Program-made: the position numbers and the translations under genes
The notes under the pieces: generated by a model
What the model saw: only the letters and a program-made list of their open reading frames with translations
Databases searched by the model: none
Told to the model about the DNA's origin: nothing
In this document: positions 1-64,000 of the stretch, piece after piece
How the letters are laid out: the number at the start of each line of letters is the position of its first letter
Position numbering within the stretch: position 1 is the first letter of the stretch
Source: Dehalococcoidia bacterium
GTDB taxonomy: Bacteria > Chloroflexota > Dehalococcoidia > Lucifugimonadales > SHYF01
DNA: 64,000 bases
Direction of reading: 5' to 3'
NCBI GenBank assembly: GCA_965248595.1
Contig: CBDFJM010000007.1
Location: forward strand, 383,133 to 447,132

Positions 1-373
1 CTTCAGGAACCGGAGTCTCCACTCCTGAGCCTGTAGGGCCAACAGGCTGGGTATCTTTCAGAAGGACACCGGTGCGGGCAACGGATGTCGCCGCCCGCTC
101 CTGCTGGGGAGGGGCTGAGGCCTCTTCCACCGCTTCCGCCGTGTCCATCTCAGCAATAGGAGCGCCCATGGCAACAGTATCGCCCTCCTTAACCAGCAGA
201 GCCGTCAGCTTGCCACTGTATGGGGAAGGGAGCTCCATGTTCACCTTGTCGGTGGTTACCTCCACCAGGGGTTCATACCTCTCGACCTCGTCGCCGACAT
301 TCTTGAGCCACTTGCCAATAATGCCTTCGGTAACCGACTCACCAACTTGGGGAAGGTTGATCTTCACAGACAT
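1..373 (-). CDS. 2-oxoacid dehydrogenase E2 (dihydrolipoamide acyltransferase), 5' part only; continues beyond window start
   Basis: Absent from ORF track because there is no stop in the window. The reverse-strand ATG (plus 371-373 'cat') reads MSVKINLPQVGESVTEGIIGKWLKNVGDEVERYEPLVEVTTDKVNMELPSPYSGKL..., a lipoyl domain with the T-D-K lipoyl-lysine motif. It lies directly downstream of E1 alpha/beta on the same strand. Confidence 0.8.
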   Translation of the reverse strand, partial: MSVKINLPQVGESVTEGIIGKWLKNVGDEVERYEPLVEVTTDKVNMELPSPYSGKLTALLVKEGDTVAMGAPIAEMDTAEAVEEASAPPQQERAATSVARTGVLLKDTQPVGPTGSGVETPVPE

Positions 374-450
374 ATTCTCGGCACCACTCCTTTGGGAGTT
401 CTCCCCGCGCAAGTAATAGACGACCCCAACGCTGTCTTAGTGGCCTGCCG

Positions 451-1434
451 TCAATACCCAGCCACCCGGCGCAACCCGGCAGCAATTTTCTCGGGATTGG
501 GCATGAAAAAGTCCTCCAGCGGCGGGCTGAAGGGCATGGAGGGCACATCGGGCCCGGTCACGCGAGTGATGGGCGCATCCAAGTAGCCAAAGCCCTCTTC
601 AGCAATGATTGCTGATACCTCGGCGCCCATGCCGCCAGTCCTGTTGTCCTCGTGAACAATCAAGACCCGGGCGGTCTTGCGTACGGATTCTAGGATGGCC
701 TCCTTGTCCAGCGGTCGCACGGTTCTCAGGTCCAGCACCTCGACGTTGATACCCTCCTGAGCCATGGTTTCTGCCGCCTCCAGACAGTAGTGCACCATCA
801 ATCCATAGGAAATGCATGTGATGTCAGACCCTTGCCGTTTGATGTCGGCCACGCCAATAGGCAGGACATACTCTTCATCCGGGACCTCGCCCCTGACCAG
901 CCGGTACGTCCGCTTGTGTTCGAAGAATACCACCGGGTCCTCGTCACGGATGGCAGCCTTCAAGAGACCCTTGGCGTCATATGGGGTAGATGGACATACA
1001 ACCTTCAAACCAGGCGTATGGGCGAAGTAGGCTTCCGGACTCTGCGAATGGAATAGTCCTCCTCGAACTCCACCGCCGTAAGGGCAACGCACCACCATGG
1101 GAACATGCAGCACGCTTTTGGTACCATAGCGCACCCTGGCGGCTTCGCCAATGATCTGGTTAACGGCGGGCCAGATGAAATCTGCGAACTGGATCTCTGC
1201 GATGGGACGCCTTCCCTGCATGGCTGCGCCCAGGGCTATGCCCGCAATAGAAGATTCAGCAAGAGGCGTATCTATGACCCGATCCTCGCCAAACTCCTCT
1301 ATGAGCCCCCTGGTAGCCAGGAACACACCGCCTCTCTTTCCAACGTCTTCCCCCATAATGAAGACGTTGGGGTCCCTCTTCATCTCTTCGTAAATGGCCT
1401 CGCGGACGGCGTCTATAACGGATTTCACTGGCAT
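451..1434 (-). CDS. 2-oxoacid (pyruvate/branched-chain) dehydrogenase E1 component, beta subunit
   Basis: 327-aa ORF. The N-terminus ..AIYEEMKRDPNVFIMGEDVG.. and the overall transketolase-like layout are typical of E1 beta. It starts 45 nt after E1 alpha. Confidence 0.9.
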   Translation of the reverse strand: MPVKSVIDAVREAIYEEMKRDPNVFIMGEDVGKRGGVFLATRGLIEEFGEDRVIDTPLAESSIAGIALGAAMQGRRPIAEIQFADFIWPAVNQIIGEAARVRYGTKSVLHVPMVVRCPYGGGVRGGLFHSQSPEAYFAHTPGLKVVCPSTPYDAKGLLKAAIRDEDPVVFFEHKRTYRLVRGEVPDEEYVLPIGVADIKRQGSDITCISYGLMVHYCLEAAETMAQEGINVEVLDLRTVRPLDKEAILESVRKTARVLIVHEDNRTGGMGAEVSAIIAEEGFGYLDAPITRVTGPDVPSMPFSPPLEDFFMPNPEKIAAGLRRVAGY

Positions 1435-1478
1435 ATGTGGAACTCCTCAAGCCAGAGTACGCTTAACCCTGGGGGATC

Positions 1479-2525
1479 TTATTCCGAAGCATACACGTGT
1501 TCGTAGAAGTCGCCCGTATCTGGAAATGGGGCAACTTCCGCTTCGTCTGTGGCCCTGTCCACGTGTTCTCTGGCCTCCTTGTGGGCCTGTTCGTCTAGTT
1601 CTGTCGTCAAAACACCCTGCTCCAGCAGGTATTCCTTGAACTTCTTGACAGGGTCTCGCGTCTTCATTTCCTCCAACTCTTCGGCTGTGCGGTACCGTCT
1701 ATCGTCGTCATCGCTGGTATGAGGGAGAAGGCGCACCACCTTGGCTTCAACGAAGGTTGGGCCTCCACCCTCTACGGCCCTGCGAACAGCCTCCCCAACC
1801 ACCTCGTACACAGCCATTACGTCAGTCCCATCCACCACCACCCCGGGCATGCCGTAACCTGCTGCCCGGTCGGCTACGTTGTCAATGGCCATCTGCCTAC
1901 TCTGAGGCACAGAGATAGCAAACCCGTTATTTTCACATATGAAAACAACGGGCAGTTTGTGGACTGCCGCATAGTTCATCCCTTCGTGCCAGTCCCCCGC
2001 GCTGGTAGCACCGTCCCCAAAGGAGGTAATGGTGACCGTAGGATCGCCGCTCATTCTGCACCCCAGAGCATAGCCAACGGCGTGAGGGATTTGAGTGGCA
2101 ACCACGTTAGAAATGTTGATGACCTTCAACTTAGGAGTTAGGCGCGCCCCGTGGAGCGGGAACTGTCGCGACCCGCTGATAAGATCTCCGTCCTTGGCCA
2201 GAATACTCAACAACGCTTCAGTCGGCGTTACTCCTGCAGCTATGGCCACGGCCAGGCCACGATAGAAGGGAAAGATCGCGAGGCTGGGCGAATAGTGTAC
2301 GGCGGCCCAAACGGCGCCCATCTGCGTAGCCTCGTGTCCCTGGGAGGAGGCAATTATAGCCGCCTTGCCGAGCCGGTTCAGAAGCACGGTGCGCTCATCC
2401 AGAGTGCGCACCAAAACCATGCTGTAGTACCACCGCAAGAGGGCGTCAGGAGTCAACGCCTCGGCCCCCGTATGTTCTGTCGCTTTGCGGGTTTGCGTAG
2501 CTGTCGTATTCCTGGAACGCGCCAT
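1479..2525 (-). CDS. 2-oxoacid dehydrogenase E1 component, alpha subunit (TPP-dependent)
   Basis: 348-aa ORF with the TPP-binding region ..FGDGATSAGDWHEGMNYAAVHKLPVVFICENNGFAIS.. It is the first gene of the E1a-E1b-E2 operon. Confidence 0.9.
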   Translation of the reverse strand: MARSRNTTATQTRKATEHTGAEALTPDALLRWYYSMVLVRTLDERTVLLNRLGKAAIIASSQGHEATQMGAVWAAVHYSPSLAIFPFYRGLAVAIAAGVTPTEALLSILAKDGDLISGSRQFPLHGARLTPKLKVINISNVVATQIPHAVGYALGCRMSGDPTVTITSFGDGATSAGDWHEGMNYAAVHKLPVVFICENNGFAISVPQSRQMAIDNVADRAAGYGMPGVVVDGTDVMAVYEVVGEAVRRAVEGGGPTFVEAKVVRLLPHTSDDDDRRYRTAEELEEMKTRDPVKKFKEYLLEQGVLTTELDEQAHKEAREHVDRATDEAEVAPFPDTGDFYEHVYASE

Positions 2526-2718
2526 GGCAGCACTCCCTCGTGAGACGGCTGATAGAATAAAGACTCTGCATTATACGACGGTCTGCAATCTATGCCAAGG
2601 CCACCGACGGCAAGGTTTGTCGCTTTTGCAGGGTGTCCAGTCGCAAGACTAATGGTCATTTAGCAAACATACCAACATAGTTTCCAGTGCTCTGCCACCG
2701 CTCGTATCCTTTGACAAA

Positions 2719-2873
2719 CCCGACTCTGTCGAGCGCCGATTCTATCGAGCGTCTCCGACAGAGTCGAGAGCCTCGATATGTCGGGCCTCGACCACGTCGG
2801 GAACTCTCGACGCCGACCCTGTCGAGCATACTCGATTTCATCGGGACCTTCGGTCGGAGCTCAGGACGAGCGG
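2719..2873. repeat. Intergenic repeat, family A (TCGA-core degenerate short units, hairpin-forming)
   Basis: A string of units such as gactctgtcgagc / gattctatcgagc / ctccgacagagtcgag / ctcgatatgtcggg / ctcgatttcatcgggaccttcgg. It shares the 12-mer cgactctgtcga and the atcgg(g)accttcg block with the copy at 12300-12355, and resembles 11020-11095. Confidence 0.5.
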
Positions 2874-3169
2874 TTATGTATCCAACCCCCTCAACTTAAA
2901 TCGGGGGGTTGGAAGTCCACATTCATGGCTAGCACCGACTCTGCGGAGAGTGCTGAAGGCCTATGGCAATAGGACTTCCCCCATCAAATGGGAATGGATT
3001 CCCTCATCTCCCCATAGACGGCGGAGAGTTGGAGAGGGGGGTGAAGCAAGCGCCGCTTCAGTTGGTTTATGAGGACATGTTGGAGGTTAGCTAAACCTTA
3101 ACCTGGCACTCCAATGCCAGGACAAGCCGATCCTACTCCATAGCAGACAGAAACGGGGCCTCATACCTG

Positions 3170-3198
3170 TTGACGTCCACTTGCATCGTGAATATAAT
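3170..3198 (+). promoter_or_regulatory. Sigma70-type promoter for the two mini-genes
   Basis: TTGACG (3170-3175), a 17-nt spacer, then TATAAT (3193-3198). It lies about 35 nt upstream of the first mini-ORF. Confidence 0.5.
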
Positions 3199-3232
3199 CA
3201 CATCTAAAGAATTCTTATGCGGGGATAGAAAT

Positions 3233-3349
3233 TTGGCCAACGAGACTGGAAAGCGGTATTATTGCGGCACATGCGGCGCGGAGTTCATCGTTACCAAGGG
3301 GGGCGAGGGGACAATCGGCTGCCACGGGCAACCCCTCCTCAAGAAATAG
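3233..3349 (+). CDS. Desulforedoxin-like mini-protein (38 aa), CxxC-x15-CH
   Basis: Below the ORF-track cutoff. TTG start gives (M)ANETGKRYYCGTCGAEFIVTKGGEGTIGCHGQPLLKK. The Cys spacing matches desulforedoxin (..[27 protein letters not shown]..), with the second Cys of the CC pair replaced by His. A consensus promoter lies upstream. Confidence 0.5.
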   Translation: MANETGKRYYCGTCGAEFIVTKGGEGTIGCHGQPLLKK

Positions 3350-3404
3350 CCCCTTCTCCATCGATCCCTAAGCTATTCACGGGACCGGCACGGGAGGCAG
3401 GTTC

Positions 3405-3548
3405 ATGGCAAACCAGCTAGGAAAGCGGTATCAATGTCCGGACTGTGGCACTGTAGTCCTCTGCACAAAGGCGGGCCAAGGCTCGGTTCAGTGCCATGAG
3501 AAGGACATGGATCTCCAACAGGCGCGGACGCTCCCTTCCTCCGACTGA
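3405..3548 (+). CDS. Desulforedoxin-like mini-protein (47 aa), CxxC-x15-CH, paralog of 3233-3349
   Basis: Below the ORF-track cutoff. ATG is preceded by GGGAGG. Reads MANQLGKRYQCPDCGTVVLCTKAGQGSVQCHEKDMDLQQARTLPSSD, with the same G-K-R-Y-x-C-x-x-C ... C-H layout as the upstream gene. Confidence 0.6.
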   Translation: MANQLGKRYQCPDCGTVVLCTKAGQGSVQCHEKDMDLQQARTLPSSD

Positions 3549-3587
3549 CGCCATTGGCCAAAGTGAACTGGCTGGCTATCTGTAGCG

Positions 3588-3659
3588 GACCCGGGGCTCA
3601 GGGGCGTGGTTCTATTTCCCGTTGAAACCTTGAAAGCAGCGCGCCCCGGGTCTTTTGTT
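3588..3659 (+). terminator. Possible terminator after the mini-gene pair
   Basis: A 10-bp inverted repeat, gacccggggc (3588-3597) and gccccgggtc (3643-3652), is followed by ttttgtt. The loop is long (about 45 nt), so this call is weak. Confidence 0.3.
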
Positions 3660-3694
3660 GCCGCCCCCGGTTTACCCTAGCCCATGCCACCTGC

Positions 3695-4345
3695 TCAGGA
3701 AAGCTTCCTGATCACCATTACTACCTTGCCCTGTATCTCCACGTCCGATGGGGCAACAAAAATCGGCTTCATCTGGCTGTTTGCGGGCTGCAAGCGCACA
3801 CGATGGCCTTCGTGGAATAGCTTCTTCAAGGTGGCCTCTTTGTCCTTCTTCAGCCAGGCCACCACCATGTCCCCGTTGCGCACCGAGGCCGCGGGTTTGA
3901 CTACCACCACATCGCCATCATCAATGAGGGCGTCTATCATCGATGTACCACGCACGCCCAAAGCGTACATGCTTACCTCTCCCTTCAGCAGGTCGCTAGG
4001 AAGTTCCAGCATCTCCAGGGGCTCGCTCTGCCCCCCGTCCTCCGAAGATAGAACAGGCAGGGGCTGGCCTGCAGCAATGTAACCCAGCATAGGAATGGCA
4101 ACGGTGTTGGTGCGACGCTTGGAACCGTTCAGGATTTCAATCCCTCTGGAAATCTCGGGCGACCGGCGAAGGTAGCCCTCTCTTTGCAGGATGTTCAGAT
4201 TGTAGTCCACGACGGAGGTGGAACTGATACTACACGCCTGCTGGATATCCCTGACCGTTGGCGGATACCCATGCTCATCGACGAAACCGCCTGTGAACTG
4301 AAGTATGTCCTCTTGTCTTGGCGAAAGCTTCTTCAATGCCGTCAC
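3695..4345 (-). CDS. lexA: LexA repressor (S24 peptidase)
   Basis: 216-aa ORF with a GTG start. It has an N-terminal winged HTH (..GYPPTVRDIQQA..), an A-G cleavage region (YIAAGQP), the Ser motif VRGTSM and a downstream Lys (..AWLKKDKEATLKK..). Confidence 0.9.
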   Translation of the reverse strand: MTALKKLSPRQEDILQFTGGFVDEHGYPPTVRDIQQACSISSTSVVDYNLNILQREGYLRRSPEISRGIEILNGSKRRTNTVAIPMLGYIAAGQPLPVLSSEDGGQSEPLEMLELPSDLLKGEVSMYALGVRGTSMIDALIDDGDVVVVKPAASVRNGDMVVAWLKKDKEATLKKLFHEGHRVRLQPANSQMKPIFVAPSDVEIQGKVVMVIRKLS

Positions 4346-4372
4346 CCCCTGTTCCGAAGGGTGTTATCATAT

Positions 4373-4386
4373 AGGACGCATGTTCT
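4373..4386 (-). promoter_or_regulatory. Candidate SOS (LexA) box in the lexA promoter
   Basis: The reverse strand reads AGAACATGCGTCCT, which is GAAC-N4-GTCC, one mismatch from the Gram-positive-type GAAC-N4-GTTC. It is embedded in a possible TTGTCC-16 nt-TATGAT promoter about 30 nt upstream of the lexA GTG. Confidence 0.35.
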
Positions 4387-4562
4387 GGGACAACCAGCAC
4401 AAGATAGCACACCTAAATGCCCGTGTCAATGAAAAAAACATGAGAAATCGGTGGCCTGGAACCATTGCTTTATCTTTGCCGTGGAAGCATCCACGATGAG
4501 CCAGACACGACTTGCCCCGGGCCCCAGTTCCATCCGAATGCCTGGGTGACTGCCAGCCTCGC

Positions 4563-4817
4563 TTACTTGTCACCTGCCCGTAAACTTCTGGCCAAACGGG
4601 ACTTCCTCCGGGAAGCGGTGTTCTTGTGGATAACTCCCCCATTGGCCGCCCGGTCCAAAGCCGAAGCAGCCCGTTGCAAAGCAGCCACACCTTGCTCTCG
4701 GTCGCCGGCAGCAATGGTGCGGCGAGTTGCAGCCACAACAGTGTTGGTGGCACTCTTGGCTTGCCGATTATACCTGGCCTTTTTCAAGGTAACTCGCGCC
4801 GATTTCTCACTGGGCAT
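4563..4817 (-). CDS. rpsT: 30S ribosomal protein S20
   Basis: 84-aa basic ORF MPSEKSARVTLKKARYNRQAKSA..IHKNTASRRKSRLARSL.., typical of S20. Confidence 0.9.
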   Translation of the reverse strand: MPSEKSARVTLKKARYNRQAKSATNTVVAATRRTIAAGDREQGVAALQRAASALDRAANGGVIHKNTASRRKSRLARSLRAGDK

Positions 4818-4863
4818 CTTGAGCTCTCCTTCTTATAGTCCGAACAGTTCTAGTCTAGGTAAA

Positions 4864-7068
4864 TCAGGTATACTCACCCACCTGCACAGGTGAGGTGGCC
4901 TGAGCAACGGTGGCGCGGGATACGTTGTTGACTCCTTGCACACCTTCCAGCTTGGTGAACAGGCGGCTAAGCTGGTCCACTCCCGTGATAAATAGGGTTA
5001 GCTGAATTGTAGCGGTGCCATCGGCGTTCTCCCTGGTCACCATAGCCGCAATGTTGACCTTCTCCGCGGACACCTGGGTTGTAATGTCACGCAAGAGCCC
5101 TACCCTGTCCCACGCATCTATGGATAGCCGCACAGGATGGAGGTTCTTGGTAACACCCCAGTTCACGCCAATCAGCCGCTCTGCTTCGTCCTCATTGAGA
5201 ATATTGCTACATCCATTGCGGTGTATTGTGATCCCCCGGTTCCTGGTAATGAATCCTAGGATTTCGTCTCCAGGCAGAGGCGAGCAACAGGAGGCCAGGT
5301 GTGTTAGGAGGTCGCCCACGCCCAGCACTTCCACACCGGATGCCGCCGCGGGCACTGGGGCGAATTGCTCCTGGGCGATCTGCTCCTCCGGCTGCTGGGG
5401 CGCCAGGCGTGCCGCCACCTGGTTTACGGTGATGCCGCCGTTGCCCAAGGCAGCCAGGAAGTCATCCATGGAATCCATCTTGAAAAGCCGCATCAACTCT
5501 TCATTGGAAGGGTTCATGCCAAGGTGCCGCATCTCGCGCGCCAAAAGCTCATGGCCGCGCTGGATGTTGGCGCTCCGCTCCTGCCGTCGAAACCAGGCAC
5601 GGATACGCTGTTTGGCAGTGGCGCTTCTTATGTAACCGGCGTTAGGGTTTAGCCAGTCCAAGCTGGGCCCTCGCGCCACCTTGCTAGCGAGTATCTCTAT
5701 GGTATCCCCGTTTTGAAGCTCGTAGTCCAGGGCCATGAGCTTGCCGTTGACCTTCGCCCCAATGCATCTGTGTCCCAGATCGGTATGGACGTGGTAGGCG
5801 AAATCAATGGGAGTGGATCCGGCGGGCAGCTCTTTTATATCCCCTCTGGGGGTGTAGACAAACACCTGGTCGGGGAATATGTCTGTCTTGACGTTCTCCA
5901 GAAACTCCTCAGCACCGCTGACATCCCTTTGCCACTCCAGGAGTTGGCGGAGCCAAGTCATCTTCTGCTCAAACGGTGTATCAGGAGAGTTCCCTTCCTT
6001 GTAGCGCCAATGGGCTGCAACGCCGTACTCCGAGACCTGGTGCATGGCATCGGTCTTGATCTGAACCTCCACAGGCACTCCTTCAGGACCCATGACAGTG
6101 GTGTGCAGCGCCTGGTAAAGATTATCTTTGGGTTTGCCTATATAGTCATCAAACAGGCCGGGGATGGGAGGCCATAGGGCATGTACCACTCCAAGAGCCG
6201 CATAGCACTTCTGCTTCCCCTGTACAAGAATGCGCAGGGCGAAAAGGTCACGTATCTCGTTGAAATCCTTGCCCTGGGCTGCGTAGGCCTGCATCTTCAT
6301 ATGAATGCTGTAGATATTCTTGGCCCTGCCAGTCACCTGGGCCTCAATGGATGCCTCCTGGAGTGCCTGGGCGAGGATATCCGCCACGCGGGTGATGTGC
6401 TCCTCTCGCTCCTCTCTGCCGCTGGCTAGCAGCCTTGATATCTGCTTGTACCTGTCCTGCTCAAGATACCCAAAGGCCATGTCCTCCAGCCGCCACTTGA
6501 TATCCCACATGCCCAGGCGATGGGCCAGGGGAGCATAGATGTCCAGCGTCTCCTGAGCTATAGCAATGCGCCGCTCAGGGGGATGAGCCCTAAGGGTGCG
6601 CATGTTGTGCAGACGGTCGGCCAGTTTGATGAGCACCACTCTTAGATCGCGGGCCATGGCTACCAGCATCTTGCGCAAGTTGGCCGCCTGGCCATGGTCC
6701 TCATCGGGGGTGCGTTCCCTTTCATCACCCTCGGTGCTAACGCGATCCAGGCGGCTCAGTTTTGTCACGCCGTCCACCAGGCGCGCCACCTCGTTGCCGA
6801 ACTCGTCATCCAGCTGGTCCTGGGTTATGCCGCAGTCCTCCATAACATCGTGGAGCAGCGCAGCAGCCAGGGTAGTAGCGTCCAGGTGCAGGTCCGCCAG
6901 GTAGAGGGCCGTCTCCACGGGATGCCGGATGAACGGCTCCCCGGAGAGCCTCACCTGGCCATCGTGGGCCCGAGCAGCATAGTCGTAGGCTTTCTGAACG
7001 AAAGCGACTCTGTCGTCCGGCAAATAGCTTTCAATCCTGGCTATGAGGTCGCGCACAACACCCACCAT
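4864..7068 (-). CDS. rel: Bifunctional (p)ppGpp synthetase/hydrolase (RelA/SpoT homolog)
   Basis: 734-aa ORF with an HD hydrolase region (..LLHDVMEDC..), a RelA_SpoT synthetase region, a TGS region (..VFVYTPRGDIKELPAGSTPIDFAY..) and a C-terminal ACT-like domain. Confidence 0.9.
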   Translation of the reverse strand: MVGVVRDLIARIESYLPDDRVAFVQKAYDYAARAHDGQVRLSGEPFIRHPVETALYLADLHLDATTLAAALLHDVMEDCGITQDQLDDEFGNEVARLVDGVTKLSRLDRVSTEGDERERTPDEDHGQAANLRKMLVAMARDLRVVLIKLADRLHNMRTLRAHPPERRIAIAQETLDIYAPLAHRLGMWDIKWRLEDMAFGYLEQDRYKQISRLLASGREEREEHITRVADILAQALQEASIEAQVTGRAKNIYSIHMKMQAYAAQGKDFNEIRDLFALRILVQGKQKCYAALGVVHALWPPIPGLFDDYIGKPKDNLYQALHTTVMGPEGVPVEVQIKTDAMHQVSEYGVAAHWRYKEGNSPDTPFEQKMTWLRQLLEWQRDVSGAEEFLENVKTDIFPDQVFVYTPRGDIKELPAGSTPIDFAYHVHTDLGHRCIGAKVNGKLMALDYELQNGDTIEILASKVARGPSLDWLNPNAGYIRSATAKQRIRAWFRRQERSANIQRGHELLAREMRHLGMNPSNEELMRLFKMDSMDDFLAALGNGGITVNQVAARLAPQQPEEQIAQEQFAPVPAAASGVEVLGVGDLLTHLASCCSPLPGDEILGFITRNRGITIHRNGCSNILNEDEAERLIGVNWGVTKNLHPVRLSIDAWDRVGLLRDITTQVSAEKVNIAAMVTRENADGTATIQLTLFITGVDQLSRLFTKLEGVQGVNNVSRATVAQATSPVQVGEYT

Positions 7069-7360
7069 TGACGGGTCAACCCAACCCTATTGTAGCAGCA
7101 AGTATACTGCATCCCAGCCTGGAACTTCAAAGGCTGCCTCACAAACGCGGGTGGGAGGGAACGACTGACGATAAATGGGGACACCGCTCATCCTGGGCGA
7201 ACATGAGATGGCACAAGGAACAACGGTGGTCCCGAATATGGGCGCCGAAGTCCAGGAAGATGTCCACGCGGCGGTAGTGCTGAGCTATTTCCAGGCGGCA
7301 CCCTCCCGATAGTGAACCATCCGGGAAGGTTGCTCGCGCTCCTCGGGTAAGTCTAGCCTG

Positions 7361-8590
7361 CTAGGGAAAGGTCAAGTCCGGAAATACGAAATTTCCCTTA
7401 AAGAACTTCGACGTCTCGTTGGCTTTCACGCCTTCAATGTAAAACTCAACGGTTGCGCCCTGGTACAGGTCAGCGGCGGGCACCGTTATTTCCAGGAAAT
7501 AGGTGCCGTCCGCTTTCACCTGGTCGCCCTTGGTGGAAGCCCATACGTCCCCAGAAGCGCCACCCAATATTCGAGCATAGAGGCGCGTCCCTACAGGAGG
7601 CGCTTGTCCGCCGATCGTAATAGTGCCCAGGAAAGTAATAAACGACGGCTGGTACGCCGGATTAGGCGTGGGCGTAGGCCTCGCCATTTCCACCACTCCC
7701 TGTCTTAGCAGAGGAAGAACCTCAAGGATAGAATCGGCGCTGAGGAGATAGACAACGTTAGAGGTTACGGAAATGCCCAGGCTCTGCACAAACAAGGGCT
7801 CCATGCCAATGCCCAGCGCTTGACCATCCCTGTTGATCGCAGGTCCACCAGTGTTCCCGGACCGATGCGGAACATCCAGACGAAAGAACTGCAGTCCTGT
7901 ATTCAAGTCCTGCTGTAGGTCGCCAACTTGAGCTGGCACTGTCAACAGTTTGCTACCTGAGGACAGAGGGTACCCAGCAGAGAGCAGTTCGCTCCCCGTA
8001 TCCAGTGCAATGGAATCTCCCCATGAGATGCCTGGCAAGGTAGCGCCCACGACCTTGACCAGAGCCAGGTTCTTGGTGTCGTCCCGCCCTATGATCCATC
8101 CGTTGTAAGTTTGGCCTGCACCCGTTTGGATGGTCACCAGTGGCCCAGGGCCCAAATTCTTGCTGGCCGTTATGACATGGGAGGCAGGGTCTTTCAACAC
8201 CATGCCAGATATCCGGTTAGTGCCAGAAATCACCATTACCACCGACTCCTGAATCAGAGGAACAACAGATTCAAGCAGCGGTGTAGGCGTAAACGTGGCC
8301 GTCGCCGTAGGCGTAGGGGTAGCTGTGGCCGTTGGAGTTGCAGTTGGGGTAGAAGTAGCCGTGGGTGTAGGCGTTGGAATAGGAGAGGCTGCAGGACTTG
8401 GAGAGGCAGATGTGGGAGTAATGCCTTGTGTGGCTATAGCTGTAGCAGTCTCGGCCGCACCCGGGACTGTGGTGGCAGTGGCAACTACAGCTGTAGCGGT
8501 CGCGTCAATCTCGCTTTGAGTACAAGCCGCCAATAAAAATAGTACTGCGATCATTCCGGTCGCGAGAATGAACTTCCTCATTTTCCGCAT
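7361..8590 (-). CDS. Secreted lipoprotein with PT-rich linker, trypsin/HtrA-like fold (triad apparently degenerate) and a C-terminal beta-sandwich module
   Basis: 409-aa ORF. It has a lipobox-like signal (..VLFLLAAC), then a (T/P/A)-rich linker. The HtrA-like core has GNTGGP where GNSGGP is expected and NLALVKV where DLALLKV is expected. Confidence 0.7.
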   Translation of the reverse strand: MRKMRKFILATGMIAVLFLLAACTQSEIDATATAVVATATTVPGAAETATAIATQGITPTSASPSPAASPIPTPTPTATSTPTATPTATATPTPTATATFTPTPLLESVVPLIQESVVMVISGTNRISGMVLKDPASHVITASKNLGPGPLVTIQTGAGQTYNGWIIGRDDTKNLALVKVVGATLPGISWGDSIALDTGSELLSAGYPLSSGSKLLTVPAQVGDLQQDLNTGLQFFRLDVPHRSGNTGGPAINRDGQALGIGMEPLFVQSLGISVTSNVVYLLSADSILEVLPLLRQGVVEMARPTPTPNPAYQPSFITFLGTITIGGQAPPVGTRLYARILGGASGDVWASTKGDQVKADGTYFLEITVPAADLYQGATVEFYIEGVKANETSKFFKGNFVFPDLTFP

Positions 8591-8971
8591 CAGACCTCCG
8601 AAACGGCGAATTATAATCGTCTATAAGCGCACTGATTGATTCTAGAGCTACCCAGGCCAATTTGCAAGCTGATTCTGCCCGTTTAGGGGTGTTATCTAGA
8701 CCACCGAGTAATGGCCCTCAACTAAACAAGGTTCGTATCGTATAATGTACTGTCCAACCGCACTTTCTCCCGACAAGCTATCCAGTTTAGCGCCCTAAGT
8801 CGGGGGTCAAATGGACCAGAAACTGGCCCTTCAACACCATGGCATAACACCGCCATGTATAAGCAATCGGAACCCGCAACCCAGCGTTTCTTGCTACAGC
8901 TTGGGAGCGCGGGTACAATTAGCGTACCCCCGACTGCGGGGCGTTTTTCTGCCCTGGTTAGGAACAATACC

Positions 8972-10042
8972 ATGCTCGACAAACTAGCACACCTAGTACA
9001 AAAGCACTCGGAACTGGTACGGCAAATGGACAGTCCCGAGATAGCCGCCGATGCCCCGCGCCTGATAGCCCTGGAGAGAGAGCGCGCCGCCCTGGAGCCA
9101 ACGGTGGCTGCCTACCAGGCTTATCAGCACACTGCTCAGGCCCTTGAGGAGACCCAAAGCCTCCTGCGTGATACCAGAGACCCTGGCCTGGCAGCCCTGG
9201 CTGAGGAGGAGATCGCCAGTTTGAAGGAGAGGCAAGCCAGGCTGGAAGAAGAGCTGAAAGCCAAGCTGGCCCCCAAAGAGGCCACCGACGAGCGGGATGT
9301 CATAGTTGAGGTACGCGCCGCCGCAGGGGGAGACGAGGCGGCACTCTTCACCGCCGAGCTCTATCGCATGTACACTCGGTACGCTCAAAGGCAGGGCTGG
9401 CAGGTGGAGCTTATTGACGCCCGCGAAACAGGCATCGGAGGATTCAAAGAGATAGTCTTTGAGGTCACGGGGAAGGACGTTTACCACCACATGAAGCATG
9501 AAAGCGGCGCCCATAGGGTTCAGCGCGTCCCAGTCACAGAGTCCTCTGGCCGCATCCATACCTCCACGGCTACCGTAGCTGTACTTCCTGAGGCTGTAGA
9601 TGTTGAGGTAGACCTGAAGCAGGATGACCTACGCATTGACATCTTTCACGCCGGCGGCAAAGGCGGCCAAAACGTCAACAAGGTAGCTACGGCGGTGCGT
9701 ATCACCCATCTGCCCTCAGGCATAGTGGCCGTTTGCCAGGACGAAAGGTCCCAGCTACGCAACAAGCAGAAGGCCCTGGCAGTACTCAAGGCCCGGCTCT
9801 TGGACCGCGTGACCAGGGAGCAGGAACAGGCCATTAGCCAGGAACGCCGTTCCCAGGTGGGCACGGGTGAGCGATCTGAGAAGATCCGGACATACAACTT
9901 CCCGCAGGACCGTGTCACGGACCACCGCACTAGCATTACACTGCACAACCTACCTACAATCTTGGATGGCGACTTGGACCCCTTGATTGAGCCCCTTATG
10001 GCCCAAGAGGTGGAACGCCGCCTGGAGGCATCCATATCGTGA
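8972..10042 (+). CDS. prfA: Peptide chain release factor 1
   Basis: The ORF track starts at 8855; the likely true start is the ATG at 8972 (MLDKLAHLVQK..). It carries the GGQ motif (AGGKGGQNVNKV) and the RF1-type P-x-T tripeptide (RVPVTES). Confidence 0.9.
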   Translation: MLDKLAHLVQKHSELVRQMDSPEIAADAPRLIALERERAALEPTVAAYQAYQHTAQALEETQSLLRDTRDPGLAALAEEEIASLKERQARLEEELKAKLAPKEATDERDVIVEVRAAAGGDEAALFTAELYRMYTRYAQRQGWQVELIDARETGIGGFKEIVFEVTGKDVYHHMKHESGAHRVQRVPVTESSGRIHTSTATVAVLPEAVDVEVDLKQDDLRIDIFHAGGKGGQNVNKVATAVRITHLPSGIVAVCQDERSQLRNKQKALAVLKARLLDRVTREQEQAISQERRSQVGTGERSEKIRTYNFPQDRVTDHRTSITLHNLPTILDGDLDPLIEPLMAQEVERRLEASIS

Positions 10043-10932
10043 CTGTAACCATCAATGGGGCGCTCCTCCAGGCCCGTGGCACCCTGGCCCGCGGCGGCAT
10101 AGGGGAAGCGCCGCTGGAGACAGAGCTTCTCCTGGGGTTCGCCTTGGGACTGGAACGCTCCATGCTGTACGCTTCTCTGGAAGACGTAGTCCCGGAAAGC
10201 TGTCAGCAAACCATGGAGAGTCTTGTGCAGAGGCGGCTCCACCGGGAGCCTCTAGCGTACATTCTTGGCAAGAGGGAGTTCTTTGGCCTGGAGTTCCAGG
10301 TACGTCACGGCGTATTCATCCCACGTCCTGAAACGGAGACACTGGTGGAACAGGCAGTTCTGCTGGCCAAGGCGAGCTTCCCCAAAGACGACCTCCTCAT
10401 AGCGGATATAGGCACCGGAAGCGGCGCGGTGGCGGTAAGCCTTGCCAAGGCGCTCCCCACCACAAGTGTATACGCAACAGACATCTCTGAAACGGCCCTG
10501 GCCACGGCCAGAGCCAACGCCACAGCCCACGGCGTGCAAGGCCGCATAACATTCCTTCAGGGCGACCTGATGGAACCTCTGCCTGGGCCAGTGGACGTTA
10601 TGGTGGCCAACCTCCCCTATGTCAGAAGAGAGCGCATCCCATGTCTGGAGCCGGAGATAAGCCGGTTCGAGCCGTTGGAAGCCCTGGACGGAGGGCCCGA
10701 TGGACTGGACTTGGTGCGCCGGCTGCTATGGAAGGGGCCGCACCACATTCGTGCGGATGGCGCTATCCTGCTGGAGATGGACCCAGAGCAGATGGAGTCC
10801 GCCAGCAACGTTGCCCGCGAGGTGTTCCCCGAAGCCCGCCTTCAGCGCGTAAACGACCTAAGTGGGCGCGAGCGGGTACTAGCCATCCAGTTCCATGCCA
10901 AGTCGTCAGCAACGGCCACTTTCTGGCGTTAG
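10039..10932 (+). CDS. prmC: Release-factor glutamine N5-methyltransferase PrmC/HemK
   Basis: 297-aa ORF that overlaps the prfA stop by 4 nt. It has the SAM-binding motif DIGTGSGAV and a catalytic motif reading NLPY instead of the canonical NPPY. Confidence 0.85.
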   Translation: MTVTINGALLQARGTLARGGIGEAPLETELLLGFALGLERSMLYASLEDVVPESCQQTMESLVQRRLHREPLAYILGKREFFGLEFQVRHGVFIPRPETETLVEQAVLLAKASFPKDDLLIADIGTGSGAVAVSLAKALPTTSVYATDISETALATARANATAHGVQGRITFLQGDLMEPLPGPVDVMVANLPYVRRERIPCLEPEISRFEPLEALDGGPDGLDLVRRLLWKGPHHIRADGAILLEMDPEQMESASNVAREVFPEARLQRVNDLSGRERVLAIQFHAKSSATATFWR

Positions 10933-11019
10933 TTTGGGACACATCAGAGACACTGGCAGGGTTATGAACATCCCTTCCCAACCATCCCTCTGCCTCCTTT
11001 CCTTCAGCCTGCTCAGAAC

Positions 11020-11095
11020 ATGTCCGACTTCGTCGTGATGCCGACTCCGTCGGGAATCTCGATTTATCGGGTCTCGATGAGCTTCGCGCGCCGGA
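11020..11095. repeat. Intergenic repeat, family A copy
   Basis: gtccgacttcgtcgtgatgccgactccgtcgggaatctcgatttatcgggtctcgatgagc has the same TCGA/TCGGG unit composition as 2719-2873 and 12300-12355. It lies between convergent prmC and the LysR gene. Confidence 0.4.
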
Positions 11096-11259
11096 CCCCA
11101 GGCCCCAATCCCTTTGACTTCCTGGTGGAACTTGAGGCGGATACCCAAGAGAACCTCACCATCACTCTACGTACAAAGATTCGTCGCTGCCCAGCGTCAC
11201 CTGCCCATGGATTGAGTGACCACACGCCACGCCGCTGACGGAGCTTGTTCACCTCGGCG

Positions 11260-12177
11260 CTACCGGCTCCTACCCGTCCCGTAGCCCGAAGCCGGCGAGA
11301 AAGATGCTAGAGCATCCCTCATTACTGACATAAAGCTCTGGGCAGAGGAAGACAGGGTTTTACGCCGCAGGGTCACAGCTCCCGCCTGCTCGACGGGGAG
11401 AAGGGTGGCCATGCTGATTATTCCCAGTTTCTCCGTGTCCTCAGGGTCTATGGCCAGGCCCGGCCCCACGGAGATACCCATACCCAGAGCCACGAATTTC
11501 TTTATCATGTCCATGCTGTCTAGTTCCACCACAATCTCATAGGACAAGCCCCTACGCCGGAACTCCTCTTCAAGGATGGCACGCGTGTATGACCCCTCCC
11601 GCATAAGAATGAGAGGCCAACGAGCTATTTGCGCCAGAGAGGTCAACGGCTCCTCCACCAGCGGATGGCCCTGGGGTGTTATCAACACCCTCTCATACGC
11701 AAACAGCCCTTCGAACTCAAAGTCCGCTCCGCTCTCACTGCCGGGCAACACCGCCAGGTCTACCTCGCCATCCCTCACCATCCGCAACACCTCTCTCCTG
11801 GTTTCGGAGTGGATATGCAGGTGTATATGAGGATGGGTAAGCAGAAAGGCCCGCACCGCTAGCAGGAGAGTGTGCGGGATGATGTCCGCGGTGGATGCAA
11901 TCCTTACCGGTCCCGCCTCTTCCGCCTGAGTGGTGCGGGCTGCAAGGTTATCCAGCCCATCTACCAGAGGCCCAGCCAGCTCGGCCAGGGCGACTCCAGC
12001 AATGGTGAGCTGAATAGGCCTCCTGACCCTGTCAAATAGGGTCAGGCCAAACTCCTGCTCCAGTTTTTTGATGTGCATGGTGACAGTGGGCTGGCCCATA
12101 CCCAGTTGCTCCGCTGCCTTGGAAATGCTACGCAGCCTCGCCGCTGCGCAGAAACTTCTAAGCTCTCTCAGTTCCAT
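11260..12177 (-). CDS. LysR-family transcriptional regulator
   Basis: 305-aa ORF with an N-terminal HTH (MELRELRSFCAAARLRSISKAAEQLGMGQPTVTMHIKKLEQEFG..) and a LysR substrate-binding domain. Confidence 0.85.
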   Translation of the reverse strand: MELRELRSFCAAARLRSISKAAEQLGMGQPTVTMHIKKLEQEFGLTLFDRVRRPIQLTIAGVALAELAGPLVDGLDNLAARTTQAEEAGPVRIASTADIIPHTLLLAVRAFLLTHPHIHLHIHSETRREVLRMVRDGEVDLAVLPGSESGADFEFEGLFAYERVLITPQGHPLVEEPLTSLAQIARWPLILMREGSYTRAILEEEFRRRGLSYEIVVELDSMDMIKKFVALGMGISVGPGLAIDPEDTEKLGIISMATLLPVEQAGAVTLRRKTLSSSAQSFMSVMRDALASFSPASGYGTGRSR

Positions 12178-12299
12178 CTTCCCTCCCAGCTTTGCGCAAC
12201 AGTCACTCTGAATCCCGACCTATCGGGATACATTCCGTGATGAATCTTGGGTATGGTGTCAGTTAATATCTGGTCTGGCTGACGCCCCACACCAGACCT

Positions 12300-12355
12300 C
12301 CGACTCTGTCGAAAGTGTCGATGAAATCGGACCTTCGCCCCAACTTGTCGGCACC
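12300..12355. repeat. Intergenic repeat, family A copy
   Basis: ccgactctgtcgaaagtgtcgatgaaatcggaccttcgccccaacttgtcgg shares cgactctgtcga and atcggaccttcg with the 2719-2873 element. Confidence 0.4.
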
Positions 12356-12423
12356 TAGGGTGACACTTCATGTCTTCCAAGACAGTATCATAATTTCTCA
12401 TACTGTATATCATAGTATATCTC

Positions 12424-12452
12424 TTGACGCAATGCTATGTTCGTATCATAAT
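12424..12452 (+). promoter_or_regulatory. Sigma70-type promoter for the 56-aa ORF, overlapping a GTATCATAAT repeat
   Basis: TTGACG (12424-12429), a 17-nt spacer, then CATAAT (12447-12452). The exact 10-mer GTATCATAAT occurs at 12385-12394 and 12443-12452, with a variant atatcatagt at 12407-12416. Confidence 0.5.
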
Positions 12453-12534
12453 ACAAACCGTAGAACATCTCCCAAAGATCCCCGTCAGAGGCCACAAGGG
12501 CCCTGATGGAGGAGAAGGAGAAGAGGAGGAAAAT

Positions 12535-12705
12535 ATGGCAAGCAAGTTCTTTGAAGTCCTCCGCGGGATTGTAGGCACCTCTGAGTTTGAGACCTATTAC
12601 GAAAGGGTTCAGCTCTCGGGTATGGAGGGTGCGCCCACCGTGGACGAAGCCAGGAGAGACTACCAGGCAGCGCTTGGGGCCAGAATTAGCACCCTGGCCA
12701 ACTAA
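12535..12705 (+). CDS. Small hypothetical protein (56 aa), divergent from the LysR gene
   Basis: The ATG at 12535 is preceded by a purine-rich SD (gaggaggaaaat). Reads MASKFFEVLRGIVGTSEFETYYERVQLSGMEGAPTVDEARRDYQAALGARISTLAN. The gene is bracketed by a good promoter and a strong terminator, and I recognise no family. Confidence 0.5.
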   Translation: MASKFFEVLRGIVGTSEFETYYERVQLSGMEGAPTVDEARRDYQAALGARISTLAN

Positions 12706-12727
12706 AGCACCCGCCCTATGACAAAAA

Positions 12728-12765
12728 CGAGAGGGCCAGCCAGTGGCTGGCCCTCTCGTTTGTTT
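12728..12765. terminator. Rho-independent terminator (between convergent genes)
   Basis: A perfect 13-bp stem, cgagagggccagc (12728-12740) and gctggccctctcg (12746-12758), has a 5-nt loop and is followed by tttgttt. An A-run precedes it, so it could act on both strands. Confidence 0.7.
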
Positions 12766-12776
12766 ATCAGCAATGA

Positions 12777-13796
12777 CTATTGAGCATCGTCAAACCGTTC
12801 CCCTAGCTGTTCGAGGAACCTCTCCACCGAAGGGGCCAGAGGGGACACCGGCGGCTCATCATTGGAATGAGCCTCCACCCACGAATCGTAGTCAGCCTCA
12901 AGCCTCTCTACCAGGGCCTTGACTCCTGAGTTACGCTCAATCTCGGCAGATACGCGCTCGTACTGCCTCTGGCCCCGACGACTGGCTGACAGCTCCTGTG
13001 GAAGGTTGTACAGGTGACAGAGCACGTTCAGAACTCGCGCCGCTCCGCTGTAGTCCTCGTCCAACTGGACGTATTGCGGCAGCCGCACCATCACGGTCAT
13101 ATTCTCCACGCCCTCGGCGGTGAGCCTGTCGCCTATCAGGTTCATGATGGAGGTGGGCCCCTGATAGCGCCCACGTCGCATGCGAATGATGCCCGGTAGA
13201 GAAGGGATCTCCTCTCCGTCCAGGGTAGCCATGATTGGTAGCGGACGGGTGTGCGGCACCGCATCGTACATGCCGCCGATGCGGCAATACCTGGCACCAT
13301 CGAAATGCTGGATTAGGGCCACCACCGAGTCAAGGTACTCTTCCGCGTTGACGTGGGGCTCCAGCAGGTTCAGAAAAAGGAAATCGAACTCTCCCGGCCC
13401 CTTTGCATACCGGACGTTGACATTGGGGATGGTAGTGCGGCGCTGGTCCTCTACGTAATACACCGTGGGGCGATATCGCGTGAAGTCGAAATAGGTGCCC
13501 GGAGTAACCAGGCTACCCACATCCTGGGCAGCCAGGTGCCGCTCCAGCCGCGCAAGGGTCAGGGTGCCTACGCCCCCGGCGTCCAGCCATGGCCTCAAGG
13601 AGGCAAAAACATGAGGTTTCCTCAGCTGAGGAAGCGGCTCTTGAAGTTCAAATCCACCAATACGCGTCATCGCTACTATCATGTCAAAGACACGGAGCTT
13701 TTGCAAGCCGTTCTTGTCACAGGTTTTTCTCAGGTTGCAGTGTTGGCGAACTATTGGCCCGCCCTGGGTGGGTAGACCCGTACCCTGGCTTGCCAT
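12777..13796 (-). CDS. PAC2 (proteasome assembly chaperone 2-like) family protein
   Basis: The ORF shows ..LRPWLDAGGVG.., ..AVPHTRP.. and ..YQGPTSI.. blocks that I recall as PAC2-family (PF09754) hallmarks. The start is uncertain, with internal Met codons at 13682 and 13670. Confidence 0.55.
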   Translation of the reverse strand: MASQGTGLPTQGGPIVRQHCNLRKTCDKNGLQKLRVFDMIVAMTRIGGFELQEPLPQLRKPHVFASLRPWLDAGGVGTLTLARLERHLAAQDVGSLVTPGTYFDFTRYRPTVYYVEDQRRTTIPNVNVRYAKGPGEFDFLFLNLLEPHVNAEEYLDSVVALIQHFDGARYCRIGGMYDAVPHTRPLPIMATLDGEEIPSLPGIIRMRRGRYQGPTSIMNLIGDRLTAEGVENMTVMVRLPQYVQLDEDYSGAARVLNVLCHLYNLPQELSASRRGQRQYERVSAEIERNSGVKALVERLEADYDSWVEAHSNDEPPVSPLAPSVERFLEQLGERFDDAQ

Positions 13797-13828
13797 TCAC
13801 CAAGCCCAAGCGAACATAGCCGTGACCC

Positions 13829-14380
13829 TTATTTCATTGCCAGAGCAGCCTTAATAGGCTCCCGGAGTAGCTCCACGCGCTGGAACATACCCTTCTGAGC
13901 TAGCGATGGGTCCTCATTCACCAGCACATGGGCTTTGCAGTAACCAAACAGGGCGTCGTAAATCACCATGCTCTTGTCTAGGTTGTCGTCATCGCCAAGG
14001 GTGGACAGCATCATTCCCTCGGAGAGGGCGTCCATGCCTATCCCCTCAAGGGCCGCAACCTTGTTTCGGTCGTCTCCCCTGGTGATGGCGTGATGGACTC
14101 CTGACTCAATAATCTTGGCCATCTCAGCCAGGGCTGGGTCGTCTAGCTTGTACTTGCTCAGGAACTTGTCGAAGCAGGTGCCATGTTCATCGTGGGGCCC
14201 CAGTTCTACGCCTGGGATGGCGAAGGGAATGGCATCCTCTGGCCTTGTGTCCTCCTTGCCACGCGATACGAAAACGAACTCGGCCTTAGGGTCAATGAAA
14301 CGCCGGATAAGCCAGGGGCAAGCCACCCTGTCAAGATGGATATGGTCTGTAGTCGCCCACTTCATAGCTAGCTCCTTCAC
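13829..14380 (-). CDS. ChrB C-terminal-domain (chromate-resistance, PF09828-like) protein
   Basis: The N-terminus ..KWATTDHIHLDRVACPWLIRRFIDPKAEFVFV.. matches the remembered DR.A..WLIRRFIDP signature of the Chrome_Resist domain. Confidence 0.55.
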   Translation of the reverse strand: MKELAMKWATTDHIHLDRVACPWLIRRFIDPKAEFVFVSRGKEDTRPEDAIPFAIPGVELGPHDEHGTCFDKFLSKYKLDDPALAEMAKIIESGVHHAITRGDDRNKVAALEGIGMDALSEGMMLSTLGDDDNLDKSMVIYDALFGYCKAHVLVNEDPSLAQKGMFQRVELLREPIKAALAMK

Positions 14381-14588
14381 AGATTGTGCCTGCTGATGCC
14401 CCTAGAGTACGGTGGAGTGGGTACCGCCGCAAGAGGTACGGGCCTGACATTCCTGTCCAATATGCGGCCATCCAGGCCCGCGCACATTTGCTTAGAACGA
14501 ACCTGTTGGTGGTAGAATAGCACCCGCCCAACAAGGTAACGCATGAACAAGTCACTCTTCCAGCCGACCAGCGAAAGGAGCCAGCACA

Positions 14589-15629
14589 ATGACCACACAG
14601 AAGCTACGCATAGGCATAGTGGGCGCGGGCGGAAACGTCAGGCTGCGCCATGTGCCCGGGTTCCGCGCCATACAAGGAGTAGACCTGGTGGGCGTTTGCA
14701 ACCGCTCTCGGGAGTCCAGCCAGCGCGCCGCGACGGAGTTCGGCATCCCCAGAATATACGACCACTGGCTGGATATGGTGGAGGACGGCGACATAGACGC
14801 TGTCTGCATCGGGACCTGGCCCTATATGCACTGCCCGGTCACCCTGGCGGCGTTAGATAACGAGAAGCACGTGCTCACCGAGGCGCGCATGGCCATGGAC
14901 GCCACGGAGGCCCACGCCATGCTGGAGGTCTCCCGGGCGGCTCCCCACCTGGTCACTCAGGTGGTCCCATCTCCATTTACATTCAAAGCTGACCAGACCA
15001 TTCAGGAGCTGCTGGCCGACGGCTATCTCGGCGAGCTGCTGGTGGTGGATATGCGGGTGACGCAGCGCGACTTCGTGGATGTGGCCGGTCCCTTGACCTG
15101 GCGGCAGGACAGGGACGTCAGTGGTTACAACATAATGATGATGGGTGTCTGGTACGAGGCGATGAACCGATGGATTGGCCCGGCGAACAGGGTGATGGCC
15201 ATGACCAAGACGGCCATCCTCCAGCGGCGGAACGCCGAGGGTCTCCTGCGGCCCGTGACTGTGCCCGACCACGTGGACATCCTGTGTCAGATGGCTTGTG
15301 GCGCTCAGGCGCACATGCATCTGAGCTCCGTGACCGGCCTTGCGCCCGGGGGCGAGGTGTGGCTATACGGCACCGAAGGCACTTTGAAGCTGGACGCCGA
15401 GACAATGAAGCTGTACGGCGGAAAACGCGGCGCACCGCAGCTACAGGAGATCGAGATACCCCAGGAGAAACAAGGCTTCTGGCGGGTGGAGGAGGAGTTC
15501 GTCAACGCCATTCGCGGCATCGAGCCGGTGAAGTTCACGACATTTGAGGCAGGCGTCCAGTACATGGAGTTCACCGAGGCGGTAACCCGCAGCGCCCAGA
15601 GCGGCGAGGCCATTTGGTTGTCACTGTGA
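14589..15629 (+). CDS. Gfo/Idh/MocA-family NAD(P)-dependent oxidoreductase
   Basis: 346-aa ORF with an N-terminal Rossmann motif (LRIGIVGAGGN..) and the family's C-terminal alpha/beta domain. Confidence 0.85.
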   Translation: MTTQKLRIGIVGAGGNVRLRHVPGFRAIQGVDLVGVCNRSRESSQRAATEFGIPRIYDHWLDMVEDGDIDAVCIGTWPYMHCPVTLAALDNEKHVLTEARMAMDATEAHAMLEVSRAAPHLVTQVVPSPFTFKADQTIQELLADGYLGELLVVDMRVTQRDFVDVAGPLTWRQDRDVSGYNIMMMGVWYEAMNRWIGPANRVMAMTKTAILQRRNAEGLLRPVTVPDHVDILCQMACGAQAHMHLSSVTGLAPGGEVWLYGTEGTLKLDAETMKLYGGKRGAPQLQEIEIPQEKQGFWRVEEEFVNAIRGIEPVKFTTFEAGVQYMEFTEAVTRSAQSGEAIWLSL

Positions 15630-15903
15630 GGCTAATCGGACTGATTCCGTAACAACGCAGCACTCCGAGCTTGGCCCCTTTGATCAGGACTGTGGGCAAT
15701 ACTGGACTGGCCAACAGAGAAGGATGCAAGTTCGAGGCCTGGATGGGGAGTACCCATATGCCAAAACGGCAAGGCTTCTACAAACCATTTTTCGATTGCG
15801 CCTCGGTGTTCGAGTTCCTGACGATCCACCAAGTAGTTCATAGACTGGTGAATCGGTTTAGCTAGGGTTGAGATCGACTCTCTCCCATCTCCACCACGAA
15901 CAC

Positions 15904-15945
15904 CACTGGTAAAGGCCCCGCTGCTCGGCGGGGCCTTTACCAGTG
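15904..15945. repeat. Perfect 18-bp inverted repeat (stable hairpin), intergenic
   Basis: cactggtaaaggccccgc (15904-15921), loop tgctcg, then gcggggcctttaccagtg (15928-15945). There is no flanking T-run on either strand. Confidence 0.6.
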
Positions 15946-16110
15946 GCTCGGGATCGGTTGGTGGTAGAGTGTAGATTCGGGGCTAACCGGTTTCACCACG
16001 CCTTGGGCTAGCGGCAGTAGCCGCGATCGAAAAAGCGGACTGTCACATTGCCACTCTCGTGTGTGGCAGTGACCACGAGGAGAGAAGCGGCAACTACGCG
16101 ACCGCTTCCC

Positions 16111-16326
16111 TTATTCTCCCTGCACGACTTCAACAATGTCGTGGGGCAACAGACCGTGCCCGTCGCGATGGACCGCTAGCGCGGCTTCTTTGTTGGGTGC
16201 ATTTACCAGGCAGTGAACGGTCCCAGTTGTTACATCCACCCAATAATTCTGGTAGGTGACCCCATGATCTGCTTGGTGCTCTAGGTCCATCTGGTGCGCG
16301 TATTTGATGCTCACAAGAAGCACCAT
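16111..16326 (-). CDS. DUF4242 (SCO4226-like) small protein
   Basis: 71-aa ORF. ..YWVDVTTGTVHCLVNAPNKEAALAVHRDGHGLLPHDIVEV.. fits the remembered DUF4242 pattern (..G.vfCL.eAPskEa...vH...hG...d.i.EV). It lies divergent from an HxlR regulator. Confidence 0.55.
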   Translation of the reverse strand: MVLLVSIKYAHQMDLEHQADHGVTYQNYWVDVTTGTVHCLVNAPNKEAALAVHRDGHGLLPHDIVEVVQGE

Positions 16327-16383
16327 AAGCAGTATCCGGTTACATTGTGATTCTGGCTAGTTCAATAACTGAAGCGCGATATC

Positions 16384-17076
16384 ATGTATCATGGTCATAT
16401 GAAAGAATATTTTGATTTCTGCCCGATCTCGAAGGCTTCTGAGGTTCTCGCCGAACGCTGGGCACCTCTTGTCATCAGAGAGTTGATACTGGGGTCAAAC
16501 CATTTCAATGAGATTCAGAGAGGAATCCCCGCCATCCCGACCGCCTCGCTATCTCAAAGGCTCAAGATGCTCGAGGATAAAGGCATCGTCATGAGGTGGC
16601 TCGACGGAAGCGGTAGGCCCTACTACGAGCTCACTCCAACCGGTGCAGCTCTCGAGCCCGTCATCAAGACGATAGGGACCTGGGGCCACTACTGGCTGAA
16701 CCAAGAGATCCGCGAAGATGATCTCGATCTTCGCATGCTCATGTGGGATGTGCACAGAAGAATAAACGTGGAAAACCTACCTCCAGGTCGTACTGTCGTC
16801 CAGTTCGACTTCTCCGGTGCACGAACCGGACAGTTCTGGTTGCTGCTACAGTCGCCAAAACCGGATATATGCGACGTCGATCCTGGCATGCCCGTAGACC
16901 TATATGTCGCCGCAGACGCTATGACCATGACTTCGGTCTGGATGGGGCGTTTACTCTTGGAGGCGGCAATCGATGCCCGCACCATCGACGTCATCGGCCC
17001 GGCCCCTTTGGTGGCGCAGTTTCCCAGCTGGCTCGCCCTCAACTTCTTCGCGCCCGCCGCGAGGGTCTCGCCCTAG
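16384..17076 (+). CDS. HxlR-family winged-helix transcriptional regulator with C-terminal extension
   Basis: ..CPISKASEVLAERWAPLVIRELILGSNHFNEIQRGIPAIPTASLSQRLKMLEDKGIV.. is a classic HxlR HTH, followed by about 120 further residues. The start may be the ATG at 16399. Confidence 0.8.
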   Translation: MYHGHMKEYFDFCPISKASEVLAERWAPLVIRELILGSNHFNEIQRGIPAIPTASLSQRLKMLEDKGIVMRWLDGSGRPYYELTPTGAALEPVIKTIGTWGHYWLNQEIREDDLDLRMLMWDVHRRINVENLPPGRTVVQFDFSGARTGQFWLLLQSPKPDICDVDPGMPVDLYVAADAMTMTSVWMGRLLLEAAIDARTIDVIGPAPLVAQFPSWLALNFFAPAARVSP

Positions 17077-17753
17077 CTCTCGCCGCGGAGGCGGATCTCC
17101 CGAAGCTGGTCGGCTATGATGAGCTTGGCCCCCGTCTGCTCCTGGATCTCCTCGGGGGTCCAGCCAGGCGCGTGTTCCAACAGCCTGAACCCCTGGGGCG
17201 TTACTTCAAACAGGCCCAGGTCAGTAGCCACCAGCTTCACCACGCCCACGGCGGTAACGGGCAAGGCACAACGTTGAAGAAGGCGTGGTTCGCCCTCACG
17301 GGTGTTGTGCTCCATAACGATGAATACTCGCTTGGCCCCCACAGCCAGGTCCATTGCGCCGCCAATGCCGCCGCCTTTGAAGGTGGGGATGCGCCAGTTG
17401 GCGAAGTCGCCGTTTTCCGCCACCTCGTAGGCACCCATTACGGTGACGTCCACGAAGCCTCCACGGATCAGGGCAAAGGAGTCGGCGTGGTGGACTATGG
17501 CCATACCGGGCTTTGGCATCACGTACTGAACTCCAGAGTTGACCAGGTACTTATCCTCCTGTCCCTCCGTAGCCAGTGTGCCGTAGCCAATGACGCCGTT
17601 CTCCGACTGGTTGATAATGGTCCGACTGTTGTCCACATAGTTAGAGCAGAGGGTGGGCATGCCCACGCCCAGGTTGACGATCCAACCGTCCTGGAACTCC
17701 ATGGCAAGGCGGTCGCACATGGTTTGCCGGCCTAGTCTTGGTTTGTCTGGCAT
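17073..17753 (-). CDS. scoB: 3-oxoacid CoA-transferase, subunit B
   Basis: The ORF track extends to 17840 through an intergenic repeat; the likely start is the ATG at 17753 (MPDKPRLGRQTMCDRLAMEFQDGWIVNLGVGMPTL..). It carries the ..SENGVIGYG.. glutamate motif region. Confidence 0.85.
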   Translation of the reverse strand: MPDKPRLGRQTMCDRLAMEFQDGWIVNLGVGMPTLCSNYVDNSRTIINQSENGVIGYGTLATEGQEDKYLVNSGVQYVMPKPGMAIVHHADSFALIRGGFVDVTVMGAYEVAENGDFANWRIPTFKGGGIGGAMDLAVGAKRVFIVMEHNTREGEPRLLQRCALPVTAVGVVKLVATDLGLFEVTPQGFRLLEHAPGWTPEEIQEQTGAKLIIADQLREIRLRGES

Positions 17754-17785
17754 GATATGTCCCCCGCTGTCAGGGTGCTGAAGAA

Positions 17786-17905
17786 CTCTTTCGACCATCC
17801 CCCTGACCCCCTTCCTGGCCAGGAAGGGGGTGACCCCCACCCCTTCGGCTTCGCTCAGGGCAGGCTCCGGGGCTTCGCCCCTCTGGACTCTCCTTTTTCA
17901 GCAGC
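17786..17905. repeat. Intergenic repeat, family B copy (core + palindrome) between scoA remnant and scoB
   Basis: Core cccttcggcttcgctcagggcaggct (17841-17866) plus a 24-bp perfect palindrome cccccttcctggccaggaaggggg (17807-17830). The core recurs at 20303-20327 (reverse-complemented), 23457-23477 (reverse-complemented, diverged) and 31150-31175. Confidence 0.55.
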
Positions 17906-17908
17906 CCC

Positions 17909-18002
17909 CTAGTCCCAAATGCCGTCGGGCGGTATCCGCACAATCCTATTAACGTAGATGCCGGGTGTATGCACCTGGTCCGGGTCTATTGCCCCTGGCT
18001 CA
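17909..18002 (-). pseudogene. scoA: 3' remnant (last ~31 codons) of 3-oxoacid CoA-transferase subunit A, truncated at an IS end
   Basis: The reverse strand reads ..EPGAIDPDQVHTPGIYVNRIVRIPPDGIWD*, the characteristic C-terminus of subunit A. The frame is cut exactly where the IS256-family left end begins (18003). Confidence 0.7.
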
Positions 18003-18814
18003 AGTAGAGTCCCAGGAAGTGGTGTAACAAGAGTAGAGGGTCTGGATGAAGAGAGACCACCACGTCATCCTTAGCGGGCAAAGACGAGCCTGAGAAAGGA
18101 GGACAACGGTGGTCAAGGAAAGGATGGACCTGCTTGAGCTAATGCGCAAGAGGGGAGTCGACGGTGACGTGGACTTTCTACGAGAGGCACTGAGAGTGCT
18201 GGTCGAGGAGATCATGGAGGCTGATGTGTCATCGAGGACCGGCGCTGGGTATGGAGAACGCAACCCTGAGCGGGTGACCCAGCGCAACGGGTACCGGTCT
18301 CGAGCATGGGACACTCGCGTAGGGACCATGGAGTTGCAGATACCCAAGCTGAGGGAGGGGAGCTACTTTCCGAGCCTGCTGGAGCCACGGCGTCGCAGCG
18401 AGCGAGCTCTGCTGGCGGTGATCCAGCAGGCGTATGTGGAGGGTGTATCGACGAGGCGAGTGGATGATCTGGTCAAGGCTCTTTGGTGCGAGGGTATCTC
18501 AAAGAGCCAAGTGTCGCGTATCTGCCAGGAGCTGGACGGGGTGGTGGAGAGCTTCCTGGGTCGGCCGCTGGACGGCGGATCATATCCCTACCTGTGGCTG
18601 GACGCACTAACCCAGAAGGTCAGAGAGGCCGGTAGGATAGTCAACGTCAGCGTGGTGGTGGCGACGGCGGTCAATAGCGAGGGCAAGCGTGAGATCGTTG
18701 GGATGGACGTGGGTACCAGTGAAGACGGCGCCTTCTGGTTAGCCTTCCTGCGCTCACTGTCGGCCAGGGGCCTCGGCGGGGTGGAACTGGTGGTATCGGA
18801 CGCTCATCAGGGAC
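18003..18814 (+). mobile_element. 5' fragment (812 bp) of the IS256-family element found intact at 54647-56014
   Basis: By eye the sequence is identical to 54647-55458, covering the left end plus the first 235 codons of the transposase. Identity stops at 18814, after ..catcagggac. Confidence 0.85.
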
Positions 18815-18822
18815 AGCTATGA
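18109..18822 (+). pseudogene. Truncated IS256-family (Mutator-type) transposase
   Basis: The 237-aa ORF is identical to residues 1-235 of the 403-aa transposase at 54753-55964, then diverges (..SDAHQG-QL*). It lacks the C-terminal part of the catalytic region. Confidence 0.85.
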
Positions 18823-18995
18823 TTTCCATAATGCCTCCCCTTCGATTCTGTGCGGCCATTCTACCTAGCTGCTAGAATTTTGCAAGGCGCTCAACCTGTG
18901 GCCAGGCCCATGTTGGAGGCAGGCCCGCCAGAACGGTTGACACCAGAAGGCGATGCTTTTACGATGCGCCTAACAGACTTAGGGGATGGAACGAC

Positions 18996-20168
18996 ATGGC
19001 ATTCGCATTGGAGGGAGTCAAGATAATCGAGATGGGGACCTTTGGCCCGGCCAACATGACGGGGCAAAACCTGGGAGACCTGGGGGCCAATGTAATCGTA
19101 GTGGAGCCTGTCAGCAACAGGGCGCTGGGCCCTGAGTGGAGCAAGAGCGACAGGTTCCGGCCCGAAAACAACCGTAACAAGCGCATGATTGCGCTTGACC
19201 TCAAGCAGGAGGAGGCTCGCACAATCCTCCACCAAATGGTGAAGAACGCCGACGTGCTCATAGAGGCCAACCGCCCCGGCGTCGCCAAGCGCCTGGGCTT
19301 CGACTACGAGACCCTCTCTGCCTCTGCCATAAACCCTCGCATCATTGTCGCCTCGTTGACGGGGTACGGACAGAAAGGGCCGTACGCGCAGATACCTGGG
19401 CATGGACTTGTTTGGGAAGCCACGGGAGGGTGGCTGCTGACTCAAGGAATGGGCCTGGGAAATACGGGAGGGGATTACACAGGCAAGCCCTGGATCAACT
19501 ACTTCAATATGCCGGACATCAAAGGAGCAACCAACTTCACCATAGCCATACTGGCTGCCCTCTACGTGCAGCAAAAGACGGGCACCGGCCAGTACATAGA
19601 CATGGCCCTCTTTGATGGTGTCATTGCCGTGCGCAGGCCGGGAGAACCAGTACGAAGCGATGGAGCTTTTGCGCGCGGCACCCCGGGATGGAACTTCTAC
19701 GAGTGCAAAGACGGAAAGTATATCGCCACGTGCGCTGGAGAAGTGATCCAGTGGGCCAACCTTTGCGAGGGCCTGGGGGTACCGGAACTGGCCAAGGAGA
19801 ACCGCTCCACAGGCCAGAGAGCCAAGGAGATCACCGAGACCTTTCAACGCGTCTTCAAGACGAGGACCCGCGACGAGTGGTTCAAGCACCTGACTCAATG
19901 GGACACCGAGGTAGCCAATGTTAACTCCCTGGACGAGGCCAGGGATGACCCCCAGGCACAGCTGAGGGAGCTACACGCGGAGGTTGTTGGAAAGGACGGG
20001 TATCGGGAAATCCAGTATGGAGCGCCATACAAGCTGAGTAAGACGCCGGCCCGGAGCACCCACACCCGCGCCCCAAAGTTGGGAGAGGACACCGCCCAGA
20101 TCCTGGAGGAGCTAAACTTCAACCAAGCGGACATTGCACGGCTAAAGAAGGCAAAAACTGTAATCTAG
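18996..20168 (+). CDS. CaiB/BaiF-family (class III) CoA-transferase
   Basis: 390-aa ORF. The N-terminus ..ALEGVKIIEMGTFGPANMTGQNLGDLGANVIVVEP.. is typical of family III CoA-transferases. Confidence 0.85.
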   Translation: MAFALEGVKIIEMGTFGPANMTGQNLGDLGANVIVVEPVSNRALGPEWSKSDRFRPENNRNKRMIALDLKQEEARTILHQMVKNADVLIEANRPGVAKRLGFDYETLSASAINPRIIVASLTGYGQKGPYAQIPGHGLVWEATGGWLLTQGMGLGNTGGDYTGKPWINYFNMPDIKGATNFTIAILAALYVQQKTGTGQYIDMALFDGVIAVRRPGEPVRSDGAFARGTPGWNFYECKDGKYIATCAGEVIQWANLCEGLGVPELAKENRSTGQRAKEITETFQRVFKTRTRDEWFKHLTQWDTEVANVNSLDEARDDPQAQLRELHAEVVGKDGYREIQYGAPYKLSKTPARSTHTRAPKLGEDTAQILEELNFNQADIARLKKAKTVI

Positions 20169-20284
20169 GTGTCAGTATATCGTCCAGACCACCGACTTAA
20201 GTTGGGAGTTTGGACATCATCCTTTGCATCCGCTGACGGACGCGATTTGGATGGGAGGGCGGTATCAAATCACATCCATGGTGA

Positions 20285-20390
20285 CCCGCTTGTGGTGAGT
20301 AAGCCTGCCCTAAGCGAAGCCGAAGGGTCGAATCACACGAGCGGAGTGCCAACCCTGATTGCGAGGGCGAATACGCCCTCGCAATCACAG
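20285..20390. repeat. Intergenic repeat, family B copy (inverted orientation) with adjacent 13-bp hairpin
   Basis: gcctgccctaagcgaagccgaaggg (20303-20327) is the reverse complement of the 17841-17866 core with 1 mismatch. A perfect hairpin follows: gattgcgagggcg, loop aata, cgccctcgcaatc (20357-20386). Confidence 0.55.
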
Positions 20391-20432
20391 CCCCCTCACA
20401 AGCTCTCAGAATGAACGGACCCAGGGGATCGC

Positions 20433-21008
20433 ATGCAAGGGACATATAACTACACCATGCGCATAGGCATACTATCCGACACTCATCTGCCCGAGACCAT
20501 CCGGCACCTGGACCACCTTGGGCCGGAACCTGCCAGTTTCTTCTCCACAGTAGACCTGATCCTCCACAGCGGCGACCTCACATCGCCTCTGGTCCTTGAT
20601 TGGCTGGAACAGTTCGCGCCCGTGCTTTGCTCCACCGGGAACAATGACCCCATCCCCGACCATCGTTGCCAGGAGGTGCAAACGGTGGACGCTGATGGTT
20701 GGCGCATAGGCATGGTCCACAGCCTGGGCCCTCCCAGCAGGGCTGTGGCGGAGCTTCAGAAGACCTTCCCTTCACCAGTGGACATCATGATTTCGGGCCA
20801 CACTCACCATGAGATGCTGGAGTATAGGGACGGCGTGTTGCTAATGAACAGCGGCAGCATCACATTCCCACATAACAAGAACCTGAGGCTCGGCACCATC
20901 GGACTCCTGGAGCTGACTTCTAAACGAGTCCACGCCGAGGTCGTTGCCCTTGGCAACACTCCGGGGAGACCCAATCCTGGCAAGGGAATAGCCTTGGATA
21001 TAAAGTAA
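20433..21008 (+). CDS. Metallophosphoesterase (YfcE/MJ0936-like)
   Basis: ..MRIGILSDTHLPE.., ..HSGDL.. and ..ISGHTH.. motifs are present. The alternative start is the ATG at 20457. Confidence 0.75.
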   Translation: MQGTYNYTMRIGILSDTHLPETIRHLDHLGPEPASFFSTVDLILHSGDLTSPLVLDWLEQFAPVLCSTGNNDPIPDHRCQEVQTVDADGWRIGMVHSLGPPSRAVAELQKTFPSPVDIMISGHTHHEMLEYRDGVLLMNSGSITFPHNKNLRLGTIGLLELTSKRVHAEVVALGNTPGRPNPGKGIALDIK

Positions 21009-21089
21009 GGATGTCGCAACTCCATTTGTATCGAACTATAGAATGGGATGAGCGAGGCCAAACATTAGTGATAAGGAGAGGAAGAACCA

Positions 21090-22190
21090 ATGGCAACCAG
21101 CAAGCTGCGAGTCGGAATTATTGGGGCCAATGTTAACTATGGGTGGGGGTCACGTGCCCACCTACCCGCTCTACAAGCGATGCCGGATTTCGAGGTGGCG
21201 GCCGTCTGCACAGCCCACGAGGAGACGGCCAAGGCAACGGCGGAGAAGTTCGGCGCCCGCATGGCCTTCCACGACCACCAGGAGATGCTACGCCAGCCGG
21301 ACATAGATGCGGTGGCAGTGGTAGTGCGGGTCCCAATGCATCACCAGCTCACAATGGCCGCTTTGAACGCAGGAAAACATGTTTTCACGGAGTGGCCGTT
21401 GGGTGCGAACCTCAAGGAGGCCCAGGAGATGGCAGGCCTGGCCAAGGCAAAAGGCGTCCACACCATTGCGGGCCTTCAGGCCAGGGGAGCACCGGTCTAT
21501 TTGCGTCTGAAAGAGATGGTGGAGGAGGGGTATGCAGGCGACGTGCTTTCCTGCCACCTGCGCCAGTTCGGTGCCGGTGGCCTGACGCGCACGTCAGACA
21601 GGACGTGGCAGAGGGACGTAAGGCTGGGGGCCAACACGCTTACCATTGCCTTTGGCCACGCCATAGACGCCATGTGCTTCTGCCTAGGTGAGTTCCAGGA
21701 GGTTTCGGCTGTTGTAAGCACGCAGGTCCCACAGTGGCACGAGACGGACACCAACCGGATGGTAGATGTGACGTCGCCGGATAACATCCTGGTCAGCGGA
21801 AGGCTGTCCAGCGGGGCCGTGGTCTCGGCTCACGTGGGCAGCGTGCCGGCCCTCGGCAGCGGCATGCGGCTGGAGGTGTATGGCCGGGAAGGGACTCTAG
21901 TGGTGACCAGTGAAGGTGCGGCCCAGACCGGTGAACTTAGGTTGCTGGGAGGAAAGAGTGGCGATAAGGAGCTACAGGAGCTGGCCATCCCGGAGCGGCT
22001 GCGATGGGTGCCCCAGGGCGTGCCGCAAGGTGCTCCGTACAACGTGGGGCAGCTGTGGAGCCGCTTCGGCGAGGCAATACGAACGGACAAAAGGGCCGAA
22101 CCCGACTTCGAAACGGCGGTGACTCGCCACAGTCTGCTGGAAGCTATACAGAAGGCTTCAGACACAGGACAGCGGCAGCAGGTCATATAA
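21090..22190 (+). CDS. Gfo/Idh/MocA-family oxidoreductase
   Basis: 366-aa ORF with a Rossmann N-terminus (LRVGIIGANVNYGWG..) and a good SD (aggagaggaag). It ends 28 nt upstream of the next CoA-transferase gene. Confidence 0.85.
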   Translation: MATSKLRVGIIGANVNYGWGSRAHLPALQAMPDFEVAAVCTAHEETAKATAEKFGARMAFHDHQEMLRQPDIDAVAVVVRVPMHHQLTMAALNAGKHVFTEWPLGANLKEAQEMAGLAKAKGVHTIAGLQARGAPVYLRLKEMVEEGYAGDVLSCHLRQFGAGGLTRTSDRTWQRDVRLGANTLTIAFGHAIDAMCFCLGEFQEVSAVVSTQVPQWHETDTNRMVDVTSPDNILVSGRLSSGAVVSAHVGSVPALGSGMRLEVYGREGTLVVTSEGAAQTGELRLLGGKSGDKELQELAIPERLRWVPQGVPQGAPYNVGQLWSRFGEAIRTDKRAEPDFETAVTRHSLLEAIQKASDTGQRQQVI

Positions 22191-22218
22191 GGGGAAGGAG
22201 CATAAGGAGAAGCGTGGG

Positions 22219-23421
22219 ATGGCAATGCCTCTTTCCGGCGTGCGCGTCCTGGACCTGACCCAGGTGCTGGCTGGGCCCTTCGGCTCGCGCACCCTGGCAG
22301 ACCTGGGTGCGGAGGTGATCAAGGTGGAGACCCCTGGGATTGGAGATAGCACCCGACGCTCTCTGGCCTATACCCTCAATGGGGAGAGCTTTTACTTCCT
22401 GGGGATGAACCGCAACAAGAAGGGCATCACCTTGAACTTAAAATCGCCCAAGGGCCAGCATATCTTCCACGAGCTAGCCCGCAAAAGCGACGTGGTATTC
22501 AGCAACTTCCGCCCGGGCGTTCTGGCGGACTTAGCCGTAGACTACCAGACCCTGCGCAAGGTCAACCCTCGCATCATCTCCTGCGCCATCTCCGGCTTCG
22601 GCTCCACCGGGCCGGAGGCGGACCGCCCCGCCTTCGACCCAATCCTCCAGGCCATGGGGGGAGTAATGAGCATGACCGGCGAGCCGGGAGGCAGACCTAT
22701 GATGGTGGGGTTCCCAATCGCAGACCTTGTAGGGGGCCACGTGGCCATCCAGGGCATCCTGGCAGCCCTTTACGCACGAGACCACACAGGAGAGGGCCAG
22801 GAGATAGACATCAGCCTGTTTGACGTGCAGCTCCAACTCCAGGGACACATCGGCCAGGCCTACCTGGCCTCGGGAGAGGTGCTGGAACCCCTGGGGTCAT
22901 ACCTGCACCTCAATGTCCCAGCAGGTAGCTTCAAGACCGGCTCTGGGTACATCGTTATCAGTTGTAGCACTCAGAAGTTCTACGAAAACTTGGCGCCGGT
23001 GCTGTCGCAAGTCGAGGGGTTCGGGTTCCTGGCGTCGGACCCTCGTTTCACACTCAACGTGGACCGCGTGAAGCACAAGAAGGAGCTGATGGAGATTCTG
23101 GAGCGCGCGTTCCAGACCAAGACCACGGAGGAGTGGCTAGCCATCCTGGCGGCCGCCGATGTACCCGCAGGACCTGTTCTGACCATGGACCAGGCGTTGA
23201 GCAACCCTCAAGCCCAGCACCGTCACATGGTGGTGGAAGCTGAACACCCGGTGGCCGGCAAGTACAAGATGGCCGGTAACCCGGTGAAAATGTCCCAGAT
23301 TAAGGAGGAGCGGTTCCTGCCCGCGCCCCTGCTGGGACAGCACACGGAAGAGGTGCTCACCAGCCTGCTGGGCTACACCACAGAGCAGGTGCTAACTTTG
23401 CATCGCGATGGTGTGGTGTAA
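22219..23421 (+). CDS. CaiB/BaiF-family (class III) CoA-transferase
   Basis: 400-aa ORF. ..LSGVRVLDLTQVLAGPFGSRTLADLGAEVIKVETP.. is the canonical family III N-terminus. Confidence 0.85.
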   Translation: MAMPLSGVRVLDLTQVLAGPFGSRTLADLGAEVIKVETPGIGDSTRRSLAYTLNGESFYFLGMNRNKKGITLNLKSPKGQHIFHELARKSDVVFSNFRPGVLADLAVDYQTLRKVNPRIISCAISGFGSTGPEADRPAFDPILQAMGGVMSMTGEPGGRPMMVGFPIADLVGGHVAIQGILAALYARDHTGEGQEIDISLFDVQLQLQGHIGQAYLASGEVLEPLGSYLHLNVPAGSFKTGSGYIVISCSTQKFYENLAPVLSQVEGFGFLASDPRFTLNVDRVKHKKELMEILERAFQTKTTEEWLAILAAADVPAGPVLTMDQALSNPQAQHRHMVVEAEHPVAGKYKMAGNPVKMSQIKEERFLPAPLLGQHTEEVLTSLLGYTTEQVLTLHRDGVV

Positions 23422-23444
23422 CGGAGGGCTGAAAGAGGCTTACG

Positions 23445-23515
23445 TGTGTCCCGTTCGCCCTGAGCCTGTCGAAGGGCCGTTCGTGGTTCGACAAGCTCAC
23501 CACGAACGGGTTAGA
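23445..23515. repeat. Intergenic repeat, family B copy (inverted) with 10-bp hairpin
   Basis: gccctgagcctgtcgaagggc (23457-23477) is related to the reverse complement of the family B core. A hairpin follows: ccgttcgtgg (23477-23486) and ccacgaacgg (23500-23509). The region translates to the spurious 'VRPEPVEGPFVVRQAHHERV' peptide. Confidence 0.5.
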
Positions 23516-23568
23516 AATCAACCCTCGGCTGCTCAGTCAGCCAAGGGCATAGGAGGTGCATTACGCTT

Positions 23569-25257
23569 GTGCGGCGCACTCTTTTCCTGCTTCCTGCCAT
23601 TCTCCTTGCAGCCGTTCTCTCCACTTCCAACGGCGCGCCTCCCGGCGGGGTCATAAGATTAGCAACATTTTCGAGCTCCGTGAGTTGTTGGCAGGCGCAG
23701 GTCAGTATTAATGTTCTCATGGCTTGCGCTCCTATGTATAACCAGCTTGTTCACTTCAGTCCTGAAGATCCAGCCGTCATAGTGGGGGACGGGGCAGAGA
23801 GTTGGGAATGGGGGCCTGACCCTGTGGAATGGACGTTTCACCTAAAGGCGGCGGCGCCTGGCGTCTCGGGAATAAAGCTACACAACGGCACGACGCTGAC
23901 TTCCGCCGACGCCAAGTTCAGCTTGGAACGCGCAATGGGGCAGGTCGACGGGATAGCCAATCCATCCCTCGGTCTGCTCCTGAATTCGTATATCCAATTC
24001 GTGGAAGCGCCTAACGCCCTCACTTTGCGGGTGACCACGGAATTCCCTGCCCCCTCCTTACTAGCTAACCTGGCTTCGGTCCACGCGGCCCTCTACCCCG
24101 TGGCCCTGACTGTCGCTCTCCCCGCCCCAAACCCCTGCCAGGTCATAGCCAGCGGCCCCTTCAAGTGCCAGGAGTACACAGCAGGAGTGGTAACCAAGCT
24201 AGAAAGACATGCTGACTACTTTGTGCCGGGCAGGCCATACCTGGACGGCGTGGATGTGTATGTCATCGCCGACGCTAACACCCGGCTGGCAGCGATCAAG
24301 ACGGGGCAAATCGACGTGATCCCCTTGGGGGTTACTCCGTCGGAGGCCATGGGGCTGGAATCCTTTGGCATAACTATGCAGGAGATGACCAGAAACGCCG
24401 CCTTAAATCTGATCTTGAACACCACAGTGCCCCCGTTCAACGACCTCCGCGTAAGGCGAGCGGTAAACCTGGCCCTGGACAGGGACGCTTTCGTAGCGAC
24501 GCAAGCGGGCACCAAGGGCGGGCTGATGATGCCGGGTGGCCACTGGGCCCTCCCCGAAGCAGACCTGCTGGCACGGGAGGGATACGGAGACAAGACCACA
24601 GAACGCGCACAAGCCCAACAACTTTTGGCTGATGCTGGATACCCAGCCGGGTTCCCGAGCACGATTACTACTAGGAGTCCCAGCCCCTACACCGACGCTG
24701 CTGATATCGTACAGCAGCTACTGGCGCTGGTCGATGTGGTTGCGTCCATTGAGATAGTGGATACCGCAACCTACCTTAATAAGTTAACGGGCAAGACATA
24801 CGAGATGGCCATTGACACTGTTGCGCAACCACTGGACGACATAGACCTGATGTTCTTGCGGGAGTATCTTCCTAACGCCCCGGAGAACTACACCGGCCTC
24901 GTGGACGCTCAGATGGACACGCTGTACTCCCTGCAGCAGCAACTCACTGACCCCGTAGCGCGGCTAACCAAAGCGCATGAGCTTATCAACGAGACTATTG
25001 ACCAGCAAGCCTTCCTGAATCTCTACTGGCTCAAGCGGCGCGTGCCGGTGCGGAACGTGGTCGCCGACTTCCAGGCTCACCCTAACTTGGTTCAGAACCT
25101 GCGCTGGCAGGACGTTTGGCTCACCACAGGCTCCCCACCAACGCCCACGCCAACACCCATCCCGTCGTTGAGTCGGTGGGGTATCCTTGCTCTGGCGGGT
25201 CTCCTTGGCACGCTTCTCATATGGCGGCTGAACGATAGGCGAAAGGCATCCGCTTAA
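23569..25257 (+). CDS. Family-5 (peptide/nickel-type) ABC solute-binding protein, orphan, with PT linker and IPTL-CTERM-like C-terminal anchor
   Basis: 562-aa ORF with a GTG start and signal peptide MRRTLFLLPAILLAAVLS. The body is SBP_bac_5-like. The C-terminus reads ..TTGSPPTPTPTPIPSLSRWGILALAGLLGTLLIWRLNDRRKASA. No permease or ATPase gene is adjacent. Confidence 0.8.
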   Translation: MRRTLFLLPAILLAAVLSTSNGAPPGGVIRLATFSSSVSCWQAQVSINVLMACAPMYNQLVHFSPEDPAVIVGDGAESWEWGPDPVEWTFHLKAAAPGVSGIKLHNGTTLTSADAKFSLERAMGQVDGIANPSLGLLLNSYIQFVEAPNALTLRVTTEFPAPSLLANLASVHAALYPVALTVALPAPNPCQVIASGPFKCQEYTAGVVTKLERHADYFVPGRPYLDGVDVYVIADANTRLAAIKTGQIDVIPLGVTPSEAMGLESFGITMQEMTRNAALNLILNTTVPPFNDLRVRRAVNLALDRDAFVATQAGTKGGLMMPGGHWALPEADLLAREGYGDKTTERAQAQQLLADAGYPAGFPSTITTRSPSPYTDAADIVQQLLALVDVVASIEIVDTATYLNKLTGKTYEMAIDTVAQPLDDIDLMFLREYLPNAPENYTGLVDAQMDTLYSLQQQLTDPVARLTKAHELINETIDQQAFLNLYWLKRRVPVRNVVADFQAHPNLVQNLRWQDVWLTTGSPPTPTPTPIPSLSRWGILALAGLLGTLLIWRLNDRRKASA

Positions 25258-25313
25258 CCTTTACCCTTCTATTCGAACAACCACACGAAAGGTCTTGTTG
25301 GAGAAGCGGTAGG

Positions 25314-26330
25314 CTAGAACGACTCCTCCGCTGGATAGCCGGTGAAGCCCATCTCAGCCTGCTCCTCCTCGCTCGCTTCGGGCGCGGCCGTATCCCCCAG
25401 GACCTTGATTGTCCGCTTGTAGGAGGCCGCTGGGTCCTTGCCCGCTGTGACTACCGAAACAATGATCTCCCGTGCACCAAAGGAGAGAAGCTGTTGCAAC
25501 CTCGCCCTGACTCGGACACCGTTCCCAGACAGGACCACAGCGTCGAGCATCTGATTGCTCCATGCCTTCGTCTCGGCCACCTCAGGGAACCCGGCATCCA
25601 CGAACATTTGGGTATAGAACGGGTTGCCGGGATACGTACCCAGCTGCTCTGTGGCAGCCGTTCGTACCTCGGCAATGTTTTCATGCACGCACACCGCGAC
25701 GTGGGCGACTAGAGCTGGAGTCGGGCGGTTCGCCTTATGAGCGCCAGCTTCGATGGCCGGCACAGCCATATCGCGCAGGTACTCGCCTGGGCATACCCAT
25801 GAGATAGCGCCGTCGGCCTCGGCACCACAAAACTCGAAGGAGCCCCGTCGTAGGGCAGAAGCCATCACAGGGACATCTAGGGCCATTCCCGTACGAGCGT
25901 GGGCCTTGTAGTACTTCCCATCGAAGTCCACTTCACCTTTCTGAATGAGCGCCTTCAGGATCCTGATGTACTCGCGCAGATGGCCCAGGGGCGCATTCCA
26001 CTCGACGCCGAAGGTGCTTTCCATCCCCGCCCTATGGCTGGGGCCCACACCTAGGCAGAACCGGTCAGGCGCCAACTCCGCCAGGACGCGCACCTGCTGA
26101 GCCACGGCCACAGGATGACGGGGCCAGCTCGGTGTGATACAGGTGCCCAGGAGGATGCTCTTGGTCTGCACCGCGGCGGCGGCAAATAGGGTAAGGGCAT
26201 CGCGCCCGGCGCCGCCAGTGGTCAACCAGGCAGCGGGGATGCCAGCTTCCTCCGCCTGGACTATCCGCTCCAGCACCTCGGCGGTGGTCTGCCCAGTGAT
26301 TGCCACTCCAATAATGTTTGTTCTGTCCAC
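25314..26330 (-). CDS. Luciferase-like (LLM class, probably F420-dependent) oxidoreductase
   Basis: 338-aa ORF. ..AEEAGIPAAWLTTGGAGRDALTLFAAAAVQTKSILLGTCITPSWPRHPVAVAQQVRVLAELAPDRFCLGVGPSH.. is the typical LLM TIM-barrel pattern. Confidence 0.8.
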   Translation of the reverse strand: MDRTNIIGVAITGQTTAEVLERIVQAEEAGIPAAWLTTGGAGRDALTLFAAAAVQTKSILLGTCITPSWPRHPVAVAQQVRVLAELAPDRFCLGVGPSHRAGMESTFGVEWNAPLGHLREYIRILKALIQKGEVDFDGKYYKAHARTGMALDVPVMASALRRGSFEFCGAEADGAISWVCPGEYLRDMAVPAIEAGAHKANRPTPALVAHVAVCVHENIAEVRTAATEQLGTYPGNPFYTQMFVDAGFPEVAETKAWSNQMLDAVVLSGNGVRVRARLQQLLSFGAREIIVSVVTAGKDPAASYKRTIKVLGDTAAPEASEEEQAEMGFTGYPAEESF

Positions 26331-26471
26331 GACTCATCTCCTCCGTATGAGAATCATATTCCGATAACGGCTGTATCATATAGAGCAGCCCTGCCTTCTG
26401 GCAATATGTTATTCTTCGGCTGAACGAGAATCACCAGAGGTGATGAGCGGAGTAACACCTCCGCTCAATGG

Positions 26472-26656
26472 TTGGACATGCTGGAAGACGAAGTGCGTCA
26501 AGATATAGCGGAAGCCCTGTCCCAGCGGGCCTCGGAACTCTACGGCCGAGAGCGCGCCGACGCCATACTCTCCTCCTGGAGCAGATGGCAGAACACCTCT
26601 GGCTCCTCTCTACCAAGGCACCGTCTCCGGAAGTGGAACCGGTATTCTTTATGTAA
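26472..26656 (+). pseudogene. Possible AtzG/DUF4089-like small subunit gene, split over two frames (-1 shift near 26565-26580)
   Basis: Frame A (from 26472) reads MDMLEDEVRQDIAEALSQRASELYGRERADAIL... Frame B then reads ..LLLEQMAEHLWLLSTKAPSPEVEPVFFM* and stops at 26656, 12 nt before the amidase ATG. 185 nt plus 1 gives 62 codons. Confidence 0.35.
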
Positions 26657-26668
26657 AGAGGCTAGCCC

Positions 26669-28024
26669 ATGTATATGTGGGACCTGACGGTGGCCCAAGC
26701 ATCCAGTATGATCTGCAGCGGCGAGCTTTCGCCGGTGACGCTGATGGAGTCGCTGCTGGAACGCATCCGCCGGCTGGAGCCGTCGCTAAAGGCGTGGGTC
26801 ACGCTCAATGAAGAGATGGCTCTGGCAACGGCCAGGAGTTCCCAAGCAGCACTCAAACGGGACGGCCCGCGAGGCCCCCTTCACGGGATACCTGTTGGCA
26901 TCAAAGACATCTACTACACCAAGGACATCCCAACCACCGCCTGCGCGCCCCAGTACGCCGACTTTGTCCCCACCTACGATGCAACCAGCATTGCGCGTCT
27001 CAAAGACGCAGGCGCCATCATCCTGGGCAAAACCGTCACCACCCAGTTCGCCGCCACGGACCCATCACCCACCTTCAACCCTTGGAATCCGGCCCACACG
27101 CCCGGCGGCTCGAGCAGCGGCTCGGCGGCGGCGGTGGCCAGCCGAATGTGCCCGGTAGCACTGGGGTCCCAGACCGTGGGTTCTACACTCCGGCCCGCCG
27201 CCTACAACGGCATCGTTGGCCTCAAGCCCACATACGGACGTGTAAGCAAATACGGCGTCATTCCGCTGGCCTGGTCCCTAGACACAGTGGGCATTCTGGC
27301 GCGCAGCGTCGAGGACGCAGCCATCCTGCTCCAGGTCATGGCAGGACACGACGAACAGGACCCAACCTCTTCTACTCTGCCCGTAGACGACTACCTGGAC
27401 GCGGTAGCTAAACCTCTGACACCGCCAAGGATCGGCCTGGTAAGAGAGTTCTTCTACGAACACGCCACGGAGGAGGTGCGACGGCACACCGACCAGGTGG
27501 TGGGCCGCCTTCATCAGGAAGGGGCAATCGTCCAGGAGGTGAAGCTACCCAAGAGCTTCCCACTCCACGAGGCGGCGCGGACCGTAGTGTTCGCCGTGGA
27601 GGCAGCCGCTTTCCACCAGCAGATGTTCGCTGAAGACCCTGACGCCTACGGCCCCCTGCTACGCCGCCTGCTAGAAACAGGTAGCCTCATTTCAGGGGTC
27701 AGCTACCTTCAGGCCCAGCGGGTGCGGCGGCAGTTCCGCGCTGACATGGAGGCGCTACTGGCAGACGTGGACGTCCTGCTCACGCCGGCCACGCCATCGC
27801 CAGCGCCCAGGGACCGCACCACCACGGGCGACCCCATCTTCCAGGGGCCTTGGACCTCCTGTGGCCTACCCTGCATTACCATACCTTCCGGGCTAAACAG
27901 CGATGGAATGCCGCTGGGAATTCAACTGGCAAGCGCCTCCTTTGCCGAGGCAAGGCTTCTGGCGACAGCGCAATGGTGCGAGAAGGCCTTGGGCGTAACG
28001 CTAATGCCTCCTGGGATGGAATAA
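26669..28024 (+). CDS. Amidase-signature family amidohydrolase (GatA/AtzE-like)
   Basis: 451-aa ORF with ..GIPVGIKDI.. (Lys) and ..GGSSSGSAAAVA.. (Ser-cisSer) signatures. The SD aagagg lies upstream. Confidence 0.85.
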   Translation: MYMWDLTVAQASSMICSGELSPVTLMESLLERIRRLEPSLKAWVTLNEEMALATARSSQAALKRDGPRGPLHGIPVGIKDIYYTKDIPTTACAPQYADFVPTYDATSIARLKDAGAIILGKTVTTQFAATDPSPTFNPWNPAHTPGGSSSGSAAAVASRMCPVALGSQTVGSTLRPAAYNGIVGLKPTYGRVSKYGVIPLAWSLDTVGILARSVEDAAILLQVMAGHDEQDPTSSTLPVDDYLDAVAKPLTPPRIGLVREFFYEHATEEVRRHTDQVVGRLHQEGAIVQEVKLPKSFPLHEAARTVVFAVEAAAFHQQMFAEDPDAYGPLLRRLLETGSLISGVSYLQAQRVRRQFRADMEALLADVDVLLTPATPSPAPRDRTTTGDPIFQGPWTSCGLPCITIPSGLNSDGMPLGIQLASASFAEARLLATAQWCEKALGVTLMPPGME

Positions 28025-28063
28025 GCTAGACAGACCACTAACGGTTTCCAGTAATTAATGGTG

Positions 28064-28085
28064 TATAAGGTGGTGGCGCTTCGGG
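28064..28085 (+). repeat. 22-bp direct repeat, copy 1 (downstream flank of ABC operon)
   Basis: tataaggtggtggcgcttcggg is identical to 30277-30298. Imperfect similarity extends to about 28058-28094 versus 30271-30307. Confidence 0.8.
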
Positions 28086-28148
28086 GCAGTAACCGCAGAA
28101 TTAACGCTTCCATCCCAACCCATTGCCCTTGCATAGAGGTCAACTTCT

Positions 28149-28853
28149 TCACGGGACCCCGCTAACGGCTAGCTGCTTCTCGTCGCCGATCACGCGCCCA
28201 TCCTTGAGGCGCACGATTCGATCAGTCTTTGCCGCCAGGTCTCCGTCATGGGTCACGATGACAAAGGTGACGCCATGTTCGCGGTTCATACGCTGCATGA
28301 GGACGGTAAGAGCCTCGCCTGTCTCTGTGTCCACTTCGCCTGTCGGTTCATCCCCCAGCACCAATGTTGGCTGATTGATGACGGCCCTGGCGATGGCCAC
28401 CCGCTGTTGCTCCCCGCCTGATAGCTCCGTAGGCAAGTGATGCCGGCGATTGGCCATGCCAACCTCCTCCAACAGGTTCTCAGCCCGACTCTTGGCCGCC
28501 CGCTTATCGCCACCGCTGTAGCGGATGGGCAGCAGCACATTATCGATCGCTGTGAGGGATGGCAGTAGGTTGAAGCCCTGGAAGATGAAGCCGATATTCC
28601 TGCTCCGAAACTCGGCCCGGCCACCGTCAGAAAGAGTCCATAAATCGACGCCATTGATGGAGATATGCCCAGCGGTTGGCCTCAGGAGGAGGCCCAGACA
28701 GTCCAGTAACGTGGTCTTGCCACTACCCGACCGGCCGACGACGGAGATGAATTCACCCCCCTGAATCGTCAGGCTGATGCCGTCTACGGCGCGCACCAAG
28801 CGCTCGCCTTTGCCGTAATGCTTCGTCAGGTCTAGTATTTCGATTTTTGTCAT
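28149..28853 (-). CDS. ABC transporter ATP-binding protein (MacB/LolD/FtsE-like)
   Basis: 234-aa ORF with Walker A GRSGSGKTT, signature LSGGEQQRV and Walker B LVLGDEPTG. Confidence 0.9.
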   Translation of the reverse strand: MTKIEILDLTKHYGKGERLVRAVDGISLTIQGGEFISVVGRSGSGKTTLLDCLGLLLRPTAGHISINGVDLWTLSDGGRAEFRSRNIGFIFQGFNLLPSLTAIDNVLLPIRYSGGDKRAAKSRAENLLEEVGMANRRHHLPTELSGGEQQRVAIARAVINQPTLVLGDEPTGEVDTETGEALTVLMQRMNREHGVTFVIVTHDGDLAAKTDRIVRLKDGRVIGDEKQLAVSGVP

Positions 28854-28879
28854 TGTTGCTCTTGTTGGTTGTGCTGTTG

Positions 28880-30079
28880 TTATTGTGTCCTCAGGGCCGT
28901 CACCGGATCGAGCCTAGCGGCTCTCAACGCCGGAATCACACCTGCGACAATGCCCAGTACAACCGCGAAGACAAGTGCGGTAATGGCCAGCGATGGGGTG
29001 AGCAGGAAGAGCTGCAGGTTTTGTTTATCAGTGGCGGAGTTGATGGACTCGGTAATGATCCAGCCGCAGAGCAAGCCGATTGAGCCGCCCAGAAACCCTA
29101 TGACCCCGGATTCGAACAAGAACTCTTGAAGAATGTGGTAGGTCTTCGCCCCGACCGCCTTCTTCAAGCCGATCTCTCGGTACCGTTCCGTGACGGACAT
29201 GAGCATCGTGTTGACGACAGAGAGCCCACCCACAATCAGCGCCAGTAGAGCCGACCCCAAGGTGATAGCGGAGAAGATGAGCGAGAACTGCTTGAACGAC
29301 CTTACCAGCTCCGAAGGGGAATTTGCCTTCACCCCTGAGACCTCAGCGTTTATCTTGGTAGCAAGATCATCCAGATCCACTCCAGGCTTGCCGTACACGT
29401 CGATGCCAGACACAAGAGATGTCGAGTCCACCTGGCCGCGGATAGCGGGCGGGAGAGAATCCCCCATGGCGCGCTGTGCATCGCGCAAAGTCATGATTGC
29501 AAAGCCGTCTGGCGCAGTAAGGGTCTTGTCCAGCACCCCAACTACGGTAAAGGTGTGGTTGATGAAGTCGGCACGCGGCTCCTTGGGCGCCACCGGCAGG
29601 TCCACGGTATCGCCGACGTTCTTCTTCAGCTCAGTAGCAAGATCGGATCCAATAACCACCTCGCCGTCGCGGAGATTGTCCAACCGCCCGGACTTCGCCG
29701 TAAGCTTGAACGTCGTGTACTGCTCTGCGCCGGGCTGATCGGAAACGATGCTTGGAGGCGGGCCGAAGTTAAAATCGCTGCTATCAGCCTTTGCAAGAGC
29801 GCTTGCACCGGGAAAGGCGGCGGCCACTCCTTCGATTCTGCCGACCTCGTCGACCTTGCTGAGATTAATCAGCCCGCCTCCGGAGAAGATTGAACTGTTG
29901 GAAGCGGTCACGGTGACGTGGCCGGAGAAGTATTGGACGCCTCCATCAATGAGCTTGTTGTTCTTTTCTGCCATGGCGCCCATAGTGGAAAACGCCAAGA
30001 TTCCGATGGCGATTCCACTGATGGTCAGGAAATTGCGCAGCTTGCGGCGCCTAAGGTTTCGCAGAATCTCCATGTTCAA
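28880..30079 (-). CDS. ABC transporter permease, FtsX/MacB-type
   Basis: 399-aa ORF with an N-terminal TM, a large periplasmic-type domain and a C-terminal FtsX-like 3-TM bundle. It lies 26 nt upstream of the ATPase gene. Confidence 0.85.
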   Translation of the reverse strand: MNMEILRNLRRRKLRNFLTISGIAIGILAFSTMGAMAEKNNKLIDGGVQYFSGHVTVTASNSSIFSGGGLINLSKVDEVGRIEGVAAAFPGASALAKADSSDFNFGPPPSIVSDQPGAEQYTTFKLTAKSGRLDNLRDGEVVIGSDLATELKKNVGDTVDLPVAPKEPRADFINHTFTVVGVLDKTLTAPDGFAIMTLRDAQRAMGDSLPPAIRGQVDSTSLVSGIDVYGKPGVDLDDLATKINAEVSGVKANSPSELVRSFKQFSLIFSAITLGSALLALIVGGLSVVNTMLMSVTERYREIGLKKAVGAKTYHILQEFLFESGVIGFLGGSIGLLCGWIITESINSATDKQNLQLFLLTPSLAITALVFAVVLGIVAGVIPALRAARLDPVTALRTQ

Positions 30080-30276
30080 TCACACTCTTGCCGCTGCCAA
30101 CTTACCTAATTCCGGGATTTCTCATTTCAACTTCCGAGGGAGGGGTTCTAGGCCTCTGTCCCAGTAGCCACCGATGATAGCCAGACCAATTATAGCTGTC
30201 AAGCACTTTTGCAGCACTCAAACAGACGACGGGCGTCCATCCTCGAGGCGAAGAGTGGGGCTTTTATTCTATGTTA

Positions 30277-30298
30277 TATAAGGTGGTGGCGCTTCGGG
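30277..30298 (+). repeat. 22-bp direct repeat, copy 2 (upstream flank of ABC operon / upstream of SDR gene)
   Basis: tataaggtggtggcgcttcggg is identical to 28064-28085 in the same orientation, 2213 bp apart. Confidence 0.8.
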
Positions 30299-30365
30299 CC
30301 AGGAACCTTTAGACTCTGTGCTGGCCTTATATGCCTACACCCACCCTATATATAGGAGGGACACC

Positions 30366-31139
30366 ATGGACCTGGGACTATCGGGCAAGGTAGCCCTAAT
30401 CACCGGGGGAAGCCGAGGACTGGGACGCCACGCCGCGCTGGCCCTGGCCGGAGAGGGGTGCAAGGTGTCCATCTGTGCCCGCGGTGACGAGGCCCTGGGC
30501 CAAACGGTGGCAGAGCTTGAAGAGCTAGGTATACAGGCCGTGGGAGTGCAGGCAGACGTAACCAACGAGGACGACATCTCTCGCCTGTTCCAGGAGACGG
30601 TAAATACCCTGGGTCCGGTGGACGTGCTGGTGAACAACGTAGGCGGCTCCAGGGGGCCGAACTTTGATGCCGCTGACGACGCAGCATGGGAGCACACCCT
30701 TCAGCTCAACCTCTTCTCCAGCATACGACTGAGCCGCCTCTGCCTGCCCTCAATGAAAGAGCGAGGCTGGGGGCGCATCATCAACATCTCGTCCATCTGG
30801 GGCCGGGAGCAAGGCGGCGGCCTCACCTATATGGCCGCCAAGGCGGCGCTCATCGCCTTCTCCAAGCACCTAGCCATAGAGGTGGCCAGCACGGGAGTCA
30901 CTGTCAACACCGTGGCACCGGGGTCCATAGCCTTCCCTGGCGGTAGCTGGCAGCGGTTCCAGGACACCAACCCGCCGGAGGTGGTGCGGGACTTCGTGAA
31001 AAACAACCTCCCCATGGGCAGGTTCGGTTGGCCGGAGCCTCTGGGAGCGCTGGTGGCCTTCCTGGCGTCGGCCCAGGCAGACCTGATGACCGGCACGTGC
31101 ATCAACATAGATGGTGGCCAGTCAAAGTCTTTGATTTAG
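30366..31139 (+). CDS. Short-chain dehydrogenase/reductase (FabG-like)
   Basis: The ATG at 30366 is preceded by AGGAGGG. It carries ..KVALITGGSRGLG.., the NNVG motif and a catalytic Y-x3-K (YMAAKAAL). The ORF track starts earlier, at 30318. Confidence 0.85.
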   Translation: MDLGLSGKVALITGGSRGLGRHAALALAGEGCKVSICARGDEALGQTVAELEELGIQAVGVQADVTNEDDISRLFQETVNTLGPVDVLVNNVGGSRGPNFDAADDAAWEHTLQLNLFSSIRLSRLCLPSMKERGWGRIINISSIWGREQGGGLTYMAAKAALIAFSKHLAIEVASTGVTVNTVAPGSIAFPGGSWQRFQDTNPPEVVRDFVKNNLPMGRFGWPEPLGALVAFLASAQADLMTGTCINIDGGQSKSLI

Positions 31140-31140
31140 C

Positions 31141-31205
31141 AGGGCGTGCCCCTTCGGCAAGCTCAGGGCAGGCTCTGCGCCGACGGTCTTCCTTCGTCGG
31201 TCACG
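31141..31205. repeat. Intergenic repeat, family B copy
   Basis: cccttcggcaagctcagggcaggctc (31150-31175) is followed by a small hairpin ccgacg..cgtcgg (31180-31200). It starts immediately after the SDR stop. Confidence 0.5.
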
Positions 31206-31251
31206 GCTTGCCCGTGCGGGCAGACACAATGCAGGCTGGAAGATTCACGGC

Positions 31252-31693
31252 TCAATCCCTGGGACTGAGGGTATCGGGAAGCATCGAGACCAGCAGCCGT
31301 TCCACCTTCTCCTGAATGGCATCCCGTATGGCACGTACCCCTTCCAGTTCCTTGTCCTTGGGGTCCGGCAACCCCCAGTCCTCTACATCCTTAATAAACA
31401 CCAATAAACACCGCTGGGCAGGCCTCGGCATCCACAGCGCATCCCATGGTGATGACCCTGCCCGCACGCTCTACCATATCGTTGGATAGGAGCTTGGGAG
31501 GTTCGTGGGACAGGTCAATACCCACCTCCCGCATCGCCGCGACTACGTTGGAGTGGACATGGTCTGCCGGCTCGGTCCCAGCGGACTCGGCATCCAGGGG
31601 AAGGCCCCGCTGCCAGGCAAGAGCATTGAACAGGGCATTGGCCATCTGGCTCCGGCCTGCGTTATGGACACAGACGAAAAGGACGTGCGACAT
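31252..31693 (-). pseudogene. arsC: Arsenate reductase / LMW protein-tyrosine-phosphatase family (ArsC, thioredoxin type), frameshifted by a 10-bp tandem duplication
   Basis: ORF 31391-31693 (MSHVLFVCVHNAGRSQMA.. with the CX5R P-loop) stops right after ..CPAVFIGVY*. ORF 31252-31467 continues as ..FIKDVEDWGLPDPKDKELEGVRAIRD... Deleting one copy of the duplicated 10-mer gives a 432-nt intact frame. Confidence 0.8.
31393..31412. repeat. Perfect 10-bp tandem duplication inside arsC
   Basis: aataaacacc (31393-31402) is immediately repeated at 31403-31412. Confidence 0.9.
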
Positions 31694-31802
31694 TGAGTGC
31701 CGTCTACATTACCAAGGATACGACTGAGTGGTACGTTCAGGAAACGGGGCGTCGAGGTTCAACCTGGCCGTCGCCGAACCGGCGACGATGCTCTCGCAGC
31801 GT

Positions 31803-32168
31803 TCAGTTGTCCATGATGACTGGAATGCCGGCGGCACGGGCCTTCTCCGCCGACCCCTCGTCAACGACGCCGTCCTGCATCCAGATGAACTTAGCGCCCA
31901 CTTCAATAGCCTCGTCCACCACCGGGGCCACTAGGTCTGAGCGCCGGAAGATGTCCACCATGTCGATGGGATCCGGTATCGACTTCAGGTCTGGATAGCT
32001 CTTCTCTCCCAGCACCTCGTCAACCATAGGATTGACGGGTATGATGTGATACCCCACGCTCTTGAGGTACCGGGCTACCCTGTTGCTGTCCCGCTCCGTA
32101 TTGGGAGACAGCCCCACTACGGCAATGGTATTGCTTTCTTTTAGCTGCCTTTCCACAATGTCTGCCAT
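31803..32168 (-). CDS. CoA-binding domain protein (YccU/YneT-like)
   Basis: 121-aa ORF. ..IAVVGLSPNTERDSNRVARYLKSVGYHIIPVNP.. is the CoA_binding_2 signature. Confidence 0.8.
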   Translation of the reverse strand: MADIVERQLKESNTIAVVGLSPNTERDSNRVARYLKSVGYHIIPVNPMVDEVLGEKSYPDLKSIPDPIDMVDIFRRSDLVAPVVDEAIEVGAKFIWMQDGVVDEGSAEKARAAGIPVIMDN

Positions 32169-32665
32169 GCTTACCTCCTACATCGTATCCACCATCGGAG
32201 GCCTTCGGGCCACGTCCAGCCAACCAGTGTAACGGAACCAAGCCCGGCGCATCCCTCCGCATCCTCCGAGCCATTCTACTGCCATGCCCCCAACTCCACA
32301 ACCAACTCAGGCCTGACCTGGCAAACGGGAATGGCTATCCCGTGGACGAAAACCGCAGGACATTGGAATGGCTGCAGACCTTCTATCTGAATGCAAGCCT
32401 TAGCCGCATTCCCGAATTTAGGAGACAGGCGTATCTACTTTCGCCACTGGACATGGGGATTTCCTCAAAACTCGTCGCCAAACCCCTATCATTCCCTAGC
32501 TAACCTGTGCATAATGGGGTGCGTAGCTTTGCCCGACAGCACCAAAAGGGTAACTATGACAGGATAAGGAGTGGTGCTGAGAGGATGACCCGTTGTCTCG
32601 TTTATACAACATGGGTGACACCAGCAGAGTGTCTCTAACCTATCATATTGGGCAAGCACATGCCC

Positions 32666-32694
32666 TTGACACCTGCGAAGTCCAATGCTAGGAT
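32666..32694 (+). promoter_or_regulatory. Candidate sigma70-type promoter of the surface-protein locus
   Basis: TTGACA (32666-32671), a 17-nt spacer, then TAGGAT (32689-32694). It lies about 95 nt upstream of the 32791 ATG, at the end of a ~620-bp non-coding stretch. Confidence 0.4.
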
Positions 32695-32790
32695 GCCAAC
32701 GGAGTTTGCGGATTCTTTCCGCCAGGAGTCTGTGTCTTTCTTTATAGCGCGTTTATTATCGTTTGACTGACCATTTGGAGGTGTCTTGCC

Positions 32791-34125
32791 ATGCTCTTGA
32801 CCAAGAGCCGTGTTTCTGTAGCAGCTATCGCACTAATCTCCCTCCTCCTCGCCTTCACCGTTTTTCAGGTGACGGAACGCGCTAGCGCCGACAACGCAAC
32901 GGGGGTCATCGTTCCCCCTGGTTCAGCAGCCAACCTGGCTTTCGCCATTGGGCCTTCAGGTGCAGCTCCTACAGTAGCCTTTGCCACCCAGCCGGTGGTT
33001 ATGATTCAGGATGCAGCAGGGAACACGGTAACATCTTCCACCGACGCCATCACCCTCGCCATTACCCCTCTGACTGGCACCGGCGGTGCTGCCCTGACAG
33101 TCCCCACGACGGTCAGCGCCGTGAGCGGCGTGGCCACCTTCGCCGGCCTCACCATTGATCTGGCTGGCACTGGTTACACATTGACGGCCACTAGTGGCAC
33201 CCTCACCGCAGCCATCAGCAGTCCTTTCAATGTGGTCGTTGCCCCTACCGCAGCAACCAAGCTTGTCATCGCCACCCAGCCATCAGGCGCAGTTCCAGGA
33301 GCACCCTTTACCACCCAGCCGGTGGTTGAAGTCCAGGATGCCACAGGAAACACGGTGACGGCTTCCACCGCCGCCGTCACCCTGGCCATTACCGCTGCCA
33401 CTGGCACGAGCGGCGCCGTCCTGGCGGGTACCACGACGGTCAGCGCCGTTAGCGGCGTCGCCACCTTCTCCGACCTATCCATCGATCTGGTTGGTGCTGG
33501 TTACACGTTGACGGCCACCAGCGGCGTCCTCACCTTAGCCACCAGCAGCGCCTTCGGCGTCGCCGGGTTCGGGGATACCACGGTCGGCAACGTAGTCGAT
33601 GCATGGGACTGGAACGCTCAAGGCACGGACATGACAGTTAACATCCTGTTGAACGCCGCTTGGGCCAACACAGTGTTCGGCATGGAAGTGTTCGTAAACC
33701 CAATTGCCAGCGAAGCGCCTGTACAGACGCAGTTCCTGGGCACTTTTGGGCCTTTCCCAACGGGACAGACCATGTGCTTCATATTCACCACGTCCAAGCA
33801 AGCCATCAAGTCAGCCGACACCCCGGTAGGAATTCACCTCCTAGGTAATGACCAGACGGTCTTGCTAGTTTCCCCCGCGCCTCTCAACACGGGCCTGCTC
33901 GCTGCGGGAGCCCAGTGTATTGAGGCAGAGTCTAGTGACCCAACTCCAACGCCAACGAGTTCATCCGCACCTGGGGCTACACCCACAGCCAAGCCGCCGG
34001 TAACAGGAGACTTCACGCCAGGCTCCGGAATGCTTACGGCACTCCTGCTGGCTGGCTTTGTGCTCATCACCGCTGGCGGCGCATATCTGCTTCAAACGCG
34101 CCCTTCCAGAGTAAGAAACTCGTAA
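32791..34125 (+). CDS. Cell-surface protein: signal peptide, two tandem ~105-aa Ig-like repeats, unique domain, PT linker, LPXTG-like (PPVTG) + TM + basic tail
   Basis: 444-aa ORF with signal ..FQVTERASA|DN. The two repeats (about 32929-33245 and 33253-33565) are highly similar even at the DNA level (..TVSAVSGVATF..L.IDL.G.GYTLTATSG.LT...SS.F.V). The C-terminus reads ..KPPVTGDFTPGSGMLTALLLAGFVLITAGGAYLLQTRPSRVRNS. Confidence 0.75.
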   Translation: MLLTKSRVSVAAIALISLLLAFTVFQVTERASADNATGVIVPPGSAANLAFAIGPSGAAPTVAFATQPVVMIQDAAGNTVTSSTDAITLAITPLTGTGGAALTVPTTVSAVSGVATFAGLTIDLAGTGYTLTATSGTLTAAISSPFNVVVAPTAATKLVIATQPSGAVPGAPFTTQPVVEVQDATGNTVTASTAAVTLAITAATGTSGAVLAGTTTVSAVSGVATFSDLSIDLVGAGYTLTATSGVLTLATSSAFGVAGFGDTTVGNVVDAWDWNAQGTDMTVNILLNAAWANTVFGMEVFVNPIASEAPVQTQFLGTFGPFPTGQTMCFIFTTSKQAIKSADTPVGIHLLGNDQTVLLVSPAPLNTGLLAAGAQCIEAESSDPTPTPTSSSAPGATPTAKPPVTGDFTPGSGMLTALLLAGFVLITAGGAYLLQTRPSRVRNS

Positions 34126-34279
34126 GCAATTCGTAAAGAAACGCCGGAAGGGAGCATTAGGTAGGTTCCAAGGCTTGACAGCTATAGTGCTGGGGCTGGT
34201 AGACTAGCGTCGTTAGGCTTCAGTGTAGGAATTCAGAGGGCAGATTCTGTACAATCCCAAGGCAGACGGCCACCACCCT

Positions 34280-37200
34280 ATGAACACCAGCGTAGCGCGT
34301 AACCGTCGTGTGGGGCTTGCAGTCCTTGCCACGCTGGCCGTTGTTGCGGTCATCCTCCTTGTCCCTGGAATCGCCCTGGGCCTGTCATCCAACTATGACA
34401 CCACCAAGGACATTTACAAGGTAGGAGAGGATGTTGTAGGCAACGCATCCATCCTGTTCAACGGTGCAAGTGAAGAGGTAGCCCAGATTGCATCTGTCAA
34501 GCTGACAGTGCAGCCCAAGGCCGGCAGCAGCAAGCCCGGGTCAGAGTCCTTCTTCGATATCGTCTTCCCCATCGACATTGGCAACCACGACCTAACCAGC
34601 TCTTTACCGGCCAACATGCAGAGCCGCGGCTCCACTCTGGAGATCGATGTGACCTGGACCGACCTGGGGCCTGCAGCAGGCGGTTACGCCGTTGGGTACA
34701 AAGGCGCCACCAATAACGCCCGCATTGACTTCGTGATCCGCTGGACACCCCCCATAAAGAAGCAGGTAGTGCCTGCTGCGCTTACCCCCCTCAACGCACC
34801 TGTCGTAGCCTTCCCGAATCCGGGCGCTGTCGTAGGTGGTGGCGCTACACTCAACACGAATTCGCAATTCGCAATCCCCGGCTTCGACCCTGTAGCACCA
34901 ACAGGCGCGACCGTGCTGGGCCTGGCCTTCGACCGGTTCAACGGGACGCTGTTGACCTTGATGGACAACCCTATCCTCGCAGGTAACGACACCATCCTGG
35001 TGGTTGATCCAACATTCGGGTTCATTTTGGACTCGATCGACACGGGCACGCCTGACGCCGAGGACGTAGCCTGGGTTGCGGAGGCTGTCGACTCCGCGTC
35101 CCTGCCATTTAGCTTCGCCGCAGGAACGGTGTGGGTCGCCATCCAATCGGGCGGCACCCAGCAAATCCAACAGGTTGTGCCACCGGCATCGACAGACACG
35201 CCTATCTCACTCTCGGATGGTCTGCCCCTCAAAGGTCTGGGTGCGTTCTCATATTTGGACCCGTCCGACAAACAGTACCTCCTGCCATCATTTTTCCAGT
35301 CCAACCCAGACCTGGATATCCCTGTTCACCGGGTGCAGCCTGACACCGGTGTAGATGTTTCGACCATGTTTCTCCCCGCCGGTCCCACTGGCGGCGGCTA
35401 TAACGATGTGGTGGTCAACGATGCGACGGGTGGTCCACCAAGCGGCCTTGGAGCCTTCGGCGATAAGCTGGGCGCGTTCGACATCCCCAGCGGGTTCTTC
35501 CTGGGATTCAAGGACGTGTTGGGCGACGGGTCTCCTCTCAACAATATCGTAGGCCTGGCCATGGATTCCGCCGGCACTCTGTTTCTTGCCGATCAAGCCT
35601 CGCCGGGCACAATTTACTCTGTTAGCCTTTCCGGAGGCGCTGGCGGTGGCGGAGAGTTCGCGCGGGCGATCACCAACGACCCTACCAACATCTTCCTGCT
35701 GATGGACGACACCGGCACCGCCGGCAAGGATGAGATCTTGAGGACAGATGGTGCCGGAACCGAAGTGAACCGGTACGACGCCCCTAGTTCGGAGCATGAA
35801 GGCTTGGCCTTCCTCGGCGGCTTCTTGTACACAGTGGACAACGGCACCTTCCCGCACAAGCTGTACAAGCTGGACCCGGCGACTGGGGCCGTTCAGTCAG
35901 GCTACCCCAAGGACCTGCCGACCTTTGTTTCTGAACTGGGAGGCCTGACCGTCAACGCCGCAGGCACCAGGCTTATAGGTGTGGACCGGTTCTCAGACGG
36001 GCTGTACGAGATTGACCCCGCCACCGGCTCTGTCACCTCCACCAAGACCATGGTTGCTACTGGTTCTGCATTCAATCCCTTTGGCATGGAGGGCCTAACA
36101 CTGGTGACAGGCGCTCCCACCAGCCCGTTCCTCCTGGGCGCTACAGGCACAGGCTTCTTCTTCATTAATATAGACACGGGTAGCATCTTCAACTTCAATC
36201 CGACCTCCGTATTCCCTCCATTCAACATTACGGGTCTGACGCAGCGCGGCACCGATATCTTGATGACCGACGATTCGCAGCAGGTGTTCCGGGCCAGCAT
36301 CCCAGGAGCGCTTACACCGGATGACACTGTGGCCGGCGACTATGAAAGCATCTTCACCGTTACGCTGGACCCGGCCGGTGGCTCGCCTACGCCTGTAACC
36401 GCGCCCTTCACCATAGAACGCGTGGCCACTCTGACAGTCACCATCACCGATCCTAGCGACGGTGCGGCCTTCACCAGCACTCCCATCACTGTCAGCGGCC
36501 TGGTGAACGACCCGACAGTGAAGAAGGTTTCGTTAGGCATTGACTTGCCATCCACTGACCTGCTTGGCCCAGCCGACTTCGAAGCGGATTCAGAGGGCTT
36601 TACCAATACAGGTTTGTGGCACCGCACCAACGACTTTGGCGGCCAGCCGCCACGGGCCATCGGCGACTGGTCTCTGGGCTACACCCGTGACACCCTTAAC
36701 GTGGGCACTGCACCGGCCGGGCCTCTCTACACATATGAGACCCCAGGTGCACCAAACAGTGGTACCTCCACCAGTGATACCTTCACCGTTGGTTCAGGCA
36801 CGAAGCTGATCCTGTCGACATGGTACGGCACAGAGCCCAACTTCTTCGGCCCTGGTGGCGGTGGCGGCGAACCTCAGTTTGACGGCAAGTACATCAAGAT
36901 CGCACCTGTTGGAGGTACGCTCCAGACCCTCGCCCAGATTGTGAGCTTCCCGCCTCCTGGTGGCGGCCCGCCGGGCACGGTGTTCAAACAGACCTCCTTT
37001 GCCTCGTGGGACCTGGTTTTTGTCCCGCCATTCTTTGAGAACTTTACCACTGGTGATCCCGTCTTCACCAAGGTGCAGCTTCCCCTGGATAGCTACGCTG
37101 GGCAGGATGTGGCCGTCCAGTTCTTCTTCGAAACAGTAGACTCGTTTGGCAACGACCTCGAAGGCTGGTCCGTTGACAACATTGGTGTCACCGGCGCTGG

Positions 37201-38887
37201 CTCAGCCGGTGACCAGCTCGTTGACGTGGTCAACGGCGTCTTCAGCGGCGAGTTTGCACTGGCCCCAGGCAGCAACGATATAAAGGTGACGGCTTCAAGG
37301 ACCGCCTATGACCCTCAGACCGTATCCGCGACGGTTACGGTCTCCCTGGACCTAAGCAACCCCATCCTACGGCTGCTCCTCAGCGAGGACGTGAACGGCA
37401 ATGGAGCGCTGAACACCGACGTGGACATCGATCTTGATGGGGATGGCACCTATGACATCACCATTGACGAGGACATAAACGGAGACGCCCTAATAACCAA
37501 ACTGGCAAATGGCGCAGAGCCGCTGGTCACCAAGACCGCCGCCCAAACGGTATTCGGCGTTTTCCAGGAAGCTAACCCTGTCCTGCTTACGGTGACACTC
37601 AACGGCAAGCTGGTGCTGTCGTTGAAGAGCGCCAACCTGGATCCAACTAAACCGTCCTTCTCCACGGCCATAAACCTTGTCAATGGCCTCAACACCATTA
37701 CGGTCAGCATGAAAGACGCTGGTGGTCTGGAGCCAGATGCTGCCGCCAAGGACGCCAGCGATAACCCGCTGAACAAGCTGTCCGTACAGGTTACCCTGGA
37801 CAACCAGGGGCCCTCGCTGACAGGCCTGGGCACCATATACCCGTTCACCGCCCTCAAAGGCAAGTCCGGCGACCCGGTGGTGTACCAGGTAAACGCTACA
37901 GATGCCGAAACCGGTATTGCCAAAGTGGAGATACTGGTTCCAGCAGTCAAGACCATGATCTCTGCGTCGGACACGCCACAGGTGCTGAGAGACCAGTGGG
38001 GCACCACAGGCAACTACCTGTTCCCTTCTATTATTGCCACCTCGACGCCGCCTGGTAGCCAGTCTTTCATAGTCAAGGCGACAGATAACGCTGGTAACAC
38101 CACTGTTGGTGCTGTGCAGGCCCAGGTCAACGCCAGCATGACGGCTTGGAACTCATGCCTCCAGAGGAACGGGAACCTGATCGCAACACCCATTCAGCCC
38201 ACTGACGGTACTCTGGACACGCTGCTGAATCAGAAGGTGTTCAACGTCAGTGCGGCGTTTAAAGCCACCCTTGTAGCCGCAGGAGAAGGCGGTGGAGACA
38301 CGAGCATAGAGTTGGATGCCGACGGCGACGTGACACTTCGCAATGTCATAGAGACTATCCAGTACTGGACCGGTGGCACTGGCGGAGCGTTCACAATATA
38401 CACGCCAAACACGACGGTTCCCGACACACTGACAGTGCTGGCGGAAGGAAAGGGGTACTGGGCATTCACCAAACCTGGCGCGTTCAAGTCGGCAGACCCT
38501 CTGCCAGGCTTTACGGAGAGCAGCTTCTCGTGCATGAACCTGACCATAGCTGGGCAGTTCCTGGCCGCGGGAGCCGTGCCTCCCACCTTCGCCCAGTTGG
38601 CGGGATGGAACACTGTGGGTGCCCATACTGAGGCCGACTCGAACGTGATTCAGTTCCTCAAAGGACTATCCCCAGAGGCGCAGGCTGCGTTAGGGTCATC
38701 GTCATCTCTGCTGGCGTTCAAGAACGGCATAGAGTTCAATTATGCCAATACATCGGACAAAGCCATCAATGACCGCGTGACTCAGAAGCTTGGCGCTTTC
38801 GAACAACGGTTCAATAATTCTGATGTTGTGCTCAGAGGAGAAGGGTTCTGGCTGTTCCTGCTTGCAAATGGCCTCCTCATTCCGTAG
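34280..38887 (+). CDS. Giant secreted/anchored protein (1535 aa): N-terminal signal-anchor, beta-propeller-like region, jelly-roll/Ig-like domains, Asp-rich Ca-binding-like segment
   Basis: N-terminus MNTSVARNRRVGLAVLATLAVVAVILLVPGIALG. It has repeated ..LY(K/E)(L/I)DPATG(A/S)V.. propeller-type blades, ..DVNGNGALNTDVDIDLDGDGTYDITIDEDINGDAL.., and a ..GLWHRTNDF....GWSVDNIGV.. jelly-roll-like domain. Coding periodicity is uninterrupted over 4.6 kb. Confidence 0.75.
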   Translation: MNTSVARNRRVGLAVLATLAVVAVILLVPGIALGLSSNYDTTKDIYKVGEDVVGNASILFNGASEEVAQIASVKLTVQPKAGSSKPGSESFFDIVFPIDIGNHDLTSSLPANMQSRGSTLEIDVTWTDLGPAAGGYAVGYKGATNNARIDFVIRWTPPIKKQVVPAALTPLNAPVVAFPNPGAVVGGGATLNTNSQFAIPGFDPVAPTGATVLGLAFDRFNGTLLTLMDNPILAGNDTILVVDPTFGFILDSIDTGTPDAEDVAWVAEAVDSASLPFSFAAGTVWVAIQSGGTQQIQQVVPPASTDTPISLSDGLPLKGLGAFSYLDPSDKQYLLPSFFQSNPDLDIPVHRVQPDTGVDVSTMFLPAGPTGGGYNDVVVNDATGGPPSGLGAFGDKLGAFDIPSGFFLGFKDVLGDGSPLNNIVGLAMDSAGTLFLADQASPGTIYSVSLSGGAGGGGEFARAITNDPTNIFLLMDDTGTAGKDEILRTDGAGTEVNRYDAPSSEHEGLAFLGGFLYTVDNGTFPHKLYKLDPATGAVQSGYPKDLPTFVSELGGLTVNAAGTRLIGVDRFSDGLYEIDPATGSVTSTKTMVATGSAFNPFGMEGLTLVTGAPTSPFLLGATGTGFFFINIDTGSIFNFNPTSVFPPFNITGLTQRGTDILMTDDSQQVFRASIPGALTPDDTVAGDYESIFTVTLDPAGGSPTPVTAPFTIERVATLTVTITDPSDGAAFTSTPITVSGLVNDPTVKKVSLGIDLPSTDLLGPADFEADSEGFTNTGLWHRTNDFGGQPPRAIGDWSLGYTRDTLNVGTAPAGPLYTYETPGAPNSGTSTSDTFTVGSGTKLILSTWYGTEPNFFGPGGGGGEPQFDGKYIKIAPVGGTLQTLAQIVSFPPPGGGPPGTVFKQTSFASWDLVFVPPFFENFTTGDPVFTKVQLPLDSYAGQDVAVQFFFETVDSFGNDLEGWSVDNIGVTGAGSAGDQLVDVVNGVFSGEFALAPGSNDIKVTASRTAYDPQTVSATVTVSLDLSNPILRLLLSEDVNGNGALNTDVDIDLDGDGTYDITIDEDINGDALITKLANGAEPLVTKTAAQTVFGVFQEANPVLLTVTLNGKLVLSLKSANLDPTKPSFSTAINLVNGLNTITVSMKDAGGLEPDAAAKDASDNPLNKLSVQVTLDNQGPSLTGLGTIYPFTALKGKSGDPVVYQVNATDAETGIAKVEILVPAVKTMISASDTPQVLRDQWGTTGNYLFPSIIATSTPPGSQSFIVKATDNAGNTTVGAVQAQVNASMTAWNSCLQRNGNLIATPIQPTDGTLDTLLNQKVFNVSAAFKATLVAAGEGGGDTSIELDADGDVTLRNVIETIQYWTGGTGGAFTIYTPNTTVPDTLTVLAEGKGYWAFTKPGAFKSADPLPGFTESSFSCMNLTIAGQFLAAGAVPPTFAQLAGWNTVGAHTEADSNVIQFLKGLSPEAQAALGSSSSLLAFKNGIEFNYANTSDKAINDRVTQKLGAFEQRFNNSDVVLRGEGFWLFLLANGLLIP

Positions 38888-39171
38888 TTGGGTTGTGGCA
38901 TCGTGAAGGAGGATCAAAGAGGCGCAGGCTACAAGAGGAACTGAGAATGCAGGCCCTTTGGGGTGAGATAGGGTCAGGGCAAAACGCCGCCCCGGTGACG
39001 AACTGGAAAGAAGCCCTCCTTCAGTGGGCAGCGAAGCAATCAGCTCTGCAAGCCCCGAGGAGGGCTTCCGATTGATTGAAGACCAAAGTCAACATCAACA
39101 AGGGTATTCGCAATTATGTATGCGCCGTCCTCGTTTGACAAGGTCTCTACTGAAGCCAAGGCTGGTGCCTC

Positions 39172-42100
39172 TTGAATAGGGTCGCGGCAAGCCTCGTGGC
39201 GGTGACGGCTGTCGGCACTCTTCTGCTCGTCAGACCGACAGAGGGTACGGGTCAGGCTGTCCCAACCCCTTCTCACGTATTCAACGGCAGCGTCCAGGTC
39301 GCTAGCGGGAACGCGCCTGACGGGACGCTGGTACAGGCCAAGATTAACGGCGTTGTTTTTTCCGAGTGCACCACCTCTACTGATGGCAGCAGTATCAGTT
39401 GCGTCACAACCGGCGGGTTCTACGGTCAAGGAACGGACTTGTTCGTTGTCCCCGGCGACGACACAGGCACGCTTGCTACCAAGGAAGGCGGCGTAGGCCG
39501 GAATCCCACAGGTTGTACCTTGGGAGTACCGCCCTGCGTGGCCGGAGACCCCATCGTCTTCTTCGTCGGAGGCGTGCAGGCCACCATGCTCCTGAACGGC
39601 GGTGTCACGCCGGTTGCGTCGGTGGAGTTCAGGACTGGCGGCATCGACAAAGTAGACCTGAGCATAACAGCCCTGCCTACGCCCACGTTCGCACCTACGG
39701 CCACGGCCACGCCTACTCCTGGCGGTGGTGGCGGCGGTGGTGGTGGAGGCGGCGGTGGCGGCGACGAAACGCCTACCCCTACACCTACGCCCACGCTTAC
39801 GCCTACGGCAACGTTGACGCCTACGCCTACGCCGACATTGACGCCAACTCCTACGCCCTCGGTGACTGGAACGCCTATTGGGACGCTCACGCCCACGGGC
39901 ACACTTACGCCCACGACCACACCTACGTCTACATCTACACCCACGCCAACCCGCACGGCAACGCCAACGGGCACATCTACTCCTACGCCGACACCAGCGC
40001 CGGTATCGGAGGGGTTCGAGGTCTCTAACCTGGTGGTGGCCCCAGAGCAGGTCAATGCTGGGCACCCTGTGACCATCACTTTCCGGGTGACCAATACAGG
40101 CAACACCCAGGCTAGCTACTCAATCCCAGTGCTGGTGGATGGGGCAACGGTTTTCACTGCCCAAGGCACCATACCCCCAGGCTCCAGCCGGTCCCACACA
40201 ACCAAAGTCACCAGGGTACAACCGGGCACATATACCGTTCAGGCGGGTGACTTGGCAAAGCCCTTTACCGTCCTGGCAGCCAACATCCAGTTCTCCAATC
40301 TCAACGTTCGTCCCCAGACTGTTGGCTCAGGCGACCCAGTCACCGTCAGCGTCGTCGCTACCAACAGCGGTTCCGCTGGGACCTACAACGCAGCCCTGCT
40401 CATTGCAGGGATCCAGGAATCCTCGCAGACAGGGACCCTGACGCCAGGTCAGAGTAAGACCCTGATATTCTCTGTCAGCCGGAGCCAGCCAGGGACTTAC
40501 GTCGTTTCGTTGGAAGGACTTAGTGGTTCCTTCAGAGTGGTGGCGCCAACTTTGGATGCGGTTGCCTCTCTCCCACCTCAGGTCAACGTTGACGCCGAGG
40601 CCACCGGTGTGGACGCCAATGGTGCAACAGTGACCGTTACCGGGGACACGGTGACCGTCTCAGCAACTGAGATTGAGCTGCCAATCGGTGTGACGCTAGG
40701 GACAAACCTTGATACGTTCCAGGATGACGTGAGCGGAATCACCGTAAAAGATAACATCATAGAGATCCCGCTAGCCAGGGACACAGATGGTAACGTCGCA
40801 CTCACCCTGGTCGCCGAAACCACTGGAATTGTGGGCACGGGAACCACGGCCAAGGCCCAGGTCTCGAAGCTGCGCCTGCTCACAAAGCAGCAAGAGATTG
40901 ATGTCAGCGCGGACACCCCAACGTTGGCCCAAACCGTAGCCTTTAGCGTGGACGCGGAACTGTTGAGACTGCCCACGGGTGCCACACTTACCATGTCTCC
41001 CAAGAAAGAGCTGCCAGTTACGGCAAAGGCAGGCTTTCAGCTGGTGGCCGCCGGCGCTGGCAATACCATCAAGAGCATAGGCGCGGCCGTCGAAATCACA
41101 CGCACAGGCCTTGTGAACGGCACGGACGTTGGCGAGGTCACGATGACCATGGCGGCGGACCCAACGTGGGTCGCTGAACAGGGCGGCCCAGGCGCTATCC
41201 AGATTACACGCCTGGCCGACGACGGTTCTCTGGAGTTCCTGCCGACGGTGCAGGTGGGCGTGGATGCCGAGGGCCGCATGGTGTTCGAGGCCATATCAGT
41301 AAATGGCTTCTCTATTTACACCATTCTAAGCGTTGTCCCCGCTCCCGCCTCATTCATCGTCACCAGCCTGGCCCTGGACCCGCAGGTGGCAGAACCCAAT
41401 GAGGCTGTGGCTGTTACCGCTCAGGTAGCCAACCAGGGCGCGCAGCCTGGCACCCTGGGCATCATCCTCAAGGTGGATGGGATACCGCTGGACACCCTGG
41501 ACATCACTGTGGGGCCGGGAGAGACTGGAAATGTGGTCTTCTTCCTGACGCAGGCGGAAGAGGGGACATACCAGATTCAGGTGGAGGAGCAAACCGCCAC
41601 CCTGGAGGTAGCCAAGACACTGCTCCCAGCCGTCATAGGCTACGGAACCCTAAGCGTCTCGCCCAAGCAGGTGACCCCCAATGAGCTGGTCACGGTTACA
41701 ATACAGGTCACCAACAGCGGTAACGTTGCGGGCAAGGTGGACCTCCAGGTGCTGCTGAACGGCGCGCTCCACCAAATAACTCCTATAAGGCTGCCAGGAG
41801 GACTAACGGTCCCTTTGAGCTTCACCATAGCCCTAGAGGAAGCCGGCGACTACACGTTAACCATAGGTGGTGTAAGCGATACGTTCACCGTGGCCAAACC
41901 CTTGACCAGCGCCGCCTTTACTGTCTCTAACCTCGACATCAGGCCCGCCGAGGTGAAGCCAGATGAGCGTGTGACGATTGTGGCGGTTGTGGCGAACACC
42001 GGCGACCTGCAAGGCACCTTCGACGTGGTACTTCGAATCAACGGACAGCAGGAGGCTACAGAGACGGTCACCCTGGATGGCAAGGCAACATCCCTTGCCA

Positions 42101-42588
42101 TATTCGATGTCACCAAGAGTGAGCCTAGTACATACACCGTCCAGGTAGAATCCCTTCAAGGTACCTTCGATGTCCTGAGCGTACCCACGGCCGTGCTTTC
42201 CCTGTCCGAGCTCCAGGTATCGCCCCAGGCTGTACAGGCCGGCGAGCAGGTCACCATTACGGTCAAAGTCTCCAACAGTGGGGACGCCGCGGGCAGCAAG
42301 ACGGTGACACTAAATATCAACGGTGCAGTGGAGGCGACCAAGGAAGTGACCGTTTCCGCCAACGCCGCGCAAACCGTAAGCTTCCCAGTTACGCGCGACG
42401 AGGGGGGCACATACAACGTTGAGATAGAAGGTTTGACCAGCAGTTTTGAGGTCACCAGTGCACCAGGTGGCGCACCCATAGGCCTGATCATTGGCATAGT
42501 ATTGGCGGTACTGGTAGTGGTAGGCGCAGCGGTGTACTTCCTTGTGCTGCGCAAGCCGTCATCGGCTGATGCCCCGGCTCAAAGCTGA
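39172..42588 (+). CDS. Giant surface protein (1138 aa): signal peptide, beta-sandwich module, Gly13 + PT linker, six CARDB-like repeats, PGF-pre-PGF-like insert, C-terminal TM anchor
   Basis: TTG start, [21 protein letters not shown] 13-Gly run (39721-39759) and a long T/P linker follow. Six ~85-aa units of the type VSNL.V.P..V..G..VT....V.N.G...G.......nG........l..g......f.v......GtY.v...gl...F.V are CARDB-like. It ends ..[36 protein letters not shown]. Confidence 0.8.
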
Positions 42589-42721
42589 TAGCTCCGGCAG
42601 CTAACACATGCCCCATCCGGATCATTCTGCTGGATTATCGGTGATGTGGAACCAGCCCACGGAGCCTTTCCTGATCTCTTGGGCAGGCTTTGCCCTTCCT
42701 TCCACGAATACCCTATAATGG

Positions 42722-43657
42722 GTGCACAACTTGGAAGGCTGGTATATCGCCATAGAAATCGTCCTCAGTGCTCCCAGGGGGTTTTGCGCCGGCGTGGTGC
42801 GGGCCGTTGACGTTGTGGACCTCTGCCTAAAGCGCTTCGGCCCCCCAGTCTACGTCCGCCACGAAATCGTCCACAACCCCCACGTGGTTAGTGAGCTAAG
42901 ACAGAAAGGAGCCATTTTCATTGAGGATATTCAAGACGTGCCTGTGGGCCAGACCGTGGTCTTCTCCGCCCACGGCGTCGCACCATCTGTGTGGGAAGAT
43001 GCGAGGGCCAGGAACCTGCACATCATAGACGCCACATGCCCTCTTGTGACCAAGGTGCACCTGGAGGCCCTGAAGTATGCGCGAGATGGATACACCATAA
43101 TCCTGGTGGGACATCGCGGCCACGATGAAGTCATAGGCACAATGGGCGAGTCGCCGGACAATACGGTGCTGATAGAGACCGCGGAGGAGGCTGCGGAAGT
43201 CCAGGTGCCGGACCCCATCCGCGTGGTGGCCCTCACTCAAACGACGTTGAGCGTGGACGATACCAGCGAGGTTATCCGCATCCTCAAGAATCGGTTCCCC
43301 GCGCTGGTGACACGCAACGACATCTGCTACGCCACCACTAACCGACAGGAGGCCGTGAAAGCTATGGCCCAAGAGGTGGATATGGTGCTGGTCATTGGGG
43401 CGCAGAACAGTTCCAACTGTAACCGCCTCCGGGAGACCGCCCAGGCCGCCGGCCTGCCAGCCTACCTGATCAGCGGAACGGAAGAGATAAACAAGGCGTG
43501 GTTTGATAGCGCAAAACGGGTAGGAATTACCTCAGGCGCATCTACTCCAGAGCGGCTGGTGACGGAGGTAATGGAGGCGCTGCGTCCTCTGCACGTGAGC
43601 ACCCTCCAGGTGGCAGAGGAAAACGTATCATTCTTGCTGCCCAAGGAGCTACGCTAG
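42722..43657 (+). CDS. ispH: 4-hydroxy-3-methylbut-2-enyl diphosphate reductase
   Basis: ..IVLSAPRGFCAGVVRAV..VYVRHEIVHNPHVV.. are present, with the three conserved Cys regions. The start is ambiguous (GTG 42722 or TTG 42731). Confidence 0.9.
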   Translation: MHNLEGWYIAIEIVLSAPRGFCAGVVRAVDVVDLCLKRFGPPVYVRHEIVHNPHVVSELRQKGAIFIEDIQDVPVGQTVVFSAHGVAPSVWEDARARNLHIIDATCPLVTKVHLEALKYARDGYTIILVGHRGHDEVIGTMGESPDNTVLIETAEEAAEVQVPDPIRVVALTQTTLSVDDTSEVIRILKNRFPALVTRNDICYATTNRQEAVKAMAQEVDMVLVIGAQNSSNCNRLRETAQAAGLPAYLISGTEEINKAWFDSAKRVGITSGASTPERLVTEVMEALRPLHVSTLQVAEENVSFLLPKELR

Positions 43658-43736
43658 GAGCCAATCCGCCTTCGTTTTCTGGCGAGCCTGTGACCCTGTG
43701 CTATACTGTCACCACCAATCCGCCAGGAATAACCCC

Positions 43737-44138
43737 ATGCTCACGGATAAGTACTCCACCCGCCGCTACGACGTGCAGGACACAACCAGCATTGATTCGC
43801 AGGTGCTGGAGCACATCCCCTTCGATTACCCGGGATCCGCCACCGACGTGCATTACGAGACCGAGGAGTTCACCGCCGTATGCCCTTGGACTGGCCTGCC
43901 TGACTTTGGCAGAATGGTTATCACCTACAGGCCTCGGTATCGCCTGGTAGAGCTCAAGTCCCTGAAATACTACCTTACCTCTTACAGGAACGTGGGCATC
44001 CTTCAGGAGCACGCCGTCAACCGCATATTGAATGACCTGGTGTCACTCATTGAGCCGGAGTCTATGGTCGCAGAAGCTTGGTTCAATGAGAGGGGCGGCC
44101 TGCGTACGCACGTAAGGGCCCAATATCCTCTCTCCTGA
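43737..44138 (+). CDS. queF: NADPH-dependent 7-cyano-7-deazaguanine (preQ0) reductase
   Basis: It has the catalytic Cys context ..EEFTAVCPWTGLPDFG.. and the QueF motif ..ELKSLKYYL... The ATG at 43737 lies downstream of an extended -10 (tgcTATACT, about 43699-43707), so the ORF-track start at 43698 is unlikely. Confidence 0.85.
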   Translation: MLTDKYSTRRYDVQDTTSIDSQVLEHIPFDYPGSATDVHYETEEFTAVCPWTGLPDFGRMVITYRPRYRLVELKSLKYYLTSYRNVGILQEHAVNRILNDLVSLIEPESMVAEAWFNERGGLRTHVRAQYPLS

Positions 44139-44146
44139 CATCAGGC

Positions 44147-45082
44147 ATGGTTGATTCAGGCATCCAACCCTCCCTGGACATTGACCCCTCTCTGCTTATT
44201 GATATAGAGAAGCACGCCGTCAGCCTGGCTGCCGAAGCCGGAACTCTGCTGCTGGACTATTTTCAACGAAAGCTCCAGGTGGAGTTCAAGTCCAAGGGCC
44301 AACGAGACCCAGTTACCGAGGCGGACAAGAAGGCCGAAGAGATTATAGTCACAGGCATCCAAAGCCGCTTCCCACAGCACGGCATCCTGTCCGAGGAGAC
44401 ACCCGAAACCCAAGCCCCAGACAGCGATTTCCTCTGGGTGGTGGACCCTCTCGATGGCACCAACAATTTCATCAACCGATACCCATTCTTCGGCGTCTCC
44501 CTGGGCGTTCTCTACAAAGGGGTCCCCGTTGCAGGGGCGCTGTTCACGCCACCGCCTTTAGCTACGGAAGGACAGGTGCTCCACGCCCGGCTGGGAGGCG
44601 GCGCCTTCGCTGGAGATGTCCCCATTCGCGTATACGACGAAAAGGAACCTTCAACTCGCGGGCTTCTGGCGATGCCAGCCTTTGCCTGGAGACAGTTCCG
44701 CTGGAGGAGAGACCTGAGGCGGACGCAGGGGGACGTGCGCATCACAGGCAGCATTGCGTGTGAACTGGCTCTAGTCGCCTCCGGGGTGCTGCAATACGCT
44801 GCCTTCGTAGGCCCGAGGATATGGGATGTAGCCGCGGGCGTCATCATTGTCCGGGAGGCGGGAGGCGAGGTACTGGTGCACGGAAAGAACCGTAGGTGGG
44901 AACCCTTGCGGTCCTTCCTTGAACCTACCACCGGCCTTCCCGCGGATGGCGATCTCAGGAAGTGGCGCACCTGGCTGCTGACCGGCAACTCGACGGTGGT
45001 TGCCCAGGTGGGCACAGGTCTGAGGCCCCGCCGCAGGCCATGGCGATGGCTTCGGCGCCGGCTAACAAGACGGACAGGCTAG
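44147..45082 (+). CDS. Inositol monophosphatase / CysQ-family phosphatase
   Basis: Motifs ..GILSEE.., ..WVVDPLDGTNNF.. and ..WDVAAG.. are present. The Arg-rich C-terminal tail is unusual. Its stop overlaps the convergent SCO1664-like gene at a CTAG. Confidence 0.8.
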   Translation: MVDSGIQPSLDIDPSLLIDIEKHAVSLAAEAGTLLLDYFQRKLQVEFKSKGQRDPVTEADKKAEEIIVTGIQSRFPQHGILSEETPETQAPDSDFLWVVDPLDGTNNFINRYPFFGVSLGVLYKGVPVAGALFTPPPLATEGQVLHARLGGGAFAGDVPIRVYDEKEPSTRGLLAMPAFAWRQFRWRRDLRRTQGDVRITGSIACELALVASGVLQYAAFVGPRIWDVAAGVIIVREAGGEVLVHGKNRRWEPLRSFLEPTTGLPADGDLRKWRTWLLTGNSTVVAQVGTGLRPRRRPWRWLRRRLTRRTG

Positions 45083-45828
45083 AACAATGGCCAGGGCACA
45101 GACCGGCGCGGGCCAGGGAACGGAAAGCGGCCACTCCTAAGCAGAGCCCCCACTCGGCGACTGCAGGCTTCCACTTCGGAGGAGTCGAGCAGGGCAGCGA
45201 GCTGTTCGCCCAGGCCTCCGGGCTCTGGGAACCGTTCTATAAGATGGCTCAGGTCTCTCAGCACATGTTCAGGTACATGGTCCCCGGCGAAGTCCCAGAT
45301 CACGGTGCGCAGCCTTGGCTGGGTGTGGAATGTGATGCCGTGGTCTATGGCCCAGATACATCCTTCAAGACCCAGGAGACAGTGGCTAGCCTTGCGGTCA
45401 ACGTTGTTGGTGACAACATCAAAGGCACACAGTTCGAGCATCTCCTCGTGGTACGCATCACGCAGCGTAAAGTAGTTGGCCGCCGGGTCCGACTCCATGA
45501 AGAGCTGCACGGAACCTATGCCGTGGACACCCTCTCGGATGACGGTGGGCGGCACAAAACCCCAGCCCAATGCTTCGCTCACGAGGTAGGCAGCGCACTC
45601 CCTCTGATAGAGGGTGCCGGTGGGAAAGTCCCACAAAGGTGCCTCGCCTCTCTGAGGTTTATAAACCACCTGGCACTGGCCTTGGACGCCGTCGGAAACA
45701 GTCGCAAAGAACGTATAGTTGGAACCGATGGGCGCCAGGCGGTAGTCAGCCATCCTGCCATGTGCCAGCAGGTCCATCAACTCCGCTGGGAACTTTGGGC
45801 GTTGAACTCTTTGTGGCCTATGCTCCAC
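45079..45828 (-). CDS. SCO1664-family protein (PI3/4-kinase-like fold, function unknown)
   Basis: 249-aa ORF. ..VVYKPQRGEAPLWDFPTGTLYQRECAAYLVSEALGWGFVPPTVIREG..VTNNVDRKASHCL..IDHGITF.. matches my memory of the actinobacterial/Chloroflexi SCO1664 family (TIGR03843). It is paired with DUF3090. Confidence 0.6.
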   Translation of the reverse strand: MEHRPQRVQRPKFPAELMDLLAHGRMADYRLAPIGSNYTFFATVSDGVQGQCQVVYKPQRGEAPLWDFPTGTLYQRECAAYLVSEALGWGFVPPTVIREGVHGIGSVQLFMESDPAANYFTLRDAYHEEMLELCAFDVVTNNVDRKASHCLLGLEGCIWAIDHGITFHTQPRLRTVIWDFAGDHVPEHVLRDLSHLIERFPEPGGLGEQLAALLDSSEVEACSRRVGALLRSGRFPFPGPRRSVPWPLF

Positions 45829-45917
45829 TGGAAAGCCACCTTTGAACGACGGCTGTTGCTGAACGCCACATTAACGGAAGCCGTTGTTGAATATGGTGTA
45901 ACGGGGCAAGGAAGGCT

Positions 45918-46451
45918 TTAGGCTTCCGGCATCTTGTGGCCGTTGTGCCTGGGACATACGTGGGCTTCCGGCCCCATGGGAGCCCCGCAGAGAGGGCAGT
46001 TGGACCTCCCTGCCGCACATACGGCAAACGCCTCGTCTGCTAGAGAGTCTATCTGGTCACTGGTAGCCACGAGGCTTACCGATGGAATGGCATCGTCCTC
46101 AGTTTCAGTATCGTAGCCCAAGATGATAAACAGTGCCGTGCCTTCGTCATAGCCAATAGACATCCTGCCCACCTGAAACTCCATCGCGCTACTTCCCCCA
46201 GATGAAGGATCGCCCAGGATTTCAGGGTTAGCACTCCCTCTGGTGCCTGCCCTGCCTTGCTCCTCCACGGTGGCAATGATGCGCTTGATAGCGACGCCCA
46301 AGTTGAAGAGTTGCCCCTTTTCCAGCCATACAACAGCCGATCCACCATTGCGGGCCTCTACCGCAAGTCGAAAATGCCGCGACCCCGGCTGGCCAATGGC
46401 CTCGGCCTTCAGGCTGGAAACACGGCCCAACTCATGCTGCGCTTCAGTCAT
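45918..46451 (-). CDS. DUF3090-family protein with C-terminal zinc ribbon
   Basis: 177-aa ORF. ..LKAEAIGQPGSRHFRLAVEA..VWLEKGQL..L...I.. plus C-terminal ..CPLCGAPMGPEAHVCPRHNGH.. is the remembered DUF3090 (TIGR03847) pattern. It lies immediately upstream of the SCO1664-like gene. Confidence 0.6.
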   Translation of the reverse strand: MTEAQHELGRVSSLKAEAIGQPGSRHFRLAVEARNGGSAVVWLEKGQLFNLGVAIKRIIATVEEQGRAGTRGSANPEILGDPSSGGSSAMEFQVGRMSIGYDEGTALFIILGYDTETEDDAIPSVSLVATSDQIDSLADEAFAVCAAGRSNCPLCGAPMGPEAHVCPRHNGHKMPEA

Positions 46452-46758
46452 GGATGCTGTCCACGCGCTCCGGCACCGCCGTTCATCAGTGTAGACTCAC
46501 TGTAGAAGCGCCTGCTTGCTCTTGTCAAGGAGATGAATACATGGAGTAGCGAGCGACAGCGCATCCTGTAACCGTCCACCGCCAGGTAACGCCCCATGCC
46601 GCTCAACTCCATGGCCCAGTACCTTATCATGGCCTCTGTGGGACTGGGCTTCAACCTCCTAGGCGGCTCCCCACGTGCTATAATCCAGCCGTAAAGCCTG
46701 GCAACCCGCTTGCGGCCGGCCAGGAGCGCCTGATACCCGACACAGCAAGGAGGTGGTC

Positions 46759-47781
46759 ATGGTCACGGCGAAGGGATACCCCACAGAAGAGAAAGCCATG
46801 TACCTGGAGATGATGCGCCGCATGCTGCGCATCCGCTACTTCGACGAGGAGGCCGTCCAGATGGTGCAACGGGGCGAACTGGTCGGTGCGGTCCACTGCT
46901 ACATCGGTGAGGAAGCGGTGGCCGTCGGTGCCTGTGCCGCGCTGCGGGACGACGACTACATCACAGGGAACCACCGCTCCCACGGCCATCCTATCGCCAA
47001 GGGCGGCGATGTCCGCAGGGCCATGGCGGAGCTCTTTGGCAAACGGACCGGCTACTGTAAAGGCAAGGGCGGCTCCATGCACCTAGCCGACTTCAGCATC
47101 GGCATCCTGGGTGAGTCGGGCATCCTGGCCTCCGCAATGCCAGTGGCGGTGGGCGCCGCGCTGGCCTGCAAGCTCCACGGCGAGGACAAGGTGGTGATCC
47201 CATTCTTCGGAGACGGTGCCAGCAACGAGGGCGCTTGCCACGAGGCCATGAACCTGGCTAGCGTGTGGAAGCTCCCCGTGGTGTTCGTCTGCGAGAACAA
47301 CCAGTACGCCGTCACAACCCACTTCCATTCCACGGTTGCCGTGGAGAACATCTCCGACAGGGCCTCCGCATACAACATGCCTGGCGTAATGGTGGACGGG
47401 CAGGACGTGGTGGCCATGTATGAGGCGGTGCGCGAGGCGGTAGCCCGGGCCAGGGCCGGCTTGGGTCCCTCCCTCATCGAAGGGAAGACGTACCGGTACC
47501 AGGACCACTCCGAGGGCCTGTCGCGTGTCGTCAGGGGCCAGCCAGCCTACCGGAGCGAGGAGGAGGTGGCGTACTGGAGAAACAGAGACCCCCTTATCAT
47601 ACACAAGGAGCGCATCCTATCCCAGGGTATCGCCACCGACGCAGAAGTGGCCTTCATGGAGGAGGAGACCAGGGATCAGATTGCGGATGCTGTAAAGTTT
47701 GCCCGCGAAAGCCCCTACCCCGACCCAGAAGAGGTTTTTGACGACCTGTTCACCAACCCAATAGCCATTGACCGGGACTAG
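46759..47781 (+). CDS. acoA: TPP-dependent acetoin/pyruvate dehydrogenase E1 alpha subunit
   Basis: The ATG at 46759 is preceded by AAGGAGG. The TPP motif ..FFGDGASNEGACHEAMNLASVWKLPVVFVCENNQYAV.. is present. It is a paralog of, not a duplicate of, 1479-2525. Confidence 0.85.
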   Translation: MVTAKGYPTEEKAMYLEMMRRMLRIRYFDEEAVQMVQRGELVGAVHCYIGEEAVAVGACAALRDDDYITGNHRSHGHPIAKGGDVRRAMAELFGKRTGYCKGKGGSMHLADFSIGILGESGILASAMPVAVGAALACKLHGEDKVVIPFFGDGASNEGACHEAMNLASVWKLPVVFVCENNQYAVTTHFHSTVAVENISDRASAYNMPGVMVDGQDVVAMYEAVREAVARARAGLGPSLIEGKTYRYQDHSEGLSRVVRGQPAYRSEEEVAYWRNRDPLIIHKERILSQGIATDAEVAFMEEETRDQIADAVKFARESPYPDPEEVFDDLFTNPIAIDRD

Positions 47782-47819
47782 TCGCCAAGGCCGCTAGCGA
47801 ATAGCTAAGGGAGGACACC

Positions 47820-48786
47820 ATGGCAGAGGTGACATATGCCGAAGCGTTGAATCAGGCCATAGAAAGAGGAGATGCGCCGTGACCCATCCATCTTCGTGAT
47901 GGGGGAAAGCATACGGCTGGGGGTATACGGCGTCACGGGAGGGCTGTGGCAGGAGTTCGGGGACAACCGCGTGCTGGACACCCCCCTATCCGAGACCGGA
48001 TTCATGGGAGCAGCCGTAGGAGCCGCAGCAGTGGGGATGCGCCCCATCGTGGGGTCCCTCAGCGCATTCATGTGGGTGGCCATGGACCAGTTCGTGAACC
48101 AGGTAGCCAAGATGAAGTATATGTTCGGTGGACAAGCAACTTTGCCCATCGTGTACCGCGTGGGGATGACCTATGGCAACAACATCGCAGCGCACCACAC
48201 CGACCGGCCTCACTCCATGTATATGAATATGCCTGGATTCAAGATAGTGATGCCCACCACGCCCTACGATGCCAAAGGGATGTTCAAGACAGCCGTGCGA
48301 GAAGACGACCCCGTCCTTTTCTTCGAGGACAACAACCTGATGGGCCTGCGTGGGGAAGTACCCGATGGCGAGTACACCATCCCCTTCGGCGTGGCCGACA
48401 TCAAGCGGCAAGGCACCGACGTTTCCATCGTGGCCCTGGGGGGCATGGTGCCGCGCGCCCTAGCAGCAGCTGAGCGGCTCTCCCAGGATGGCGTGTCAGC
48501 AGAGGTAATAGACCCCCGCTCGCTAGTGCCCCTGGACAAGCAGACAATACTGGACTCGGTGGCAAAGACTGGCCGGCTGGTGGTGGTAGACCCGGCCCAC
48601 AAGACGTGCAGCGCCGCCAGCGAGATCTGCTCCATGGTGGCGCAGGAGGGGTTCTGGACGCTTCAGGCCCCGGTGCAGCGTGTGTGCAGCCTTATGGTGC
48701 ACTTCCCCTTCAGCCCCGCGCTGGAGAAGCTGGTCTTCCCCAACGAGGAGAAGATCATCGCCGCCGTGAAAAAGACGTTGGATTAG
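47820..48786 (+). pseudogene. acoB: E1 beta subunit with an apparent +1 frameshift (extra A in run 47863-47865), or an indel error
   Basis: The ATG at 47820 (SD gggagga) gives MAEVTYAEALNQAIERGDAP*, stopping at 47880-47882. The long ORF from 47872 reads MRRDPSIFVMGESIR... Removing one A gives ..ALNQAIEEEMRRDPSIFVMGE.., the canonical E1 beta N-terminus, in 966 nt (322 codons). Confidence 0.6.
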
Positions 48787-48859
48787 GGAAGTTGGTTATC
48801 CAGGCGCACCTAACCCATATCTGCGAATCTTGAGGAACACTTATTAGAGGCGGCAAGAT

Positions 48860-49120
48860 ATGAAAGTCGAAATGTCTATTGAGAAAAGGGAGATTCGCGG
48901 TTCCAATGCCATAGAATTCGAAATCTTCGATATGGCAAACAACAGCAAGAACATCGGAACATTGATTATTGGAAAAGGTGGCACACGATGGAGGGAGCCA
49001 AGACAGCCTAATACGGGCGCACATGTGAAGGCAAAGTCGTGGCGAGAAGCAAGAGAGTGGCTTCTAAAACATGGTCGCACCGTTGGGCCTGTAGGGCGGC
49101 CGCCTCGGAGAATCCCCTGA
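48860..49120 (+). CDS. Orphan hypothetical ORF in an AT-rich insert between E1 beta and E2
   Basis: 86-aa ORF MKVEMSIEKREIRGSNAIEFEIFDMANNSKNIGTLIIGKGGTRWREP... The 5' two-thirds are conspicuously AT-rich relative to the flanks, and I recognise no family. Confidence 0.35.
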   Translation: MKVEMSIEKREIRGSNAIEFEIFDMANNSKNIGTLIIGKGGTRWREPRQPNTGAHVKAKSWREAREWLLKHGRTVGPVGRPPRRIP

Positions 49121-49216
49121 AATGAGAGGAACTCGACAGCCCACTTGAAGAGTGGACTGTCTGGGAGACTGGCACTACTCTATACTGCATCCACTAGGAA
49201 GGTGATAATCCTCACC

Positions 49217-50386
49217 ATGCCAACAGACGTAATCCTGCCCCAGTGGGGCATGAACATGCAGGAGGGCACCCTGGTCAAGTGGCTGAAACGGGAGGGTGAC
49301 CCGGTAGCCCAGGGCGAGCCTCTGGTGGAGGTGGAAACAGCCAAGCTCAACTCTGAGCTGGAGTCTCCCTCCGCCGGCGTCGTGGCGCACATACTGGCAA
49401 CTGAAGGTAGCACCGTTCCGGTAGGCTCCGTGGTGGCGGTCATCGCTGCGCCTGGCGAGCAGGTTGCACGGCCAGCGCCCGCAGCCCCATCAACGCCCAC
49501 CAGCGCGGCACCCAGCGCCGTTGCCCCCACCACCCCACTACACCCCGCTGCGGCAGGGGCACCAAGCCAGGTAGTGCCTGCGGCGCGCCGCCTGGCGCAG
49601 CAGCACAGCGTGGACCTGGCCATTGTCCAGGGCACAGGCCCAGGAGGCAGAATAATAGAGGCCGACGTCCAGCGGGCTTTGGACGCCCACGCCAGGCCCG
49701 CTTCTGGCGTGACGCCGCTGACAGGAGTGCGCAAGGCCATCGCTGAGCGGATGCTGCAGAGCATTCAGACCATGGCTCAGGTTACGCTCACCACCGAGGC
49801 CGATGTCACCGATATGGTAGCCCTGCGCAAGGAGTTGCTGGGGTTATGGCGACCCCACCGCCTGCGCCCCATGGATCAGGACCTTGTGGTCAAGGCCGTG
49901 GCTCGCGCCCTGGCCGACCATCCCAGCGTCAACGCCGTCCTGGACAATCAGGGACTCCGGCAGATGGAAGATGTGAACGTGGGCATAGCCCTGGCGCTGT
50001 CTGAAGGCCTCATCGTAGGGGTCGTTCACAACGCCAATAACAAAACCCTGCTGGCCATTGCTCAGGAGGTGCGGGAGCTGGCAGCCAAGGCCCAAGACAG
50101 CAAGTTTTCCCCGGAGGACGTGACTGGGGGCAGCTTCACCGTTACCTCCCTGGCCAGCTATGACATAGACGCCTTTACACCCATCATCAACCCGCCCGAG
50201 GTGGCCATCCTGGGGGTTGGCCGGGTTGTGGAGAAGCCGGCCATCCACAACGGGGAGATTGCCAGCCGCTCCATGATGTTCCTCAGCCTCACCTTCGACC
50301 ACAGGGCACTGGACGGGGCACCCGCGGCCCAGTTCCTCCAGACGGTGAAACGGTACCTGGAAGAGCCCCGGTGGATGACAGCTTGA
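49217..50386 (+). CDS. acoC: Dihydrolipoamide acetyltransferase (E2) of the acetoin/pyruvate dehydrogenase-type complex
   Basis: The start is at ATG 49217 (MPTDVILPQWGMNMQEGTLVKWLK..). It has a lipoyl domain (..VETAKLN..), an E3-binding domain (..PAARRLAQQHSVDLAIVQGTGPGGRI..) and the catalytic ..DHRALDG... Confidence 0.85.
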   Translation: MPTDVILPQWGMNMQEGTLVKWLKREGDPVAQGEPLVEVETAKLNSELESPSAGVVAHILATEGSTVPVGSVVAVIAAPGEQVARPAPAAPSTPTSAAPSAVAPTTPLHPAAAGAPSQVVPAARRLAQQHSVDLAIVQGTGPGGRIIEADVQRALDAHARPASGVTPLTGVRKAIAERMLQSIQTMAQVTLTTEADVTDMVALRKELLGLWRPHRLRPMDQDLVVKAVARALADHPSVNAVLDNQGLRQMEDVNVGIALALSEGLIVGVVHNANNKTLLAIAQEVRELAAKAQDSKFSPEDVTGGSFTVTSLASYDIDAFTPIINPPEVAILGVGRVVEKPAIHNGEIASRSMMFLSLTFDHRALDGAPAAQFLQTVKRYLEEPRWMTA

Positions 50387-50408
50387 TGGTGGCTATGGAG
50401 GCCACGCT

Positions 50409-51404
50409 TTGAGCCTGGTGGGCATCATAGCCAACCCTTCCGCCGGCAAGGACATCCGCCGCCTGGTGGCCCACGGTCGCCTGGTGCCCAACCACGAAAA
50501 GGTCAATGTTATCCGCCGCGTCCTGCTAGCCCTGGATGTGGTGGGGGTGAGCCGTGTCGTCATCATGCCTGACACCTCGGCCCTGGGTTCCCAGGCCCTG
50601 GAAGAAGCCCCGCTTGGAATGGCGGCGGATATACTGGACATGCCGGTTTTCGGCGATGAGAACGACTCCACGCACGCCGCCGAGCTAATGGTGCAGATGG
50701 GGGCTGGATGCCTGGTGACCCTGGGTGGCGACGGCACCAACAGGGTTGTATCCAAAGGCTCCGGCCAGGTGCCCCTTGTCCCCATCTCCACGGGCACCAA
50801 CAACGTCTTCCCCGCCATGGTGGAGGGCACCACTGCCGGTCTGGCAGCGGGACTGGTAGCTATGGGCCAAGTGGACCTGGCGAAGGTCTCAATAACCTGC
50901 AAGCGGCTGGAGGTGTACGTAGACGGAGAGCTCAAAGATATAGCCCTCATTGACCTAGCCGTTTCCAAAGAGCGCGCCGTTGCGGCCCGGGCTATCTGGA
51001 ATCTTGACACCATCCATGAGGTTTTCCTTTGCCGCGCCGAGCCTTCCAGCATTGGCCTGTCCTCAATCGGTGCATGGCTCCACCCAGTGTCCGCAGATGA
51101 CCGGTCGGGGATATACCTTCGCCTTGGCCCGGGAGGCACCACGGTGTTGGCAGCCGTAGCACCAGGCATGGTGCAACCGGTGCCCATCGCCGACTGGCGG
51201 GTATTGAGCATCGGCGAGCGGGTGGAAGTTGTACGCAAACCGAGTACCATAGCGCTGGACGGGGAGCGGCAGTTCACTGTGCAGCCTATCCAAGAGGTAG
51301 AGGTGGCCGTAAGCGACAGAGGGCCTCTCGTAGTAGCCATAGACGCGGCTCTCATGGAGGCGGCTCGTCTGGGCGTCTTTGTAGACTCCCGCTGGAATGC
51401 CTGA
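50409..51404 (+). CDS. ATP-NAD kinase-fold protein (AcoX-like)
   Basis: 331-aa ORF. ..VGIIANPSAGKD.. and ..LVTLGGDGTNRVV.. NAD-kinase/diacylglycerol-kinase-type motifs are present. Its position after the E2 gene mirrors acoX in aco operons. Confidence 0.65.
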   Translation: MSLVGIIANPSAGKDIRRLVAHGRLVPNHEKVNVIRRVLLALDVVGVSRVVIMPDTSALGSQALEEAPLGMAADILDMPVFGDENDSTHAAELMVQMGAGCLVTLGGDGTNRVVSKGSGQVPLVPISTGTNNVFPAMVEGTTAGLAAGLVAMGQVDLAKVSITCKRLEVYVDGELKDIALIDLAVSKERAVAARAIWNLDTIHEVFLCRAEPSSIGLSSIGAWLHPVSADDRSGIYLRLGPGGTTVLAAVAPGMVQPVPIADWRVLSIGERVEVVRKPSTIALDGERQFTVQPIQEVEVAVSDRGPLVVAIDAALMEAARLGVFVDSRWNA

Positions 51405-51483
51405 GACAGCAAGTAGCTTGTTCCGGTATAATCTGGTGATAGCTGCCGCAACGATACTGTTTTTCAGATATAATTCATTGTGC

Positions 51484-51560
51484 GCGCCCGTAGCTCAGCG
51501 GAACAGAGCATCGGTCTTCGGAACCGAGGGTCGTGGGTTCGAATCCCACCGGGCGTACCA
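51484..51560 (+). tRNA. tRNA-Arg (anticodon TCG)
   Basis: Hand-folded 77-nt cloverleaf. Acceptor gcgcccg/cgggcgt (G1-U72), D arm gctc-agcggaaca-gagc, anticodon arm tcggt-cTTCGga-accga (U33, anticodon UCG), T arm gtggg-ttcgaat-cccac, with an encoded CCA. Confidence 0.9.
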
Positions 51561-52410
51561 TAAACAGAAGCAATAAGGCAGACTAGCCTTTGTTAAGATT
51601 GGTCCGCCGGTCATTCTGCTAACCATTTGCTAACCAACGGCTGTGGGAGTGTCTACGAGAATGGGCTGCACCGCCTGGTCGAAGCCTAGGGCGGGCAGTC
51701 CGTTGCAACCCAGGAACGGCATGGGAATACCGGTCCAGGGTGATGGCGATGCTGGATAATACTTCAATTCGTGCGGCTTGGATAACACATCGGAAGAGGA
51801 GGACCTATGGAATGCCCAGTCTGTAATAACGAGCACACCACTAGACCTATCCAGTGTCTGCAGGCAGCTACTCTCGACCATGTGGGCCGATGTGGCATCA
51901 GCACCGAACATTCAGACGACTGTTTGCTCAAACGCCTGACTGTGTACGTTGATGGCAACCCCCAATGGAAGAAGCGGGCCAGGCCGACAAGCCCTTAAGG
52001 CCAGCCAAAACTACACACGGACTGCGCCTTCTTTACCCCACACCATGACGTCGTGCGTGCCCTGACTCAGCTAAGCCGGCTATTAGATGCCGTCCTGACT
52101 GGCGCCGAGACTCGCCTCCCCCACCGCCAACGCCGGTTGGGGTTCATCCGTCGCATCTGTCTCACCCCTGTGCAACGAAGGGAACTTCCATAGGAGCACT
52201 ATAAACAACGTGAACGCGAGTATTCCCATTAGCCCGAGCGCAAGGCGGACCCCTAAGAACTCGGCTCCCAGACCTAAGAGAAACATACCCAGTGGCCCAA
52301 CACCAATGGCAACCATGCGAATGCTCAGGACCCGTCCACGTATAGAGCTAGGCAGCGCAACTTGCATGATCGTCATGTTGCTTGTTAGCGAAACCTGCAT
52401 CACAAGTCCC

Positions 52411-52420
52411 AGAAACAGAG
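52411..52420. repeat. Target-site duplication of IS element 52421-53786 (left copy)
   Basis: agaaacagag is identical to 53787-53796. The true TSD is probably 8-9 bp of this. Confidence 0.7.
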
Positions 52421-53786
52421 GTATCTTCAAAAAGTGTGTAACCAGTCAGGCGGTGTACCCTCTCTCTGAACAAGACGGGCTCAAGGCCCAAGAGAGGAGA
52501 TAGACCGCCCATGAGGAAGGAAAGCACTGAGAGTAGGTCGGAGTCAAGGCCGGAGTGGGAGCAGTTGGAGGATTGGGTGCGAAGCCAGGTCCAGAGGCTG
52601 ATCCAGGAGTTGCTGGAGGAGGAGGTGACGGCGTTTCTGGGAAGGGCGAAGTCGGCGCTCAGATCCGACTCGGACAACGATACCGGCTATCGGAACGGAT
52701 ACGGCAGAGCCCGGAGGCTTACGCTGAGTTCGGGAACGATACAGCTGAGGCGGCCGCGAGTCCGCAACACCGAGGAGGAGTTCGAGAGCCGGCTGCTGCC
52801 GCTGTTCGTCAACAGGACCAGGAAGGTTGCTGAGCTGATCCCCGAGCTGTACCTGCACGGTCTATCCGAAGGCGACTTCGATCTGGCTTTGCGGGGGCTG
52901 CTGGGAGAGGACGCACCGGTATCGGCGAGCACGGTAGCCCGGTTGAAGGATAAGTGGAACGATGAGCTTGCCCAATGGCGCAGCCGGCCCCTCGATGACC
53001 TGGAAGTGGTCTACATGTGGGTGGATGGAGTCTACGTCAAGGCCGGTCTTGAGCGGGAGAAGGCGGCGATCCTGGTGGTGATGGCGGCCCTGAGCGACGG
53101 AAGGAAGGTGGTGGTGAGCGCGAGTCCCGGATACAGGGAGTCCACAGAGAACTGGTCCGAGGTGCTCAGGGACATCAAGCGCCGGGGCTTGAGCTGCCCG
53201 AGGCTGGTGGTTGGAGACGGACACCTGGGCATCTGGGGAGCTCTGCGCAACGTCTATCCGCAGGCAGCAGAGCAACGCTGCTGGAACCACAAGATCGTAA
53301 ACGTGCTCGCCAAGCTTCCAAAGCGACAACAGGACCAGGCAAAGCTCATGCTGCGTACTATCCCCTACGCGCCGACTCGGACAGAGGCTGAGCGGCTCAG
53401 GACGGTGTTCACCAGGTGGTGCGGCGACCATTCCTACGAGGCGGCCTCAGAGGCCTTGGAGCGGGACTGGGACCGCATGGTCACCTTCTATGACTTTCCA
53501 AAGGAGCACTGGGGGCACCTTCGCACGACGAACCCGGTGGAGTCACCCTTCGCGGCGCTCAGACTTCGGACCGATGCCGCCAAGCGCTACAAGAGGGTCG
53601 ATCGGGCGATAGCGGTGATCTGGAAAATGTTGATGGTCGCCGAACAGCGCTTCAGGCGTCTGAAGGCCCCTGAGTTGATCGAAGACGTCTATCTCGGTGC
53701 ACAGTATGCGGATGGAATCGCCATTGAATCAACGGCTGAGAAGGTCGCCGCCTGATGTCGTTTACACACCTATTGACGTAACCTCG
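52421..53786 (+). mobile_element. IS256-family insertion sequence (element 2, ~1366 bp)
   Basis: It carries a single Mutator-type transposase gene. The imperfect terminal inverted repeats are gtatcttcaaaaagtgtgtaacc on the left and gttacgtcaataggtgtgtaaac (reverse complement) on the right. It is flanked by the direct repeat agaaacagag and sits inside the MFS reading frame. Confidence 0.8.
52511..53755 (+). CDS. IS256-family (Mutator-type) transposase
   Basis: 414-aa ORF with DDE-region blocks ..YMWVDGVYVKAG.., ..LVVGDGHLGIWGAL.., ..QRCWNHKIVNVL.. and ..TTNPVESPFA... Its sequence is different from the 54753 transposase. Confidence 0.9.
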   Translation: MRKESTESRSESRPEWEQLEDWVRSQVQRLIQELLEEEVTAFLGRAKSALRSDSDNDTGYRNGYGRARRLTLSSGTIQLRRPRVRNTEEEFESRLLPLFVNRTRKVAELIPELYLHGLSEGDFDLALRGLLGEDAPVSASTVARLKDKWNDELAQWRSRPLDDLEVVYMWVDGVYVKAGLEREKAAILVVMAALSDGRKVVVSASPGYRESTENWSEVLRDIKRRGLSCPRLVVGDGHLGIWGALRNVYPQAAEQRCWNHKIVNVLAKLPKRQQDQAKLMLRTIPYAPTRTEAERLRTVFTRWCGDHSYEAASEALERDWDRMVTFYDFPKEHWGHLRTTNPVESPFAALRLRTDAAKRYKRVDRAIAVIWKMLMVAEQRFRRLKAPELIEDVYLGAQYADGIAIESTAEKVAA

Positions 53787-53796
53787 AGAAACAGAG
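53787..53796. repeat. Target-site duplication of IS element 52421-53786 (right copy)
   Basis: agaaacagag is identical to 52411-52420. Confidence 0.7.
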
Positions 53797-54638
53797 CCAG
53801 GACGACGGAAAGCCAGAATACCCATGAAATGGAGAACAGAATAATCAGAAGTCCGAAACCTAGTCCCCCGCGGGTCAGTAGGAACCGCAACTGACGATCA
53901 CTACTTGTGGAAGCCACTACAAGTGAGCCTGCTATGGCACCAATACCAACTGCCGCGGACAAAAGACCAAGGCCATCCGCACCGGTGTGGAAAACATCCC
54001 GCGCGAAAACGGGTAATACGGCTTGGTAAGGCATGTTGAATATGGCGACAACTACTCCCATTATGAGCAATCCAGAGAAAAGCTCCCTCTTCCGTACGTA
54101 GGTCAGCGCCTCCGTTATGTTACTGACAAAGGACCCTTGGCTAGTGGTCTCACGCCCCAAATCCCCTCGTGGGATCTTGACAAACAGCAGGAGGCCCAGT
54201 GCCGGAACCAGCGCCATGGAGGCGATCAGGGTCGTCGGCCCAACTCCGTAGGCGTTGACCAAGAAACCTGCTGGAGCGGGTCCTGCCAGCATCCCTGTGC
54301 TGAAGATCGTCGTGAACAATGCAACGCCGCTGGCCAGGTGTTTCTCGTCTACGATGTCAGGCACAGATGCCATTCTAGCTGGCATCGACACGGCAAACAC
54401 CAGCCCGTGCACGAAGGAGAGGAGAAAGATATGCCACACCTGAGCAATACCTGCCGTAATCAAGATACCCAACAGAAGCAGCACCACAAGATTCATGCCA
54501 TCTCCCAGGAGCAGGATCGAGCGGCGATTAAATCGGTCTGCCACAACGCCACCTATCGGAGATATGACCAACATAGGCAACATGGGTACTGCATTGATAG
54601 CGGTGACCATAAAGGGAGAGTCGGTAAGCTCCAGGATA

Positions 54639-54646
54639 ATCCATCC
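54639..54646. repeat. 8-bp target-site duplication of IS element 54647-56014 (left copy)
   Basis: atccatcc is identical to 56015-56022. Confidence 0.8.
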
Positions 54647-56014
54647 AGTAGAGTCCCAGGAAGTGGTGTAACAAGAGTAGAGGGTCTGGATGAAGAGAGA
54701 CCACCACGTCATCCTTAGCGGGCAAAGACGAGCCTGAGAAAGGAGGACAACGGTGGTCAAGGAAAGGATGGACCTGCTTGAGCTAATGCGCAAGAGGGGA
54801 GTCGACGGTGACGTGGACTTTCTACGAGAGGCACTGAGAGTGCTGGTCGAGGAGATCATGGAGGCTGATGTGTCATCGAGGACCGGCGCTGGGTATGGAG
54901 AACGCAACCCTGAGCGGGTGACCCAGCGCAACGGGTACCGGTCTCGAGCATGGGACACTCGCGTAGGGACCATGGAGTTGCAGATACCCAAGCTGAGGGA
55001 GGGGAGCTACTTTCCGAGCCTGCTGGAGCCACGGCGTCGCAGCGAGCGAGCTCTGCTGGCGGTGATCCAGCAGGCGTATGTGGAGGGTGTATCGACGAGG
55101 CGAGTGGATGATCTGGTCAAGGCTCTTTGGTGCGAGGGTATCTCAAAGAGCCAAGTGTCGCGTATCTGCCAGGAGCTGGACGGGGTGGTGGAGAGCTTCC
55201 TGGGTCGGCCGCTGGACGGCGGATCATATCCCTACCTGTGGCTGGACGCACTAACCCAGAAGGTCAGAGAGGCCGGTAGGATAGTCAACGTCAGCGTGGT
55301 GGTGGCGACGGCGGTCAATAGCGAGGGCAAGCGTGAGATCGTTGGGATGGACGTGGGTACCAGTGAAGACGGCGCCTTCTGGTTAGCCTTCCTGCGCTCA
55401 CTGTCGGCCAGGGGCCTCGGCGGGGTGGAACTGGTGGTATCGGACGCTCATCAGGGACTCAGGGATGCCATCGCAACTGTCTTCGGTGGGGCCAGTTGGC
55501 AGCGGTGCCGCACCCACTTCATGACCAACCTGCTCACTCGGGTCCCCAGGAGCGCTCAGCCCTGGGTGGCCACCATGGTACGCACCATCTACCAGCAGCC
55601 GTCCCCTCAGGAGGTGCATGCCCAACTCGAGCGGGTGATTGCTCAGCTCCAGGACCCGTTCCCACAGGTCGCCTCTCGACTGGACGAGGCTGGACCCGAC
55701 GTCCTGGCCTTCTCCAGCTTCCCACTCGCCCACTGGAAGAAGATCTGGTCCAACAACCCCCTGGAGCGTCTCAACAAGGAGATACGGCGCCGCACCGATG
55801 TGGTGGGCATCTTCCCTAACCGCCCAGCTGTCCGTCGCCTGGTCGGCGCCGTCCTAGCTGAGCAGCACGACGAGTGGGCCGTCGGCCGTCGATACATGAC
55901 ACAGGAGGTAACCACCTCCAACGAAGCTCTACCCAGAGCCGAACTCGCAGAGGCAGCGGCCTAGACGATATCAACAGGATGACGTACTCTTACACCACTC
56001 TATGGGACGTGACC
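54647..56014 (+). mobile_element. IS256-family insertion sequence (element 1, full length, 1368 bp)
   Basis: The left end agtagagtcccaggaagtggtgtaacaagagta and the right end (reverse complement) ggtcacgtcccatagagtggtgtaagagtac form imperfect inverted repeats. It has an 8-bp TSD, atccatcc. The first 812 bp are duplicated at 18003-18814. Confidence 0.85.
54753..55964 (+). CDS. IS256-family (Mutator-type) transposase, intact
   Basis: 403-aa ORF with blocks ..YLWLDALTQKV.., ..LVVSDAHQGLRDAI.., ..QRCRTHFMTNLL.. and ..SNNPLERLNKEIRRR... Confidence 0.9.
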   Translation: MVKERMDLLELMRKRGVDGDVDFLREALRVLVEEIMEADVSSRTGAGYGERNPERVTQRNGYRSRAWDTRVGTMELQIPKLREGSYFPSLLEPRRRSERALLAVIQQAYVEGVSTRRVDDLVKALWCEGISKSQVSRICQELDGVVESFLGRPLDGGSYPYLWLDALTQKVREAGRIVNVSVVVATAVNSEGKREIVGMDVGTSEDGAFWLAFLRSLSARGLGGVELVVSDAHQGLRDAIATVFGGASWQRCRTHFMTNLLTRVPRSAQPWVATMVRTIYQQPSPQEVHAQLERVIAQLQDPFPQVASRLDEAGPDVLAFSSFPLAHWKKIWSNNPLERLNKEIRRRTDVVGIFPNRPAVRRLVGAVLAEQHDEWAVGRRYMTQEVTTSNEALPRAELAEAAA

Positions 56015-56022
56015 ATCCATCC
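56015..56022. repeat. 8-bp target-site duplication of IS element 54647-56014 (right copy)
   Basis: atccatcc is identical to 54639-54646. Confidence 0.8.
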
Positions 56023-56458
56023 ACGGGCCACTATCATCATGAAGAAAGAGATGATGGATAGCAGTGATGCACTCCAAAGGAGTCGGTATTGCGGATTCTC
56101 GAATGCCCTCAAAGGGCCTTTATTGAACACTGAATCAGCTCCAAAGTGGTCGTTCTTGGTCCAAAACGGAAGCACATGCCATGGGCTGCCTCAACGTTGC
56201 TGGCACATGCTTCAGCTACCTTACAATTGATAGCTTCGGGGGGCTCGTCTATGCCGATACTGCAAGTAACTTTCCGTTTCCCAGTGATGGCCCACTATAC
56301 GGTACAACACGTGAAAGCTATTTGTCGAATGGCCAGAAGTGGTAACTGGCTCTTCAGGCAGCTTGCAGGTCTTGGCTCGATAGTCGAGGTATCGAGTCCT
56401 GCACGACCAATAGAAGTAATTTTGCCTCGTCCCCTACTGGAACGCACCTTCTCATATT

Positions 56459-56467
56459 TGCTATAAT
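56459..56467 (+). promoter_or_regulatory. Extended -10 promoter element upstream of the CADD-like gene
   Basis: TGcTATAAT at 56459-56467. The SD gggagga lies just downstream, before the ATG at 56496. Confidence 0.35.
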
Positions 56468-56495
56468 TGAGCTTATTCCGCGCATGGGAGGAACG

Positions 56496-57179
56496 ATGTC
56501 TGTAGACCTGCTTTCCCGCCTCAAAGCTCGCATAGAGGAAAAGAGCCTCCTCAGGCACCCTTTCTACCAGGATTGGCAAGCTGGCAAGCTCACTTTAGAT
56601 GACCTCCGTACCTATGCCGCCCAGTACTACCAGTTCGAGTCTAACTTCCCAGTTATGCTCAGCGCCATCCATAGCCGCTGCCCGGACCCGGAGGTTAGGC
56701 AAATCATCCTCGACAACCTCTGGGACGAAGAGCATGGTCCCCGTAACCACGCCCACCTGTGGCTCCAGTTCGCCGCCGGCCTCGGCCTTACCAAGAGCGA
56801 CGTCCTCCACGCCCAGGTCTTTCCCGAGACCCAGTACATGGTAGACACGCTCAAGGGGCTTACGAGCACCGGTCCCTACCAGGAAGGCTTGGCCGCCATG
56901 TATGCCTACGAGGCCCAGGTCCCCGCTGTCGCGGCAGAAAAGGTCCGCGGCCTCCAGGAGTCCTATGGCATCACATCTCCAGAGGCCCTCGAGTTCTTCA
57001 ACCTCCATATGGGCCTAGACATTGAGCACTCAGAAAACGAGGCCAAGGCGATCGTTGGCAGGCCCCTCACGCCCGAGCAGGAGCATGGTGTGGAGATCGC
57101 GCTCGACCGCGCTCTGGACGCCATATGGGGCTTCCTCGACGGCGTGCAACGTATGCGTGCTCTCACCGCAAGCGCCTAG
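56496..57179 (+). CDS. CADD (CT610)-family heme-oxygenase-like di-iron protein (candidate alternative pABA synthase)
   Basis: MSVDLLSRLKARIEEKSLLRHPFYQDWQAGKLTLDDLRTYAAQYYQFESNFPVMLSAIHSRCPDPEVRQIILDNLWDEEHGPRNHAHLW.. aligns by eye along its length with remembered C. trachomatis CT610. The E-x6-H, YAYEAQ and H-x3-D-x2-H ligand motifs are present. Confidence 0.7.
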   Translation: MSVDLLSRLKARIEEKSLLRHPFYQDWQAGKLTLDDLRTYAAQYYQFESNFPVMLSAIHSRCPDPEVRQIILDNLWDEEHGPRNHAHLWLQFAAGLGLTKSDVLHAQVFPETQYMVDTLKGLTSTGPYQEGLAAMYAYEAQVPAVAAEKVRGLQESYGITSPEALEFFNLHMGLDIEHSENEAKAIVGRPLTPEQEHGVEIALDRALDAIWGFLDGVQRMRALTASA

Positions 57180-57302
57180 CGCATAAGCGGCGTCATCCGC
57201 AAGCCCCCCGGTTATTCCATAGGCTGTTCTATAACGTATGGCTTGCGCATTCCATCCCATCGCCTTAGCCTTCTGGGATGCAGCGCAGATGCCACTTTGG
57301 GA

Positions 57303-57331
57303 TTGACATCCGTATTAGGAATCCGCATACT
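57303..57331 (+). promoter_or_regulatory. Sigma70-type promoter of the TetR gene
   Basis: TTGACA (57303-57308), a 17-nt spacer, then CATACT (57326-57331). Confidence 0.4.
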
Positions 57332-57341
57332 CATGTCGATA

Positions 57342-57353
57342 GACCGAACGGTC
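57342..57353. promoter_or_regulatory. Candidate TetR operator palindrome
   Basis: GACCGaaCGGTC is a perfect inverted repeat lying between the -10 and the start codon at 57370. Confidence 0.3.
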
Positions 57354-57369
57354 GGTTTAGAGATATGAT

Positions 57370-57975
57370 ATGCGCTCCAGCCCTTCCATAGACACCCGCG
57401 AACGAATCCTAGATGCCGCCGTAGAGGTGGTGGCCCAGCGGGGCTACTCTGCAGCCAGCGTCCAGGAGATCGTGGATCGCTCTGGCACCTCCAAGGGGAG
57501 CTTCTATTTCCATTTCCATGGCAAAGAAAAGATGGTTATGGTGTTGGTAGACCGGATGAGCGAGAAGCTGCTCAAGAAGATCCACGACTCCATTCGGCAC
57601 CAACCTACACCGGTGCATCGCGTAGCCGCTGGGATAGAGGTGCTGATGGCCACATTTGGCCGCCAGCGTAAGGTTGCCCAAGTCCTGTTGCTGAACATTA
57701 TGGGTCATGGCAAAGCCGTAGACAAAAAGTTCCTACCCATGCGCGACCGGTTCGCGGAACTTATCCAGCAGGAGTTGGATGCGGCGGTGGCCCAGGGGCA
57801 GATCGCTCCCCAGGACACGGCTCTGCTTTCACGTATGTGGGTGGGATCGCTACAGGAAGTGATTATGCGATGGCTACTGACCGGCCAGCCCAGTCACCTG
57901 ACAGATGCCACACCATCTTTGCGCTCAGCCCTGCTGAGGAGCATTGGTGTTGACCCTGCCGCCATCCAGACCTAG
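57370..57975 (+). CDS. TetR/AcrR-family transcriptional regulator
   Basis: 201-aa ORF with the N-terminal HTH ..RERILDAAVEVVAQRGYSAASVQEIVDRSGTSKGSFYFHF... Confidence 0.85.
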   Translation: MRSSPSIDTRERILDAAVEVVAQRGYSAASVQEIVDRSGTSKGSFYFHFHGKEKMVMVLVDRMSEKLLKKIHDSIRHQPTPVHRVAAGIEVLMATFGRQRKVAQVLLLNIMGHGKAVDKKFLPMRDRFAELIQQELDAAVAQGQIAPQDTALLSRMWVGSLQEVIMRWLLTGQPSHLTDATPSLRSALLRSIGVDPAAIQT

Positions 57976-58094
57976 CCCACACTACATAGAAGCTCGGATG
58001 CGATTATTCCGCCAGAAGGCCGACACCTATGCATGATTCTTCGTCCTGATGAATTAGGACTCAGAATTACAATGGGACCAAGGCAAATACAAGA

Positions 58095-59498
58095 ATGGTT
58101 TTTGGCTTAATGTCCGGCGTTCATACAAAAGAGTTGCTCGACCACCTGCGGCTTGGTGGGGAGAAGGCGGACGCATTGGGCCGCCCCGTCCTGGTCAGCA
58201 TCGCGCAACCTGGGCCAGAAGATGGAACTGCTTTGTCCATTTTCGGCGCGAGGGGACATCAAAACATCTACCGCAGCTTTTGGGCGCGGCCTTCCCGTGA
58301 GTTCTGGCTGGTAGGCATCGGGACTGCCACCGCGATTACCGTCAACGATGAACGGCCTATTGATGAAGCGAGACGAGCACATAGGTCGCTTCTTGAATCG
58401 GCGGTGGTTAGCGGCCCAGGAATACAAGGAGTTGGCCCGCTCTTCTTTGGTGGCTTCCGGTTTGATCCCAGCGCGGTCAGGAGCGAGCTCTGGAGGGATT
58501 CCCCGGGCGGGCTTTTGGTGCTTCCCAAGTTTCTCTTTACGTTTTCCGGCGGCAGCCGCTGGCTGACCACGAACGTGATGATGAGGCCAAGGGCAGACCC
58601 GGAGGAAGAGGCCGAAGCAGCCCTGGCTGAGCTGGGGCAATGGCTGAACGGGGCGCATGTTCCCAGAGAGGTGCTCCCGGTCCTCCAAGTATTCCAGAGT
58701 CCCTGGAATGAATGGGAACAATGGGTGCGACAGTCCCTCCAGGCCATTGAAAATGGCCACCTTACAAAGGTAGTGCTGGCGCGCAAAATGACATTGCAGG
58801 CGGATGACGAGTTCTCTTTGGAGGCTGCTCTGTCATGCCTATCTAGCGCCTACCCAGACTGTTCGGTCTTTGCTATGGATAACGGGGCTTCGAGCTTCGT
58901 GGGGGCCTCTCCTGAATCAATCGTGCATCTGAATAAAGGCATCCTGAGCGTCTCATGCCTGGCCGGCTCCATAGCCCGGGGTGCTACGTCGGAGCAGGAC
59001 CAGCAACTTGCCGCCCAGCTTCTGGCTAGCGCCAAAGACAGGCGCGAACATGATGCGGTAGTAGCAATGATAGCGGAGACCCTGAGCAGAGCGTGTGATG
59101 ATATTCACTGGGATGCTACCCCACAGGTCGTGAAGCTGCGCACAGTACAGCATCTGGCCACCTTCTTCACGGGTCGTCCTAAGGCGCCGAATGACATCTT
59201 GGCTCTGGTGGAGATGTTGCATCCAACTCCTGCTGTGGCTGGCGTCCCCACACCCAAGGCTATGGAGACCATTCGCCGGCTTGAGGGAGACCGCGGCTGG
59301 TACGCGGGCCCCGTCGGGTGGCTCGACAATCATGGGGAAGGTGAGTTCAACGTTGCCATTCGTTCCGCTCTAATCCGCGGGAAACAGGCTACTCTGTTTG
59401 CCGGGTCGGGAATTGTAGGAGGTTCCGAGCCAGACATGGAGTTCAAAGAGACTGAGATGAAGTTCCAGCCGATGCTGGCCGCACTGCGAGGGTTCTGA
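58095..59498 (+). CDS. menF: Isochorismate synthase (menaquinone-specific)
   Basis: 467-aa chorismate-binding enzyme with ..GASPESIV.., ..AGSIARG.., ..LHPTPAVAGVP.. and ..GWYAGPVGW... It is followed directly by menD. Confidence 0.85.
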   Translation: MVFGLMSGVHTKELLDHLRLGGEKADALGRPVLVSIAQPGPEDGTALSIFGARGHQNIYRSFWARPSREFWLVGIGTATAITVNDERPIDEARRAHRSLLESAVVSGPGIQGVGPLFFGGFRFDPSAVRSELWRDSPGGLLVLPKFLFTFSGGSRWLTTNVMMRPRADPEEEAEAALAELGQWLNGAHVPREVLPVLQVFQSPWNEWEQWVRQSLQAIENGHLTKVVLARKMTLQADDEFSLEAALSCLSSAYPDCSVFAMDNGASSFVGASPESIVHLNKGILSVSCLAGSIARGATSEQDQQLAAQLLASAKDRREHDAVVAMIAETLSRACDDIHWDATPQVVKLRTVQHLATFFTGRPKAPNDILALVEMLHPTPAVAGVPTPKAMETIRRLEGDRGWYAGPVGWLDNHGEGEFNVAIRSALIRGKQATLFAGSGIVGGSEPDMEFKETEMKFQPMLAALRGF

Positions 59499-59500
59499 AC

Positions 59501-61288
59501 ATGCGCTTCGAGAGCCGAAACTATGCTTTTGCTAGCGCTTTCGTGGAGGAGCTGGCCCGGTGCGGCCTGCGCCACGTCTGTATTTGTCCAGGCTCCCGTT
59601 CTTCCCCGCTAGCCATTAGCTTTGCCCGCCAGCCCACCATCAAGACGTGGGTCCATCTCGACGAGCGTTCTGCCTCCTTCTTCGCCCTGGGCATTGCTCG
59701 CTCCCTGGGAGAGCCGGTAGTCCTGGTCTGCACCTCGGGCACCGCCACAGCCAACTTCTACCCGGCGATAATTGAGGCCCGGCACAGCTTGGTGCCTGTC
59801 ATCGTCCTTACTGCGGACAGGCCTCCAGAGCTATCGGAGTGGGGAGCGCTACAAACAATAGACCAGGTCAGGATGTACGGGCCTCATGCCAAGTGGTCGG
59901 TGAATATGCCGCCACCCGAGGCCACCAGGGAGCTTATGGCCTTCGTGCGGTCAACCGCTTGTCGGGCCTTCACCACCGCTCTGGAGCCACCCTTAGGTCC
60001 CGTCCACGTCAATTTTCCATTCCGCGATCCCCTGGAACCAGTTCCAGTCCCCGATGATTTCCCTGACCTGGCTGAGGAGACAGCCGATGAGGCGTGGCAT
60101 GGCCGGGCAGATAGCGGTCCGTATATACGTGCCTCCCTTTCCGAACAGCGTCCCGTGCTGGACGATGTAGAGCGCCTGGCCACAGACCTGGCTTCGACAG
60201 AACGGGGCGTTATTGTCTGCGGCCCGCAGTCCGACCCGGAACTGGCCGGAAGCGTGTCCGCCCTAGCCAAGCGGCTCAACTACCCCATCTTGGCGGAACC
60301 CCTCTCGCAAGTAAGGTCAGGCTCTCATGATAGGTCTATGGTTGTGGACTGCTATGACGCCTTTCTGCGGGATTCAGACCTTGCGGCTGGATTGGCTCCG
60401 GAGTTGGTCCTCCGCTTTGGAGCGCTGCCCACCACTAAGACCATTAGCCACTACCTTGAGCGTCACCGCGCGGCGCGCCACATCTTGGTAGACACCGGAC
60501 AAAGCTGGAACGATCCGCTCCATGTCACATCGGATATGCTTCGTGTGGACCCCGTGCTCCTGTGCAATGGCATTGTCTCGTCCATAGAAGGGGGGCGTAC
60601 TCCGGGGCCGTGGGCAAGCCGCTGGCGTCAGGTGGCTACGGCGACCCGGGCAGCGATGGATAAGGAGATTGGCGGGTTCCAGCAGATGTTTGAAGGCAAA
60701 GTGTTCAGCGAGTTGGCGCGGCTTCTACCGGAGGACGCCACTCTTTTTGCAGGCAACAGCATGCCAGTGCGGGACGTGGACACCTTCTTCCCATCCGGGG
60801 CGAAGCGTATTCGCTTCATGACTAATAGGGGTGCTAGCGGCATAGATGGCGTCGTCTCCACGGCCCTGGGCGCTAGCGCCGTCCACAGGGGAAGGCTTGT
60901 GCTTGTCATTGGTGACATCTCCTTCTACCACGATATGAATGGCCTACTGGCCGCCAAGGCCTATGGCCTGGATGCAACCATCATAGTTATCAACAACGAC
61001 GGCGGCGGCATATTCTCGTTCCTTCCCCAAGCCGCCTACGAAGACGTCTTCGAGAAGTATTTCGGGACGTCCCACGGGCTGACCTTCCGCGCCACGGCTG
61101 AACTGTACAACTTAGGCTATCGTAAGGTTGAAGAGTGGCATCAGTTTAGAGAGGCGGTGATGGAGAGCGTGAGCCACAGTGGCACCGACATTATTGAAGT
61201 CCCCAGCGACAGAGCGTTGAACGTGGCCCTACATCGCCGGGTGTGGGCTGCCGTGGCATCCTCTGTTAAGGCAGCAGAAGGTAGTTAG
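59501..61288 (+). CDS. menD: 2-succinyl-5-enolpyruvyl-6-hydroxy-3-cyclohexene-1-carboxylate (SEPHCHC) synthase
   Basis: 595-aa TPP enzyme. The N-terminus ..NYAFASAFVEELARCGLRHVCICPGSRSSPLA.. is typical of MenD. It starts 2 nt after menF. Confidence 0.9.
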   Translation: MRFESRNYAFASAFVEELARCGLRHVCICPGSRSSPLAISFARQPTIKTWVHLDERSASFFALGIARSLGEPVVLVCTSGTATANFYPAIIEARHSLVPVIVLTADRPPELSEWGALQTIDQVRMYGPHAKWSVNMPPPEATRELMAFVRSTACRAFTTALEPPLGPVHVNFPFRDPLEPVPVPDDFPDLAEETADEAWHGRADSGPYIRASLSEQRPVLDDVERLATDLASTERGVIVCGPQSDPELAGSVSALAKRLNYPILAEPLSQVRSGSHDRSMVVDCYDAFLRDSDLAAGLAPELVLRFGALPTTKTISHYLERHRAARHILVDTGQSWNDPLHVTSDMLRVDPVLLCNGIVSSIEGGRTPGPWASRWRQVATATRAAMDKEIGGFQQMFEGKVFSELARLLPEDATLFAGNSMPVRDVDTFFPSGAKRIRFMTNRGASGIDGVVSTALGASAVHRGRLVLVIGDISFYHDMNGLLAAKAYGLDATIIVINNDGGGIFSFLPQAAYEDVFEKYFGTSHGLTFRATAELYNLGYRKVEEWHQFREAVMESVSHSGTDIIEVPSDRALNVALHRRVWAAVASSVKAAEGS

Positions 61289-61290
61289 CC

Positions 61291-62160
61291 ATGGAGCGTT
61301 TGGTAATCAACGGTGTCCATCTGAACGTAGAGGTCTCCGGGGAGGGGCCATACGTTATGGCCATTCATGGGTTCACGGGAAGCACTGCGACCTGGACGCC
61401 CCTGGCCACCGCTGCACAGAAGGAGTATACGGTCGTTGCAGTGGACATGTTGGGACACGGCGCCTCCGATGCGCCCAGCGACCCGAAACGGTATTCCATG
61501 GAACGTTGCGTCGAAGACCTGGAGGCGATCCTGGATCATATGGGAGTCGAACGAGTCCACTGGCTGGGCTATTCCATGGGCGGGCGTATCGCTTTGAGCG
61601 CCGCCATTTCACTTCCGCAGCGCACCAGCGCACTTATTGCAGAGAGCGCATCGCCAGGGTTAGCCACCGCAGTAGAGCGAGCGGCGCGAGTCCAGGACGA
61701 CGAGAAGCTGGCGGACTGGGCCGAGGAGGTGGGCATAGAACGGTTTACGGACTATTGGGGGGCAATACCTTTGTTCGCCAGCCAGGCACGCTTGCCTGCC
61801 GCTGTGCGAGACGGGCTACGGGCGCAAAGGCTGGTCAACACTCCTTTGGGGTTAGCCAATAGTCTCAGGGGCATTGGCACAGGGGCACAGCCTTCCATGT
61901 ATGAGCGTCTTTCCACTCTGGAGACCCCGGTCCTGTGGATCGCAGGAGAAGAGGACACGAAGTTTGCTGGCATAGCGCGCGACATGCACAGGCGGGTGCA
62001 AGGCAGCGAGCTACGCATCATCCCCAAAGCAGGCCATGTGGCGCACATGGAGCAACCCGGTGAGTTCAATCAGGCGGTCCTTGGTTTTCTGAGGGAGCAC
62101 CAACCGGTGTCTGGCAAGGCCTCACTGGCTCTTCCGGAGTCGGGAAGTCAACCTTGCTGA
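61291..62160 (+). CDS. menH: SHCHC synthase (alpha/beta hydrolase)
   Basis: 289-aa ORF with the nucleophile elbow GYSMGG and a C-terminal His region ..KAGHVAHMEQP... The last ~19 residues (QPVSGKASLALPESGSQPC) look like an out-of-frame reading of the next gene's 5' end. Confidence 0.8.
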   Translation: MERLVINGVHLNVEVSGEGPYVMAIHGFTGSTATWTPLATAAQKEYTVVAVDMLGHGASDAPSDPKRYSMERCVEDLEAILDHMGVERVHWLGYSMGGRIALSAAISLPQRTSALIAESASPGLATAVERAARVQDDEKLADWAEEVGIERFTDYWGAIPLFASQARLPAAVRDGLRAQRLVNTPLGLANSLRGIGTGAQPSMYERLSTLETPVLWIAGEEDTKFAGIARDMHRRVQGSELRIIPKAGHVAHMEQPGEFNQAVLGFLREHQPVSGKASLALPESGSQPC

Positions 62161-62615
62161 AAAGTGTAGGCCAGCACTTGAATGGGCAAAAGTTCAGTGG
62201 GTTCTTCAGCGATATGATCTGGGAGGGCAACGAGAGAAAAGGTTGGCGGCTAGATACCTTTGATGGGGACGGAGGAGTGCTTGCTCATTTAGATATGCAG
62301 TCGGAATATCACATGGGCAAGTATGGGGTGAACATGGTCCTGTTTGAGCGCCTGGTTGACTCTCAACTAGAACTGCGCGACCAGGCCGACATCTACTTGG
62401 TTGATGAGATAGGCATCATAGGGCTGTGGTCTCCCAAGTTTGTGAACTCTATGACAGAGGTTCTTGATTCTCCCAAGAAAGTCGTGGCGATTGTTCGTCA
62501 ACGCGGTGGTGGATTCGTGCAACAGGTTAAGGCGCATTCCGATGTGGAGATTTGGGAAGTGACCCGCGAGAACCGAGAGGAGTTACTTGTGCGAACTTTA
62601 GGGTGGATTACTTAA
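62154..62615 (+). CDS. THEP1-like NTPase (PF03266-type); 5' end anomalous
   Basis: The body (..GKYGVNMVLFERL..IYLVDEIGIIGLWSPKF..VVAIVRQ..IWEVTRENREELL..) matches remembered Aquifex THEP1. The Walker A (LTGSSGVGKSTLL) is encoded in the same frame at 62121-62159, but no ATG/GTG/TTG lies upstream of it in that frame; the first start codon is the TTG at 62154. Confidence 0.65.
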   Translation: MLKSVGQHLNGQKFSGFFSDMIWEGNERKGWRLDTFDGDGGVLAHLDMQSEYHMGKYGVNMVLFERLVDSQLELRDQADIYLVDEIGIIGLWSPKFVNSMTEVLDSPKKVVAIVRQRGGGFVQQVKAHSDVEIWEVTRENREELLVRTLGWIT

Positions 62616-62645
62616 AATTGCCCCACCATAATTTCCGCAATGTTA

Positions 62646-63758
62646 TTAGTAGCTAGTCCGTCCTTTGACACCGATGTTATACCTATCCAGCGCTTCTTTA
62701 TCCACGGCCACGCCTAGCCCAGGTCCCAGTGGGGTGGTAAGCACGCCATTGGATGGCAAAAGTGGTGTCGAAAGCAGGTCGCTTTCCAGGAGAAGCCCTG
62801 TGGCCAGGCCATGGGCAAAGGGATGGGATGTTAGCAGCGAGGCCAAATGGGCGCTAGCCGCTATGCCCACGCCCGATTCCAGGGAAGATGTGACCACCAC
62901 CGGGTTTTCAGCTTTTGACGCTAGACGTATCACCTCTTGGGCGCTGTCCAGGCTGCCGAGTCGCCCCGCCTTCAGGACAAAAAGGTCTGCGGAGTCCGCC
63001 GCCAGAAGCTTCCGCATATCGTCCGTTGAGCCCAGAGCTTCGTCAGCGGCTATGGGTACTGAGACGGCGCGTCGCACCTCCGTCAAGCCAAGGATGTCCT
63101 TCGCGAAAACGGGTTGCTCCACGTACTCCAGGCCATACGGAGCCAGCCGGTGGATCGCTTCAATGGCCTGGGATACGCTCCATCCTTGGTTGGGGTCAAT
63201 ACGCAGCATCGCCTTGGGGCCTACCTCCTCTCGCACCGATGCGACCAACGTCTCGTCCTGGTCTATCGTTCCCAGGGCGACCTTGAGCTTGAAGCTGGTG
63301 AAGCCCAACGCTACCCCTTCCTTCGCCTCGCTCACCGCTTCCTCAGGCGTCTCCGCTGCGATGAGGCAGTTCACAGGCACTGGATGCGCCGTACCGCCGA
63401 GTAGCGCAGCCACGGAGCAAGTGAGGGCCTTTCCCTGGAGATCGAGGAGGGCCGTTTCGATGCCAAAGCGGACAACAGGTGGGACATCTGAGGTTAGCAG
63501 GCGGTGCCACGCCAGGGGCCTGGACAGGTCTTTGCCAAGCAGCTCCGGCGCCAGTGCCCCGATGGACCTGGCAATCTCTTCCACCTCTGACCTGGTGCCT
63601 ACCCCTACCGGCGAGGCCTCCCCCACACCCACCAGCCCGGTATCGGCGTGCAGAAACAGGAGGAGGCCGTATCTGACCGTGGCTCTGGTATTGGAGGCTA
63701 TATACGGCTGGCGGAAAGGCACAGCAAACCCCTGCCAGGCTATACTGGTAAGTTTCAC
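62646..63758 (-). CDS. menC: Enolase-superfamily enzyme, probable o-succinylbenzoate synthase
   Basis: 370-aa mandelate racemase/muconate-lactonizing-type ORF (..VGVGEASP.., ..FKLKV.., ..IDPNQGW.., ..PIAADE..). The assignment to MenC rests on its men-cluster context. Confidence 0.7.
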   Translation of the reverse strand: MKLTSIAWQGFAVPFRQPYIASNTRATVRYGLLLFLHADTGLVGVGEASPVGVGTRSEVEEIARSIGALAPELLGKDLSRPLAWHRLLTSDVPPVVRFGIETALLDLQGKALTCSVAALLGGTAHPVPVNCLIAAETPEEAVSEAKEGVALGFTSFKLKVALGTIDQDETLVASVREEVGPKAMLRIDPNQGWSVSQAIEAIHRLAPYGLEYVEQPVFAKDILGLTEVRRAVSVPIAADEALGSTDDMRKLLAADSADLFVLKAGRLGSLDSAQEVIRLASKAENPVVVTSSLESGVGIAASAHLASLLTSHPFAHGLATGLLLESDLLSTPLLPSNGVLTTPLGPGLGVAVDKEALDRYNIGVKGRTSY

Positions 63759-63791
63759 TGGGCTACCCTTTTGGAAGAGGGGTTCAAAACG

Positions 63792-64000
63792 ATGTTAGAC
63801 CTAGGCGTAGACGTGACGGGCCCGTTGCACGGAGTCCGGGTACTGGACATAAGCCGTATCCTGTCAGGCCCGTTCTGCACTATGCTTCTCGCAGACCTAG
63901 GGGCCGACGTCGTGAAAGTAGAACAGCCGGCGGTCGGCGACCCGGCGCGCAACCTGGGCCCACAGGTGGGAACCGATGCAGCGTACTTCATGAGCGTGAA
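63792..64000 (+). CDS. CaiB/BaiF-family CoA-transferase, 5' part (runs off window)
   Basis: Not in the ORF track. The ATG at 63792 gives MLDLGVDVTGPLHGVRVLDISRILSGPFCTMLLADLGADVVKVEQPAVGDPARNLGP.., the family III N-terminal signature. Confidence 0.8.
   Translation, partial: MLDLGVDVTGPLHGVRVLDISRILSGPFCTMLLADLGADVVKVEQPAVGDPARNLGPQVGTDAAYFMSV

Follow-up and report, generated by a model that had tools for sequence, protein, structure and literature searches.

A conserved pair of surface-protein genes in Dehalococcoidia and its possible role in a two-part surface layer

A core of two adjacent genes, g2 and g3, is conserved across a group of Dehalococcoidia and was previously undescribed. g2 is the founder of an uncharacterised Chloroflexota family. 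Most likely, g2 is a large exported protein that its membrane-anchored partner g3 keeps on the cell. The pair may form a dedicated Dehalococcoidia cell-surface complex, namely a two-part S-layer with g2 held by a g3 stalk. The S-layer explanation is preferred here, but it is tentative and stays short of an even chance.

The locus and its surroundings

The window, a stretch of 64,000 nucleotides, contains three consecutive genes on the same strand. They had been estimated to fill about 15% of it and cover 14.6%:

32791-34125, + strand: g1, 444 aa, ATG start, variable surface protein
34280-38887, + strand: g2, 1535 aa, ATG start, exported multidomain protein
39172-42588, + strand: g3, 1138 aa, TTG start (likewise in the orthologs), membrane-anchored stalk-like protein
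32169-32790, no strand: intergenic region of 622 bp between a divergent CoA_binding_2 gene and g1
32666-32694, + strand: promoter-like site TTGACA-17-TAGGAT with TG extension, 97 bp ahead of the ATG of g1

All three are real genes: orthologs with 30-73% identity hold the same order in other genomes. The non-coding DNA upstream had been put at about 620 bp, in agreement with the 622 bp measured, and no Rfam family matched this region. A near-consensus promoter had been claimed as well. The site is there, but the region contains four promoter-like sites compared to 3.4 in shuffled sequences, and since this count equals expectation, the site is a candidate promoter at a plausible position and nothing beyond.

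The flanking genes are housekeeping genes unrelated to g1-g3 (SDR, LMW phosphatase, MacB-type ABC, lytB/ispH and inositol monophosphatase). The locus holds no enzyme partner gene, as the sequence-only reading had stated. Each of the three proteins begins with a signal sequence and is an exported or surface protein without enzyme signature. Codon usage and GC content are native, and the codon bias is average for the window, with an ENC of 47.6-50 compared to 39-57 across the window.

Conservation of the g2-g3 pair

All named relatives of g1-g3 are Dehalococcoidia or Chloroflexi MAG proteins labelled as hypothetical, which places the organism in the Chloroflexota, in line with the Chloroflexota-type cell that had been proposed. 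Synteny had been suggested beforehand as a check, and the order g1-g2-g3-lytB was kept in every close relative with a sufficiently long contig, with exactly one copy per locus. The locus adjoins lytB at a fixed chromosomal position in six genomes (window, L001, L002, L003, L005 and L012). Its proteins diverge faster than LytB (53-73% versus 75-89% identity), which is expected of exposed proteins.

The trio had been read as one unit; the conserved unit is the pair of g2 and g3, while g1 does not belong to it throughout. All 12 loci that extend downstream show a g2-family gene and, next to it, one that encodes a g3-type N-terminal domain, over a range of g2 identity from 73% down to 28%. This domain is the hallmark of the partner gene at every g2-family gene examined, and the partner has a C-terminal membrane helix wherever the contig reaches that end. 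A profile of the domain, built from five sequences (g3 of the window and the four orthologs closest to it), matched six of seven independent partner genes with E-values of 2e-10 to 3e-35; the seventh (L015) was matched by a broader profile only (E = 8e-22). Among 599 six-frame ORFs with a length of 150 aa or more, no other one matched. The adjacency persists where the neighbouring genes differ (L010, L011, L013-L015). In L011, the pair adjoins a PTPS_related membrane protein and a nucleotidyltransferase, which suggests glycosylation and was counted in favour of an S-layer.

g1 orthologs were found in L001, L002, L004 and L012, while the distant loci L010 and L011 lack g1, though they keep g2 and g3. 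g1 is a variable add-on confined to the closer relatives. It might be argued that the three surface proteins are functionally independent, mere neighbours and not part of a complex. The gaps of 154 bp (g1-g2) and 284 bp (g2-g3) contain possible internal promoter-like sequences that would allow separate transcription, and the absence of g1 from the distant loci fits as well. However, the g2 and g3 types stay together in all loci despite differing neighbours, and the g3 profile finds nothing else among the ORFs, so that independence is improbable. The conserved adjacency is taken to prove co-function of the two genes, not physical contact of their products.

Domain architecture of the three proteins

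g2 is a protein of 159 kDa with a pI of 4.2. Its features are (the slash marks the cleavage-type site):

34280-34381, + strand: signal peptide, aa 1-34, ...LLVPGIALG/L, conserved in the family; from sequence reading and hydropathy
34382-34747, + strand: N-terminal Ig-like beta-sandwich, aa 35-156; AlphaFold2 model m4ac5fe65fdd8, pLDDT ~80
34787-36349, + strand: beta-propeller region, aa ~170-690, ~37 strands; AlphaFold2 and Foldseek
36434-37204, + strand: Big_7-like Ig domain (aa 719-755), then MAM-like jelly-roll region (aa ~770-975); Pfam matches below cut-off
37376-37504, + strand: Asp-rich stretch with DxDxDG-type loops, aa 1033-1075; varies among orthologs
37526-37729, + strand: Glucodextran_B Ig-like domain, aa 1083-1150; PF09136 with 42.1 bits (cut-off 27)
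38240-38884, + strand: C-terminal domain of ~213 aa; motifs G-x-GYW, VPP, GWN-x-x-G-x-H-[ST]-E and G-x-GFWLF, final Pro

The N-terminal hydrophobic segment had been taken for a signal-anchor. The segment exists, but its conserved VPG-x-ALG/L site makes cleavage as a signal peptide more probable than a role as anchor. The beta-propeller-like region was confirmed by AlphaFold2 and Foldseek. Its C-terminal five-bladed unit was modelled with confidence, while the model of residues 336-1535 was poor (pLDDT 52). The Foldseek matches were generic propellers with low TM-scores, among them double-propeller proteins and 1L0Q, an archaeal S-layer fragment with YVTN propeller and PKD; SiiE-type Ca-binding adhesin domains also appeared. 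The confident propeller superposed best on the glutaminyl cyclases 3MBR and 3NOL (TM 0.66-0.69, rmsd 4.3-4.7 Å, 15% identity).

These bacterial glutaminyl cyclases, together with the weak InhA-like MAM match, could point to g2 as an exported enzyme (glutaminyl-cyclase-like or InhA/M6-associated) with g3 as its tether. Yet no Glu_cyclase or peptidase family was matched at any threshold used, five-bladed propellers are a generic fold, and in InhA the MAM domain has no catalytic function, while g2 lacks a peptidase domain. An enzymatic role is thus very improbable.

The jelly-roll domain reported before has the sub-threshold InhA-like_MAM match as its sole basis (16.2 bits versus 26.9); the neighbouring Big_7 match scored 20.2 bits, also under its cut-off, and the pair of matches recurs in the family member P0191. 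The D-rich, Ca-binding-like stretch is present, but it is not conserved: it is shortened in L001 and missing in L002. No Pfam or NCBIfam family was found for the C-terminal domain. In 73 of 73 matches it is terminal, 0-8 residues from the protein end, and the final residue is Pro in 58 of them.

g3 consists of the following parts:

39259-39666, + strand: conserved N-terminal domain, aa ~30-165; local HMM searches
39667-40011, + strand: low-complexity linker with 14 consecutive Gly, then Pro/Thr repeats
40012-40542, + strand: CARDB repeats 1-2
40546-41349, + strand: central domain of ~270 aa; BLASTP match to P0028, hhalign E = 0.04
41350-42459, + strand: CARDB repeats 3-6
42457-42558, + strand: C-terminal TM helix, then LRKPS...

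The six CARDB-like repeats expected were all found, arranged as 2 + 4, and so was the C-terminal TM anchor. The pre-PGF-like insert is only weakly supported: TIGR04213 scored below threshold in the distant orthologs P0010 and P0011 and did not match the window's g3, and hhalign gave E = 0.04. The N-terminal domain also occurs in P0028, and at its position P0010 and P0011 give a CarboxypepD_reg score. Loci differ freely in the middle part of g3 (CARDB, Fn3-like, Big_2, cadherin/Big_9 and PT linkers) while the ends are kept, as would suit a spacer that joins an invariant anchor to an invariant binding head.

Behind its signal peptide, g1 has two Ig-like modules, then a beta domain and a PT linker, and it closes with a tail of the sortase type:

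32920-33561, + strand: tandem duplicated Ig-like module (Big_1/invasin-D3 class), aa ~44-148 and ~153-257
33994-34122, + strand: C-terminal sorting-type tail, PPVTGD at aa 402-407, TM helix at aa ~413-435, basic end RPSRVRNS

The duplication is evident, with 69 of 104 residues identical between the copies (66%). The Ig-like assignment is by transitive homology only; g1 itself has no Pfam match, and homologs of its module score as Big_1/Invasin_D3. More than 1345 proteins from many phyla contain a homologous module, with members annotated as adhesin or 'beta strand repeat-containing'.

An LPXTG-like tail had been described for g1. Its layout is sortase-type, but the literal motif is absent. LPTTGD/LPVTGD occurs in the tails of two orthologs, and the L001 tail passes TIGR01167 LPXTG_anchor (20 bits, cut-off 15.9). 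Canonical tails of this kind and weak matches to CPR pilus PamR (15.6-19.6 bits, cut-off 300) could speak for a fibre or pilus-like structure assembled by a sortase, in which g1 would be the subunit that is polymerised or linked to the wall and g2/g3 would form tip and base. Such a structure is highly improbable, however, as the motif is found in g1 only and varies (PPVTG in the window and L004, PAAGD in L012), no sortase gene was found in the window or any of 15 fetched loci, no pilin-type motif was recognised, and g1 is absent from distant loci retaining the pair.

The 'three different anchoring solutions' were overstated. One C-terminal TM helix and a basic tail are common to g1 and g3, which differ in that g1 adds the sortase-like motif. 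g2 has no C-terminal TM helix; most likely, its signal peptide is cleavable and the protein itself carries no anchor.

A possible two-part surface layer

An S-layer or envelope module, or else an adhesion apparatus, had been proposed. This is partly supported: the proteins are surface proteins and their genes are syntenic, while the S-layer role is conjectural. Large size, acidity (pI 4.2-4.35), a low Cys content and Ig-like and beta-propeller domains are traits of these proteins that resemble S-layer proteins. S-layers documented in Dehalococcoidia were counted in favour: the S-layer protein of D. mccartyi has two N-terminal beta-propellers (bioRxiv 10.1101/2024.05.28.596244), and Tepidiforma has an S-layer (PMC10284905). 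The average codon bias was counted against. No sequence similarity to solved S-layer proteins or anything else in the PDB was detected and N-glycosylation sequons were not enriched. A homolog of the Dehalococcoidia S-layer proteins Q3Z6N3, A0A5J6SYT4, A0A2A9HDU3 and A0A7Y5SD43 might be encoded elsewhere in the genome. With defining domains outside known families and no PDB sequence relatives, the combination matches no described system, as the sequence-only reading had suspected.

Less probable, and rather doubtful, is an apparatus for adhesion or substrate capture, in which the g3 stalk would display g2 as binding head (propeller, jelly-roll/CBM-like, Ca-binding) towards particles, polymers or other cells, with g1 as an additional variable adhesin. 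Propellers, MAM-like jelly-rolls, Big/CARDB repeats and DxDxDG loops are typical of adhesins and polymer-binding proteins. The SiiE-type matches and the adhesin-annotated relatives of the g1 module count in favour too. g1 and the g3 spacer vary like host- or substrate-facing adhesins, and the average codon bias suits a moderately expressed protein. On the other hand, the single-copy locus has its fixed core-genome place beside lytB in all close relatives, whereas islands of adhesin genes tend to be patchier; none of the families for carbohydrate binding or enzymes reached threshold, and orthologs can do without the Ca-binding stretch.

In the preferred two-part layer, g2 would be the exposed subunit, exported via its cleavable signal peptide. 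The C-terminal helix of g3 would root this protein in the cytoplasmic membrane, its exchangeable spacer (PT linker, CARDB repeats and central domain) would cross the envelope, and its conserved N-terminal domain would hold g2 at the membrane-distal end, probably by contact with the g2 C-terminal domain. g1, which evolves fast, may belong to this surface as well, fixed by its sortase-type C-terminal signal or simply by the TM helix of that signal. The analysis shows the genes with their domains and topology signals, the obligatory neighbourhood of g2 and g3 and the invariably terminal place of the g2 C-terminal domain. From these we infer the physical binding of g2 to g3, the contact domains, the formation of a lattice and sortase processing of g1. 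Such an arrangement would be analogous to the archaeal SlaA/SlaB layer and would give these Dehalococcoidia a two-part surface layer in which g2 is held by the g3 stalk.

Locus and genomic setting

Three consecutive genes for surface proteins, here called g1, g2 and g3, lie exactly where the sequence-only reading had placed them. All three are encoded on the + strand and together occupy 14.6% of the window:

g1: 32791-34125, + strand, 444 aa
g2: 34280-38887, + strand, 1535 aa
g3: 39172-42588, + strand, 1138 aa, TTG start

The genes resemble the remainder of the window in GC content (0.58-0.59) and ENC (47.6-50). Upstream, they are neighboured by a MacB/FtsX ABC pair, a short-chain dehydrogenase, a low-molecular-weight phosphatase and a divergent CoA_binding_2 gene, and downstream by lytB/ispH and an inositol monophosphatase gene. 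These flanking genes are housekeeping genes unrelated to the trio. The native GC and ENC and the conserved place beside lytB do not suggest a recent horizontal acquisition. A near-consensus promoter had been proposed ahead of g1. The sequence TTGACA-17-TAGGAT is indeed present at 32666-32694 within the 622-bp gap, but a site count of 4 against 3.4 in shuffled sequences does not distinguish it from chance. No Rfam family matched the 622-bp leader or any other part of the locus.

The sole Rfam match in the window is a tRNA gene at 51484-51557 (+), which adjoins a 352-aa ORF at 50393-51451 (-) without Pfam match. Three ORFs of Mutator-family transposases are encoded on the + strand, namely at 18109-18822, 52511-53755 and 54753-55964. 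Of these, the first is a truncated copy of 237 aa (profile positions 7-236 of 379), and between the second and third lies an MFS transporter gene of opposite orientation. Three long overlapping ORFs are located 3' of the inositol monophosphatase gene at 44147-45082 (+), 44962-45921 (+) and 45079-45828 (-). Since the gene called at this position in orthologous loci is on the minus strand, with a weak PI3_PI4_kinase match, the 319-aa + strand ORF of this set, which has no Pfam match, is probably not a gene.

A 562-aa ABC solute-binding protein of the SBP_bac_5 family is encoded at 23569-25257 (+). It carries a C-terminal IPTL-CTERM sorting signal (PF18203, 26 bits with a cut-off of 20.8) and its tail reads ...PTPTPTPIPSLSRWGILALAGLLGTLLIWRLNDRRKASA. 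This tail suggests an exosortase/archaeosortase-type anchoring of exported proteins in this organism, a route distinct from the tails of g1 and g3.

Gene order in relatives and the g2-g3 pair

A word-index search with g2 yielded only eight clusters, and the named ones were all from Dehalococcoidia/Chloroflexi MAGs and labelled 'hypothetical protein'. A genome scan led to these taxa again, with groundwater and deep Lake Baikal as sources. A profile covering residues 700-1535 of g2 and run against 1.84 billion representative proteins gave 1718 matches at E <= 1e-3, of which 103 reached E <= 1e-30; the family is thus much larger than the word-index search implied.

Loci fetched from relatives' genomes (L001-L015) were compared with the window. 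In the closer genomes, a g1-like gene (351-603 aa) is followed by g2 (1441-1568 aa), a g3-like gene (747-1241 aa) and then lytB. This order is complete in L001, L002 and L012, while the contigs of L003 and L005 begin inside or just ahead of g2, and L004 carries g1, g2 and then a protein with cadherin/Big_9 repeats. The sequence-only reading had proposed synteny as a check, and since the order is shared with these closer genomes, the three-gene synteny is confirmed. Sequence identity between the window and the close relatives amounts to 53-73% in g2 and 56-68% in g3 but drops to 30-38% in g1, compared to 75-89% for LytB in the same genomes. Judged by these values, the three products diverge faster than their cytoplasmic neighbours, as exposed proteins do.

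In 12 out of 12 loci, the gene downstream of one with the C-terminal domain of g2 carries the N-terminal domain of g3 (N-domain, aa ~30-165). This contradicts the notion that g1-g3 are independent genes which merely happen to be adjacent, a notion that we regard as unlikely. The partner gene, that is the one after the g2-family gene, encodes a C-terminal TM helix wherever the contig covers its end. The N-domain is also found in the partner genes of the distant loci L010 (28% identity), L011, L013, L014 and L015. A narrow profile built from five sequences, g3 of the window and its four closest orthologs, matched six of the seven independent partner genes (E = 2e-10 to 3e-35) and, among 599 six-frame ORFs of at least 150 aa from the window and the loci, only g3-type genes. 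The seventh partner gene, in L015, was matched with a broader profile only (E = 8e-22).

Between these conserved ends, the partners vary considerably. L011 has Fn3-like expansions to 2124 aa, L012 has Big_2 repeats and no CARDB, L010 has helical repeats and a true PGF-pre-PGF domain, and L004 has the cadherin/Big_9 repeats. This combination of a constant head, a constant membrane anchor and a spacer that can be exchanged is as expected of a stalk which keeps its partner off the membrane. A g1-like gene upstream of the pair is missing in L010 and L011. The conserved unit is a two-gene module of g2 and g3, with g1 as a variable third gene, and it is restricted to Chloroflexota as far as names show. 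Of the earlier interpretation as an envelope-building or adhesion module of three proteins, the surface proteins and their synteny stand, but the conserved system is the pair with a variable g1 and not the trio. The locus encodes surface-layer or surface-display proteins and is not a categorically new system. Its two signature domains, the C-terminal one of g2 and the N-terminal one of g3, are both unannotated.

Two of the distant loci showed further features. In L011 (21364-24662), the pair is followed by a PTPS_related membrane protein (PF10131), a nucleotidyltransferase and another CARDB protein, and the genes after the pair may form a surface-glycosylation cassette. L013 (3617-17768) contains two g2-family genes (1231 and 1463 aa) with a DDE transposase between them, and three short ORFs ahead of the g3-type gene, of which one of 133 aa resembles a detached fragment of the C-terminal domain. 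This locus appears to have been rearranged by a mobile element.

Architecture of the three proteins

The N-terminus of g2 (...LLVPGIALG|L) is conserved in the family and looks like a cleavable signal peptide, and no further hydrophobic segment is present. Tat export was rejected, as the RNRR motif is not conserved (RSYR, QRGK and KRSR in family members). An AlphaFold2 model of residues 1-720 (pLDDT 69, usable for the Ig and propeller part only) placed an Ig-like sandwich at aa 35-156, followed by a long propeller region. Taken with a second model of residues 336-1535, strands extend across aa 175-673, with a confident part at aa ~460-665 (pLDDT 80-93). The remaining part was assigned as follows:

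aa 719-755: Big_7-like Ig domain (Pfam match below threshold)
aa ~770-975: MAM-like jelly-roll (Pfam match below threshold)
aa 1033-1075: Asp-rich loop stretch (from sequence), shorter or missing in orthologs
aa 1083-1150: Glucodextran_B Ig-like domain (PF09136, 42.1 bits with a cut-off of 27), recurring in family members
aa ~1321-1535: C-terminal domain of ~213 aa (family profile)

The match to the InhA-like MAM model (PF20773) at aa 927-975 reached 16.2 bits (E = 0.0077) and stayed under the cut-off of 26.9, as did the family member P0191 with 17.1 bits. Foldseek searches of the PDB with the g2 models returned hundreds of propeller proteins at a probability of 1.00, including double-propeller proteins and the archaeal S-layer fragment 1L0Q. 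The confident five-bladed unit was best superposed on the bacterial glutaminyl cyclase 3MBR (TM 0.66-0.69, 15% identity). These matches indicate a fold alone. No glutaminyl cyclase family of Pfam or NCBIfam matched g2, and scans of g1-g3 against both databases gave generic Ig and CARDB families only and no enzyme, transporter, SLH or sorting-enzyme family. That g2 is an exported enzyme, as the superposition on the cyclase might imply, is hence considered very improbable. A sequence search of the PDB with g2 returned nothing at E <= 1.

The C-terminal domain of g2 is characterised by the motifs G-x-GYW, VPP, GWN-x-x-G-x-H-[ST]-E and G-x-GFWLF. It ends 0-8 residues from the end of the protein in all 73 matches, 58 of which end with Pro. 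Pfam and NCBIfam contain no model for it, and it was left unmodelled by AlphaFold2 on residues 336-1535 (7 sequences, pLDDT 52). All named carriers belong to Chloroflexota. A free-standing protein consisting of this domain was considered and dropped, as the short carriers are gene fragments on short contigs.

From N to C, g3 consists of a signal peptide, the N-domain, a run of 14 glycines with a Pro/Thr linker, two CARDB repeats, a central domain of ~270 aa, four further CARDB repeats, a TM helix and the terminal LRKPS. The position of the N-domain scores as CarboxypepD_reg in P0010 and P0011, two distant orthologs. The six CARDB repeats noticed in the sequence-only reading were recovered: PF07705 scored 95.4 bits (cut-off 22.7) over five stretches, and a self-profile gave all six, each with E of about 1e-37 and pairwise identities of 24-40%. 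The glycine run (39721-39762, aa 184-197) lies just ahead of the Pro/Thr linker, and orthologs have shorter Gly runs or poly-Pro at this site; the length of the tract may vary.

For the central domain, described before as a pre-PGF-like insert, the outcome was mixed. Its last ~70 residues align in register by BLASTP with P0028, a protein that shares the N-domain, but the test for the family itself (TIGR04213, PGF-pre-PGF) failed with no match of the central region of the window's g3 at E <= 1 (cut-off 28 bits). Bona fide matches were obtained for the L010 partner (78 bits) and P0028 (67 bits) only, while P0010 and P0011 scored 13.8-14.5 bits and the g1 ortholog of L001 13.9 bits. The profile-profile comparison (hhalign) gave E = 0.04 over 71 columns. 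It is a point of likeness that true domains of this family occur at the equivalent position in distant partners, just before the CARDB repeat or membrane anchor. Unlike the archaeal PGF-pre-PGF proteins, g3 has no PGF-CTERM motif and is anchored by a plain TM helix; its C-terminal tail showed neither a PGF motif nor a match to a sorting signal of NCBIfam. Judged by its domain matches, g3 is classed as a CARDB protein by membership and not as a PGF-pre-PGF protein. PDB sequence searches with g1 and g3 gave low-complexity or marginal matches only.

The third protein, g1, is composed of a signal peptide, two tandem modules of ~105 aa with 66% mutual identity, a beta domain with the signature W-x-W...EVF-x-x-P common to orthologs, a PT linker and a sortase-type tail. 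Pfam did not match g1. Its module has more than 1345 homologs in many phyla, and repeated forms of this type score as Big_1/Invasin_D3. Orthologs retain the signal peptide, the W-x-W domain and the tail, while the other ectodomains are exchanged. The Ig-like modules (32920-33561) share 45-63% identity with modules of proteins from other phyla, among them Gemmatimonadota, Acidobacteriota, Actinomycetota and Planctomycetota. Because they are nearer to these modules than g1 is to its positional orthologs (30-38%), an exchange of modules between proteins is suggested.

The tail of g1 reads PPVTGD-FTPGSG-TM-RPSRVRNS with the TM helix at aa 413-435, and the same layout of a TM helix and a basic end after the motif is found in L001, L002, L004 and L012. 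The motif itself is LPTTGD in L001, LPVTGD in L002, PPVTGD in the window and L004, and PAAGD in L012. PPxTG is similar to (S/P)PXTG, the motif known for the sortase of Clostridioides difficile. With its [LP]P-x-[TA]-G-D, short spacer, hydrophobic helix and Arg/Lys-rich end, the tail is similar to those of TIGR01167 substrates. However, the copy of the window (KPPVTGD...) did not match this model at E <= 10 (cut-off 15.9 bits), while the ortholog tail of L001 passed with 20.0 bits and that of L002 reached 8.7 bits. Only LPxTATN was seen in the window copy, with 13 bits against a cut-off of 32. Further differences are the motif Thr missing in L012, an unusually conserved TM helix and the lack of a TLxTC-type sortase ORF in the 64-kb window and the fetched loci. 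By its sequence, g1 can be described as sortase-substrate-like, yet it fails the LPXTG model in this genome. A fibre built by a sortase, to which such tails might point, is accordingly rated as quite unlikely, less so only than an enzymatic g2.

Comparison with known surface layers and proposed role

The three proteins share S-layer-like traits: they are large, acidic (pI 4.2-4.35) and low in Cys. These traits, the position in the core genome, the S-layers known in the class and the glycosylation-type genes of L011 argue for an S-layer-type role. Our confidence in a two-part S-layer is nevertheless tentative and somewhat short of even, because the codon bias is average and homology to known S-layer proteins is absent. 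Codon bias, taken as a proxy for expression, is neutral (ENC 47.6-50), and N-glycosylation sequons are not enriched. In PDB, Pfam and NCBIfam, g1-g3 showed no homology to established S-layer proteins or anchoring domains (SLH, SlaA/SlaB, RsaA, csg and others). The model PACE-CTERM-PROT 'putative S-layer protein' gave weak, CARDB-driven matches in P0010 and P0011 only.

The closest analogue in working mode is the SlaA/SlaB system of Sulfolobales. SlaA, with about 1400 aa, is exported and anchorless, and the adjacent gene encodes its smaller partner with a C-terminal TM helix, SlaB, whose membrane-distal N-terminal beta-domains hold SlaA. The locus likewise combines a big anchorless exported subunit with an adjacent, smaller and TM-rooted partner. 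It differs in that there is no sequence similarity, the host is a bacterium, the lattice is only our inference, and the stalk of g3 consists of PT linkers and CARDB repeats in place of the coiled coil of the SlaB type. For archaeal S-layers, an accessory protein, for example SlaB, is described as a means of anchoring (bioRxiv 10.1101/2024.05.28.596244, supplement).

Within the class, the S-layer protein Q3Z6N3 of Dehalococcoides mccartyi was experimentally identified and has 1001 aa with two N-terminal beta-propellers (bioRxiv 10.1101/2024.05.28.596244). By description, g2 is alike in its propeller region near the N-terminus, but it is about 50% longer and its C-terminal half differs; no Dehalococcoides proteins were among the named g2 homologs. 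The predicted S-layer proteins A0A5J6SYT4, A0A2A9HDU3 and A0A7Y5SD43 from Tepidiforma/'Dehalococcoidia bacterium' (1230-1419 aa, p4 lattice; bioRxiv 10.1101/2024.05.28.596244) are, again by description, of similar size, Ig-rich and from the same class, and they too came from a genome scan for large exported proteins. Tepidiforma has an S-layer (PMC10284905); peptidoglycan and a putative Ig-like anchoring domain are described there (PMC10284905; bioRxiv 10.1101/2024.05.28.596244), whereas the locus encodes a separate TM partner. Like g2, the fragment 1L0Q of Methanosarcina mazei (YVTN beta-propeller and PKD) comes from a surface protein in which an Ig-like domain succeeds a propeller, and it matched both g2 models (E = 1.6e-9 and 3.7e-8). 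With 13-17% identity, a low TM-score and a generic fold, this is no evidence of common descent.

We infer a binding of g2 to g3, the domains in contact, the formation of a lattice and the processing of g1. After export, cleavage of the signal peptide would free g2 from the membrane, and the membrane-distal N-domain of g3 would capture it at the cell surface, probably via the terminal C-terminal domain of g2. Together, both proteins would form an outer protein layer. Either a sortase reaction or just its own TM helix would hold the variable accessory protein g1 at the surface. An adhesion or substrate-capture apparatus would have the same architecture and is nearly as likely as an S-layer. More specifically, and with more doubt than the S-layer role as such, the C-terminal domain of g2 and the N-domain of g3 could be an undescribed docking system that builds a two-component S-layer in uncultured Dehalococcoidia/Chloroflexota, a bacterial counterpart to SlaA/SlaB on a separate stalk that is rooted in the membrane and can be adjusted in length.

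Groundwater, lakes, sediments and the ocean all harbour abundant Dehalococcoidia, but hardly any of them have been cultured and little is known about their envelopes. To our knowledge, an S-layer protein has been identified or predicted in this class only for Dehalococcoides and Tepidiforma. For one more lineage, the pair of g2 and g3 offers a concrete candidate for the scaffold of the envelope. Its practical value is modest for now and hinges on expression or imaging; the two unannotated domains could become family models and serve as markers for surface proteomics, phage-receptor studies and the interpretation of cryo-ET data. Even if it should form no S-layer, the pair remains a surface complex found across the lineage. 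If the docking and S-layer reading is true, bacteria that abound in groundwater and lakes would possess an envelope plan of archaeal style made from unrelated proteins.
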